Source: Promethearchaeota archaeon (GTDB lineage Archaea > Asgardarchaeota > Lokiarchaeia > Sigyniarchaeales > SOKP01). From it: a stretch of DNA of 52,398 bases. Below the pieces are notes generated by a model. It was not told the origin of the DNA. It saw only the letters and a program-made list of their open reading frames with translations, and did no database searches. This document shows positions 1-52,398 of the stretch, piece after piece (the stretch's first letter is position 1; each line of letters opens with the position of its first letter). Made by a program: the position numbers and the translations under genes. The stretch covers positions 1-52,398 of the forward strand of contig JAHLWP010000032.1 in assembly GCA_019057865.1 (NCBI GenBank), given 5' to 3'.

Positions 1-153
1 AAATTGCTGAAGCTCTTAGAGGAAGGCAACTTACTCAGGAGACCAAAGAAAAAATGGCTGAAGCTCATAGAGGAAGGAGACATACTCAGGAGACTAAAGA
101 AAAAATTTCCGAAGCTCATAGAAGAAGACGACATACTAAAGAAGCTAAAGAAT
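1..153 (+). repeat. 51-bp tandem repeat (at least 3 copies) encoding 17-aa NUMOD3-like units
   Basis: Units at 1-51, 52-102 and 103-153 share aaatNNNNgaagctcNtagaNgaagNNNacNtactNaNgaNNcNaaagaa. Confidence 0.9.
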
Positions 154-533
154 TAAAGGAAGAACAAAAAAAAGAGGAAGCAAATAATCCAGATAAAGAA
201 CCTAATGAGGATTTCCAAAATAAAAATGTAGGAAGTGAATATAAAGACTATAATGGCATTGAACAAGGAATAAATAATACTAATAAAGATTATGAAGGGA
301 TTGACCAATCTTCTGAAATTAATGATAAGGATTTTAGAGGAATTGATGATTCTTCTACTGATAAGAGTAAAGATTATGCTGGAATAGATGAACAATCAGA
401 TAACAAAGCTACTGGTGAATCTTCAACCAAAGAGAGTAAGGATTATAGTGGAATAGACGAGAAGACAGAAGAGAGAGGGAAAGATTATGAAAAAATTGCT
501 GAAAGTCATGGTAATGAAGGAGAAGGTTGGTGA
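3..533 (+). CDS. 5'-truncated protein with NUMOD3-like DNA-binding repeats and acidic KDYxGID-repeat C-terminal tail
   Basis: Frame is open from the window edge (IAEALRGRQLTQETKEK MAEAHRGRRHTQETKEK ISEAHRRRRHT...). HTQETKEKISEAHRG matches the NUMOD3 pattern H(S/T)xETKxK(I/M)S. The ATG at 54 lies inside a repeat and is not the real start. Confidence 0.75.
   Translation: MAEALRGRQLTQETKEKMAEAHRGRRHTQETKEKISEAHRRRRHTKEAKELKEEQKKEEANNPDKEPNEDFQNKNVGSEYKDYNGIEQGINNTNKDYEGIDQSSEINDKDFRGIDDSSTDKSKDYAGIDEQSDNKATGESSTKESKDYSGIDEKTEERGKDYEKIAESHGNEGEGW
243..503 (+). repeat. Degenerate 42-bp/14-aa repeat KD(Y/F)xGI(D/E), 6 copies
   Basis: K codons at 243, 285, 327, 369, 438, 480: KDYNGIE, KDYEGID, KDFRGID, KDYAGID, KDYSGID, KDYEKIA. 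Confidence 0.85.
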
Positions 534-639
534 TTGCTATTTTAAATTATTTATATAAAATCTTTGAATTTTTATAAAAAGATTTAGAATAAGTTATATC
601 ATCTTTTTAAAAGAATTACTTTCAAAGTGAACAATAAGA

Positions 640-2586
640 ATGGAATATAGAATCTCATTTTGGCAGACTCGAATAACTATCACCCAAGCTCCAGAGTCAT
701 TTAAGCCTAAAGTGTTACCTGAAAATTCTTTGCCAAGTTATCAACAAAGTGAAGAGTTTCGAACCTTTTTATACGATCCATTTGGAGGAAATCCTCCTGC
801 TACTTATGGTCTTGAATTATGCGCAAATGAGAATGTTGAAGTTATTTTCTTTACTAAGGCGGAGTCTGTTTCTGAAGGAATCGAATTAGGCTCCGCGTGG
901 CTTTCTAATTTAAAGCATAAATTCGTAGGATTAGATGGAAATGTTGCTGTCAAACCGATATATACTAAAGATCTAATAGAACAGCATGATAGGAACCTGT
1001 TAGAGATTATTCTTCCTGTTGGATTTCTTACCAGCAAAATAAATGTAATAGAAAGATTTATGAAAGCATTTTATTATTTGAAAGATCACTTTGTTCAGTT
1101 GTTCATTTTATGGCAAGAAGAACCACGCATAAGTGAATCTCAAGAAAGATTGAATAGTTACAATTTAAAATTTTTCTTAAATTATGAATTAAACAATTCA
1201 GATATTAAGGAGCATTCAAACCTTAAAGGGATTTTGAAATTTTTATCAATGGATATTGAAACAAATAAAGGGAAACGAGCCTCTTTAGAAAAATCCTCTG
1301 ATATTTCCTTACAGGATATTTTAGAAGGAAAAGTTTTCAATAACAACAAGGATTTTCTTAAACAAGTTGTTCAGGATGAGGTTAATTTTGATTTCCCAGA
1401 GAATTTACCGCTGCCAAGATTACCTATTCTGGAAAATGAGAATGTGAGATATATTGACATCAATAGTAAGTTTAAAAAAAGAGCGATAAGTGTAGGAAAG
1501 CACATAAAAGATGGAGTTATCACTAATCATACAACATATGTACCAATCAACAAACTTCCTCAAGATTTAGCCATCTTTGGTAAATCGGGAAGTGGTAAAA
1601 CTTATTTTTTGGCAAAATTCATTAGCGAACTCAGTAACAAGGCTAAAAAGGTAGGGTTTTTAATTCTAAACGTTGCGAAAGCTTCTCAAGAAATCTTTTA
1701 CAAAGATTTTTTAAAAATTAAGTACTCTGATGATGATTTCCATATACCTTACTTTATTGAAGGTGAGCCAGAGTCTTTAAATAAATGTTTACAGGAGACT
1801 GCCACATATACTTGCGCATCTTTAGGGCTAAAAAATGTGTTTGAGAAGATAATTTATCGTACCAAAATAGGCTTCATGAATTTGAAAGGAAAATTACCAC
1901 AGAATTTTATGGATTTGTTAAAAGGTGTAGAAAGGTACATTATAAATAATCCTTATGGCCCAGAAGAGCAAGCTAATTTACTACAGGTATTTAGAAATCG
2001 CATGAATGTTTTTGATGAAAGGAAGATTCAAAAGGTTGTAAAATTAATAGAAGATTTGCCAGATTGGGTAATAAGTTGGTTGAATGGAAGAAATATTTTC
2101 CTTGATTTGTCCATGTGTAATAAATTCATTAAAATGTTAATTGTAAATGCCATATTCCAACTTGTAAGAACGTTAACCAAAGATAGTGAAGCTGAAGAAC
2201 TAAAATATCTGATTGTTATTGATGAGGCTCACGCTATTTTAGAAAAGCCAATTACTACAAACAGCGATGATGCTGATTTTATCATGAAAGAACAAATGGC
2301 AAAAATATTCTCTGAATTGTTGAAGGAATATCGGAGCCGAGGGGTTGGATTTGTAATTGCGGATCAATCTCCCGCTCGCTTGTTTGATGATGTGGTATCT
2401 CAACCCAGCATAAAGGTTATTTTTAGTGAAGATTATCCGAATAATTTGCTTTTTTCAGAGGATCCTAATGAACGCCAAGTATTAACTCAACTACCTAATA
2501 GACTTGCTTTAGTGATAAATGGTGCCACTGGAGAAAAATATCTAATTAAAACATTAAAGTACAGTTTAAACAATTTTAATGATTAA
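640..2586 (+). CDS. HerA/FtsK-superfamily (DUF87/VirB4-like) ATPase with uncharacterised N-terminal region
   Basis: Walker A GKSGSGKT, Walker B IVIDEAH, arginine-finger/Q motif EYRSRGVGFVIADQSP. Confidence 0.85.
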   Translation: MEYRISFWQTRITITQAPESFKPKVLPENSLPSYQQSEEFRTFLYDPFGGNPPATYGLELCANENVEVIFFTKAESVSEGIELGSAWLSNLKHKFVGLDGNVAVKPIYTKDLIEQHDRNLLEIILPVGFLTSKINVIERFMKAFYYLKDHFVQLFILWQEEPRISESQERLNSYNLKFFLNYELNNSDIKEHSNLKGILKFLSMDIETNKGKRASLEKSSDISLQDILEGKVFNNNKDFLKQVVQDEVNFDFPENLPLPRLPILENENVRYIDINSKFKKRAISVGKHIKDGVITNHTTYVPINKLPQDLAIFGKSGSGKTYFLAKFISELSNKAKKVGFLILNVAKASQEIFYKDFLKIKYSDDDFHIPYFIEGEPESLNKCLQETATYTCASLGLKNVFEKIIYRTKIGFMNLKGKLPQNFMDLLKGVERYIINNPYGPEEQANLLQVFRNRMNVFDERKIQKVVKLIEDLPDWVISWLNGRNIFLDLSMCNKFIKMLIVNAIFQLVRTLTKDSEAEELKYLIVIDEAHAILEKPITTNSDDADFIMKEQMAKIFSELLKEYRSRGVGFVIADQSPARLFDDVVSQPSIKVIFSEDYPNNLLFSEDPNERQVLTQLPNRLALVINGATGEKYLIKTLKYSLNNFND

Positions 2587-2612
2587 AGTTTTCTTGAGAA
2601 TTAACAAAACTT

Positions 2613-5402
2613 TTAAGTAGAATTTATTATTTGACTTCTCTTAATATCCTTTTTAGCTTCTTTAATTAGCATGTTAGCTTTCCTAACCCATCTTTCATTT
2701 TTTCTTTCTTCAGCAATTAACTTCCCCTTATTAAGAAAATCCAAGGCTAGATCTGGTTTTTTCATCTTTAAATAACAATTACCCATCTTAATATATGATT
2801 CATGTATGAAATAATCTTTAGGATTGATTTTGATTGCCATTTCAAATTGTTTTATTCCCTCTTTATAATCACCAGATAATAATAGTATTTCCCCATATGA
2901 ATCATAATAATTACCGGATTTAGGATCTAGCTGAATTGCTTTTTGGATAGCCTTAATAGCCAAATCTTTTTTATAATCCCCTATTAAGGAATAAGCGATG
3001 CTATTAAGATATCTTGAATCAAATTTGACATTTTGTGAAATCAAATCATCAATATAATCAAATAATTTATCATATTCATTTGTCATTTTAAAATATTCCA
3101 TTTTTAAATCTTTATAAAAAGGATAGTCTTTCTCATTATCAAGAAAAGATTTCATTTCTGTAATATAATCTTCTATATTCAAGTTGGCTAAGAGATAAAA
3201 TTTTCTGCTTTTTAGCATTAAAAATTTAAGTGAATATGAAAAACTAGTTTGGGCTTCTTCATTAAGAGAAAAGTAATATGTTTCAATTTTCTCAAAAGAT
3301 TTGGGACGATATGAATCATAAAAACCACATTCTTCAATAAATGAATTCCAAGGAAATGATTGAGGTTTAGGCAACCTGTTCAATGCTTCATTTGTTATAA
3401 GTAAAGCTTTATCATATTTGCTATCATTAGTTAATATTTCAATTGTATAATTGAAAATTTCAATAGAACTTTTACTTTTTACAAAATTTATTAGTTCATC
3501 ATCCTTTTGTAAGAAATTTAATAATTCAATTTTAATCTGAGCTAATTCAATACTTTCTGGTTTTAATTCAAGAGTTTTATTAATTTGTATCAAAGCTTCT
3601 TCATATTTCATTATTTTTTTTAAAAATAGACTGAAATACCTATATACTAATACTTTTTCTGGAAATTTCTTTAAAAGTTTATTGTATTCAGTTATTATTT
3701 CATTTTCATTTTTGATTTCTTTAAAAATCTCTTGAATCTTAATAATATAAAGTAATTCATTATTGGGTTGACCCATAATTGCTTCATCAATAGTTTGAAG
3801 TGATTCATCATATCTTTTTAAATTCATTAAAATTAAGCTCTTCTCTACTAGATTAATGATATTTGGATTTATTTTTATCATTTCCTCAATAACAATTAAC
3901 GCATCACCAAAGTTTTGCGTTGATTTTAAAATTAAAAATTTAGAATATTTTAATTTAATTTCTTCTGGATTTAAATTTATTGCTTTATTGATAAAATTAA
4001 GAGCTTGTTCATTTTTCTTTAATAAATTGGATAACCAGGCTTTTAAATAGAAGTATCTAAAATCTTCTTCTGAAATAATCTTCAAATTCTTATATTTATC
4101 AAGCAAATCCAATGCTTTATCATATTGCTTAAATACGAAAATATATGCATCAACTAAAATATAAACTAATTCAGGTCTTTTAATACTTGGAATCAATTCT
4201 TTAATTATAGACTGGAGTTGGGTAAAATTTTTTGGATTTTTAATAGTTTCAACTAAATTTTGCACCTCTTTTGAATATTCATCATTTGTTTGGATAAGTT
4301 CTCTTAATAATTCCTTATTTAATATTGAAAACCATGGTTTCTCAATGAAAACATCTGGATATTCCTCATATATTGTTAATTGGTGTTTTTGATATGAACT
4401 TCTTCTTGTAAGTGCGCTTAAAGAAGATTGAAGTTCTTCAAATATGGAAAAATATTGTTTATAATCTGTTAACCCGAATCTAGCTCGACTTGTAATTGTT
4501 TCCTTGAATTTTCTAATATAATTTCTTACTAATATGTTTATATCATCTTTTAGCAATATATCAAATAATTGATAATCGCTAATAAGCAGATCAACAACTT
4601 CATTAATTAATTCTCTTATACTAATCTCTACATTTTTAAGATTTTTAAGATAATTAATATTTCTTAACTTTTTTTTTATTACAGTTTCGAAAATAACTCC
4701 ATAATGACTATTTGCTTTAAAGTATAAATCTTTTTTTTCTCTTTGAATTGTAATTTTATAAAAATTAAGGTTGAAAATATCTTCTTCTATAACTAATTGT
4801 AAAAACATTTTCAAGTCAGTTAAAGTTAAATTTTCTTCAGAAGATTTATTTATTTCTTTAATAAAGGCTTCTGCTGAAATATCATATAATAAGTAAAATT
4901 TAGGATGGTTCAAAGCCAAAAATAATATTGATTTGTTTATTTTTTCTTCAGAAAAAATATTAATTTTGTCAATTGTAATTTCATTAGCCAATTCTAAGAA
5001 TTCTACTTTAACTTCATCATCTATGATATTAAATCGATTGAAAAAGTTAGTAATGTCTTTTACGTATTTTTTTATCCTATTTTGTTCAATTTTATTAACA
5101 CTTTCAAAATCTAACTGATATTTTTTTAATCTTCTTAATAGCTCATTCTCCCCATTAGGAGTAATCTTATATATTTTATTCTTACCTGCTGGCTCAACTT
5201 CAATAAAATTCATTCTCCTTAGTTCTTTAGCCCATTTATGGAAAGTATTTTTATTCATCCTATCAGTAATATCATTTTCAGGATGATTTATGAATAGATC
5301 ACGCTCTAATGGGCCAATAGCCCCTAAAGCATAAAGAATAATATCATCATAATTTTTTATTTGAGAAGGTATTTCATCTGGGATTACATTTCTTAAGCTC
5401 AT
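2613..5402 (-). CDS. Winged-helix + tetratricopeptide-repeat protein
   Basis: N-terminal wHTH-like segment (NKNTFHKWAKELRRMNFIEVEPAGKNKIYKITPNGENEL). Multiple TPR units (ALNFINKAINLNP, AIKAIQKAIQLDPKSGNYYDSYGEILL). ATG 5402 preferred over 5468 because the extension overlaps the divergent promoter region. Confidence 0.8.
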   Translation of the reverse strand: MSLRNVIPDEIPSQIKNYDDIILYALGAIGPLERDLFINHPENDITDRMNKNTFHKWAKELRRMNFIEVEPAGKNKIYKITPNGENELLRRLKKYQLDFESVNKIEQNRIKKYVKDITNFFNRFNIIDDEVKVEFLELANEITIDKINIFSEEKINKSILFLALNHPKFYLLYDISAEAFIKEINKSSEENLTLTDLKMFLQLVIEEDIFNLNFYKITIQREKKDLYFKANSHYGVIFETVIKKKLRNINYLKNLKNVEISIRELINEVVDLLISDYQLFDILLKDDINILVRNYIRKFKETITSRARFGLTDYKQYFSIFEELQSSLSALTRRSSYQKHQLTIYEEYPDVFIEKPWFSILNKELLRELIQTNDEYSKEVQNLVETIKNPKNFTQLQSIIKELIPSIKRPELVYILVDAYIFVFKQYDKALDLLDKYKNLKIISEEDFRYFYLKAWLSNLLKKNEQALNFINKAINLNPEEIKLKYSKFLILKSTQNFGDALIVIEEMIKINPNIINLVEKSLILMNLKRYDESLQTIDEAIMGQPNNELLYIIKIQEIFKEIKNENEIITEYNKLLKKFPEKVLVYRYFSLFLKKIMKYEEALIQINKTLELKPESIELAQIKIELLNFLQKDDELINFVKSKSSIEIFNYTIEILTNDSKYDKALLITNEALNRLPKPQSFPWNSFIEECGFYDSYRPKSFEKIETYYFSLNEEAQTSFSYSLKFLMLKSRKFYLLANLNIEDYITEMKSFLDNEKDYPFYKDLKMEYFKMTNEYDKLFDYIDDLISQNVKFDSRYLNSIAYSLIGDYKKDLAIKAIQKAIQLDPKSGNYYDSYGEILLLSGDYKEGIKQFEMAIKINPKDYFIHESYIKMGNCYLKMKKPDLALDFLNKGKLIAEERKNERWVRKANMLIKEAKKDIKRSQIINST

Positions 5403-5440
5403 ATAAATAAAAAGGATGACATCTGATTTAAAATTTATTA

Positions 5441-5510
5441 TGCTAGTACTTGTCCTAGTATTTAACATTATATACTAGTATTTATTATGTGTACTAAGGC
5501 ATAGGACATA
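5441..5510. promoter_or_regulatory. Putative operator cluster in divergent promoter region
   Basis: CTAGTA at 5443, 5455, 5475; CTAGTATTTA direct repeat at 5455 and 5475; inverted pairs TGTCCTA(5451)/TAGGACA(5502) and TAGTAC(5444)/GTACTA(5491). Confidence 0.45.
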
Positions 5511-5568
5511 TATATTATAGTTTCTTATTTATAATTAACTGAAAAAATTAAAACTAAAATGTTAAAAA

Positions 5569-6138
5569 ATGTGTCTAGAAATCTGTTTTAAAAAATACCC
5601 AAATCTGAGAGAATATCCTGTTTATATTGATGGAAGTAATATAGCTTATTCTCGCTATAATAAACTTAAAAAGCCGCTCTTATCAGATATATTATTAGTA
5701 TGTACCTATTTAATAAATACTTTAGAATTCAAAAAAGAGAATGTTCATTGTATATGCGATCCAACACTTAAATATTATATAGATAAGCCTATAGAATATG
5801 AAGCTTTAATAATAGAAGGATTTATCATTGAAGCACCAAAAGTAGCAGATGAATTTATACTTAGTTTTGCGTTAAAACATGACTTTTGTTTTATTATTTC
5901 CAACGATAGATTTAGAAATTATATTGGACAATTGCCAAGTAAGCATTGGTTAGAGGACCGGCGGATTTCCTTTATGATAATTAACAATGAGATTTGTTTA
6001 AGTCCAAATATAAACTATGAAAAGTTACTTTCACAAAAATTTTTTCAATTAAAAGGGTTGCAATCATCCCCAGAGATAACTACAATAGATATATTAAATA
6101 GAATAGAAAAATCAGAAGGAGAGTTAAATTTATTTTAA
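5569..6138 (+). CDS. NYN/PIN-domain ribonuclease, Zc3h12a (Regnase-1)-like
   Basis: Motifs VYIDGSNIAY, ICD, ADEFILSFA, IISNDRFRNY with the acidic catalytic residues intact. Confidence 0.85.
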   Translation: MCLEICFKKYPNLREYPVYIDGSNIAYSRYNKLKKPLLSDILLVCTYLINTLEFKKENVHCICDPTLKYYIDKPIEYEALIIEGFIIEAPKVADEFILSFALKHDFCFIISNDRFRNYIGQLPSKHWLEDRRISFMIINNEICLSPNINYEKLLSQKFFQLKGLQSSPEITTIDILNRIEKSEGELNLF

Positions 6139-6147
6139 ATTACAAAA

Positions 6148-6156
6148 AGGAGGTGA
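6148..6156 (+). promoter_or_regulatory. Shine-Dalgarno AGGAGGTGA for the TTG start at 6167
   Basis: Full consensus 10 nt upstream of the TTG. Confidence 0.7.
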
Positions 6157-6166
6157 GAAAAAAAAG

Positions 6167-8482
6167 TTGGCTAAAGAAATACCCGAAAACCATTCGTCGG
6201 TAAGCGATATGTTAAATCGAGGATATGGGAAAAAAAAATATTCCCTAATTAGTACACAACGAGGGAGAATCTTGCATTATATCAGTAAACGTTTCAAAAT
6301 GGAAGTTTTAAAAACAGGAGCGAATATCCGAGTAAATCATACTATTCTAAGTCAACGAGCGCGTGAAGTATATAATAAAATCTTGGCTGAAGTGCGAAAT
6401 AATGATAAATTAAGGGTATACTATAAGGATGTAAATACACTGCTTAAGGTGTTATATCGTAAGATTGTTGACGCCGCTAAAAATTATGCAAAAGAGCATA
6501 ATTGGTCTGTGGTTCCTATAGAGCTGGAAAGCCAATTGTTCGGAGGAATTGTGTCCTTCGAGCAAGAAGAAATTGGTATAATAGAAGGTGCAACAATTAG
6601 CGCTCGCATTGATGAGATGGTTTTAACTGATGATGAGTGTTTAATTGTAAGAGATTTTAAATCTTATCCTTTAGATGGAGAAGATCCAAGTGATCCTGAT
6701 TCAACTTATCATCGAGACTTTATTCAAGTATTATTATATGGTATCATCCTTGAGGAGAACACAGGATTACGGTGTAAAAAAGTAGTATTGATTTATTTTC
6801 CAAACAAGGTACTTGAATACGACTTCTCTGGTGAGTTTAAGGCTAAAGCTTTATCTTTTGTAAGGGAACATGGCATAGAAGCACTTCAATTTCAAGTGAT
6901 CTCTAATGAAGAAAAAACACCGGAAGAAGATGTTTCAGTGGAAGAATCAGGTAAAACTCAATTAATTAAAAAACCAGAAGAATCTAAGCTTAAAAAAGAT
7001 ACAACTGCTTTTACAAGAGATCCAGATAGTTTTGGTTGGGTAAATACTGACAAGAGTAAACCCTTAGAGTTAATAAATAACAAGGAGAATAAACTTGAAG
7101 GTTATCTTTGGGCTGATAAGGCGGAGTTAGTTAAAGATGGCGATCTTGTTGCAGTTGAACGAAAAGATGGATTGCGTATTATTTGCATAGTAGAACATAT
7201 TAAGTGTTTTGAAGAAAATGCTGCTATCGTACTTAAGAGCCTTAATGAAAGTGTTTATATCATTAAGCTAAATCCGATTATTGAGCTCCATCCAGAAGGT
7301 CCCCGATGTCTTCGACCACAAACAATCTTACAGGGTAAAATTACACGTCTTAAAGAATGGGAATTCTATGAATTCAAAAAAATCCCTCAGAATGGCATTC
7401 CTTTTGGCTGGATTCATGATATTGACCAAGAATATAGATATCACTTTGACCTACTACTTTATTATCAAGGTATCTTTATTGGTGGTACACAAGGTACTGG
7501 AAAAACATCAGCTATTCGGTTTATGACACTTTCAACCGCGCCCCAATCAAATAGTCCTGCGATAATCATTTTTGATGCTGAAGATGAGTTTTCCAATCTA
7601 CCCAATATTCCCTCAACAGAAGAATCAATGAAATTAATGTCTAAATGGGGCATCGAACCCGTAGATACTAAATGCATTGAGATTATCCATTTAACTAATA
7701 AATTTGACTGGTGCTTAACTCTAAGGAAGATTGATCCAAAACATTTACTTTTATTCCTTCATGAACTTCCTAATGCTTCAACCACATTATTGAAACGCAT
7801 CATACAAGATATTATATATGACAATCCAGAAAGAGAGTTTACGTTTCAGGAACTTCATAGCGAGATCCTTCAATCCGTAACACAGATTAAAAATGCAAGT
7901 ATCAGAGATGCTATTACAAGATCCCTTCTATCAATTACACTTGATATGTTCGATAAAAAAGGTACAGAAACGATTAACATTGAGCAGATGCTAGTTCCAG
8001 GTAAAATTACAGTTATAAATTGTTTTCAATTAGATGATGATCAACAGCGTGTAGTGGCACTTTACTTGCTAGCGATGTTCCATAAGTATAAGATGAAACA
8101 CGACTCTAAAATAGACACTTCTGATATGGGTGTATTATTTGTATTAGATGAAGTGACGAGGATAATGCCTAAACTTCTTGCTAGCAGTGATTATCAAAAG
8201 CGCATATTGCATTTTCTTAGTGAAATACAACACCGTGGCCGTAAAAGACGATATGGAGTAATTTATGCTACACAACATCCGAAGGACATCCAGAAAGAGC
8301 TTGTTGATCTATGTAACACTAAAATCTTCTTCCTTATCGAAGGAAGTGGATGTGCATACCTTAAAGACTATCTTAACACTGATCAGCGGGAACAATTAAA
8401 ACGACTTCCAGTAGGACATGCCTATATCCTAAGTAAGGGAAAACATGAGCCGCAAATTATTAGGTTCCCATATCTAACTTAA
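6167..8482 (+). CDS. PD-(D/E)xK (RecB/Cas4-like) nuclease - HAS barrel - HerA-like ATPase fusion
   Basis: Nuclease motifs ELE...ARID...RDFKS...QVLLY; HAS-barrel-like LVKDGDLVAVE...IICIVEHI; Walker A GTQGTGKT, IIFDAEDEF, Walker B FVLDEV, RGRKRRYGVIYATQHP. Confidence 0.85.
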   Translation: MAKEIPENHSSVSDMLNRGYGKKKYSLISTQRGRILHYISKRFKMEVLKTGANIRVNHTILSQRAREVYNKILAEVRNNDKLRVYYKDVNTLLKVLYRKIVDAAKNYAKEHNWSVVPIELESQLFGGIVSFEQEEIGIIEGATISARIDEMVLTDDECLIVRDFKSYPLDGEDPSDPDSTYHRDFIQVLLYGIILEENTGLRCKKVVLIYFPNKVLEYDFSGEFKAKALSFVREHGIEALQFQVISNEEKTPEEDVSVEESGKTQLIKKPEESKLKKDTTAFTRDPDSFGWVNTDKSKPLELINNKENKLEGYLWADKAELVKDGDLVAVERKDGLRIICIVEHIKCFEENAAIVLKSLNESVYIIKLNPIIELHPEGPRCLRPQTILQGKITRLKEWEFYEFKKIPQNGIPFGWIHDIDQEYRYHFDLLLYYQGIFIGGTQGTGKTSAIRFMTLSTAPQSNSPAIIIFDAEDEFSNLPNIPSTEESMKLMSKWGIEPVDTKCIEIIHLTNKFDWCLTLRKIDPKHLLLFLHELPNASTTLLKRIIQDIIYDNPEREFTFQELHSEILQSVTQIKNASIRDAITRSLLSITLDMFDKKGTETINIEQMLVPGKITVINCFQLDDDQQRVVALYLLAMFHKYKMKHDSKIDTSDMGVLFVLDEVTRIMPKLLASSDYQKRILHFLSEIQHRGRKRRYGVIYATQHPKDIQKELVDLCNTKIFFLIEGSGCAYLKDYLNTDQREQLKRLPVGHAYILSKGKHEPQIIRFPYLT

Positions 8483-8483
8483 T

Positions 8484-8500
8484 TTTTTTTATTTTTTTAT
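8484..8500 (+). terminator. Oligo-T archaeal terminator candidate
   Basis: Two consecutive T7 tracts directly after the stop at 8482. Confidence 0.4.
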
Positions 8501-8523
8501 TATAATGAACGGGGTTGGTATAA

Positions 8524-8700
8524 ATGGAAGAAAAATACACCAATAACGTAATTAGAACAAAAATCTTAGAACTTGAAGATAAATTAATGGATTTAATCGA
8601 AATTTCTAGTAAAAATGAAAATATTCCTATCCCTGTTTTTGAATTTGAAATGAATGCAATCCTAAAAGAAATTGAATATTTGGAAACTTTGATTAATTAA
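8524..8700 (+). CDS. Small helical/coiled-coil protein, 58 aa (not in ORF track)
   Basis: MEEKYTNNVIRTKILELEDKLMDLIEISSKNENIPIPVFEFEMNAILKEIEYLETLIN*; G-rich GGGGT upstream; protein-like composition. Confidence 0.6.
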   Translation: MEEKYTNNVIRTKILELEDKLMDLIEISSKNENIPIPVFEFEMNAILKEIEYLETLIN

Positions 8701-8806
8701 AGTTCTTTTCCTTCAAAACAATAAATTTTATGGATATTAATTTCGTTTAATTATTGATAAAACTTATAATACATAGACTCTCTTTATTTATTAGTGCAAA
8801 TTCAAA

Positions 8807-9211
8807 ATGATTCATAATATTATTATATACCATCAAAATGGTCTTGCAATGATCACAAGGCAATATAGAGATAAATTCAGTTCCGTACTATCAGGATTAT
8901 TAACAACACTTATGGACTCTAGTGTTGAATATAATACTGAAAAAAAAATAGAGAAAAAAGTAATAGAACTGGATTTATTTAATTTAAGCTTAATTAAGAG
9001 AAAAAACGTAATTCTAATAGCATCTACTGATAAAGAAGATGATTTAAAACAAGTTAATGAACTATTAAATATCATATTAAAGCAATTTGTTAAAAATTAT
9101 AGCGAAATAATAGAAAATTGGACTGGAGATACTCGAACTTTTAAAGAGTTTGAAACTATTATTGATAGACAATTAAAAAAAGGAAAGATTCGCTTTAAAA
9201 CTAAAAAGTAA
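8807..9211 (+). CDS. Longin-like domain protein
   Basis: MIHNIIIYHQNGLAMITRQY start, LSGLLTTL helix, ILIASTDKED strand, LNIILKQFVKNY...WTGD..FKEF; ~130 aa, typical Asgard longin pattern. Confidence 0.7.
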   Translation: MIHNIIIYHQNGLAMITRQYRDKFSSVLSGLLTTLMDSSVEYNTEKKIEKKVIELDLFNLSLIKRKNVILIASTDKEDDLKQVNELLNIILKQFVKNYSEIIENWTGDTRTFKEFETIIDRQLKKGKIRFKTKK

Positions 9212-9251
9212 TAGATGTACTGGTTAATATTAATTTTTTGAGGGAATATAA

Positions 9252-9839
9252 ATGGATATCTCAATAATTATTGCTGTTGTAGCAGCATCTATTTCAATTA
9301 TAGGTTGGATTGTTAATCATATTTTATCTGGATATAGAGATAGAAAAAAACAAATATTAGAAGCTTCATTAAGATATATAGAAACCCAATTAAAAGAATT
9401 ATACGGTCCGCTTGCATTTTTGGTTATGGAAGGACAGCGAACATTTAAAGATTTTTTAGATTCGATGGGTAAGGAGCCGGATAATTCTAGTACACGTCAT
9501 ATTTTTTCTAGAGAAAAACAACTTTCTGAAGAAGAATTAAAAAATTGGCTTTTTTGGGTAGAAAATGATTTCTTTCCTAGAGATGAAAAAATTAAAAACC
9601 TTCTTATGGGAAAAACACATTTAATTGAGGGTTCTAAAATTCCTAGAAGCTTCATTTTATTTTTAGATCACTATAATTCTTGGAGAATTAACCATCTTCG
9701 TTGGAAAAAGGAAGGAATAAAGTATTCATGGCATTCTAAAATTAATTATCCCATAGAATTTGAATTGGATATACTCAGTATTTTCGAAAAATTAAAGCAA
9801 CAACATCATAAGATTCTTAATAAGATTTCCAAAATATAG
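9252..9839 (+). CDS. Hypothetical protein with N-terminal transmembrane helix
   Basis: 195 aa; hydrophobic residues 3-25 then a soluble helical domain. Confidence 0.7.
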   Translation: MDISIIIAVVAASISIIGWIVNHILSGYRDRKKQILEASLRYIETQLKELYGPLAFLVMEGQRTFKDFLDSMGKEPDNSSTRHIFSREKQLSEEELKNWLFWVENDFFPRDEKIKNLLMGKTHLIEGSKIPRSFILFLDHYNSWRINHLRWKKEGIKYSWHSKINYPIEFELDILSIFEKLKQQHHKILNKISKI

Positions 9840-9960
9840 ATCTTGTTGATTTTCAAAAATTCGAAAAGCACCATATTAAATCTATATCCTCCAACTATTT
9901 GTTTTTCATTTTTATGTAGAATTTGTAGACTTTTTATATCTTAGTTTAGACTCATTATAG

Positions 9961-10587
9961 ATGACTACACCACTTCAATTCATAGGTTTCAAACAACCCC
10001 CTGAAGATCTTTTAAAAGGGTTCGAGGCGTGGTGTGTAGCGTTTAATGAGTTTGCTGTTGTTTTTTTTGGATACATGAAATACATTTTAGCTTTCATTTT
10101 GCTAGCTATAGGATTGATGACGCTTTTAAGACTACGCGGCATATACATACAGCCAAGGATGAGAAATATAGATAAAAAAGTTGTAGAGCAAGATCAACTT
10201 GAGAAGCCTCGTTTAATTCTGGCAACGATTTACATTGTTATAGGTTCAGGAATATTATTTAACTGGTTCACAATGTTTTTGATTTGGGCTTTAGATCCAC
10301 TTCCAGATAGGTTAATCTTTAAATTTATAAATTTTCAGGGGCTTATTGATCCATATTATTTGAACAGAATATCAGATATTAGTTCTGCGGTATATCCTCA
10401 TGAGCAAACAATATATTACTGTATTGCTATTGGTTCTTTTGTAGCAATTACAGATTTGATGATTGCTGTTTGGTATTTAGTAAATAGAGTACCATTTAAT
10501 CCTAAAATGGCTTTTGGATTACTAACTGGGGGTGTTTTAATGGGGATGCTTATGGGATTTACGACTTGTCTTCCATTATTCTTATAA
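9961..10587 (+). CDS. Integral membrane protein (~4 TM)
   Basis: Four long hydrophobic segments. Confidence 0.75.
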   Translation: MTTPLQFIGFKQPPEDLLKGFEAWCVAFNEFAVVFFGYMKYILAFILLAIGLMTLLRLRGIYIQPRMRNIDKKVVEQDQLEKPRLILATIYIVIGSGILFNWFTMFLIWALDPLPDRLIFKFINFQGLIDPYYLNRISDISSAVYPHEQTIYYCIAIGSFVAITDLMIAVWYLVNRVPFNPKMAFGLLTGGVLMGMLMGFTTCLPLFL

Positions 10588-10757
10588 TTTTAAAAATAAA
10601 TCTCTTTAATTATAAACTAGTTCTTTTTCTATTGTCATTTTAAAAGGATAAGATTCCAAAGGATAGAATTTAAATTGAGTAGTGTAATATACATTTGTGT
10701 AAATAATTATAAAATGAAATCTATTATTAATATAATTACCAAATCCAAGGTTGAACT

Positions 10758-11714
10758 ATGATTAAACTAAATAAAAAATCCTTATTTTATTCGATAATAA
10801 TAGTTATAGTTGTCATATTTGCTATAATATGGGGCTTTACCATATATGAGAAACCAAAGGATGATGATGAAGAATTTAAAGTTCCTATGGCTTCGGGTGG
10901 TGAAACAGAACTAACAGTAGGATATTATGATGATAAGATTTGGGATAAAAAATTGGGAAATGAAACTGATCCAGAAGATCTTTTTGGGTGGGGTGCGGAT
11001 ATAATCAATTCTACTTCAAAATGTGTCATAAAAGGAAGGGAAAATGGCACGTTAGATATATTTGATATTGTTGAAATATTGATAGGTAAAACATGGTCAG
11101 AGCCAAATAAGGTTGTATTAAGAGATACGTATAATTTATATGGTAAATGGTTTGCATGGATGTTTTTTGTAGATTATTGGAATTTTACAATTTATGATTT
11201 TAATGAAGAAGCAGATAAAAAAGACGTGATTCTTCCGATTTTTCAAAATACTGAAGATTTTTCAGAAATCCTTGAGGAGTTTCAAGATTTAAGCCCTGAA
11301 CTCCATATTGGGTCTAATATTACAGCAAAGTTATTAATTTATTATATGGTTATAAAAAGTTTACCAGTGCTTAAACCCGTTGATATTTATATTCAAAATA
11401 TAATTAATGTTATTTCTCCTAGTGATATAGAATTTACTTCCTATAATTATACATGTTGTGTAAATATATCTTATTTTGAAGAAGAAGAATATTATATCAA
11501 TGCATATTATTCAAAAGTTGATGGGATGATTCAAAATTTAATGTTTTTAGATGAGAATCAATCAATTTTTTATTATCAATATGGTTTTTACAAGGAGCCG
11601 ATGAGAGATTTTACTCCCGCAATAACAGGGTATGAAATGCTTTCGTTTTCATTGCTATTTATTATCAGTGTCATTGGAATGACTTTTATTATCAATAAGA
11701 AAACTAAAGGTTAA
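10758..11714 (+). CDS. Cell-surface glycoprotein with Loki-CTERM-like sorting tail
   Basis: N-terminal signal/TM, NxS/T sequons, C-terminal ITGYE + hydrophobic helix + KKTK. Confidence 0.7.
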   Translation: MIKLNKKSLFYSIIIVIVVIFAIIWGFTIYEKPKDDDEEFKVPMASGGETELTVGYYDDKIWDKKLGNETDPEDLFGWGADIINSTSKCVIKGRENGTLDIFDIVEILIGKTWSEPNKVVLRDTYNLYGKWFAWMFFVDYWNFTIYDFNEEADKKDVILPIFQNTEDFSEILEEFQDLSPELHIGSNITAKLLIYYMVIKSLPVLKPVDIYIQNIINVISPSDIEFTSYNYTCCVNISYFEEEEYYINAYYSKVDGMIQNLMFLDENQSIFYYQYGFYKEPMRDFTPAITGYEMLSFSLLFIISVIGMTFIINKKTKG

Positions 11715-11795
11715 ATTGATTTTATATAAAGGAAATTAATGAAATTTAAAAACAGTTAAAAAATCAAATTATAAATTTAAATAAGCTTAATTATT

Positions 11796-12572
11796 ATGAA
11801 GTCAATTAATAAATTTTTTCTAATTATTATTGTTATTGGCTTACCATTTTTATCTTTATTTTATACCATCGTTAATAAAGAAGTATTACATAGAAGCCAA
11901 TATGTTCAGAAATTAAGAGATGTTATTGATTTATGTGAAAGATTGAACTGGGATTCCTACTATGTAGAACATGACCTGAAATCATTGGATTGGTATGTAG
12001 CTGAAATGGTTAATGATAATGTAATGACAGAAGAAGAGGCAAATAATACAATATTTAGGTTCATTTTAGAAAATTCTTATAGAGTCACTGAAATTAAAGG
12101 AAAAAGTGATATTTATGAATATGGAATTTTCAAAGATACTCCTGAAATACTAATGGAATGGTTTATAATCGATTTGTATGATGAGAATTATTTCTTTTAC
12201 AACTATACATATGATTTATTATTAAATGAATATGGAGAGAGTACTAAACCATTTATTTTAATGTTTGATATTAATCTGATGAGCGATTTAGTTGATGATT
12301 TTGAGTCTAAATCTGTTAACCCATTAGATGAGAGCGAAATAGGATTAGTAGTGGCAATTTCGCTGCAGGCAGGATCTATTGCATTATTAAGTTTTGGAGA
12401 CGAAAACGAAATTGCTAAGAAAAAAAAAGGGATGAAAAGAGATGAAAAGAAGTCTATTAAGAACAAAATATTGGATATTCTAAAATTTCGTTTCGTTGTA
12501 TCTCTCATTCTCTATAGCATAAGTCTATATTTTATAATCCGTTGTTTAGTTATTTTTTTTAATGTTTATTGA
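11796..12572 (+). CDS. Hypothetical membrane protein (~3 TM)
   Basis: N-terminal TM, acidic central domain, two C-terminal hydrophobic segments separated by a basic loop. Confidence 0.65.
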   Translation: MKSINKFFLIIIVIGLPFLSLFYTIVNKEVLHRSQYVQKLRDVIDLCERLNWDSYYVEHDLKSLDWYVAEMVNDNVMTEEEANNTIFRFILENSYRVTEIKGKSDIYEYGIFKDTPEILMEWFIIDLYDENYFFYNYTYDLLLNEYGESTKPFILMFDINLMSDLVDDFESKSVNPLDESEIGLVVAISLQAGSIALLSFGDENEIAKKKKGMKRDEKKSIKNKILDILKFRFVVSLILYSISLYFIIRCLVIFFNVY

Positions 12573-12708
12573 TTTTTCCAATTATATATTTCAAAGATAT
12601 TGAAGATTTAAGAACTACCAATTGATTTAAAGCTAATATCTCAATATAGATGTTATAATTCTTGGAAAAAAAGGGAGTTTAAAACTGTTTATTTAAAATA
12701 TTATTTAA

Positions 12709-14409
12709 ATGACCATAGAAGTAAGTCTATTAACTATTATATTAATTAATTTAGTTCTCTCGATGATCTACTTTTTTTTAAGATACAGAGAAAGCAGATT
12801 GAATATAATAGGAAGAATAAATCAAATAAATCTCATTCTAAAGTTTATAATAATTTCCGTATCAATTATCTCTCTAATCATTCTTAGCCTAAATTCGAAT
12901 AATATCACCCAATCGTCAGATTCTTTGCAGAATCCAGTAATTACCAATATTTCTATCCCATTTTTGTTTCTCTCGATTATTTTATTCATATCAACTTTTC
13001 GAATTTCAAATAAATATGCTATAGAATTAGACTGTCCCTCACGATTAAAATCTAAAAAAGGCACAATAAAAATTGGAAAAGTCATGAAAAATAGCAGAGT
13101 AAAACACAATTTTTTTCTCAGTATTTCTGATCTCACTCAGCATATGTTTGTATGTGGTATAACAGGTACAGGAAAGAGTAATTTTATTCAAAATTTTTTA
13201 CTAAATTTCACAAAAAACCATAAAATCCCTTTTCTACTGAATGAATTTAAAGGAGAGTATCATTTTTTACAGAATGTAATAGATAATCTACTTATTATTA
13301 AACCTGGTGAAAATTTCTCTATAAATATATTTGATCCAGAAGGAGCAAATTCTCAAGTACATGCTGAAAGAATTTTTCAGATTTTTGAAAGTGGAGGTAT
13401 GTTTGAGGGAGTAGAATATTCTCCGCAGATGCAGCGTGTTTTTGTTGATATCTTAAATGAAGTATGCTTAAAAGAAAGCAATAGAAATTGGGAGGCATTT
13501 AGTAAGATTAGTGAAAAATATCACATCGAAAATAAAGATGTTACCATTCAAAAAAGTGTTGCAGCCATACAAAATAGGATAAGAAGGTATTTTATAGGTA
13601 CCTTGAAGGATATATTTGCGAAAAAGACAGGGCTTAACGTAAAAGAATTGTTTGATTATAGAGTTCTATTAGATCTAAGTTCAATTATTCGTTTAGGGGG
13701 AGAAAAAGAAGATGCATTATTCTTCTTGAATATGATCTTGAAATATCTATGGGATAAGAATCTTGAAGTTGGGAGCAGAGATTATGAAGGAATTAAACAT
13801 ATAACTATTATCGAAGATGCTCAATATTTTGCTCCTGAAGAATTATCTAACCGAACGAAATTAACTTCTTATATTGAGGATATAGCATTATTGTTACGAG
13901 GAACGGGAGAGTGTTTAATTTCACTTGCCACTCGTCCTACGATTAGTAAAGAGATTTTAGCGAATTGTGGAGTACTTATATCATTTCAAAATCATATGCA
14001 AAAAGAAATCATGCTAGAATTATTAAATCTTGAAGAAAGGCAAAAAGAATATCTTTCAATGCTACAAAAAGGGCAATGCATTATTAGGATAAATTCAATT
14101 GAAAAGCCATTCTTATTAAGAACACCTAATATAGAGAGAAGTTGGTTAACGGATGAGGAAATTAGTGAAAATAATAATAAAATTTTAGAAAATAAATTTT
14201 ATAGTTTAAAAAATAAGGATGATAAAAAACAGGAGAAGTATGTAATGGAAGGTTTAAAATCATTTTGTAAGGCTTGTGGAAAAGAAGTAAAGAATAATTT
14301 GAAATTTTGTGAATCTTGTTCTACTAATTCAGGAGAAGATGAAAGTTTTGAGAGGTTAAGAGCCTATATTAAAAAATTGTATAAAGAGCAACAAAAAGAA
14401 AAAAGTTAA
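12709..14409 (+). CDS. Membrane-anchored HerA/VirD4/CedB-like ATPase with C-terminal zinc ribbon
   Basis: 3 N-terminal TM; QHMFVCGITGTGKS; EFKGEY; atypical Walker B IIEDAQ; LLRGTGECLISLATRP; CKAC-x10-CESC. Confidence 0.85.
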   Translation: MTIEVSLLTIILINLVLSMIYFFLRYRESRLNIIGRINQINLILKFIIISVSIISLIILSLNSNNITQSSDSLQNPVITNISIPFLFLSIILFISTFRISNKYAIELDCPSRLKSKKGTIKIGKVMKNSRVKHNFFLSISDLTQHMFVCGITGTGKSNFIQNFLLNFTKNHKIPFLLNEFKGEYHFLQNVIDNLLIIKPGENFSINIFDPEGANSQVHAERIFQIFESGGMFEGVEYSPQMQRVFVDILNEVCLKESNRNWEAFSKISEKYHIENKDVTIQKSVAAIQNRIRRYFIGTLKDIFAKKTGLNVKELFDYRVLLDLSSIIRLGGEKEDALFFLNMILKYLWDKNLEVGSRDYEGIKHITIIEDAQYFAPEELSNRTKLTSYIEDIALLLRGTGECLISLATRPTISKEILANCGVLISFQNHMQKEIMLELLNLEERQKEYLSMLQKGQCIIRINSIEKPFLLRTPNIERSWLTDEEISENNNKILENKFYSLKNKDDKKQEKYVMEGLKSFCKACGKEVKNNLKFCESCSTNSGEDESFERLRAYIKKLYKEQQKEKS

Positions 14410-14536
14410 TTAATTAATATTAATGTGAATAACTTTATCTTTTCATGATTTTAAATAAGATTTAATTTTTATTTATATACTTTTGATAAAATTATAAATT
14501 AATTAACTAATGTATTTAATTATAATAATTTAGGAA

Positions 14537-14893
14537 GTGTTAATAGTGGAGAAGGGTAAATTTGAAAGTCAAACTAAGGAAGAAAGAAGTGATAGGCATC
14601 ATGATGAATGGTTTGATGGAAGGAGAGTTATAACAGTTTTTATTGATCTTAAAAATAATGTAAGATGGCATGAATATTTAACTGGTGCTGGAGTTTCATG
14701 CATTCAAAAAGGAACTATTCTATATTCAGACCAAAATAAAAGATATTATAGAATAAAGGAAGTGATTTATAGCATAGATCTCGGTGAATTATATGTGTAC
14801 ATTGATGAATATTTAAAGGATGAGGTAGAAAAAATGAAAAGAGAATATGAATTATCAACAGGACCAGAATGGTTTGACAATCAGGAAAAATAA
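14537..14893 (+). CDS. Hypothetical protein
   Basis: 118-aa ORF, GTG start, protein-like composition. Confidence 0.55.
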   Translation: MLIVEKGKFESQTKEERSDRHHDEWFDGRRVITVFIDLKNNVRWHEYLTGAGVSCIQKGTILYSDQNKRYYRIKEVIYSIDLGELYVYIDEYLKDEVEKMKREYELSTGPEWFDNQEK

Positions 14894-14924
14894 GGATATA
14901 ATTATAGAAAATTCTTTCTTTTAT

Positions 14925-15985
14925 TTATAACGACGGAATTAATTTCGCAAAACTGCAGCGAGTTTTAATTTCTATTGATGATAATTTAAATTTTCTTATA
15001 AATTTTATGAGCGCACGCTGAAATTTCTTGAACGTGTCAAAAAAAGTGTTATGCGTGACTTGTTTGCGTAAAAACTTCCAAAACCACTCCATCGGATTTA
15101 AATCGGGCGAATATGGAGGAAGAAAGAGAAGCACGAGCTTATCATTATTAGCTTCTAAAAAGGGTTCCAAATCCTTGGAATGGTGCGCTCGGGCGTTGTC
15201 CAAGATCAGGAGGATTTTCCCCGCGTTTTTATACCTGGCAAGGAGCCCCTCTAAAAAGTGTTGGAAATGTGATGCTTTTAAAGTGTCAGATAATGCCACG
15301 TGAACCTTTCCAGCCAGAGGCTCAACTGCACCAATGAGATGTTGTCGTTGTCGACCGCCATAGGTTAATATTTCGGGCTGTTGCCCTTTCAATGACCACA
15401 TCCGGATGATTGAGGGTGAAAACTGAATACTCGCCTCGTCCTGGAAAAGAATTACGCCATCTTCTCCGAGAGAATCCAGACTTTTTTAAAATCGTTCAGA
15501 AATTCTTTTTGCTTCTTGGGATCGGCCTTTGGAAACTTGTATTTCGGACGTTGGAGAGTGAATCCTAACTCGTGAAGGAGTCTCTGGGCTTGGCGAACAC
15601 TTAATTCCACATAAAACTTCTGTTTAATGTGGTGCGCCACGCTCTTTCCCTCCCAATTGCTAAATTCGTATCCTAGTTCACGAGGGTGCATTAGAACATC
15701 CGTTTTTAACGTTTCTTTTTGTTCTTCAGAAAGGCTTGAAGGGCGTCCTGGAGGTGTATTTGGAACGATGGCTTCTAATCCACTCCCATTAAACATCTTT
15801 ACCCAAGTTTGTATAGTTCTACGGGACTTTTTGATTAGTTCTGCGACTAATGTGCAGTTCATGAATTCATGCATCAAAAACAGCGCTTGATATCGTTCTT
15901 TCAATTTCGGATTCTTTTCCTTCTTATAAAGCTCGACCAATTCATCGTGGTTGGGTGAGCTCCTTAAAATTTGAAGTTTTTCCAT
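14925..15985 (-). CDS. IS630 transposase (HTH ORF 15452-15985 + DDE ORF joined by -1 frameshift)
   Basis: Slippery AAAAAAG at 15481-15487 (minus strand). The -1 frame reads KSLDSLGEDGVILFQDEAS...ILDNARAH...LPPYSPDLNPME, supplying all three catalytic residues. Confidence 0.9.
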
Positions 15986-16081
15986 GGATTTAAAAGCAAA
16001 GGAAATCCTTATTTAAGGGTGTGATATCCAGGTGATATTCAAGAAAAGCACTTAAAGCATGAGAAATTATTTATGTCGTTA
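14928..16081 (-). mobile_element. IS630-family insertion sequence, 1154 bp
   Basis: Imperfect terminal inverted repeats TAACGACggAAtTAATTTCgCA / TAACGACatAAaTAATTTCtCA; TA duplication at 14926-14927 and 16082-16083; higher GC than flanks; DDE transposase. Confidence 0.92.
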
Positions 16082-16224
16082 TAAATAATAGCAATTCAAG
16101 AAGTTAATACCTCAGAATCAAATCATTATTTGATACCTAATTATTAATTCTTTTAATTGGAATTTATAAACTAAGTTTAATTTTTGATAAATTAAGATTT
16201 ATCTAAACTTATATAATTGAAAAA

Positions 16225-16782
16225 ATGACCTTTAAATTAATGTGGGGAATAACTGGAACTGGTTATGTGCTTCAAGAATCAATTAATTTAATGAAAGAAT
16301 TGCAGGAGAATCATGATGTGGATTTAACAGTAATTCTATCAAAAGAGGGGGCAGCAATTGTAAAGTGGTATAAAAAATGGCTTTCATTAACAGAGATAGT
16401 TAAAAAGGTTAAAGTAGAAAAAACTCCAAATATTCCATTTTATGCTGGGCCTCTACAGCTTGGACAATATGATATGTTTTTAATGTGTCCTGTTTCGGCT
16501 AATAGTGTTGCCAAGATTGTTTATGGAATTGCTGATTCATTAATTACTAATTGCGTAGCTCAAGCGATAAAAGGTGGTGTTAAAGTATATTTATTTCCTT
16601 CAGACCAAGATTTAGAACCAATTGTTACATCAAAACCCGATGGAAGTCCCTTAGTTCTAAAAATTAGAGATATAGAAATCGAAAATATTGAAAGATTAAA
16701 AAAGATGGAAGGAATCCACGTTATTTCAGATTTTTCTGAGATTAAAGCTCTTATTTTACAAAAAATCGAGGAAAAAAGTTAA
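16225..16782 (+). CDS. afpA: Archaeoflavoprotein AfpA-family flavoprotein
   Basis: WGITGTG, PFYAGPLQLGQYD, PVSANSVAKIVYGIADSLITN; no ferredoxin insert. Confidence 0.8.
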   Translation: MTFKLMWGITGTGYVLQESINLMKELQENHDVDLTVILSKEGAAIVKWYKKWLSLTEIVKKVKVEKTPNIPFYAGPLQLGQYDMFLMCPVSANSVAKIVYGIADSLITNCVAQAIKGGVKVYLFPSDQDLEPIVTSKPDGSPLVLKIRDIEIENIERLKKMEGIHVISDFSEIKALILQKIEEKS

Positions 16783-16790
16783 TATAATTT

Positions 16791-17231
16791 TTAAGCTTCA
16801 TATTTCACAGGTTTTATTGCTCCTTCTGGGCAAGAAAGCTCGCACTTTAAACAACCTTGACACTTTCCAATTTCGCTAAACTTATATCTTATTCCTTCCT
16901 CTTCATTTCCAACTTTTTTCACAATATCCTTAAAAAATAAATTTTTCGGGCAAAATTTTCCATCCTCATCCAGGCATTCTTCACACATCGAGCACTTTTC
17001 ATGATCTATCTTAATACTTACTATTTGATTTGGATGGGTTATCGATGTTACTTCAATTGCATTTCTAGGACAAACTTGAACACAATTGAGACAAGCCTTA
17101 CACTTGGTGTGATCAACTTTTCTTATTCCATGTTCAAAATATATTGCTTTAACCTTACACGCTCTTAAGCATCGTTCACACTTAAGACATAATTCTTGAT
17201 CGATTTGAACTGGAATAAATTTTTCTTTAAT
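16791..17231 (-). CDS. Polyferredoxin-like 4Fe-4S protein, 146 aa, probable ATT start
   Basis: Frame open 81 codons upstream of the track's ATG; CLKCERCLRAC, CKACLNCVQVCP, CSMCEEC...CP, CQGCLKCELSCP; SD GAGGT 8 nt before the ATT. Confidence 0.85.
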   Translation of the reverse strand: MKEKFIPVQIDQELCLKCERCLRACKVKAIYFEHGIRKVDHTKCKACLNCVQVCPRNAIEVTSITHPNQIVSIKIDHEKCSMCEECLDEDGKFCPKNLFFKDIVKKVGNEEEGIRYKFSEIGKCQGCLKCELSCPEGAIKPVKYEA

Positions 17232-17377
17232 ATAAGATTACCTCGAAATTACTCGTAGAAATTAATTTTATACTTATTCAATTTGACTAAATCAAGGTAA
17301 ATTTTAAAATTAATTTTTATAAATTATCAATGAGATTAATAAAAAAATAAAGGAGAAATCAAAAATAAAGTATTTAA

Positions 17378-18181
17378 TTATTGAAAATATTGAGTATATC
17401 CTTCTTTTGGAGATGAGGGTAATTGTTGTTGTCTTTGATATTCTTGTGCTTTCTGAGCTAATTCTAACATTTTGGCCTTAATCTCTTTCCCTTGTTCTAT
17501 TAATTGGCCGGTATCAATCTTTAAATTATAGATTTTATTCAAAATTGCAATAATACTAGCCGCTCCTTCTGGTGTGGGAATTTCCAATACTGGAGTAAAT
17601 AAAGCATAAGCATCTAATTTATTAGATAATGCCTCATTCAGAATTGTTGCCTCAGGTCCAACAATAATCCCTTTCTCAACAGGCTCGATTTCAAGGTTTA
17701 AATCTTTTAACTTTTTAATCATATTCTCTTCTGCCGCGTAATAAACAGGATACTCATCAATTACGCCAAGACGTTGAGGTATACCTTGGAAAATTAATAT
17801 TTCTTTAGCTTTTACATCATTACTAAGAGCCCAGTTACATATGGTTTTAGAAAGGTCGTTGTAAGCTGTGGCAACCTGAAACGGAACTTCTGATATTCCA
17901 ACAATTAAGTTTTGTGAAGGTGAATAATACAATCTAAATGGATGTTTAAGTACTCCCTTATAAAAGACACTAATAGGTGGTAAATATTCAGAAGTTAAAA
18001 ATCCAATCTCGCGAATATCTGGAAGCTGATCTATTAGGGTGTTAGCAATAATCGGTCCTATTAAACCAATTCCTGCAAAACCTAATATGAATGTAGAACC
18101 CTCTTTAATTTCAACTGGAAAATCTTCTATAACGATGGAACTTCTTTTCCCTTTGTCACACACATACTCTTTTTTAACCAT
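17378..18181 (-). CDS. PAC2-family proteasome assembly chaperone
   Basis: ILGFAGIGLIGPI, LPP, HPFRLY, PTPEGAA, KIDTGQLIEQG; ATG 18181 preferred. Confidence 0.85.
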   Translation of the reverse strand: MVKKEYVCDKGKRSSIVIEDFPVEIKEGSTFILGFAGIGLIGPIIANTLIDQLPDIREIGFLTSEYLPPISVFYKGVLKHPFRLYYSPSQNLIVGISEVPFQVATAYNDLSKTICNWALSNDVKAKEILIFQGIPQRLGVIDEYPVYYAAEENMIKKLKDLNLEIEPVEKGIIVGPEATILNEALSNKLDAYALFTPVLEIPTPEGAASIIAILNKIYNLKIDTGQLIEQGKEIKAKMLELAQKAQEYQRQQQLPSSPKEGYTQYFQ

Positions 18182-18408
18182 TAATAACACTTCATAATAT
18201 ATTGTTATAATTTTTTAATTTGATTCTATATAATTTTATGAACATTTCAATATTAAAATTAGTCTATTATTATTTGTTAATGCAAATATTTTCTTCTATT
18301 TGATAATGAATGATTTTAACATGAAATCTAATTTTTTATAACTAAAGTATTAAAAATTATATGTATTATACTAATTAGTAATTGAACAACCAATTTGAGT
18401 GGTTTGGA

Positions 18409-19206
18409 ATGCTTTTAGAAGTAAAGAATCTAACAATACCAACATTAGACCAAAAATGTGTAATTGTTAATAAAGTATCATTTGGGGTTAAAGAAGGTTC
18501 AATTCACGCTATAATTGGACCAAATGGCTCTGGTAAATCAACATTAGCATACACTATTATGGGGCTCGATAATTATAAACCTTCTGAAGGGAAAATTTAT
18601 TTTGATGGCATAGACATAACAGTTATGAATATAACTGAACGAGCAAATTTAGGTATAACTTTAGCATGGCAAGAACCTGCAAGAATTGATGGATTATCCG
18701 TTTCTAAATATATATCACTTGGTATGAAAGACAAGACAAATATGAAAGAAAAAATAATTGAATCCTTAAAAATTGTAAATTTAGAACCAGAGAGATATAT
18801 GAATCGCATTATAGATGAGTCTTTAAGTGGAGGAGAGCGAAAAAGAGTTGAATTAGCTGCTGCTGTTGCTATGAAACCAAGGTTAATTATCCTTGATGAA
18901 CCTGATAGCGGTTTAGATATGATTGTAATTGAGGATTTCATGAATATATTTAATAAAATAAGGGATTTAGAAATGACCATTCTTCTAATAACTCATAGAG
19001 AAGATATTGGCATGATAGCTCAATATGGAACCTTATTATGGGGAGGAGATGCATTAATAACTGATGAATTTCCAAGAGTTATGTTAAGGTATTGCGCTAA
19101 GGCAGGATTAAAAGAATTTTGTAAACGTACACTATTCAAAAATGGGGGATTTTGTATTGATGAGGATTATATTGACAGAATCTTTAGGGAGGAAGGACAA
19201 TCATGA
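18409..19206 (+). CDS. sufC: Fe-S cluster assembly ABC ATPase SufC/SmsC
   Basis: GPNGSGKS, LAWQEP, LSGGERKR, ILDEPDSGLD, C-terminal Cys residues; overlaps next gene (ATGA). Confidence 0.85.
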   Translation: MLLEVKNLTIPTLDQKCVIVNKVSFGVKEGSIHAIIGPNGSGKSTLAYTIMGLDNYKPSEGKIYFDGIDITVMNITERANLGITLAWQEPARIDGLSVSKYISLGMKDKTNMKEKIIESLKIVNLEPERYMNRIIDESLSGGERKRVELAAAVAMKPRLIILDEPDSGLDMIVIEDFMNIFNKIRDLEMTILLITHREDIGMIAQYGTLLWGGDALITDEFPRVMLRYCAKAGLKEFCKRTLFKNGGFCIDEDYIDRIFREEGQS

Positions 19207-20168
19207 ACAATGTTGAGTATCCGAGAGAGATTTTAGAAAGTCTTGAGGATTATAATATTGATATCAGAGATTTTTTGCCAGGACACGGAAAAGGTGCTAA
19301 ACTTCTCTTAGATTTTAATAAAATTAGAGGAGTGGAGGATGCAGAAGGCGTAATTCTGAAATGTAGAGAGATTGAAAATGGAATTGTAGCAGATATTATA
19401 ATTAAAGAAGGAACTAAGATAGAAGAACCAGTTCATTTATGCTTCGGAGTAAATAAAGAAACAGGAATTCAAGAAATATTCCCACGAATCATTGCTGAAG
19501 ATAATACAGACGTTACTGTACAAGCCCATTGTAGTTTTCCTAAGGCGAATGGTCTAATACATAAAATGTTTGGTCATTTTTACATTGGAAAAAATTGTAA
19601 CTTCACATATAGCGAAACTCATTATCATGGTGAGAATTCTGGTGCATTAGTTGCGCCAGTTGCCTATATGTATGTTGGTGAAAATAGTGTATTTGAAAAT
19701 AATTTTTATCTTACAAGAGGAACTCCTGGTAAAGTAAAACTCATGATTGATATATATGCTATGAAAAATAGTGTCATTAAATCTAACATAAAAGCTTTTG
19801 GAAAATGTAAAAATGATTCAGTTAGAATAAGAGATTCCGTATTTCTTGAAGGTGAAAATGCAAGAAGTGTTATTAAAATGAAAGCAGCTGCCAAAGATGG
19901 CGGTGAAGTTCTAATGTATGGTATTACTGAAGGAAATGCACCCCGATGTAATGGTCATGTTGAATGTAGTGAAATTGTATTAGGGAAAGGATCTATTTGT
20001 AGAGCGCGTCCATTTATTAGAGCCATAGATCCCACCTCCAGTGTTTCGCATGAGGCATCTTTAGGAAGGTTTCCACAGAAATGGCTTGATGAACTTCAAG
20101 CAAAAGGCTTAACTGAAGAAGAAGCTACTCAAATTCTTATTGAAGCAATGCTTCAAGAGGAGAGATGA
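19203..20168 (+). CDS. sufB: Fe-S cluster assembly scaffold SufB/D (SmsB)
   Basis: PVHLCFG, AHCSFP, YSETHYHG, GHVECSEIV, VSHEASLG, GLTEEEA. Confidence 0.85.
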   Translation: MNNVEYPREILESLEDYNIDIRDFLPGHGKGAKLLLDFNKIRGVEDAEGVILKCREIENGIVADIIIKEGTKIEEPVHLCFGVNKETGIQEIFPRIIAEDNTDVTVQAHCSFPKANGLIHKMFGHFYIGKNCNFTYSETHYHGENSGALVAPVAYMYVGENSVFENNFYLTRGTPGKVKLMIDIYAMKNSVIKSNIKAFGKCKNDSVRIRDSVFLEGENARSVIKMKAAAKDGGEVLMYGITEGNAPRCNGHVECSEIVLGKGSICRARPFIRAIDPTSSVSHEASLGRFPQKWLDELQAKGLTEEEATQILIEAMLQEER

Positions 20169-20216
20169 AAAATCTTATCAGAACATGATAATAATATAAA
20201 AAATCAAATTAAACAT

Positions 20217-20762
20217 ATGACTAATAAAAAGGTGAATAAATATATGGGAGAAGATAAAATAAATATAGGAGATAAAGCACCCCTATTTAAATTGGATTCA
20301 TATAATGCTGAGCTAATTGATCTAGCAGAATTGTTGGGAAGTCAAAGGATTGTTATAATTTTTTCACGATATTTTGGTTGCCCTCTTTGCCAATTAGATT
20401 TAAAAGAATTAACGGAGCGCCATTCTGAGATTGAAGAAAAAGGAGCTAAAATATTATATATAACTCAATCTGGTGAAAAAGTAGCAAATGAGTTCATAGA
20501 AAAGGAAAGCATTAAATTTCCAGTTATTCCTAGTTCAAAAGATGAGTTATATTCTGAATATGGTTTGGGTGTGATGGATTCTGAAGCTATAAAGCAAGTG
20601 AAGGTGAGATTTAAAGAGTCTATAAAAGCAGGAATTAAACACGGTGAATATGAAGGATGGGAAAAACAAGGACCTGGCCAATTCATAATAAACCATGAAG
20701 GTAAGATTATTCATGCTAAAAAAGGGTGGCTTGATATCGATAGTTTACTTGCAGATTTATAG
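20217..20762 (+). CDS. AhpC/TSA peroxiredoxin-like redoxin
   Basis: IGDKAPLF, FSRYFGCPLC, QGPGQFII; the start may be the second Met (MGEDK). Confidence 0.8.
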   Translation: MTNKKVNKYMGEDKINIGDKAPLFKLDSYNAELIDLAELLGSQRIVIIFSRYFGCPLCQLDLKELTERHSEIEEKGAKILYITQSGEKVANEFIEKESIKFPVIPSSKDELYSEYGLGVMDSEAIKQVKVRFKESIKAGIKHGEYEGWEKQGPGQFIINHEGKIIHAKKGWLDIDSLLADL

Positions 20763-20808
20763 TCTTGAATGATTAAAAAATAAGATTAAACTTCAAAATT
20801 GAAAAAAA

Positions 20809-21453
20809 ATGAAAGAAAATACCAAATACCATAATTATCGCTTTATAGGAAAAATAAATGTTGATGAAATTCAACCTTGGTTTGATTTCACTACAACAAA
20901 ACCATGGGATGATCCAGAAATTCCCTGGATTTTGGATAATAAAGTAAGACGTGAAATCTTAATCAAATTAGCAGAGGGTCCAAAGAGCTTCCAAGAACTC
21001 TATGAAAATATTAATTTTAGTCCTAAACCTTTATTAATTTCAAAAGAGGAATATGATTGTAAGGTATCTTACCAATGGACTAAAGAAACAATTAAAAATC
21101 ATTTAATGACTCTAGAGTGGTATAAATTAATCAATTCAAAAGAAAATCAATATGAATTGGCAATTCCAATTTTTTCAATGGAAAAATCAGCGAAAATAGA
21201 AAAATATATTATAGAATTTGCAGAACATTGGATAAACATTGTAAAACTCTTAAAAAGTGAGATAAGTGATAATTTAGGAGAGATTGAAAATAAAGCACCA
21301 TTATATGAAATATTAATTGAGAAGGCTGTTGAAAAATTATATGATCTTCTTAAGAAGGAAAATTTACTTCCTGATGAACCAAATGTTAAGGCTTTATGGG
21401 CAGAACAACTTAGAAAAGTTAAATTTGAGGAATGGATTGAAAAGAATTTTTAA
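20809..21453 (+). CDS. Hypothetical protein with ArsR-like winged helix
   Basis: NKVRREILIKLAEGPKSFQEL ... TIKNHLMTLEWYKLI. Confidence 0.65.
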   Translation: MKENTKYHNYRFIGKINVDEIQPWFDFTTTKPWDDPEIPWILDNKVRREILIKLAEGPKSFQELYENINFSPKPLLISKEEYDCKVSYQWTKETIKNHLMTLEWYKLINSKENQYELAIPIFSMEKSAKIEKYIIEFAEHWINIVKLLKSEISDNLGEIENKAPLYEILIEKAVEKLYDLLKKENLLPDEPNVKALWAEQLRKVKFEEWIEKNF

Positions 21454-21836
21454 GGAGAAAATCTAATCCAATATTAATTTATTTTTTAGCACTTTTACAG
21501 TTGCTTTAATGTTTCTAATTATTGAAGTTCCAAAAATAATTCATGAAGAGCTATTAAATATCTTTCCTAACATTCATCCAGTATTTTAATATGGACATGA
21601 ATATGAAACTTTCGTAATATTAACTTTTTCTTAGCAATTTTATATACAGATTTTATCATTTCATTTTTTATTTTATAATTATAGACTTCTCAAAATTAAT
21701 TGATAATACCTATATATTACTTAGTTTCAAAAGAAAAAGTTATATGTTTATCTTATATATGTGGATATTTTGCTGCTATCATAACGATATTCATAAAATA
21801 ATAAACGCCCATTAAAATATAATAAGAATCTAAAAA

Positions 21837-22115
21837 ATGATGAGTTCAAATATAGGTGAATCGGAACCCGTCCTCAAGATTAACGATTTGTTCTATGAAG
21901 TTGAAATCGACAATAAAAAAAATGAAATCCTTGAGCAAAATTCCGATAATCCTATGAATGATAATTTAGCGATTCTTGAAGAAATCGGTGAGATTTTACA
22001 AAATTGTACTACGCTGACTGAAAATCAAAAATTAGATTATTGCAAAAGTCAGCGATACTTCATGAAATTATACTTAAAAGAAGTTAATAGGGATTTAACA
22101 AGGAAAACAGTATAA
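21837..22115 (+). CDS. Hypothetical protein
   Basis: 92-aa ORF. Confidence 0.55.
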   Translation: MMSSNIGESEPVLKINDLFYEVEIDNKKNEILEQNSDNPMNDNLAILEEIGEILQNCTTLTENQKLDYCKSQRYFMKLYLKEVNRDLTRKTV

Positions 22116-22362
22116 ATCTAAAAATTAGTGTAAATTATAATCAATTTAGAGTTATTCAAATTAGTTTGATATTTGATCTTAACTAATTTTTGTTTTACTC
22201 ATATTTCTCTTATTTTAATTGCCTTAAAAGAGAAATAATGATCGAATACAATTTTGTTATTCATCAATATGTTTAAAAAAAATTAAAAATTAATAAACAA
22301 AGTTGTGAAATAATAATAATACAAATACAACTTATTAACAAAATAAAAAATTGTTGTTTTAA

Positions 22363-24072
22363 ATGAATAAAGAAAAATTTTGGCTTAAATCTTATGACAA
22401 ACATGTGACCCCAACTTTAACATATCCAACAGAGGATCTTGGAACTATTTTAACCAATGCTATGGAGAAATTTGCAGAAATTATAGGTTTACATTTTATG
22501 GATCGTTCCTTTCTTTTCAAAGAAGTGTTAGAATATTCTCGGAAATTTGCTACTTTCCTACAGAAAAATGGTATGGAGAAAGGTGATGTTGTAGCAATAT
22601 GCCTTGCAAATTCTCCGCAATACTTATTTGCTGCTTTTGGAACATATATAGCTGGTGGTACGGTTACAGGATGTTCACCATTATTGAGCCCTGATGAACT
22701 TGAATATCAAATGAAGGATTCTGGTGCAAAGTTTTTAGTTACCTTGGATATCCTTTATGAAAAAGTCTTTTCAAAGATACTTGATAATTTACCTAATGTA
22801 CAGGTAATAGTTCCGACAAACATTTCAGAATTTATGGGTTTTGGTGGCTTTAAAGTATTTATGGGTAAAATGTTAAAAAAAATCCCTAAGGGAAAGATGG
22901 ACCCTTGGCCAGGAAAAACTGTTGTTCCATTTCTAGAAGCAATTGATATCGAAATCGATTTAAAGAAAGTAAGTATAGATCCGAAAAAAGACTTGGCAAT
23001 GATACAATATACAGGAGGTACTACAGGGCGTCCGAAAGGAACAGAAGTCACACAATTCAATATGATAGCTAATATAACACAATTCGATGTTTGGGTTGAT
23101 AGAGAAAAAGGAAAAGTAACCGTTCTCTCAGCATTTCCCTTCTTTCATATCGCGGGGTATTTCATTGGGCTTTTATTACCATCTATAGGTGGTGCTCAAA
23201 TATTAATAGCAAATCCAAGAGATACTGATCATATAATTGATGAACTTATTGATAAAAAACCAAATGCTTTTGGTAATGTACCCACACTCTTTTTAATGGT
23301 TCAAAGTAACCCAAGATCGAAAAAAATTCCATCAGAAGTCTTAGATAATATAGAAATATATGTAAGTGGAGCTGCCCCTTTTCCTCCTGAAGCCATTAGG
23401 GAATTTGAGAAACAATTTCATACTGAGAATAAATTCGTTGAAGTTTATGGAATGACTGAAACTTCACCTCTAGCAACTTCTAATCCAATGTATGGTGAGA
23501 AAAAAATTGGAACTGTAGGACTTCCTTTACCAGATACTGACATTAAACTTATAGATACAGAATCTGGGAAAGAAATAAAGGAAATAGGAAAACCAGGTGA
23601 AATTTTGATAAAAGGACCTCAAGTAGTCAAACAATATCATAATAAACCTGAAGCTACAGCTGTTACATTTGATAAAGATGGATATGTTCACACGGGTGAT
23701 GTTGGTGTTTTTGATGATGATGGTTATCTAAAGATTGTAGATCGCACAAAAGATATGCTTATAGTAAGTGGATTCAAAGTATATAGTGTACATGTTGAAG
23801 AAGTTATGACAAAACACCCTGACGTAAGTATAATCGCTATAATTGGAATTCCTAATCCAGATCGACCGGGTGCAGAAATTGTTAAAGCAGTTATCCAATT
23901 AAAGGAGGATGTTTCCGCTACTGAAGATGTAAAAGAAAGCATTCAGAAATATGCTGAAGAAAACTTATCTAAATATGAAGTTCCGAAACTTTGGGAATTC
24001 CGTGAAGAACTTCCACTAACAATGGTAGGTAAAGTATTGAAAAAAGCACTTCGAGAAGAGGAAAACAAATAA
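22363..24072 (+). CDS. Long-chain-fatty-acid--CoA ligase (AMP-binding)
   Basis: YTGGTTGRPKG, YGMTE, HTGD, DRTKDM, GKVLK. Confidence 0.92.
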   Translation: MNKEKFWLKSYDKHVTPTLTYPTEDLGTILTNAMEKFAEIIGLHFMDRSFLFKEVLEYSRKFATFLQKNGMEKGDVVAICLANSPQYLFAAFGTYIAGGTVTGCSPLLSPDELEYQMKDSGAKFLVTLDILYEKVFSKILDNLPNVQVIVPTNISEFMGFGGFKVFMGKMLKKIPKGKMDPWPGKTVVPFLEAIDIEIDLKKVSIDPKKDLAMIQYTGGTTGRPKGTEVTQFNMIANITQFDVWVDREKGKVTVLSAFPFFHIAGYFIGLLLPSIGGAQILIANPRDTDHIIDELIDKKPNAFGNVPTLFLMVQSNPRSKKIPSEVLDNIEIYVSGAAPFPPEAIREFEKQFHTENKFVEVYGMTETSPLATSNPMYGEKKIGTVGLPLPDTDIKLIDTESGKEIKEIGKPGEILIKGPQVVKQYHNKPEATAVTFDKDGYVHTGDVGVFDDDGYLKIVDRTKDMLIVSGFKVYSVHVEEVMTKHPDVSIIAIIGIPNPDRPGAEIVKAVIQLKEDVSATEDVKESIQKYAEENLSKYEVPKLWEFREELPLTMVGKVLKKALREEENK

Positions 24073-24157
24073 TATTTATATCCTGAAAATTTTTTTTTCT
24101 AACTTTTTTTAAAAATTAATGAATGGGTTATCTATATTCTAATCAATAATTTTTAGT

Positions 24158-25852
24158 TTAACAGTAGTATTTCTTAACTTCTTTTATTACTAAATTGATC
24201 AAATCTTTAACATCCCTTATTCCATAAAAAGTAACTTTATCAAGCAAATCTTTAAACTTATCTTTCGGGATTTTTGTAGATCCAATAAAAAATCCAACAA
24301 TTTTGTGATTTTCGGCTAAATTCATCATAGTTTTTTTAGCTCTACTCCAATTATATATTCCAAAATCTGTTATCAAAAATATTAAAGCTTTTTTCTCTGC
24401 TTTTTCACATTGATTCGCTATTTCTTTGAGTGGTAAAACGGTCCCTCCTCCTTGATATCTTAAAAGTGTGTTCTCTGCTTTTTGGTAGTTAGTAGTCCAA
24501 TTACAAATATCTGCTCTATTTGAAAAGTTAATCACACTTAATTTTACTCCCTTTTTTGCAGCATAATGGAGCGATGCGAACGAAGCAACTAATGCTGTAT
24601 GATAAGGACCTTTACCTCGATTTGTGCGTGAGGTGTAATTCCAACCCATAGAACCAGAAGAATCTAATACAATTAAAAGATCTGGGGTTTGTTTTTCTAC
24701 AAGATGCCCTGGTCCTTCTCTAAATGCCCATTTTCTTGTAGTAACATTTGGTATTATTACAGGACTTGTTAATAGAGTTTGTACAATATCTAATTCTTCC
24801 ATTCTGTCGCCTAAACGCCATACTTCTGGATAAATGGGCAATTGCCCTCCAGGTTTTTCTTCATATATTTTAATTTCAATTAAGTTTTTAGCTAATCCTC
24901 GATACCATGTAGCTAATGGACTGCCATCAACCAAGATACCTGCTTGTCTCGCCGGACCTCCAAATTCAGAATAAGGTATATCTTTCGCAAATTCCTCTGC
25001 TTTTTGTCTTAACTCATCTTCATTATCTTCTTTTAATTTATCTGAATTCTTATTTTCCAAAGGATTATCCATTACTTCAAAAACATCCTTAGGTATTTCA
25101 ATAAATGCACCACCTGGACTTTTTCTTTTTTCTTTCCCTTTACTCAAGATCCCACCTGTTCCAATTAAGGTAAATGTATCTTGAATCAAACTACTTAAAT
25201 ATCTAGCAATTACACTTACCTTTTTCTCCCAAGTTGATTCATCTTCGAGATTTTTTAAAATAACTTTAGTAACTCTTTCTGCTAAGGAATCCATTTCTTT
25301 AAGTGTATCATCATTTAAAATTTCAACATCCCACATTCTTTCATAAGCTCGAAATAAAAATTTTGTGAAGTTACTAATTGATCCCTTGCTTTTAATATGC
25401 ATATAAGTGATTTTTAACTCCCACGTTATAAGACTAGGATATTTTTTGTATAATTTCGTATCAATTATTAAATCTGCAAAAATATTTACAATTATAGGAG
25501 CATAATTCTGATTAACATTTTCCATTGCTGCCCTAAGTAATTTAGCATTAATTAAACCATCATAGGGAATAATCTGATAATGTGAGACCTCATGGAGAGA
25601 AATGATATGAAAATAATCAATGTATTCATTGTCATCTTTTAAAATTGGTGTATTTGCAAGATTCATTGTTATTTGCCATTTATGTTCAGGGTCAATATAA
25701 AAACCCTCTAAATGAGTATAATCAAATAAATAATTTGGTTCATTTAGAGGAGGAGGAAAAAAATATTCAGCAAGAGCTTTATTAAATGCGATTTTAGCTA
25801 GTTTTATGATTCTTTTCTCTTTGTTGTTTAAATCTTCATCTTTGTCTCTCAT
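24158..25852 (-). CDS. VWA-domain protein with N-terminal HExxH metallopeptidase-like motif (MoxR partner)
   Basis: HEVSH...NIFADLIID; MIDAS LDSSGS, GGGT, ITD. Confidence 0.85.
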   Translation of the reverse strand: MRDKDEDLNNKEKRIIKLAKIAFNKALAEYFFPPPLNEPNYLFDYTHLEGFYIDPEHKWQITMNLANTPILKDDNEYIDYFHIISLHEVSHYQIIPYDGLINAKLLRAAMENVNQNYAPIIVNIFADLIIDTKLYKKYPSLITWELKITYMHIKSKGSISNFTKFLFRAYERMWDVEILNDDTLKEMDSLAERVTKVILKNLEDESTWEKKVSVIARYLSSLIQDTFTLIGTGGILSKGKEKRKSPGGAFIEIPKDVFEVMDNPLENKNSDKLKEDNEDELRQKAEEFAKDIPYSEFGGPARQAGILVDGSPLATWYRGLAKNLIEIKIYEEKPGGQLPIYPEVWRLGDRMEELDIVQTLLTSPVIIPNVTTRKWAFREGPGHLVEKQTPDLLIVLDSSGSMGWNYTSRTNRGKGPYHTALVASFASLHYAAKKGVKLSVINFSNRADICNWTTNYQKAENTLLRYQGGGTVLPLKEIANQCEKAEKKALIFLITDFGIYNWSRAKKTMMNLAENHKIVGFFIGSTKIPKDKFKDLLDKVTFYGIRDVKDLINLVIKEVKKYYC

Positions 25853-26003
25853 AATTTTTTATCTGAATTTGTATTAAAAAATTTTTAATTTATTCCTTAT
25901 AGTAATATAAATAATAATGCAATAATAATTTTTAATCATAATAACTCTCAATTCTTCTATATTTTAAAGAGTAAGTATTAAGAAATTTTTTATTAATATA
26001 ATC

Positions 26004-28052
26004 TTAAAGAATTTTGTAGTAATCTCTAATATAATACATTAATTCTATATATTGTTTTCCTTGTTCTGTTAAAAATATTTCAGTTGGATCATGACCATGA
26101 CCTATTCCAATATTAACTTCTATAAAATCTCTAAAAAATGATTTATTGTTTTTAAGATACTGAAATACAGCGTGGCGTTTAATACTTAAATAATCCGCTA
26201 AAGACTTATGTGTTATTTCTTGCCCTTGTTGTGATAATTTATAAATAGCATCTAAATATCTTTCATAGGATTCATTAACTTCTCTGTCTTTTTTTAATGG
26301 GTCTCCAATAGATTCTTTATAACGATAAAGTTTGAATCTTTTTTTAACAAGGTTATAATCATTAGTAATCTCTTTCATGTGAGCTTTATCGTAGATTTCT
26401 TCTAATAATTGTAGGTGAATAGATGAATAGTCCATAACTTTATGACAATTTTTACAAATATAACCTCCATTTTCGAATTCTAATGCCTTAGCAATCTCAG
26501 AACAAGTGTAAGCCTTATAATATAAGTGAGCCGCTGAATGTATATAACTACGTTGACTATCAAGAATATAAGGGTTTTCATGAAAATGATGTTCATCAAT
26601 ATGGTTAAAATCAAATCCAGGTAAATGTTCTTTAATATTAAACTCTCGGCATGTTGGACATTTTTCTTCATAAATTTGCTCAAAATTATATCTTTTTTTT
26701 AAAAATGAGATGATAGAATCTCTAGCAGATCGTTTCTTCTCTTTAGAAGAGTTTTTTGTCTTATGATAATTATTTACCGAAATTCTGATAAGGATATGAA
26801 TTAATTGTGCGGGAAGGGAAAAAATGTCTTTCCAATTGATAAGATGCTTAAAATAATTGTAATATTTACTATGTTTTATTTGATGATGAACTCGGCATAA
26901 AAGTATTACTTTATCGGATTCCATTTTTTTTATCAGTTTTTCCAAAAACTGAGGATCAGATCTGCTTTTTTGATACATTTGAAATATTTTTATTGCTGAA
27001 TATTCACTCTCTTTTTCTTTTGTTTCGTGGTGGTATTCTAAAGATGTCGACCTTACGCTGTCTGTATTTATTGATAGACCCTCTTCATAGCATTTGGGGC
27101 ATCTACCTCTTCCGTCTATGAAATAAAGTCCATCATATATGTGTTCGATCGTGTATAATTTTAACCTATGCCCGACAATACTTACATACTCTTGTTTTTC
27201 ATATCTTTCTGAAAGAGATCTATTGGACATTATCGGTAAGTCGTTGGGGAATTTTATTTTTAAAAAATGATAAATATCAGTAACGGATTTATAAAAATTA
27301 GTGAAAGCATGAAGAAGATCAATATTTCTTTTATACAAATCGTCTACTAAATGTTTAACAAAAAAATGAGCACCAATTTTCTTCGGAATTTTAGAATATG
27401 CAATTATTCCTCTTATCACGTTCACTAGATCGGAGAAATATTTGTTAAACTCATTTTCGTATTGATATGCCATTTTGTTGAGTATAGCAATTCTCTCTTG
27501 AGTCATTCCTTCGGGAAAACTTGTAGTGTTAAACTTTAGAACATTTTTCTTCAATAGTAGAACGAGCTCCAATGCTTTAAATTTTTTTTCTGTATTCCTT
27601 ATTAATTCAAAAAAATACAAAGAAACAATATTTTTAATTGTCTTAAATCCTGAGTCAAAACGAAATTCTATCCTTGAATACAATCGCTCAAAATATTTAT
27701 TATAAAGGCGAGAAATTTCATTGTATGTTTTTTTTGGAGGTAATCCTTTCATTAAACGGAGTTTTCTTTCTAATTTGGATGCAGAAATTTTTGGCATATT
27801 TTTATTTGCAATTATAACCGTATAAACGATAGTAGCAGCAATATTGAAAGGATTTGCATGTCTTTGGATTGTGAATTCATCACGTTCAGCTCGTAAAATA
27901 AATTCATCCAATATCTTTATGGATTTTAGCCATATGAACTCTTTTTGTTTTGAAGTGCATTCAATAAGATTGAGTAAATTTTTTAAATGGTTTATAGTTT
28001 TTTGGCGAAAGTTAGGAACATTAATATTGGATCTATTAGAATTTAGAGTCAT
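26004..28052 (-). CDS. Multidomain protein: TFIIB/cyclin-like repeat, two HNH-like zinc-finger nuclease modules, C-terminal wHTH
   Basis: NPFNIAATIVY; CPKC...LEYHH...LLCRVHHQIKH; CPTC...FDFNH...ICKNCH; ITHKSLADYLSIKRHAVFQYL...LTEQG; ATG 28052 preferred. Confidence 0.65.
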   Translation of the reverse strand: MTLNSNRSNINVPNFRQKTINHLKNLLNLIECTSKQKEFIWLKSIKILDEFILRAERDEFTIQRHANPFNIAATIVYTVIIANKNMPKISASKLERKLRLMKGLPPKKTYNEISRLYNKYFERLYSRIEFRFDSGFKTIKNIVSLYFFELIRNTEKKFKALELVLLLKKNVLKFNTTSFPEGMTQERIAILNKMAYQYENEFNKYFSDLVNVIRGIIAYSKIPKKIGAHFFVKHLVDDLYKRNIDLLHAFTNFYKSVTDIYHFLKIKFPNDLPIMSNRSLSERYEKQEYVSIVGHRLKLYTIEHIYDGLYFIDGRGRCPKCYEEGLSINTDSVRSTSLEYHHETKEKESEYSAIKIFQMYQKSRSDPQFLEKLIKKMESDKVILLCRVHHQIKHSKYYNYFKHLINWKDIFSLPAQLIHILIRISVNNYHKTKNSSKEKKRSARDSIISFLKKRYNFEQIYEEKCPTCREFNIKEHLPGFDFNHIDEHHFHENPYILDSQRSYIHSAAHLYYKAYTCSEIAKALEFENGGYICKNCHKVMDYSSIHLQLLEEIYDKAHMKEITNDYNLVKKRFKLYRYKESIGDPLKKDREVNESYERYLDAIYKLSQQGQEITHKSLADYLSIKRHAVFQYLKNNKSFFRDFIEVNIGIGHGHDPTEIFLTEQGKQYIELMYYIRDYYKIL

Positions 28053-28217
28053 TAAGTTTTTATTCTCTTTTAAATATAAAATTATCAATTAAACTTAAAT
28101 TTTAAAAAAAATATTCAATGAGAGATTAATTTTTAATAGAATAATAAGCTATATTTCACCACTAAATGCTTATCTTATTTATAAAGGAATTGACAAAAAA
28201 AATTACTGAAATTATAT

Positions 28218-29954
28218 ATGAATGAGGAAGAATTAAATTTATATTCTCTTTCGAAACTCACAATTAAAGAAATACTAATAGAAGAACAGCTTGAATATTT
28301 AGGAGAATTTCGCTTTCGCTCCTTTAAATTATATCTAACAAATCAAAAAGCTCTTAAAAGAAAATTAATTACAAGTAAAATTCTTGGAGCTTTTATATTT
28401 GGAATTTTACCAATTATACCTTTTCTCTCTTATTTTCAGATTCTAGAACATATTACTAGTGATCCTGCTTCAATACGAATAATTTTATTTGGGGGAAGTT
28501 TAATTTTTGGGGTATATTTTATACTCCAATTTTTTAATTTCTTTCTTATGACAGTTCTAAATATTACTAGAATAATGTCTGGAAGAATATTTGATTGGTA
28601 TAGAACATTACCGATATCAAGAGAAAAGCTAAAAAAATTGATTATATTAACAATTATACGCAGTTCAGATATTCCTCTCATCGTAATAACTTTTGCACTT
28701 CCCGTATTAATGTTCATAGGGACTCAAAATCTAATAATTGCTCTTGTGACCTTTGGTGTTTCAATTTTGAATACTATTTTTTCTTTTTGTGTAGTTGTTT
28801 TATTTGGTGAAAGACTAAATCGAATTTTAGATATTAATGAAAGTGGTTCGAAAAAAACAAATAAAATTCGATTAATAAACATGATTAGCTATATAATTAT
28901 TGTAATTGGAAGTATTTTTTTGATTCAATGGTCCTTTACTGCATTAGAGGGTTTCTTTGATTGGTTTGTAAGTATAAACTATAATTCAATCGTTATTCTT
29001 ATTCTAAGTATGATTCCTTTTCCGTTATCTTCAGGATATTTAATTTCATCATTTATTGCCCCCACCTATGTTCCTTTATATATATGGTACAATATATTGG
29101 TTGGGTCTGGGCTTTTTATAATTTTAATTTTCTTTGTTTATAATAAAGCTATAAAGGAAATTAAAAAGAGGGCTTCTTTAAAATTTAAAACAAGCTTCAA
29201 AAGTAATGTTTTTGATAAAGAATTAAAAATTAAATTTGACACTCCCGTTATAGCGTATATTCGAAAGGATCTGTTAATGACTTTTCGTGATCTTAAAACA
29301 TTTTTATCAGTGATAATGCCAATCGTACTCAGTTTTATTTTTATATTTATATATAATCTTACAAAAATTAGAGGGCAAACTCCCTTTGATATAGATTTAA
29401 TTTATAATTGGGCGGTAACACTTGCTTTTCAAATCTTAATTTCTGGTATGCTTGTTTTTAGTTTGTTAGATATAGGAGATACTGAAAATTCGGTTCTATC
29501 ATCATTGCCCCTCGTTCCTAGAGACCAAGCAAAAGCAAAACTACTCTTAATATCATTGATTCAGAATATCGCAATATTAGGACCTATTATAATGTATATA
29601 AATACTCCAAAATTTTTAGATGGAGTAATAACTGTACTGATTGTATTACCATTTGCCTTGATATTTATTTTTTTAATATTTGATATGCGCATTTATTTTT
29701 TTGGGAAATTGAAACATCATTATGTAATAGAAGAAGTTTTCCCAGAAAACAAAACAATCAAGCGAGTACTTATTTTCGGTGCAGGATATAGCTTATATTT
29801 CTTTATCTTAATTTTTGCGTTCTATATTTATTTAACTCAAGGAGTTATGGTTATGCTTATATCTTTATTTATGGTTGCTATGGTTTTTTTTATCATAGTA
29901 ATTTTGATCTTTTACAAAATGTTTCCTTTAATTACAAAAAGGAAAAAACCTTGA
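28218..29954 (+). CDS. ABC-2-like multi-pass permease (two-repeat)
   Basis: ~12 TM; WYRTLPIS and LSSLPL motifs; YIRKDL; upstream of an ABC ATPase. Confidence 0.75.
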   Translation: MNEEELNLYSLSKLTIKEILIEEQLEYLGEFRFRSFKLYLTNQKALKRKLITSKILGAFIFGILPIIPFLSYFQILEHITSDPASIRIILFGGSLIFGVYFILQFFNFFLMTVLNITRIMSGRIFDWYRTLPISREKLKKLIILTIIRSSDIPLIVITFALPVLMFIGTQNLIIALVTFGVSILNTIFSFCVVVLFGERLNRILDINESGSKKTNKIRLINMISYIIIVIGSIFLIQWSFTALEGFFDWFVSINYNSIVILILSMIPFPLSSGYLISSFIAPTYVPLYIWYNILVGSGLFIILIFFVYNKAIKEIKKRASLKFKTSFKSNVFDKELKIKFDTPVIAYIRKDLLMTFRDLKTFLSVIMPIVLSFIFIFIYNLTKIRGQTPFDIDLIYNWAVTLAFQILISGMLVFSLLDIGDTENSVLSSLPLVPRDQAKAKLLLISLIQNIAILGPIIMYINTPKFLDGVITVLIVLPFALIFIFLIFDMRIYFFGKLKHHYVIEEVFPENKTIKRVLIFGAGYSLYFFILIFAFYIYLTQGVMVMLISLFMVAMVFFIIVILIFYKMFPLITKRKKP

Positions 29955-30712
29955 TTAAACATTTAAGCAAAGGATACCAAGCAGGGGACACAAAACAATC
30001 TTGGGCTTCAATATTTATATTAATGATTCTTCATTTTGGACTAAATTTTTTTATATGGTTTACACCTTATCCTATATTTCTACATTCTCTTTATGAGAAT
30101 CAAATTGTAAATGAAATATACAAATTTCTCAACATCTTAAATATTAATTTTATTTATGTTCTGTTATTGATCATCATTGTTAAAAGTGTTATAGAGAATC
30201 CAAAAAGAAAAAAAATAATTGGGCAAGATTTGGATAACATAGGATTTAAGTCGAAAAAAATTTTATCAAAAAAAATCATCTGGAGTGTTTTTTCTGCATA
30301 TATTATTTTTTCTTTTAATTTTTTATTATTTCTGTTATTAATCTTACAATCATCTCCTATACCTTTAAGATTTACAGGATTGTCTGCAATATTGGATTTT
30401 ATTTATTTCTACTGGCAAGAAGTAGCTTTTGGAGGTATAATATTAACAATTCTTTTAAGAAATTTTAAAGTTAAAGATACAATTATTCCATATGCTTTAA
30501 TAATTTCACTGTACCAACTTATTTCTTTACTTATTTATAATATAAATTATATACTCTCAGAATATTATCTCTCTCTCTGACTTTATTTTTACTTACTATT
30601 CTTAATGCTAATATTTACTTATTTATTTATTAAAACAAATAATGTCATATTAGGATTTATTGCAGCTCTAATAGTAAATATTATATTGATATCTCTACTT
30701 TTATTAAGTTAA
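29951..30712 (+). pseudogene. Degenerate CPBP (Abi/CAAX protease-like) membrane protein with in-frame TGA at 30578-30580
   Basis: WQEVAFGGII resembles EExxFRG. After the TGA the same frame continues 43 codons (YLFIKTNNVILGFIAALIVN, CPBP C-terminal pattern) to TAA 30712. Confidence 0.6.
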
Positions 30713-30841
30713 TTAGAAATACCAATTTTTCCTATAATATTATAAGAAAAGAAAATATTCGTAAGTTTTAGATGATTACCTCAATTAAAAAAAAATTATC
30801 GTTACACGTATAATAGGCTATAATTTCTTGTCAAAAATAAA

Positions 30842-33541
30842 ATGAGAAAAATTACAATCATAAAATCAATTATAATAACCTTAGGAGTTATTTTCGCTAT
30901 ATCAACTATAATTAACATTAATCTCAATTTTGATGCAGAAATTAACAATAAAAGTTCGGAATATAGCGATGATATTAATATTGATGACGAAAATCTAAAA
31001 ATCTCAAAAGTATCAGAAAAAATTCACATAATTGGTAATTCTGGATGGGTTGATTTCAAAAATGCGGGAAATTGTACTGGTTCAGGAACTTATTCCGATC
31101 CTTATGTCATAGAGGATTTGGTAATTGATGGTAAAGGTTTGGGAAGTTGCATCTGGATTGAAAATTCCAGCGTATATTTTAAGATTGAAAATTGTACTCT
31201 CTACAATTCAGGAGTAGATTGGATTGATGCGGGTATTAAACTACAATTAGTTAGTAATGGAGTATTATTCAATAATACCGTAAATAATAACGATGAAATT
31301 GGGATATATTTAAGCGATAGTAATAATAACACCATATCGGGAAACACCGCAAATAACAACGGCCTTTCTGGAATATATTTATTTAACAATCATAGTAATA
31401 ACATTACGGGAAACACTGCAAATAATAATGATTGGTGGGGGATATATGTAGCTGGAAGTAATAATAACATTTCGGGAAACACTGCAAGCTACAATGGCAA
31501 TTATGGGATAATTATACAAGGAAGTGATAATAACATTTCCGGAAATATCGCAAATTATAATTATGGGGATGGGATTTTCTTAGAAGGTAGTAATAACACC
31601 GTTTCGGGAAATGCCCTAAACAATAACAATTGGTATGGAATTTATTTATATTATAGTGATTATAACATGATTTCGGGTAATATTATGAATGATTGTGCGT
31701 TAAAAATATCTGGTGGGTTTGAAGAACTATGTTCCCATGAAATAGATACTACAAATCTAGTGAATGGTAAACCTTTATATTATTACACCAATGAACTAAA
31801 TTTAGGAACCAATAATTTTACGAATGCTGGGCAAGTTATATTGATAAATTGTAGTGATTCGTTAATATCAAACTTAAACGTTTCTTATAGTGGAGGAATA
31901 TCATTACACTATTGTAAAAAAAACACTCTCTCAAATAACACCGTAAATAACAACAATGGAGATGGGATATTTTTAAGTGGTAGCGATAATAATACCGTTT
32001 CAGGAAACAATGCTAATAATAATGAGTATTCTGGGATAACTTTAGGTGTTAGCAATAACAACATCCTCTCAGGAAACAACGTAAGTTACAACGGCGACAA
32101 TGGGATAATTTTAGGTTCTAGTTATAATAATACCGTTTCAGGAAACAATGCACATAATAATGAATATTCTGGGATAACTTTAGATTCTAGTTATAATAAT
32201 ATCGTTTTAGGAAACAATGCAAATAATAATGAATATTCTGGGATAACTTTAGGTTTTAGCAATAACAACATCCTTTCGGAAAACACCGCAAATAACAACG
32301 GCTTTTGTGGAATAGCTTTTTTTCATTGTGATTACAACATTATTTCGGAAACCACTGTAAAAAGCAACACTTATGGAATAGGTTTATATGATTGTGATTA
32401 TAACCTTATTTCTGGTAATATAATTAATGATAATTCAATTGGCATTATATTAATTGATTCCAATTACAATTATGTGGTAAAAAACTCTTTCAGAGACAAT
32501 TCGATGGATATTGTAGAAGAAAATTGTGAGGGTAATTATTTTGGATATAATATTAATCCTTTTGAAATTGTAATGTTAATGATATTGATTCCCATTATTA
32601 TAACAACAATCACGACTGGAATTCTAATACTTACAAAAAGATATGTTAAACATCAATCGGAAAGAGAGAGAAAAGATAGAACAGAGAGAAGAGAAACAAT
32701 AGAAGCGATAGAAGAGATTAAAGCAAAAGATTTAGTAAACGGAAAAATGTCCGATAATAAAGTTATAGTCGTTAAAGGCTTAAAAAAATACTTTGGAAAG
32801 GTTAAAGCTGTAAATGGCATCTCATTTGATGTTCGTCAAGGAGAAGTTTTTTGTCTTTTAGGACCGAATGGTGCGGGAAAAACAACTACCATAAAATTAC
32901 TCCTTGGTTTCCTTGTGCCAAACGGAGGTGAAATGAGCGTTCTTGGATTAAATCCTGAACTTGACGATGTTCAAATTAAACAACGCGTAGGATATGTTTC
33001 AGAAGAACCCTTAAAATTCAAGGCACTAACACCCAAAGATTTATTTAATTTTATAGCATCAATTAGGGGATTAGATAAAAATACGACCGTTAAACTGATA
33101 AAAGAATATTTGGAGAGTTTCGAAATAAATGAATTCTATGATCAACTTATTGCTTCTTTATCGCATGGTAATAAACAAAAATTACAAATAATCATTTCCA
33201 TATTACATCAGCCAGATTTACTTATTTTGGATGAGCCAATTGCCGGACTTGATCCTAAATCTGTAAAGATTGTAAAATCAATATTGAAGCTTCATACTCA
33301 AAAAGGCGGCTCCGTCTTACTCTCTACGCATATAATGGAAATAGCTGAAGAATTATGTGATCGAATTGGGATCCTACATAAAGGTGAAATGGTTGGAATT
33401 GGAACAATGGAAGAACTCTGCCAACAAGCTGACAAAATTGGTGCGAATTTAGAGAATGTATTTTTGCGTCTTACTGAACAAGATACCTCTGTAAATGAGA
33501 TTTTGAAAAAATTGCGAGAATTTTTCAAAAAGAAAAGTTAA
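30842..33541 (+). CDS. NosD/CASH parallel beta-helix ectodomain - TM - ABC ATPase fusion
   Basis: Signal/TM, GSGTYSDPYVIE, many NNxxSGNxxxxN-GIxL repeats, TM (IVMLMILIPIIITTITTGILIL), GPNGAGKT, LSHGNKQK, ILDEP, STH. Confidence 0.88.
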   Translation: MRKITIIKSIIITLGVIFAISTIININLNFDAEINNKSSEYSDDINIDDENLKISKVSEKIHIIGNSGWVDFKNAGNCTGSGTYSDPYVIEDLVIDGKGLGSCIWIENSSVYFKIENCTLYNSGVDWIDAGIKLQLVSNGVLFNNTVNNNDEIGIYLSDSNNNTISGNTANNNGLSGIYLFNNHSNNITGNTANNNDWWGIYVAGSNNNISGNTASYNGNYGIIIQGSDNNISGNIANYNYGDGIFLEGSNNTVSGNALNNNNWYGIYLYYSDYNMISGNIMNDCALKISGGFEELCSHEIDTTNLVNGKPLYYYTNELNLGTNNFTNAGQVILINCSDSLISNLNVSYSGGISLHYCKKNTLSNNTVNNNNGDGIFLSGSDNNTVSGNNANNNEYSGITLGVSNNNILSGNNVSYNGDNGIILGSSYNNTVSGNNAHNNEYSGITLDSSYNNIVLGNNANNNEYSGITLGFSNNNILSENTANNNGFCGIAFFHCDYNIISETTVKSNTYGIGLYDCDYNLISGNIINDNSIGIILIDSNYNYVVKNSFRDNSMDIVEENCEGNYFGYNINPFEIVMLMILIPIIITTITTGILILTKRYVKHQSERERKDRTERRETIEAIEEIKAKDLVNGKMSDNKVIVVKGLKKYFGKVKAVNGISFDVRQGEVFCLLGPNGAGKTTTIKLLLGFLVPNGGEMSVLGLNPELDDVQIKQRVGYVSEEPLKFKALTPKDLFNFIASIRGLDKNTTVKLIKEYLESFEINEFYDQLIASLSHGNKQKLQIIISILHQPDLLILDEPIAGLDPKSVKIVKSILKLHTQKGGSVLLSTHIMEIAEELCDRIGILHKGEMVGIGTMEELCQQADKIGANLENVFLRLTEQDTSVNEILKKLREFFKKKS
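31913..32330 (+). repeat. 69-bp (23-aa) beta-helix coding repeats; boundaries approximate
   Basis: ttctagttataataa at 32116 and 32185; tattctgggataactttag occurs three times. Confidence 0.75.
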
Positions 33542-33723
33542 TAAGTAATAAAAAAGCAAAAAAGCTTTTTCTTCTATGTTATATATAGTATGTTTTTGTC
33601 AGTAATATACTAATTTTCATCTTATTCTAAGGTTAATAACCTTCTATGATTTGTTTTTCCAGGATATTAACAATATCCTTTCAAATATAAAATTATCAAT
33701 TAAACTTAGCTCGATTTACCTTA

Positions 33724-33866
33724 ATGAATCAAGGATGAAAAAAGATATTAAAGATCTTTACAATATAATTAGAGAACAATCTTTAAAAGTGGTACAAATT
33801 TAGCTTCTAATATCCGAAAATTATTTAAACTTGATGAATCCAAGATAAAATTAATGAATCTAAGAT
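33724..33866. promoter_or_regulatory. Three ATGAATCnAnGAT direct repeats upstream of the 33910 gene
   Basis: Copies at 33724, 33834, 33854; TATA-like TTTAAATA near 33880. Confidence 0.35.
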
Positions 33867-33909
33867 TAAAAAGGAATTTTTTAAATATATTTAAGATATA
33901 TTATTATTT

Positions 33910-34473
33910 GTGGTTGTAATTAAGAATTTTGAGTGGATATTACCACTTAGTTGCGGATTCATGGCACTCTTAGCAATATTTGCTCCTGCAGCTTATTACG
34001 TTGGGCAGAATGGACGCTTAATTTTATGGATGTGGGGTTGGTATGATAGAGTAGGAATATGGGATTTCGGTATGGAAAGCCGATTTATTCCTGATGTATT
34101 AATCCTCAACGTAGGAATTTTTTGTATATCATTAATAGTAATTAGTGCATCCGTATTCATAATTAGTAGCATTTTAACAGCTTTTAGGAAAAGTGATAGA
34201 GCTTTCAACAAAGCAGTTATAATATGGTTTTTTAGTGGAATTTTGCTTATTATAGCACCAATTTTTTGGATGGTGATGTATCAAATTTTTCCACCATTTC
34301 CCGCTATCGGTGGTGGGCCCAATCTTAGTTTTTGGAACGAATATAGTCCTGGATATGCAGTCATTGTCCCAATTGTCGTTGGAGCATTATCGTGCGGAGG
34401 GATAATCCTATTTAAGATAAAAAAGATATTCTTCACCGGAAAAGCTAAATATATAAAAGCTAAAGTCCAATAG
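33910..34473 (+). CDS. 4-TM membrane protein
   Basis: Four hydrophobic segments; WMWG; GYAVIVPIVVGAL. Confidence 0.75.
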   Translation: MVVIKNFEWILPLSCGFMALLAIFAPAAYYVGQNGRLILWMWGWYDRVGIWDFGMESRFIPDVLILNVGIFCISLIVISASVFIISSILTAFRKSDRAFNKAVIIWFFSGILLIIAPIFWMVMYQIFPPFPAIGGGPNLSFWNEYSPGYAVIVPIVVGALSCGGIILFKIKKIFFTGKAKYIKAKVQ

Positions 34474-34580
34474 ATCCTTTTCTTTGTTGTTTTTAAAAAT
34501 GTTCTTCTTCAATTATTACATCTTAGACCTTGTTGCCCTTAAAAGATAAAATCCAAAAAAGGCAATTACTTTAGATGTAC

Positions 34581-34703
34581 CTAAGAATCAAACTCTTCTA
34601 AGGTTTTAGCCCAAGTTATTTTAGCTAATTCAATTATTTTCTCTTGTTTTGCTACTAATTCTTTTTTAATAAGTTTTGATTTACTACGTTTAGATTGTGG
34701 CAT
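34581..34703 (-). pseudogene. N-terminal remnant of a second VWA-family paralog
   Basis: MPQSKRSKSKLIKKELVAKQEKIIELAKITWAKTLEEFDS* aligns with KEKRIIKLAKIAFNKALAEY of the 24158-25852 protein; begins 17 nt after the MoxR stop. Confidence 0.6.
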
Positions 34704-34720
34704 ATTTCTTACTTGTATCT

Positions 34721-36448
34721 TTATTCTTGCTTTTGTATGTAATCTAAATTGTCTAGAATGGATCTTAATTTTAAAGCTTCTGATCCTCCAGAAATTTGAA
34801 TATTTACAAGTGAATCATCATTAGTTCCAGTAACATTAATTTCAATTAATAAATCTTCTGTTCGTATCTGCTTTGTTTGTCTTTGGTTAAATGCTTCTCT
34901 TATTGGTTGATCTAAATTCGAAAATTCAGCTGCAATGTCTGCCCATATTTCTTTCCAGTAAGAGTATTTAATAATATAATCTGTAACTGTCTGTTTATAT
35001 AGTTCTCTATTACACCATTCAATTAAATCACCTCTATTCGGAAAATCAATATTTTCCATAAGATTATTTCGGATTTCCGCAAGTTTATTAATATCTCCTT
35101 TTTTAGTAGCATCATTTATTTGTTGAGCAAGAGGAGGATATGTTTTATTATTGACTGAATTAACAAATGGAATTAAATCATATTTAACTATCAAATCATT
35201 TTTCTCAAATTTTTTCAATTCAGTGAGATCATTTTCCTTAGGACTCCCTGCGCGAAATCTTTCATTAATTTGATAACAGATCTCACGCTTTTTAAATCGC
35301 TTTTGGATTAAATTTAATATATTTTTAGAGAATTCAAATTTGTTTCCATAATAAGGAGATTTATCCAATTCTCTTTTAACATAATCTACTCTATGTGAAA
35401 TAACATACGGAGCAATAGTATTAACAATATTGATATCAACTATAGATAAATTTAGTAACCATGCGACTGCTTTTGAATATCGAAGGAGATCTTTAGCTAC
35501 TCTGACGCTTAAAATCGAATCTATCTGATTACAAATATTCTGAGCAGTGTTAAAATGACATCCTGAACATAACCCTGTGCTAGGTTTAAGATCTTCGGTA
35601 TTACCCTTATCAACTCTAGCACATAATGTAAATTCTCTAATTATGGCATGTATATAATTATTAACGTCAGGCGAGAAGGGTAATCTATTGACATAATACC
35701 AAATTTCCATAAGATCGTCAATTGTTAAAATTTTAGGTACTTGAGTGAGTTCATCCCATCCGCTATATTTCTCATCTTTACCTGACAAAATTAATTGCAG
35801 ATCATGACTCGCAGGCATAGAAATAGGAACCGATATGCCAAATCTATCTAAAAAAGGTTTTGATAATTCAAATGTTCCCACATCATGTGGATTTATCGTA
35901 GAAAATAAACAAAATTTATTAATTGTTGTAATAGAATCATAATATTTAACGGTGCCTTCAGCAAGCAGAGAAAGTAATATATCTTGTGCATATGGTGTAA
36001 GGCGGTTTACTTCATCAATAATTTTCCAGAAGTTTGTGACAAATTGTCGCCATACAACCTCTTCCTCCCCTTCTTTCATTAACTTCCCAAGTTTTAATGT
36101 GCCTATAAGTTTCTCTTCAGTTAATTGAGGATGACCTCTTATCATTGAGTTCTCGATTTCATTAAGAGAATAGGAAGTAAACATTCTTCCTAATAATTTT
36201 ACTAGGGTTGTTTTACCTCCACCATGACCACCAATTAATATCATAGCAGAATTGGGGACTAACGCATTTAAGACACATAGAGATAATATTTCCGGTAAAA
36301 CCTGGGTTTTTACCTTTTTGCTCTTCTCATCGATATGCTTAATTGTTAAAACTTTATAATGTACGAATAATTGATTTGCTTGAATGAGATTGATGATTTT
36401 CCAGACTTTTTTCCTTAGTTGGTTTTCTTCTCCTAATTTTGTCGACAT
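34721..36448 (-). CDS. MoxR-family AAA+ ATPase
   Basis: GGHGGGKT, IIDEVNR, STINP, FLDRFG, LSVR. Confidence 0.88.
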   Translation of the reverse strand: MSTKLGEENQLRKKVWKIINLIQANQLFVHYKVLTIKHIDEKSKKVKTQVLPEILSLCVLNALVPNSAMILIGGHGGGKTTLVKLLGRMFTSYSLNEIENSMIRGHPQLTEEKLIGTLKLGKLMKEGEEEVVWRQFVTNFWKIIDEVNRLTPYAQDILLSLLAEGTVKYYDSITTINKFCLFSTINPHDVGTFELSKPFLDRFGISVPISMPASHDLQLILSGKDEKYSGWDELTQVPKILTIDDLMEIWYYVNRLPFSPDVNNYIHAIIREFTLCARVDKGNTEDLKPSTGLCSGCHFNTAQNICNQIDSILSVRVAKDLLRYSKAVAWLLNLSIVDINIVNTIAPYVISHRVDYVKRELDKSPYYGNKFEFSKNILNLIQKRFKKREICYQINERFRAGSPKENDLTELKKFEKNDLIVKYDLIPFVNSVNNKTYPPLAQQINDATKKGDINKLAEIRNNLMENIDFPNRGDLIEWCNRELYKQTVTDYIIKYSYWKEIWADIAAEFSNLDQPIREAFNQRQTKQIRTEDLLIEINVTGTNDDSLVNIQISGGSEALKLRSILDNLDYIQKQE

Positions 36449-36580
36449 AAAGATGAATTTCCTAAGATTTTCAATATTAAATAAAAATCAGATTAATTAT
36501 TTAATTTTATTCATTCATAATTTATTGTACTATTAACTTAGAGCGAATAAATTAACGACAAGAAAATCAAGGATGATTAT

Positions 36581-36934
36581 TTAAAAATAGCCAATATGCC
36601 CTAAATTTTTTCCATTTTCATCTAATGCATAAACTAAACCCATTGATAATACCTCTTTATCTTTAGCTTTGGTTGACTTTACTACTTTTTTAATAGTCTC
36701 AAATTTTAGAATAAAAATACCATTACATTTCTTACATTTGATATAAATTTTTTTAGTATGCTTTATTTCATTTTCAGATTCTTCTTTTTTAAAGGGTTCT
36801 AATAAATTTACGTCTTGATTATCACAGTCTTTAAGAAAGCATTGATCTAAAGAGATTTTTTCCATTCCTCGTCTTGCTAGTGCGATAAATGCATAACTTG
36901 GAATTTCAAATCTTAAATCTTCTTCATCTACCAT
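36581..36934 (-). CDS. Hypothetical zinc-binding protein
   Basis: CFLKDC and CKKC pairs. Confidence 0.7.
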   Translation of the reverse strand: MVDEEDLRFEIPSYAFIALARRGMEKISLDQCFLKDCDNQDVNLLEPFKKEESENEIKHTKKIYIKCKKCNGIFILKFETIKKVVKSTKAKDKEVLSMGLVYALDENGKNLGHIGYF

Positions 36935-37048
36935 ATTTAAAATAAAAAATAAATATCACTTAATTCTTATTATTATTTTTTAAAGAATTTCAAATGGTTT
37001 GTAGTTAATCTTAATTATTATCTATACCTATATCTTTGTGAACTGCAA

Positions 37049-37354
37049 ATGAAAAAGAAGGAAGAATTCTCTAAAGAAACTATTGATCATATATCAAAAT
37101 TAGCTTTACTAGACTTATCTGAAGAAGAAAAGGAAAAATTATCGGAAGAATTAGGTGGTATTATAAACTATTTTAAAAAATTGGATGATTTAGATACAAG
37201 TAATATTGAACCTACTACGCACCCTATAGATGGATTAAAAAATGTTTTTAGGGATGATATTCCTCGGAAATGTCTTACAAATGAAGAAGCAACTAAAAAT
37301 GCTCAACATAAAAAAGAGGGATATTTCAAAGCGCCAAGAATCTTAAAGGAATAA
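37049..37354 (+). CDS. gatC: Asp-tRNA(Asn)/Glu-tRNA(Gln) amidotransferase subunit C
   Basis: HISKLALL, LDTSNIEPT, NVFRDD, GYFKAPRI. Confidence 0.93.
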   Translation: MKKKEEFSKETIDHISKLALLDLSEEEKEKLSEELGGIINYFKKLDDLDTSNIEPTTHPIDGLKNVFRDDIPRKCLTNEEATKNAQHKKEGYFKAPRILKE

Positions 37355-37361
37355 TTAAATT

Positions 37362-38372
37362 CTATTTTTTATATAATTCTGTTAATTTCTTTATAGCTGA
37401 TGCCATATCCTTTAAAGCTTTCTTTCTTTCATCAGGGGACATATTATTGAAATCTTCATTCATATCAGTACCTATTTGCTCGGTTGACGCCACCAGTTTA
37501 AACTTTTTGTAAACTAAAGAAGTAATATATCTTTCATAATAATCTATAGCCTTTTTTAGTTTTATATTATCTTTAATATCATCCCATAGCTCTAATGTTT
37601 CTAAAGATTTAATTCCAAGATCAATTCTAAACCAACTAATTGGAAACAATAATTTTCTTTGTATTCCTAATTCAATTATAGATAAATTATCATCATCTGT
37701 ATAAAGTTCCGGAGTTTTTTTTTCTTGAAAAATAATGTTATCACTTAAAATGTATAAATTAGCAGCACCTTGAGAAGTACAAACTACTCCAGTAGCAAAA
37801 CCCTTGGCTAATCTCAATCTATCAGCAAAATCCTCTAATCTAAAACCATATAAGTGTAGATTTTTCTTTTTACCACCTTGAAACTCTATTTTAATCCTTT
37901 TACTCCCTTTTGCATCAGATAATATAGAGGGAAATAAATTCGCATCTCTTGTTTCTTTATGAGCTTTTAGTAATTTATTTATAATCTCATAATCTAACGT
38001 GAGTCCGGGTATCATAGTATTTTGATTGAGGAATGCATCTACTTCAAAATCAGCAATCCCATAAAAGAGTTTTTCATTGTTAATGATATTATATATGCTG
38101 CCAATAATAGTTTTTACTAATGCTTGGGGATCTTCACGGACAGAATCAAACTCCTTAGTAGTAAATGTATCAATTTGATCTTCTAATCCCTCCTCATGAT
38201 AAAATTCACCCCAACTTAGTTCAGTAAAAATATTTCCCTCACTGTATAAGTTGTGAGTACTGTCAATACTAAGGATACTTTTTGATCCTCCAATTTCTAC
38301 TCCTATTTTTGAACCAAATGCGAGAAGAGCAGAGGGGGGATTATAAAATTCTATAGGCAAGGATAAACCCAA
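37362..38372 (-). CDS. Hypothetical protein
   Basis: 336-aa ORF, TTG start, globular composition. Confidence 0.75.
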   Translation of the reverse strand: MGLSLPIEFYNPPSALLAFGSKIGVEIGGSKSILSIDSTHNLYSEGNIFTELSWGEFYHEEGLEDQIDTFTTKEFDSVREDPQALVKTIIGSIYNIINNEKLFYGIADFEVDAFLNQNTMIPGLTLDYEIINKLLKAHKETRDANLFPSILSDAKGSKRIKIEFQGGKKKNLHLYGFRLEDFADRLRLAKGFATGVVCTSQGAANLYILSDNIIFQEKKTPELYTDDDNLSIIELGIQRKLLFPISWFRIDLGIKSLETLELWDDIKDNIKLKKAIDYYERYITSLVYKKFKLVASTEQIGTDMNEDFNNMSPDERKKALKDMASAIKKLTELYKK

Positions 38373-38579
38373 GCTTTATTATATTATAGTTTTTAGTTAT
38401 TCTTCTCTATTACCTAACTTTATTAAATGATTCTATTAAATATAGATAAAATTTATATATATAATTACTGGAAAAGATACAAATGCTAATGCTAATATTA
38501 AAAGATTTTATAATTGATGAGTCAGAATTTTCTTTCTATAATTCGAATATATACAATATTCTAATATATAAAATTGATT

Positions 38580-40115
38580 TTAAGAAAATTTAGTTCGATA
38601 CTCTGAATATTTTACAAGCATACTCATACATTTAGGTGCCTCATCCCATAATTCAAATATTGGAATATCATGGTTTAGAAATTCTTTATATAAAGGATAA
38701 GAATATAACTGTGGACCGCAAAAAAACATAGGAATCGATTTTTTACGCACGAATCGAATTAATGGCTTGAGGAAACCAGGATAAAAAATTTTAGAGAAAT
38801 TTTTAATCATTTTATCGACAGAACTTCCGGATTTTTCGATTATATTAATTACTTCTCCAAAATCCCAAACACCGTCAAACAGAATACAATCAACTTCATC
38901 AGAATTCATTATTAATTTAGGTAGTGTTACAAAAAACTCATAAAAGTTCTCAAAAAAGGTTATATCAATTGGATTAGACCCACTTGCGGTATGAGGTATG
39001 TAATTCGATATTTCCTTTTGTAACTCCTTGGAAAATTCTGGAACTACCAATCCATATAAATCACATGTTTTTGTCATTAATGTGGCAGAGCCACCAGATG
39101 ACGTTATAATTCCAACTCGTTTTCCCTTTGGAAAAATATTATATGATTGGGCATATAAAAGAGTTCTAAGATAATAAAGGAAATCTATAACAGAATTAGT
39201 AGAAATTATACCCGTTTCTTTAAAAACTCCCTCATATATTTTACTATCTCCTGCAATTGCTCCTGTATGACTCATAATTGATCTGGTCGCTGCTTCTGTT
39301 CCACCTGCGTATATTCCTACAATCGGTTTTATGGATGTAATTTCTTTTGCTAATCTGATAAATTCTTTGCCACGCTTGACTTCCTCAATATATAATCCAA
39401 TAATGTCTGTTTGGGGATCATTCTTACAGAACTCTAAAATGTCAACCATATCAATATTTCGCTCATTTCCTATAGAGATAGACTTGCCAATTTTAACACC
39501 TATATTTTTTGCTTTCCAGAAAATTTGAGCTGCAATAGTACCAGATTGGCTGATAATAGATATCTTACCCAGATCAGGTACAAAATATGGCCAAAATGTC
39601 ATAAGGTATTGTTCATTAGTATCTAATCCATACCAACCATTATATACCCCTAAACAATTAGGACCGATGAATCTTATATTATATCTTTTAGCAATTTCGT
39701 CAATTTTTTTAGATAGGTCACTTCCATCTGAATGGCGACTTTCCCTAAAACCTCCAGATGTAATTATTGCCCTTTTTATTCCTTTCTTCCCACATTCCTC
39801 TAAAACAATAGGAACAATGTGCGGTGGTAAAATAATAAAAGCTAAATCAGGGATTTCAGGGAGATCTAAAACAGATTTATATGCTTTATAACCTTGAACT
39901 TCTTCTAATTTTGGGTGTATTGGATAGATCTTTCCTTTAAATCCAGATTTAATATTTCGCATTTGCATTGATCCCATTGTACTTAAAAGATCGTTATTTG
40001 CTCCAAAAATACATATACTCTCAGGATTTAAGATTTTATAAAGAAAGTGATCTGTTATCTGATTTTCACTTGCTTTTAAAGGTTGAGCAGAAGATTGTTC
40101 TTTAGTATTAGTCAA
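38580..40115 (-). CDS. Acyl-CoA synthetase (NDP-forming) alpha subunit / CoA-binding protein
   Basis: LNPESICIFGA, IGPNCLG, SQSG, SHTGAIAG (phospho-His), SSGG, NPID. Confidence 0.9.
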   Translation of the reverse strand: MTNTKEQSSAQPLKASENQITDHFLYKILNPESICIFGANNDLLSTMGSMQMRNIKSGFKGKIYPIHPKLEEVQGYKAYKSVLDLPEIPDLAFIILPPHIVPIVLEECGKKGIKRAIITSGGFRESRHSDGSDLSKKIDEIAKRYNIRFIGPNCLGVYNGWYGLDTNEQYLMTFWPYFVPDLGKISIISQSGTIAAQIFWKAKNIGVKIGKSISIGNERNIDMVDILEFCKNDPQTDIIGLYIEEVKRGKEFIRLAKEITSIKPIVGIYAGGTEAATRSIMSHTGAIAGDSKIYEGVFKETGIISTNSVIDFLYYLRTLLYAQSYNIFPKGKRVGIITSSGGSATLMTKTCDLYGLVVPEFSKELQKEISNYIPHTASGSNPIDITFFENFYEFFVTLPKLIMNSDEVDCILFDGVWDFGEVINIIEKSGSSVDKMIKNFSKIFYPGFLKPLIRFVRKKSIPMFFCGPQLYSYPLYKEFLNHDIPIFELWDEAPKCMSMLVKYSEYRTKFS

Positions 40116-40279
40116 AATTAATACCTATCATTGAAATAATTTGTTCTAATTTAACAATAATAGTTCAAGGAATCAATAAAATCTTAAGAAGTTTATTTTT
40201 ATGTAATATATCTATGAGATAATTCTGACATAATTGATCTTTTTGCCTTTTACTATTTATTTAAGAGATAATTAAAAAA

Positions 40280-40810
40280 TCATTTTTTACCTGTTGATCC
40301 AAAACCTCCTAAGCCACGTTGAGAAGCAGGTAACTCTTCAGTTTCAATAAACTCAAAATTATGCATTTTTCCAAGAATTATTTGACAAATTCGATCTCCT
40401 TGCTTTAAAGTAACCTCTCTATTTGAAAGATTTACGACAATAGCCATCCATTCATTTCTATATCCTGAATCAATTGTTCCAGGGCTATTTACAATAGAGA
40501 TCCCTTCCCATAAAGCTAAACCACTTCGAGGGACAACTTTAAAATAGTATCCCTCAGGAATCGCAGTAGAAAACCCTAAAGGACATCCAATTCTCTCTAA
40601 TGGTTTTAAGGTATATGCATCAGTGTTAATATCAACTAACTCACGTTTACCATTTTCGCTATATATTTTCTTAAATCCCATAATACGAGCATCAGAGCCA
40701 GCATCACCTAGTTTTGAAGGTTGAGGTATAATTAACTCTTTATTTAGTTTTTTTAATGGAATTGATATTTTTTGAGGGTTTTTCGATGAAAAATTTGTCT
40801 TATTTCTCAT
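40280..40810 (-). CDS. dut: dUTP diphosphatase (trimeric)
   Basis: AGSD, PRSG, GTIDSGYR, DRICQ, RGLGGFGSTG. Confidence 0.95.
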   Translation of the reverse strand: MRNKTNFSSKNPQKISIPLKKLNKELIIPQPSKLGDAGSDARIMGFKKIYSENGKRELVDINTDAYTLKPLERIGCPLGFSTAIPEGYYFKVVPRSGLALWEGISIVNSPGTIDSGYRNEWMAIVVNLSNREVTLKQGDRICQIILGKMHNFEFIETEELPASQRGLGGFGSTGKK

Positions 40811-40965
40811 TTTAGATCACTTTTTATTATACTATAAAATAAAAAAGAGTTGTTATTAAAGAACAATTAAAAACCAGAGAAAAAAAATCTTATAAAACCA
40901 TAATTCATTAGAAGAAATATTAGTTTATTTATTAAGAGAAAAACATTTCTTTATGTGAGAAAATC

Positions 40966-41421
40966 ATGTTAATAATTGATAGATATGACCCTCGTTTAGA
41001 TAAAGAAGCTTTAAAGGAAATTTTTGAAGATTTTATTGAGAATAAGTCTTATTTTTTTTCACATTGGCAAAAATTTGAAGAAGAATTGAACATGAGACTA
41101 TTAGACCTAAAATATCGAAATTCTATGATAGTAGCTAAAGAAGATGGGAAAATGATTGGTTGGGGGACATATACAATATTTAGAGATTATTTAGGCTATG
41201 AACGCGTTATTATTCACCAGATTTTAACAAGAAAAGAAGATTCATATAAAAAGGGGATTGAAGAGCAAATTATTCGTGAGCTCCAATTATACATTAAAAG
41301 AACTTTGAAAAATGATAAAGTCTACTTTATATGCCCTGACTCTGACGGAGCTTTAAGGAGTGTATTTTTAAAAATTGGAGCTAAGAAATCAAAACATATT
41401 TGGTATGAAAACGATATTTAA
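40966..41421 (+). CDS. GNAT-fold protein
   Basis: MIVAKEDGKMIGW, YKKGIEEQII, FLKIG. Confidence 0.6.
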   Translation: MLIIDRYDPRLDKEALKEIFEDFIENKSYFFSHWQKFEEELNMRLLDLKYRNSMIVAKEDGKMIGWGTYTIFRDYLGYERVIIHQILTRKEDSYKKGIEEQIIRELQLYIKRTLKNDKVYFICPDSDGALRSVFLKIGAKKSKHIWYENDI

Positions 41422-41460
41422 TTAAGTTTTAAGATTAATTAACCTTCTTTTTAAGAAATA

Positions 41461-41976
41461 ATGGGAGAAAATGATATTTCAATTGAAAAAGCGAACGAAT
41501 TGAAAAACCAAGAAAAATTCGAAGAATCTTTAAAGATTTTAGAAGAGCTCTATAAGAATTTCCCTAATTCTGAAAAAATTAAAAAAGAGCTAATAGTTAC
41601 ACTCTTTTCTTATGGAGGATACCTTAATGATGAATACATTTTAGAATATGAAAAAGCAAAAAATATTTTTAAAAAAACAATAGAAATTGACCCTAATAAT
41701 TATAGAGCTCACTATAATCTTGGAATTGCGTATTTTAATTTAGGTGAAATGAAGAAAGCGAAAAATGCCTATAAAATGGCAATAAAAATTAAACCTGATT
41801 ATAAACATTGTCATTACAACATAGGGTTAATTTATGAAACAATGGGAGATTTTAAACATGCCTTAAATCAATATGAAAAAGCTTTGAAAATCGATCCAAA
41901 TTTCACTTATGCGCTTCATGCAAGAAATCAAATTAGGAAGTTAATAGATGAATTAAAGAACACTTCAGAAAATTGA
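41461..41976 (+). CDS. Tetratricopeptide repeat protein
   Basis: IDPNNYRAHYNLGIAY, IKPDYKHCHYNIG, ALKIDPNF. Confidence 0.88.
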   Translation: MGENDISIEKANELKNQEKFEESLKILEELYKNFPNSEKIKKELIVTLFSYGGYLNDEYILEYEKAKNIFKKTIEIDPNNYRAHYNLGIAYFNLGEMKKAKNAYKMAIKIKPDYKHCHYNIGLIYETMGDFKHALNQYEKALKIDPNFTYALHARNQIRKLIDELKNTSEN

Positions 41977-41981
41977 ACTAA

Positions 41982-42113
41982 TTATTTTTTTATTAATTTA
42001 TTATGTATAATGCAACAAATAATTAGAATAACCAATAATATAATACCTCCTATAACATATCTCATTACCTTTGGATCAGAAAGATAATCTAAGATATCTT
42101 CTAACTGAAACAT
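41982..42113 (-). CDS. Small single-TM protein, 43 aa (not in ORF track)
   Basis: MFQLEDILDYLSDPKVMRYVIGGIILLVILIICCIIHNKLIKK*; AAGGGT upstream. Confidence 0.5.
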   Translation of the reverse strand: MFQLEDILDYLSDPKVMRYVIGGIILLVILIICCIIHNKLIKK

Positions 42114-42290
42114 TTAAACCCTTTTTAAAATATTTAAAATCTAAGTATACAAAATTATAATTTAATTTTAACAAATAAGAATATTTAAATTTTTTTTTAT
42201 GAAATTAATATTCTTTTGGAAATATGGTTTTCAAAAACTATAAAATAATAGAAAATGAAAAAAAAAAAAATTTGAAAATTAAATAATATT

Positions 42291-42528
42291 TTATCTCTCT
42301 AATTGAAAATTAACTTGAACTCTGACTCTGTAGATGAGCTTATCAATATCTTCTTTAGTCAAGATTGGGAGACCCAAAATTCTTTTTAACTTTTACGTCA
42401 GATTCAAGTATCTGGATATTTCGTATGCCACGTAGAGATTTTTTCGCTTCCTCGTAGCAAACTTTAACTGCATCAGCCCAATTTTTTTCAGAAGTTCCTA
42501 CTAACTGAATACTTTTATAAACAGTCAT
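42291..42528 (-). pseudogene. Dodecin (flavin-binding) frameshifted by a 31-nt insertion
   Basis: Removing 31 nt gives MTVYKSIQLVGTSEKNWADAVKVCYEEAKKSLRGIRNIQILESDVKVKEDIDKLIYRVRVQVNFQLER (68 aa, dodecin pattern). Confidence 0.85.
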
Positions 42529-42721
42529 TTTGATTTCACTTTGATTTTGATTTTTTTTGTAAGTTAATTTGTTATAGGTTAATATTTAAATATTTCGCAG
42601 AAAACAGATATATCTGAAGGATTTTATTAATAGAAATTGAAACATATTAAAAAAGAAATATAAGATAAAGCAAAAATAAAAAAATATAAAAAAAAATATG
42701 ATAGATTTATTTTAATTGATT

Positions 42722-44005
42722 TTAGGCATCCATATTCTCTATAATCGTTGCAACTCCCTGTCCGCCCCCCACACAGGCATTTGCAACACCATACTTAGCA
42801 TTCTTATCTTTTAAAATACGAGCAAGAGTGCCTGGTAATCTAATCATTGTTGCTCCTAAAGGATGCCCAATCGCAGTAGATCCTCCCATTACATTAACTT
42901 TCTCTTCAGGAATATTAAAAACTTTCATGCAGTTTAAAGCTACAATTGTAAATGCTTCATTTATTTCCCAATAATCGATATCATCTGCAGTTAGGCCAGC
43001 GTATTTCAATGCTTTTTCTGTTGCTGGGACAGGACCACGCCCCATTACCGTAGGATCTACTCCTGCCCATCCAATCGATATAATTCTAGCCAATGGCACA
43101 ATTCCTCGCTTTTTAGCTTCTTCTGCCTCCATTAAAAGACATACAGTCGCACCAGCATTTAGTGGAGAAGAATTACCAGCTGTAATTACTCCTTCTGTAG
43201 TCCCTTCTCTTTCTTTATAACCAGCTCTACCACCATTCTTTTTTAAGAAAAATGGTTTAGATAATCTTCTTAATCCAGCTACACCTTCCATGGTAGATTT
43301 TCTAGCGGCCATATCTCGGTCTATTATCATTGGTTCTTCGACATTGCCTTCAGCATGGCCTTCAATGGGAATAATCTCACCTTTAAACCATCCAGCTTCA
43401 TGATTTTCTACTGTTAAATTATGGGCTCTCACTCCAAATTTATCTAAGTCCTCCTTAGTAAAAGCAGGTATTTCTTCTTCATATAGTTTTTGTGCTGTTT
43501 GGAGCATATTTATCGTGGTGAGTAAATCATATTGAGGTCTATACCACTCACTTTGCTTATTAATCAATTTTAAATTGGGGCGAACGTGATCATTCTGCAT
43601 ATCTACACGTGTCATATGTTCTACACCACCAGCTAAACATGTTTTACTATGGCCCGTCATTATTTCCATAATTCCTACATGCATTCCACTGCCAGCAGAT
43701 CCACATTGTCTGTCAACAAACATAGCAGGAACTTCTACGGGAAAATTCGCTAAAAATAATGGAAGTCTACCCCCATAAGTCCAATTTTCATACACACCCA
43801 TAGCAGTACCTACTGTGAATTCATCAATATCTTTCTTCTCAATTCCTTTATCTGCTAGTTTCTGATCAAAGAATTTTACTAATAATCTAGCCAAGAGCTC
43901 ATCGCTTCTAATTTCACCAAAAACATCTCTTTCCGGTTGTTTTGGTCTAGAACGAGAAAATGCTGTTCGAGCATAATCAATCATCCATACTTCTTTTAAT
44001 TCCAT
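42722..44005 (-). CDS. Acetyl-CoA C-acyltransferase (thiolase)
   Basis: DRQCGS, TAGNSS, EINEAF, GHPLGA, ACVGGGQG. Confidence 0.95.
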   Translation of the reverse strand: MELKEVWMIDYARTAFSRSRPKQPERDVFGEIRSDELLARLLVKFFDQKLADKGIEKKDIDEFTVGTAMGVYENWTYGGRLPLFLANFPVEVPAMFVDRQCGSAGSGMHVGIMEIMTGHSKTCLAGGVEHMTRVDMQNDHVRPNLKLINKQSEWYRPQYDLLTTINMLQTAQKLYEEEIPAFTKEDLDKFGVRAHNLTVENHEAGWFKGEIIPIEGHAEGNVEEPMIIDRDMAARKSTMEGVAGLRRLSKPFFLKKNGGRAGYKEREGTTEGVITAGNSSPLNAGATVCLLMEAEEAKKRGIVPLARIISIGWAGVDPTVMGRGPVPATEKALKYAGLTADDIDYWEINEAFTIVALNCMKVFNIPEEKVNVMGGSTAIGHPLGATMIRLPGTLARILKDKNAKYGVANACVGGGQGVATIIENMDA

Positions 44006-44213
44006 TTTAAAATATCACCAATCTTAAGTATATTTTATTAATTTTTGATCAATAAAATTTCAATATTAATTTTCTGAATTATAAAAAAATATTAAACTTT
44101 TTGATAATGAGTAGGAGTTTTTTCGTAGTTAATATTTTTCTTTTCGAAAATTTAGGTAATGCTATTAAGATACTATTAGAATTATTTTTATTCATAGAAT
44201 ATTTAGATATAAT

Positions 44214-44636
44214 ATGCCTAAACCAAACATAGACAATAGAGACAAAACTTTAATTTCCATGATAGCTGGTAGTACTTCAGATAAAGAAGTTTACGAAAAA
44301 ACGGAGAAAGTTTTAAAAGAAAATAATATAAAGTACGATCTTCAAATTATTTCTGCTCATCTAGATCCTGAAAAATTGGATGAATATATAAAGAATTGTG
44401 AATCGTTAATCTATATTGCTATAGCAGGATTATCAGCAGCTTTACCTGGTGTAATTGCTTCTAAAACAGATAAACCAGTGATTGGAGTACCAGTTAGTGC
44501 TAAATTAGGTGGATTAGATGCATTATTATCAATAGTTCAAATGCCTCCAAGAGTTCCTGTGGCTTGTGTAGGAATAGATCGAGGTGAAAACGCTGCATAC
44601 TTGGCAGTTAGAATTCTAAATCTTCTAAAAAAATAA
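44214..44636 (+). CDS. purE: AIR carboxylase / N5-CAIR mutase
   Basis: [29 protein letters not shown]. Confidence 0.93.
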
Positions 44637-44650
44637 ATTGATTGATAATT

Positions 44651-45358
44651 ATGTCTAAAGAGTTAATAGAAATCGGAAAGAAAAATGCTGCTACAAAAGC
44701 AGTAGGAGAAAATGTTAAAAAAAATATGATTATAGGAATTGGAAGTGGTTCAACAATCGTTTATGCCATAGAAATAATTGTTGAAATGAATCGAAAAGAA
44801 CTTTTAAACGTAAAATGCATTCCTTCTTCTTATCAATCTTACCAATTGATTTTAAATAATGGATTAGAATTAGCTTCAATGGATCAATATCCTGAAATTG
44901 ATTTGGTTATAGATGGTGCTGATGAAATTGATAAAAATCTTAATTTGATTAAAGGAGGAGGAGGTTGTTTGGTCCAAGAAAAGATTTTAGCCTCGAATTC
45001 TAAAAACTTAGTCATTATCGCGGATTTTAGAAAAAATTCGGAAAAATTGGGTATGAATTGGAAAAAAGGAGTGCCAATTGAAGTGATTCCTATGGCTTAT
45101 GTTCCGTTAATGAAAAAATTAGAAAAAATGGGGGGAAAACCCATTCTCCGAATGGCTCAATCAAAAAGTGGACCTTTAATTACTGATAATAGTAATTTTA
45201 TAATTGATGTAGATTTTGGAATAATAGATAATCCTGTAGTACTAAATAATAAAATTCTGCCAATACCAGGTGTAGTTGACACAGGATTTTTTATAAATAT
45301 GGCTTCTAAAGCATATATAGGACAAAAAGACGGAAAAGTCTTAGTCCTACAAAAATAA
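44651..45358 (+). CDS. rpiA: Ribose-5-phosphate isomerase A
   Basis: GIGSGST, DGADE, KGGGG, EK, TDN; ATG 44651 preferred. Confidence 0.95.
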   Translation: MSKELIEIGKKNAATKAVGENVKKNMIIGIGSGSTIVYAIEIIVEMNRKELLNVKCIPSSYQSYQLILNNGLELASMDQYPEIDLVIDGADEIDKNLNLIKGGGGCLVQEKILASNSKNLVIIADFRKNSEKLGMNWKKGVPIEVIPMAYVPLMKKLEKMGGKPILRMAQSKSGPLITDNSNFIIDVDFGIIDNPVVLNNKILPIPGVVDTGFFINMASKAYIGQKDGKVLVLQK

Positions 45359-45393
45359 TAAAAATTAAAATTTTTAATTAGTTTCTTCTTTTT

Positions 45394-48300
45394 CTACAAA
45401 AATTTAAGGGATTCTCCACAATATGGGCAGAATTTCTTAGCTATCTCTATATGATGTCCACAGAATGGACAAAAGATACCTTTCCCTTGTTGTAAACTAT
45501 GTAATGGAGTAATGGTCTCATAAGCTTCATCATCACCATATATTTTCCGTTGTTCCTCAATTGGTGCTTGATAATAATATTCTTGATAATCAGGTTGAGA
45601 AACTCTTTTATATTTATTCCTTCTTGTAAAATAAATTCCAAGGCTAACTATAACTACAACTGCAGCTATTGCTATAACGATTAAAAGAATCATAGAGATA
45701 TCTAATGGTTCTTCAGATATTTTCAAGATAATTACAAATTCTTCATATCCGCCTTCACTATCGTAAACCGTAATTAATAATATCCCTAAATATCCCTTAT
45801 TAGTGGACATATCAAAACTGGCTGCTGTGGATTTAGATTTTGTCCCAGCGATTGAATTATATTCCATTGTATTTGGAATTGTAAAAGACCCAACATGTTT
45901 ATCTAAAGTAGATTGATAATTAATCTCATTAACTACTATAGATGATGGAAATATGATAATAATAAATCCATCATCTGTCACAGAACAAATGAAGAGGTTT
46001 ACAAAGATTCTCATATCTGCATTATCATCTTCATAATTAACAGAATCAGAAACAGCGATTTCAAAATTAAATTTAATTCCCTGATTAACAGAATATACAT
46101 ATGACCCTAAATCTGAATGAGTTTCATCAAAAGTTACGGTACCTCCACCTTTATAACTAAAAATAGAGCTAGATTCTAGAAATTCTGGTGGATTATTAAC
46201 AATTTCAAAAGCTTGTCTGGGCGACATAGGATTAGTATAATTGGAGTTGGTTGGTAAAATGTAAAACACAGCATAACCAGATGGATCTGTTGGTTCAGGA
46301 TCGTATGTTTCTCTATAAAAATTAGTTGAAAGAACATTACTAAATGTTAGGGTTTTGTTTACTGATTGTTTAGTATTGTAAAAAGAATCAGGGTATATAG
46401 TTAAATAACCCTCTATATCTCCATATGTAGATTTGTCTAACTCAGCGGTTAAGGTTATCGATTGAAAGTTTGCTCTTGTTATTTCTTTTACATTAGTTTC
46501 TAAATAGTTAATTTTAGGGACTTCATTAGTATCATAAAAAAGAATTTTGGAAGATTTGCTGTAAATTGTTGATCCAATTGTTACATTTACTTCTATTGTG
46601 TAAGGTACATAACTGGGGTTAGGCAAATTAAAACTATAATTAAAATATATACCATATTCTTCCAAAGAAGTATTTAAGGCGATACTCCTAAAGTATGAAT
46701 CATTATTAAAACTCAAAGTTAAAGAACTATAATCGGCATAAGTTATTGGAAATTCTGATGTTTGGTTCTTCAAATATATGGTTAAATCAATTTGCGAATT
46801 AGATGTTCTTTCAGAATACATACCAATATTGATTGAAACCTCATCTTCAGAGAAAAAATAATCCATTATATTCATTAATAAATTTTGATGATCTTGGGAG
46901 TAATTCGATAACTTATATTCGTTGAAGATCCAATGTAAATCTCCAAAAGCTATAAACCGTCCTGTATCACTTCCATTATAAATAGCAGCGACAGTTTTAC
47001 CATCAATTGAGGCAATTGATTCCGCATTAATCCCTAAATTAAAAGTATTTCCATATTCCCAAATAAATTTATTTACATCTTTGAAAATTAATGTATTATT
47101 GAAATTTGTAACATCTTGAGAACTTACAGTATTACCAATCCCCAACCAGTTATCATTCATCACATTCTCTTCATTAATTTGAATATCTAACTGTAATTCT
47201 TTAAATAAATAATTAATATTTTCCAAAATTAAATCTTGAAAACGAGTTCCTAGAAAGAGGAGATTGCCACCATCATCAAAATAATTATTAAGATTTTCTA
47301 TTTCTAACGTACTATATGGCAAAACTGGATTTTGTAATATAATTAAATCGTATTGTGCTAATCTTTCTTCAGTTAATAACGAATTACTCGTGTCTTTATC
47401 ATAATCAGGTGTCCAATACTCCATACCATAATCAATTGATATATTTAAATCAGATAAATCAGCCATAACCTCATAAAAACCCATTTGGTAAAATGAAGAG
47501 TTTGGAAACCAATCATTCAATCCATGATACGATTCCATTAATATATTATGCTCAGGTAATCGAATATCTAACGAAACATTAACAGTATCATATATTTCAC
47601 TTCCATTAGTTAAATTTAATTGAAAATTTTTAATACCAGGAATTGCATCTTCATTAATTTTTACATCTAATTCAATAAAATCAATTCCAGAATTAGTAAA
47701 ATTTATAGTTAACTTATCAAGAGAAAATGAAACACCTTCAATTACACTTGGTACATCTATATTAAAAGAGTTATTTTTACCAGAAATGACCGTTAAATTA
47801 AATTTTTGATGATCTCCTGGAAAATGTAATAGATCGTATGGTTTAATGGGTATATTATCAGGATAAATCTTGGAAATATTGTTATAATCTGTTTCTAAAC
47901 CATTTAAATACTCTAGAGAAGCAGATACATTAATTAAACCTAACCCTGATTTAAGAAAATCATCTTCCTCTTCACTTGAAAGCTTTTTTGCCCCTTCCAA
48001 TAGAGCTATCCTAGCTGATTCGGGTGAAAGGTTAGGAAAGGCATCTAGTAAAACCGCTAATGCACCTGAAACCACAGGACAAGACATACTAGTTCCACTT
48101 AGAGGTATATAATCAGCATCTCCAGAAAAATCGAAATAGTCTCCTATATAAAGCATTTCTTTTGAAATAATGGAATCTTTAGCATTTGCAGATATAATGT
48201 CAACTCCAGGAGCAACAACATCTGGGTAATTTAAATAATTAAATGTTGGTCCCCAACTACTAAAATATGCTAACCTATTTTTTACATCTGTAGCCCCTAC

Positions 48301-49401
48301 TGATATTACATCAATACCAGAAGCTGGTGTTGACCCCGTGAAATATTCCGGACCAGAATTACCTGCTGATGCTACAAAAATAACTCCATAGTCCTTCTTA
48401 GCATTTGATATTGCCTGAGTGATTGAATCAGAAATGATTGGATAACCCCCACCAAAACTCATTGAAATAATATCCGCTCCAGCTCCTCCTGAGACAACTG
48501 GTTCAGAACACCATTCAATAGCACTGATTATATCTCCTTCTGCTAATCCAGAGGCATTACCGGCTCTAGCATTTATTAACATTACCCCTGGCGCAACTCC
48601 TTTATATTCTCCTGAAGATCCACCTCCATTGCCACCAATTATACCACCAACATGAGTACCATGTCCAATGTCATCATTATAATTTAAATAACTCTCATCA
48701 GTCACGAAATTTCTGTTTTCAACGATATTTAAATCAGGATGATCATATATTCCGGTATCAATAACAGCAACTCTTACACCAGAACCATTATAAGATAAAT
48801 CTTCTGCCCCAATGGCCGATAACCACCAATTAGGGTAAGAATCTTTACTTAAAGCATTTATTTGAGGAGAAGTCTCTATAATATAAGGATTCTGATACAT
48901 CTCTGACTTGTATATTCGTTGAATTGCTTTGAAGTCTTTTAAAACATCCATTTCTTCTATAAGTTCGTACACATTTAATTTTAAATAGATCGCAGAAATT
49001 ATATCATAATTGTTTATTATTTCGTAATTGTTAAAGATTGAATCTATTGTCTCAACCCTTTTATCCCTACTAATCTTATCGTCAAAATGAATAATAATTT
49101 TCACTTTTTGAAGACTATTTTGCTTCTGCAAATAGAAACTTTGTAAGAAATTCTTTAGCGAATTATCAAAAATAGTAGATTCCTCCTCTCTATATGACTC
49201 TGAATTTAAATTCACAAAATCTAAATCCTCGGCTTGAGAAGAAGGCAAGAGTTCTAAGTTAAAAGTATCTATTTGATTTAAATTAGAGTTTTCATAATTA
49301 TAATATCCCAATCTGTTTAAAGAGATAAACTGAGAGCCAATAAATGCAACAAATAGAATTAAAACAAGACTTTTATTTTTGAATTTTATCATAGGATACA
49401 C
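45394..49401 (-). CDS. Membrane-anchored S8 (subtilisin-like) serine protease with C-terminal zinc ribbon
   Basis: VIDTG, HGTHVGG, AGNSG, GTSMS; central DUF4350/GldG-like segment (YDLIIL...GGNLLFLG...GRFIAFGD); TM; CPFC-x10-CPYC. Confidence 0.92.
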   Translation of the reverse strand: MYPMIKFKNKSLVLILFVAFIGSQFISLNRLGYYNYENSNLNQIDTFNLELLPSSQAEDLDFVNLNSESYREEESTIFDNSLKNFLQSFYLQKQNSLQKVKIIIHFDDKISRDKRVETIDSIFNNYEIINNYDIISAIYLKLNVYELIEEMDVLKDFKAIQRIYKSEMYQNPYIIETSPQINALSKDSYPNWWLSAIGAEDLSYNGSGVRVAVIDTGIYDHPDLNIVENRNFVTDESYLNYNDDIGHGTHVGGIIGGNGGGSSGEYKGVAPGVMLINARAGNASGLAEGDIISAIEWCSEPVVSGGAGADIISMSFGGGYPIISDSITQAISNAKKDYGVIFVASAGNSGPEYFTGSTPASGIDVISVGATDVKNRLAYFSSWGPTFNYLNYPDVVAPGVDIISANAKDSIISKEMLYIGDYFDFSGDADYIPLSGTSMSCPVVSGALAVLLDAFPNLSPESARIALLEGAKKLSSEEEDDFLKSGLGLINVSASLEYLNGLETDYNNISKIYPDNIPIKPYDLLHFPGDHQKFNLTVISGKNNSFNIDVPSVIEGVSFSLDKLTINFTNSGIDFIELDVKINEDAIPGIKNFQLNLTNGSEIYDTVNVSLDIRLPEHNILMESYHGLNDWFPNSSFYQMGFYEVMADLSDLNISIDYGMEYWTPDYDKDTSNSLLTEERLAQYDLIILQNPVLPYSTLEIENLNNYFDDGGNLLFLGTRFQDLILENINYLFKELQLDIQINEENVMNDNWLGIGNTVSSQDVTNFNNTLIFKDVNKFIWEYGNTFNLGINAESIASIDGKTVAAIYNGSDTGRFIAFGDLHWIFNEYKLSNYSQDHQNLLMNIMDYFFSEDEVSINIGMYSERTSNSQIDLTIYLKNQTSEFPITYADYSSLTLSFNNDSYFRSIALNTSLEEYGIYFNYSFNLPNPSYVPYTIEVNVTIGSTIYSKSSKILFYDTNEVPKINYLETNVKEITRANFQSITLTAELDKSTYGDIEGYLTIYPDSFYNTKQSVNKTLTFSNVLSTNFYRETYDPEPTDPSGYAVFYILPTNSNYTNPMSPRQAFEIVNNPPEFLESSSIFSYKGGGTVTFDETHSDLGSYVYSVNQGIKFNFEIAVSDSVNYEDDNADMRIFVNLFICSVTDDGFIIIIFPSSIVVNEINYQSTLDKHVGSFTIPNTMEYNSIAGTKSKSTAASFDMSTNKGYLGILLITVYDSEGGYEEFVIILKISEEPLDISMILLIVIAIAAVVVIVSLGIYFTRRNKYKRVSQPDYQEYYYQAPIEEQRKIYGDDEAYETITPLHSLQQGKGIFCPFCGHHIEIAKKFCPYCGESLKFL

Positions 49402-49554
49402 ATGTTAGTTTATGTATTTATTTGTTCTTTTAATATCCTAAAAACATAATTTTTTAAAAAATTATATATTCTAATATTCTAGAAGAATCACGGTAATTTA
49501 AGGGCAAATTTCATACTTTGAATAGAGATTAAAGGGATATTTAACAGTAGTGAT

Positions 49555-49911
49555 TTATGGATTTAAAAATTGTTGTAATGCATTATACAAACTTTTATTT
49601 TTTGCTTTCACATCTGCTGCTATTTCAGCTAAATATTGCTCAGCATCTCCCCCCGAAATTTCGTCTGGAATAGAGCTAACATGATAATAGTCATCGTTAT
49701 GCATAATAATTTTTATTACCTTGAATGTTCGATGTCTTACAAGCTCAATATTTCTAACCTCATCTCTATTGATTTCAAATGAACTTTTTTTACCTTTAAG
49801 GAGGATTTTATCTGCATTAGTAGTTAGCGTACCTTTGTCCCAATACTTACGTGAAATTGAAGCAATTCCTTTTATTTTTCCTTTACCAAAATTAACATCA
49901 CGCTTTATCAA
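49555..49911 (-). CDS. Hypothetical protein, possible PH-like fold
   Basis: GTLTTNADKILLK...FEINRDEVRNIE; SD AAGGTGA before the TTG. Confidence 0.6.
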   Translation of the reverse strand: MIKRDVNFGKGKIKGIASISRKYWDKGTLTTNADKILLKGKKSSFEINRDEVRNIELVRHRTFKVIKIIMHNDDYYHVSSIPDEISGGDAEQYLAEIAADVKAKNKSLYNALQQFLNP

Positions 49912-50185
49912 GATCTATCACCTTATAGGGGAAAATCAACATAGAAATTATTTTTTGAATTTCCCTTATTAAGATATAATAGTTAATTAATTCAAAAAAC
50001 CTTATAAATACACATCATTTTCAAATTCTGCTTTTAAGAGTAATGATTATAATTTAATTATTAGAATAAATACAATTCCAACTAATATTAAGAAACCTGA
50101 ATAAGATAATATTTAAATGAATTCAGTAATAATCAGATATTCTCTATAATTGAATATTTTCTGTAGAATTATATATTTTGTGTAG

Positions 50186-50488
50186 ATGAAAAGTACAGGA
50201 CATACCAAAATTGAAGGAAGAATCGTAGATGTACGAACTGGAGAACGGAAGATAAGCCGTAGCTATACGTACGGGTACATGTCTTTACGAGTGTTAGTAG
50301 AGTCCGAGTATTATTCTGTGCTGGTGAGTACTTCGAAACTTAACCAGTACGGGTTCATACCGAAAGTGGGGCAATGGATTCGAGTAGAAGGACGTCTTTC
50401 ACGCAACCAAGATGAGTTTTACGACCCTTCCTTATCTCATATAACTCTTCTTGAACATATCGAGCAGCCAAAAAGAAAAATTGAATAA
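50186..50488 (+). CDS. OB-fold nucleic-acid-binding protein
   Basis: KIEGRIVD...PKVGQWIRVEGRL. Confidence 0.65.
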   Translation: MKSTGHTKIEGRIVDVRTGERKISRSYTYGYMSLRVLVESEYYSVLVSTSKLNQYGFIPKVGQWIRVEGRLSRNQDEFYDPSLSHITLLEHIEQPKRKIE

Positions 50489-50648
50489 ACTCTTGAAATT
50501 TGAGATTTTTCAAACTCTATTGGGGTTTTAAATGTCATCTTAGTTAAGATAATTTAAATAGACTTTAATCATAATATTTATAATTTTTTTAATATATTTG
50601 TGATTGTACTTATTATAATTAAAAAATAAACAACTAGAGGGAGAATTA

Positions 50649-51212
50649 ATGGTTAAAGAACATTTAAAAGTTGAGAATGCTGCAATAAAATTAGGCTTTA
50701 TGAACTTTCCTTTAACGGTTTTATATGGGAAACCTAAATCATTTAGACATAGAACGTCGGGCTTAGATAAAACTCTTGAGTTTGTTGGGTTATATGGATC
50801 TACTTCAGGATTTATTACAGATACTGCAAGGGTTATAATTTGGATGTTAGAATTAAAGTATCAACTTAAGCCCGAAAAGCTGAAAAACATCAATAAACCT
50901 TCTGAAAAACCTCGGTTTTTCTTTGGGTATGGTATTGAGAAGAAAGTACATAAGTATTATATTCTTGCTCCTACAAAAAAATTATACATTGAACTCAATA
51001 ATAGAGCGGGATTTACCATGAAAAAGCACGGATTTCAGTTAAAAATCTATTCTTCAGAAGAAGAGCATAAGTATAACATTGCGGAATTTATTAATGAAGC
51101 ATATGGTGGAATTCTTAATCATGTTGATAATTGGGAACATATAGAAGAATATTTTAATGTGAACTCTGAGGAATGTATTAGAAATTGGAATTCAATCTTA
51201 GAAAAGTCTTAA
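50649..51212 (+). CDS. Hypothetical protein
   Basis: 187-aa ORF with GAGG upstream. Confidence 0.65.
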   Translation: MVKEHLKVENAAIKLGFMNFPLTVLYGKPKSFRHRTSGLDKTLEFVGLYGSTSGFITDTARVIIWMLELKYQLKPEKLKNINKPSEKPRFFFGYGIEKKVHKYYILAPTKKLYIELNNRAGFTMKKHGFQLKIYSSEEEHKYNIAEFINEAYGGILNHVDNWEHIEEYFNVNSEECIRNWNSILEKS

Positions 51213-51292
51213 AAATAAAATATTTTTTTTTTCGAGACTGATCGGAGTTTTAAATACTTATAGATATAGTATAGCTTATAAAAAAGTGAAAT

Positions 51293-51386
51293 TATGGTGA
51301 GATTGCTTCTTGGGATATTACCTTTTTTTAACGAGCAACCTTGTTGTCCCAGACAAAGTTCTTGAAGAATATCCCCTCTCACCATA
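51293..51386. other. Long intergenic imperfect hairpin (candidate structured RNA)
   Basis: TATGGTGAGA(51293)/TCTCACCATA(51377) and GGGATATT(51312)/AATATCCC(51368) nested inverted repeats. Confidence 0.55.
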
Positions 51387-51589
51387 GTTTGTCCTTATAA
51401 AAAAAAGTTCTAAACTGAAATAAATTTTAAAAAAGGCTATCAATATAGGAATATTCAACAAATAGTGAATACAAGGTTACCAGAGTTGTTTAGCAACAAT
51501 CCCTTCTATTAGCAATTAATGGACTCCCGTTAATTAATCAATCATCTTTGAGATGAATACATTAAATACCTAAAAATTAAAATGCGAAA

Positions 51590-52339
51590 ATGAGAATGTC
51601 AAATATAGGTGTTAGAAAAGAATTCCATGAAAGTGGGAAATATTTTCGAGTTGCTGCAATTTTAACGATTGTAAGCATCACCGCAGGAATAGCTGGTTTT
51701 ATAGCAATGATTTTTGTTTTCATTGCAATGGGGTGCCTTAAAAGGGCAAATTACACTTTAGATAACTCATCGTTACATGAATTTCGCTCAAAATACATCA
51801 GAGGATTTATATCAAGAATATGTGGTATGGTCGTCTTGATCACCGGAGTTGTTAACCTTGTTTTCTTTTTCTTTTTCTCAACCTCATTCCCTTTCTATAT
51901 CTCGCTCTATTTACCTATAATTCTTATGATATCGGGGTTAGTGTTAATATACGTAGGTGTGGCAGCTGAAATGAAAGCGTGGAAAAATCTGAAAATATTT
52001 TTTGAGAATAATTTTAAGATGTTTCCAGCTGATATATCTGAAGAGGCAATTAAGGGGTGCGATAAACTAAAAACAGGTACGCTCTTAAGCTCATTATGGT
52101 TTTTAATCATCCCGGCAATCATCGGCTTTATCTATCAAGTGAAAGGATATTTTATGCTCGCAACATTAAACAAATTGTCGACTTATGACGCTCCAGAATC
52201 TACAGAACTGCAAGCTTCCTTACCTAAACCTCAACCAGTAAACAACCTTGAACGAAAAATCAAATTTTGCCCAAATTGTGGAGCAAAATTATCTGCATTA
52301 GGAAAATTTTGTGCTTTATGCGGTTCAGAAATTAGCTAA
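51590..52339 (+). CDS. Membrane protein (DUF973/DUF996-like) with C-terminal zinc ribbon
   Basis: 4-5 hydrophobic segments; CPNC-x10-CALC. Confidence 0.75.
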   Translation: MRMSNIGVRKEFHESGKYFRVAAILTIVSITAGIAGFIAMIFVFIAMGCLKRANYTLDNSSLHEFRSKYIRGFISRICGMVVLITGVVNLVFFFFFSTSFPFYISLYLPIILMISGLVLIYVGVAAEMKAWKNLKIFFENNFKMFPADISEEAIKGCDKLKTGTLLSSLWFLIIPAIIGFIYQVKGYFMLATLNKLSTYDAPESTELQASLPKPQPVNNLERKIKFCPNCGAKLSALGKFCALCGSEIS

Positions 52340-52398
52340 ATTTTTTTTTTTAATTTAGTATTTAAGTATTTATTTTTTTTTAATGTTTTTCCAATGAT

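What the first reader, a model, noticed from the sequence alone, without database searches (positions are those of the whole stretch)
2613..8482. Candidate new Asgard defence module: wHTH-TPR divergent from NYN RNase + nuclease-HerA fusion
Seen: a large wHTH-TPR gene is transcribed away from a two-gene operon (28-nt gap, perfect SD). The operon encodes a Regnase-like NYN RNase and a PD-(D/E)xK nuclease-HAS-HerA fusion, and operator-like repeats fill the spacer. The TPR gene is the only sizeable minus-strand gene among otherwise + strand genes in the first 14.9 kb. Established: HerA ATPases pair with effectors in antiphage systems (Sir2-HerA, DUF4297-HerA); TPR arrays sense viral proteins in Avs systems; PIN/NYN RNases act as toxins. 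Inference: the TPR protein is a sensor/regulator that controls a DNA-degrading translocase plus an RNA-degrading effector. I do not know a named system with this composition.
Basis: partly seen in the sequence, partly recalled or inferred. Interest (0 to 1): 0.85.

Follow-up and report, generated by a model that had tools for sequence, protein, structure and literature searches.

The report
Asgard nuclease-HerA cassette with swappable partners
A rare, patchily distributed Asgard-archaeal gene cassette fuses a DNA-cutting enzyme to a DNA-pumping HerA motor, pairs it with exchangeable partners (an RNase, a DNA-binding TPR regulator, or DNA-modification genes), and most likely acts as an uncatalogued defence against foreign DNA.

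Summary
Window 2613-8482 encodes a wHTH-TPR protein transcribed away from a two-gene operon: a Zc3h12a-type NYN RNase and a 771-aa Cas4/RecB-like nuclease-HAS barrel-HerA ATPase.

- The TPR gene probably starts at Met23 (5402), so the spacer is 166 nt.
- NYN is facultative, present in about half of the related loci.
- The TPR protein belongs to a large lineage-specific paralog family and looks like a MarR-type regulator, not an Avs-like sensor.

The fusion is the constant core. It occurs in 10 of 400 genomes of the phylum. It is missing at this site in sister genomes that are 91-95% identical, and it is unlinked to NurA/Mre11/Rad50.

Its partners swap between close relatives:
- wHTH-TPR with or without NYN;
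- an SMC-HerA-like protein;
- or a DpdB / PAPS-reductase / ABC-ATPase / TGT / PglZ DNA-modification cluster.

Proteins encoded just upstream (NYN, a small protein, a stand-alone Cas4) share a C-terminal tail, TLDVL..IE..GE(L/F)xLF, probably a docking peptide. Known defence genes lie near related loci.

Best reading: an uncatalogued HerA-nuclease defence cassette, a new variant of a known kind. Function is inferred, not shown.

The parts
2613..5402 (-). wHTH-TPR partner. It has a MarR/PadR-like wHTH, a conserved helical/winged middle domain of about 230 aa, and a TPR array from about residue 445 of the 951-aa ORF. The ORF runs on to 5468, but the start is probably Met23 at 5402.
   Evidence: Pfam TPR hits. 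N-termini of 15 homologues align from Met23. AF2 model pLDDT 76. MarR-family fold, Z 10.5.
5403..5568 (.). Divergent promoter/operator spacer. CTAGTA / TACTAGTA cluster at 5443-5480. Conserved box GTGTACTAAGGCATAGGACATATATAT at about 5489-5515, with a TATA-like end.
   Evidence: 4 of 14 window CTAGTA matches lie within 38 nt. Repeats listed. The boxes are shared with the spacers of L039, L037 and L032.
5569..6138 (+). NYN (Zc3h12a-type, PIN-like) RNase, 189 aa. The acidic residues D21, D64, D93/E94 and D113 are conserved in orthologues.
   Evidence: PF11977 E 4.3e-9, 36.7 bits against a cut-off of 23. Alignment of 15 orthologues.
6079..6135 (+). C-terminal tail of the NYN protein, TTIDILNRIEKSEGELNLF. 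It is a putative docking peptide shared by unrelated proteins encoded just upstream of the fusion.
   Evidence: All 18 regex hits among every ORF of the fetched loci are C-termini of the gene directly upstream of the fusion. Weaker variants occur on L072 Cas4, L063 and L078.
6149..6156 (+). Shine-Dalgarno-like GGAGGTGA, 10 nt before the TTG start of the fusion.
   Evidence: Read directly from the sequence. Homologues begin with M(A/T)KE, which aligns to the TTG start.
6167..6877 (+). Fusion residues 1-237: helical N-terminus plus a Cas4/RecB-like PD-(D/E)xK nuclease core.
7028..7447 (+). Fusion residues 288-427: HAS-type beta-barrel. It follows a disordered linker at residues 238-283.
   Evidence: AF2 secondary structure. 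Foldseek alignments of more than 500 columns to HerA chains.
7472..8482 (+). Fusion residues 436-771: HerA/FtsK-clade ATPase. Walker A is GTGKT 443-447, Walker B is D661-E662, the arginine block is RGRKR 690-694, and TQ is 702-703.
   Evidence: Invariant columns. PF01935. Foldseek 4d2i E 1e-21.
8483..8501 (+). T-rich tract directly after the stop codon. It is the likely archaeal terminator and closes the two-gene operon.
   Evidence: Read directly from the sequence. That oligo-T tracts terminate archaeal transcription is established knowledge.

Best explanation
This is an accessory, horizontally shuffled conflict (anti-mobile-element) cassette.

Core. The constant core is a single-chain effector: a HerA hexameric dsDNA translocase with a Cas4/RecB-like nuclease tethered to its HAS-barrel face through a flexible linker. 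Inferred: the ring threads DNA and the six nucleases degrade it. This follows the logic of NurA-HerA, DUF4297-HerA and the REase-HerA end of DndH.

Second effector. The NYN RNase, co-translated from the same operon, adds an RNA-degrading arm. Inferred: it docks on the HerA platform through its conserved C-terminal tail.

Regulator. The divergently transcribed wHTH-TPR protein is most likely a MarR-type repressor. It would bind the conserved palindromic boxes in the 166-nt spacer and release the operon when its TPR array binds a signal.

Shown: the domain identities, catalytic motifs, gene order, conservation of the spacer boxes, patchiness and partner swapping. Inferred: hexamer formation, docking, repression, and the defence role itself.
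For: Domains and motifs.

Rarity and patchiness:
- The fusion is in 10 of 400 genomes of the phylum.
- Only 83 proteins reach E<=1e-30 among 1.84 billion representatives, and about 15 of them are full-length.
- The first 16.1 kb of the window has no counterpart at the syntenic site in sister genomes with 95% and 91% DNA identity. The break lies beside an IS630 copy.

Conserved divergent architecture across more than 25 loci.

Partner swapping. Context types A, B, A2 and D are interleaved on the fusion tree. Sister fusions with branch lengths under 0.1 carry different partners.

Alternative context. Eight or more loci carry DpdB-like (E 8e-30), BrxP/SspD PAPS reductase (E 3e-51), SMC/ABC ATPase, TGT-fold and PglZ genes.

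Defence neighbours. 135 non-redundant neighbours include MkoA (1e-162), LmuB (3e-83), UzuA, Dsr1, Aga_SIR2, type II methyltransferases, Cas4, BrxHI, SngC, a TIR domain and Schlafen.

Docking tail: and the split Cas4+HerA form in L072.

Spacer boxes.

Published model. The 'HerA/FtsK capture' model of nuclease plus HerA plus fast-evolving wHTH proteins is set out in PMC10853773.
Against: - There is no experimental evidence. The defence role rests on guilt by association.
- No background rate was computed for defence genes among neighbours.
- PADLOC gives only partial, weak HerA/mad8 hits.
- The window's island also holds two more HerA/FtsK ATPases, membrane proteins and a NUMOD3 protein. The closest locus (L013) has MCM and HNH genes. 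A mobile-element origin or function is therefore possible.
- The wHTH-TPR family is mostly found away from the fusion.
- The docking tail was not tested structurally.
- Most loci are marine-sediment metagenome contigs and may not be fully independent.
Confidence: 0.55

Rival explanations
1. The cassette belongs to the life cycle of a mobile element. The nuclease-HerA fusion would process, segregate, package or transfer the element's DNA in a terminase- or relaxase-like role, and the wHTH-TPR protein would be the element's regulator.
For: - The island at 1-14.9 kb holds three HerA/FtsK ATPases. One has 3 TM helices and a zinc ribbon and sits beside four membrane proteins. A NUMOD3 protein and an IS630 copy are also present.
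- L013 has MCM-like and HNH genes beside the fusion.
- The island is absent from sister genomes.
- The fusion gives weak PHROG hits to packaging ATPases.
Against: - No relative was found in IMG/VR viral contigs, in 50,697 phage records or in 72,556 plasmid records.
- Flanks differ from locus to locus and often hold housekeeping genes, so only the 2-3 gene cassette travels.
- The fusion is repeatedly embedded in DNA-modification / PglZ clusters.
- No integrase was seen among the top neighbour families.
Confidence: 0.2
2. The TPR protein is a physical sensor subunit of the effector complex, Avs-like. It would bind a viral protein and activate the HerA-nuclease and NYN directly, not through transcription.
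For: - The TPR arrays are long and vary in length (775-1377 aa proteins) and diverge fast: only about 25-30% identity in the TPR part.
- Adjacency to the fusion is tight in 16 loci.
Against: - No NTPase or oligomerisation module was found in the partner.
- The N-terminus is a MarR/PadR-type DNA-binding wHTH.
- The genes are divergent and share a spacer with conserved palindromic boxes.
- Paralogues sit next to unrelated genes such as Ras-like GTPases.
- In other loci the partner is replaced by DpdB-like or SMC-HerA-like proteins while the fusion barely changes.
Confidence: 0.15
3. It is a housekeeping double-strand-break repair variant in which NurA is replaced by a fused RecB-like nuclease.
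For: The best structural matches include the repair HerAs of Sulfolobus, Thermococcus and Deinococcus. The nuclease-plus-HerA logic is the same.
Against: - The fusion is present in only 10 of 400 genomes of the phylum, and in 3 of 53 genomes of its own genus.
- The genome carries two canonical NurA-HerA pairs elsewhere.
- No Mre11, Rad50 or NurA gene is adjacent.
- It is absent at the syntenic site of 95%-identical relatives.
Confidence: 0.03

Closest known systems
HerA-effector antiphage systems (DUF4297-HerA and SIR2-HerA, also called Gao_Her or Nezha)
   Same: A HerA ATPase with a HAS barrel serves as the platform for a degradative effector. The fusion's C-terminal 480 residues match these HerA chains (8zit, 8xav, 8sub, 8j4u) at Foldseek E 1e-19 to 1e-16. 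Distribution is patchy and accessory.
   Different: The nuclease is fused in cis and is Cas4/RecB-type (PF12705). No DUF4297 or SIR2 gene is present. PADLOC HerA models match only partially, best E 1e-13 over residues 564-722. The cassette adds an NYN RNase and a wHTH-TPR gene. It has been found only in Asgard archaea so far.
DndH of DndFGH and the 'HerA/FtsK capture systems' (PMC10853773)
   Same: A restriction-endonuclease-fold nuclease lies immediately N-terminal to a HerA/FtsK ATPase in one polypeptide. Fast-evolving wHTH proteins accompany it. Some loci sit beside phosphorothioation- or Dpd-type modification genes. The proposed mechanism is to pump invader DNA into the nuclease.
   Different: The roughly 900-residue N-terminal region of DndH (inactive SWI2/SNF2, TRDs, inactive methylase) is missing. 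DndF and DndG are absent. No PADLOC DndH hit was obtained. The fusion has a true HAS barrel. That paper does not mention TPR or Asgard and mentions NYN once, in a passage I did not read.
NurA-HerA DNA end-resection complex
   Same: These are the top structural matches (4d2i E 1e-21, 9x1m E 1e-21). A nuclease is coupled to a HerA translocase.
   Different: There is no NurA fold and no mre11/rad50 linkage. The distribution is patchy. The same genome has canonical NurA-HerA pairs on contigs C68 and C5.
Bacterial PD-(D/E)xK-HerA fusions (uncharacterised; ESM Atlas cluster of 73 members, mostly Myxococcota; and a 'Dna2/Cas4 domain-containing protein' of a Pseudomonadota MAG)
   Same: The domain order is the same, PF12705 + PF01935 + HerA_C. 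Atlas feature score 0.93. P0057 matches the HerA part at E 1e-82.
   Different: These are only distant relatives, their neighbourhoods were not examined, and none has a studied function.
HTH-TPR transcription regulators (RRNPP/AimR type) and Regnase-1/Zc3h12a NYN RNases
   Same: The partner combines a DNA-binding domain with a TPR ligand-binding array. The RNase matches PF11977 above the cut-off and keeps the conserved aspartates.
   Different: The partner's DNA-binding domain is a MarR-like winged helix, not an XRE-type HTH, and it carries an extra conserved middle domain of unknown fold. The NYN protein lacks the CCCH zinc finger of Regnase and carries a unique C-terminal tail. The comparison with RRNPP/AimR rests on my own knowledge, not on a test.

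Membership tests
HerA (HerA/FtsK-clade ATPase with HAS barrel) | HAS beta-barrel immediately N-terminal to the P-loop domain | tested here: met
   The AF2 model shows an all-beta region at 288-427 followed by the ATPase. Foldseek alignments of 510-618 columns match HerA chains at E down to 1e-21.
HerA (HerA/FtsK-clade ATPase with HAS barrel) | Walker A, Walker B, arginine finger and Q sensor | tested here: met
   K446, D661, E662, R690, R692 and R694 are invariant and Q703 is nearly invariant across 27 sequences. PF01935 E 7e-10.
HerA (HerA/FtsK-clade ATPase with HAS barrel) | Hexameric ring that translocates dsDNA | not testable with these tools
   No multimer modelling or biochemistry was available.
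PD-(D/E)xK nuclease, Cas4/RecB-like (PF12705) | D...(D/E)xK catalytic core plus the QxxxY motif on an alpha-beta-beta-beta-alpha-beta fold | tested here: met
   D149 is invariant; K165, Q187 and Y191 are nearly invariant; position 163 is acidic. Strands 128-165 and helix 182-199 appear in the model. PF12705 matches 12 of 27 members, best E 5.6e-12. PDB entry 4ic1 (recalled as Cas4 SSO0001) E 0.011.
PD-(D/E)xK nuclease, Cas4/RecB-like (PF12705) | Pfam match of the window's own protein above the cut-off | tested here: not met
   Only DUF87 and AAA were reported for the 771-aa protein. Membership rests on the family profile and the motifs.
Cas4 proper | Four-cysteine Fe-S cluster and linkage to cas1/cas2 | tested here: not met
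   C203 is the only invariant cysteine in the N-domain. No cas genes are adjacent.
Zc3h12a-like NYN RNase (PF11977) | Pfam match above the gathering score, and conserved acidic residues | tested here: met
   36.7 bits against a cut-off of 23, covering profile positions 4-142 of 154. D21, D64, D93 and D113 are conserved in orthologues.
Regnase-1 subfamily | CCCH zinc finger after the NYN domain | tested here: not met
   The 189-aa protein ends in the docking-type tail and has no CCCH motif.
DUF4297-HerA / SIR2-HerA defence systems | A DUF4297 or SIR2 effector gene next to HerA, and a match to the systems' HerA models | tested here: not met
   PADLOC gave no DUF4297 or SIR2 hit for any of the 10 island proteins scanned, and the HerA models matched only partially.
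NurA-HerA-Mre11-Rad50 repair module | Adjacency to nurA/mre11/rad50 and near-universal vertical inheritance | tested here: not met
   The neighbours are NYN and wHTH-TPR. NurA lies on other contigs. The fusion is in 10 of 400 genomes.
DndFGH (DndH) | The multidomain N-terminal region of about 900 aa, plus DndF and DndG partners | tested here: not met
   The protein is 771 aa with only nuclease, HAS and HerA domains. No PADLOC Dnd hits were found in the window.
Avs/STAND sensors | STAND NTPase domain between the effector and the TPR sensor | tested here: not met
   No P-loop family was detected in the 951-aa protein by Pfam, NCBIfam or PADLOC. Its N-terminus is a wHTH.
MarR/PadR-type winged-helix DNA-binding proteins | Winged-helix fold | tested here: met
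   VIA Z 10.6-9.0, rmsd 2-4 A, over 70-80 residues (12-96), to many MarR/PadR/ArsR chains. DNA binding itself was not tested.

The most novel reading that the evidence does not exclude
The Asgard nuclease-HerA is a modular docking platform. Unrelated proteins (an NYN RNase, a stand-alone Cas4 nuclease, a small helical protein) are recruited to it by a shared C-terminal peptide of about 19 residues, TLDVL..IE..GE(L/F)xLF. The platform is plugged interchangeably into a transcription-factor-controlled cassette or into BREX/Dnd/Dpd-like DNA-modification systems. This would be a previously undescribed, peptide-addressed way of assembling archaeal immune effectors.
Probability: 0.35. Interest if true: 0.72.

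Novelty: new variant of a known kind. Interest (0 to 1): 0.6.

Why it matters
- HerA-based defence has so far been studied in bacteria. This would be an archaeal, Asgard-restricted variant with the nuclease built into the motor.
- It pairs a Regnase-type NYN RNase with a DNA-degrading machine in the closest prokaryotic relatives of eukaryotes. That bears on the ancestry of eukaryotic NYN immune RNases.
- The shared C-terminal tail gives a directly testable rule for how effectors are recruited to HerA rings.
- Its alternative embedding in DpdB / PAPS-reductase / PglZ clusters links it to the 'HerA/FtsK capture' idea. It offers a compact model of 2-3 genes in which to test that idea.
- The two Asgard defensome surveys I checked do not mention HerA, NYN or TPR.

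Tried and rejected
Contexts came instead from the search for related loci and the fetch from genomes.
- Single-protein pattern scans of genome and viral contigs found nothing. The alignment-based viral scan also found nothing.
- tblastn against the plasmid and phage collections gave no match.
- The full-length profile against PDB sequences gave only a weak hit to a HerA chain of SIR2-HerA complex entries, E 0.02.
- Foldseek of the partner's N-domain gave nothing below E 0.09. The ESM Atlas gave no usable hit for it. The partner's middle domain therefore remains unassigned.
- I looked for preQ0-synthesis genes among the small type C neighbours by PDB sequence search. Four of five gave nothing, and one matched AF0587. 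The modification chemistry of type C loci is left open.
- The window has no tRNA gene and no Rfam family, so neither gives an integration-site clue.
- Papers: no hit for 'nuclease-HerA', 'Cas4-HerA' and similar terms. The Iyer 2004 FtsK-HerA paper is not held.
- The careful tree did not finish in 300 s. The quick IQ-TREE result was used.
- The repair reading was rejected on distribution.
- The Avs-like reading was rejected because the partner has no NTPase.
Full report
**What is there.**
- The window is the start of contig C65 of an Asgard (Promethearchaeota-type) genome.
- The NYN stop and the TTG start of the third gene are 28 nt apart, with GGAGGTGA 10 nt upstream of the start. Homologues begin M(A/T)KE at that point.
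- A T-rich tract follows the stop of the third gene directly. NYN plus fusion therefore form a two-gene operon.
- Fifteen homologues of the minus-strand protein all start at its Met23. The gene probably starts at 5402 and the divergent spacer is 5403-5568.

**The fusion (771 aa).**
- Pfam sees only the HerA central domain in the window's protein.
- An AF2 model built on 27 sequences (pLDDT 81) resolves four parts: an N-terminal domain (1-237), a disordered linker (238-283), a beta-barrel (288-427) and a P-loop domain (436-771).
- Foldseek aligns more than 500 columns to HerA of Sulfolobus (E 1e-21), Thermococcus and Deinococcus. It aligns equally to the HerA chains of DUF4297-HerA and SIR2-HerA defence complexes.
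- The Walker A lysine, the Walker B DE and the RGRKR block are invariant.
- The N-domain carries D149, [DE]163-x-K165 and Q187-x3-Y191 on an alpha-beta-beta-beta-alpha-beta core.
- PF12705 matches 12 of 27 family members, best E 5.6e-12.
- The N-domain profile finds PDB entry 4ic1, which I recall to be Cas4 SSO0001, across the catalytic core at E 0.011.
- It lacks the Cas4 cysteine cluster.

**The NYN protein.**
- PF11977 matches above the cut-off.
- Four acidic positions are conserved in 15 orthologues.

**The partner.**
- Residues 12-96 are a MarR/PadR-type winged helix, Z about 10.5.
- A conserved middle domain of about 230 residues has no clear match.
- TPR repeats of variable length follow.
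- One subfamily has two wHTH copies.
- No NTPase was found.

**Distribution.**
- A profile of the fusion finds it in 10 of 400 genomes of the phylum, and in 3 of 53 genomes of the same genus.
- Only 83 proteins reach E<=1e-30 among 1.84 billion representatives. About 15 are full-length. Others are HerA-only or carry different N-termini.
- In the two closest genomes (95% and 91% DNA identity over the housekeeping genes), homology to the window begins at about 16.12 kb. This is just past an IS630 copy at 14925-15985. Nothing in the 18 kb upstream in those genomes resembles the island.
- The genome has canonical NurA-HerA pairs on other contigs.
- The repair reading is therefore rejected.

**Neighbourhoods.** Genome and metagenome scans gave about 30 loci with informative upstream sequence. 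They fall into these types:
- Type A, 11 loci: a divergent wHTH-TPR gene, then NYN, then the fusion.
- Type B, 5 loci: the same without NYN.
- Type A2, 3 loci: the divergent gene is a 1421-aa SMC-N plus HerA-like protein.
- Type C, 8 loci: the divergent gene is DpdB-like (PADLOC E 8e-30). Around it lie a BrxP/SspD-type PAPS reductase (E 3e-51), SMC/ABC ATPases and a TGT-fold protein. In two of these loci there is also a PglZ protein.
- One locus (L072) has a stand-alone Cas4-like nuclease just upstream of a HerA that lacks the fused nuclease.

On a quick maximum-likelihood tree of 35 fusions, types A, B, A2 and D are interleaved. Sister sequences with branch lengths under 0.1 carry different partners. 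Type C forms two to three clades. The fusion is thus the constant element and its partners are exchanged often.

**Close NYN orthologues.** Close orthologues of the NYN protein (E<1e-40) occur almost only beside the fusion. The one exception lies next to a ParB-DUF488 protein.

**A shared tail.**
- The NYN proteins and the unrelated small proteins upstream of type C fusions end in the same motif, TLDVL..IE..GE(L/F)xLF.
- All 18 regex hits among every ORF of the fetched loci are C-termini of the gene directly upstream of the fusion.
- Weaker versions end the L072 Cas4 and the L063 and L078 proteins.
- I infer a docking peptide for the HerA platform. This was not tested.

**The spacer.**
- Four of the 14 CTAGTA matches in the window lie within 38 nt, including the palindrome TACTAGTA.
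- The boxes GTAC.TGTCCTAGTA and GTACTA..A.AGGACATATATAT recur in the spacers of L039, L037 and L032, whose proteins are about 40% identical.
- With the MarR-like wHTH, this points to operator sites for the partner.

**The partner family.**
- Its N-domain matches 52 of 53 genomes of the genus, with about 6 full-length copies in this genome.
- Other copies sit next to Ras-like GTPases and MalT-like TPR proteins.
- It is a general, lineage-specific regulator family recruited here, not a defence-only sensor.

**Defence association.**
- Among 135 non-redundant neighbours within 8 kb of non-type-C loci, PADLOC finds MkoA, LmuB, UzuA, Dsr1, Aga_SIR2, type II methyltransferases, Cas4, BrxHI and SngC.
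- Pfam finds a CAP12/Pycsar TIR domain, Schlafen, HNH and a DDE transposase, alongside housekeeping genes.
- No background rate was computed.
- No relatives were found in viral contigs, phage records or plasmid records.

**Comparison with the literature.**
- PADLOC does not name the cassette.
- Two Asgard defensome papers do not mention HerA, NYN or TPR.
- The nearest published concept is the 'HerA/FtsK capture system', which comprises DndH and relatives (PMC10853773; PMC12839542).
- Uncharacterised PD-(D/E)xK-HerA fusions exist in bacteria.

**Verdict.**
- This is a real, conserved, rare cassette.
- It is most likely an anti-invader system: a nuclease-HerA effector with an optional docked NYN RNase and a wHTH-TPR repressor. 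Confidence is about 0.55.
- It is a new variant of a known kind.
- The main rival is a role in the life cycle of a mobile element, at about 0.2. The rest of the island fits that reading.

Noticed in passing
window 3-2586; L013 12833-16832: A second HerA-like ATPase (648 aa, 640-2586) lies convergent to the TPR gene. It is preceded by the C-terminus of a NUMOD3-repeat protein that the contig start cuts off. The pair (683-aa HTH/NUMOD3 protein plus 657-aa ATPase, 69% identical) is syntenic in G008:C47. HerA1-like genes also flank the partner in L034 and L053. It may be a further optional component or a separate system.
   Followed up: partly
window 8807-14409: A membrane module lies downstream. 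It holds four predicted membrane proteins (195, 208, 318 and 258 aa) and a third HerA/FtsK ATPase (566 aa) with three N-terminal TM helices and a C-terminal zinc ribbon. Homologues of the 208-aa protein and of this ATPase recur near the fusion in L013, L037, L024, L075, L083 and L095. This could be a DNA-transfer or secretion apparatus.
   Followed up: partly
window 14925-16137: An IS630-type element in two ORFs (HTH 15452-15985, DDE_3 14925-15401) marks the synteny break. Sister genomes G012 (95% identical) and G030 (91%) align only from about 16120 onward.
   Followed up: yes
G000:C25:1-16000 (L107); G000:C52 (L105): The wHTH-X-TPR family is expanded, with about 6 full-length copies in this genome, and is present in 52 of 53 genomes of the genus. 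On C25 a unit is tandemly duplicated: partner, a 213-232 aa protein, a MalT-like TPR protein of about 650 aa, and a Ras/Roc GTPase.
   Followed up: partly
L072 1830-5139: A split form. A stand-alone Cas4-like nuclease (344 aa, PF01930 E 1e-16) ends in a tail resembling the docking motif (…ELPDILGRIMEQNGTLNLF, followed by 8 more residues). It lies directly upstream of a 763-aa HerA whose N-terminus differs from that of the fusion.
   Followed up: partly
L109 (G189:C13) 7412-9917: A close NYN orthologue (42% identity) occurs without a detectable fusion. It is followed by a 263-aa unknown protein and a ParB_N-HTH_ParB-DUF488 protein. This may be another NYN-containing conflict module.
   Followed up: no
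L063 and L066 (metagenome contigs): The most divergent fusions (26-28% identity) sit in clusters with PglZ (961 aa), a PAPS reductase, a DpdB-like protein and an SMC/ABC ATPase. This is a BREX/Dnd-like hybrid that includes a nuclease-HerA.
   Followed up: partly
window 8525-8701: A 58-codon ORF (MEEKYTNN…) sits between the terminator of the fusion and the next gene. It is below the ORF listing threshold and was not examined.
   Followed up: no
window 2001-6000: G+C falls to 0.22-0.26 across the TPR gene and the spacer, against about 0.30 for the window. This is consistent with foreign origin.
   Followed up: no
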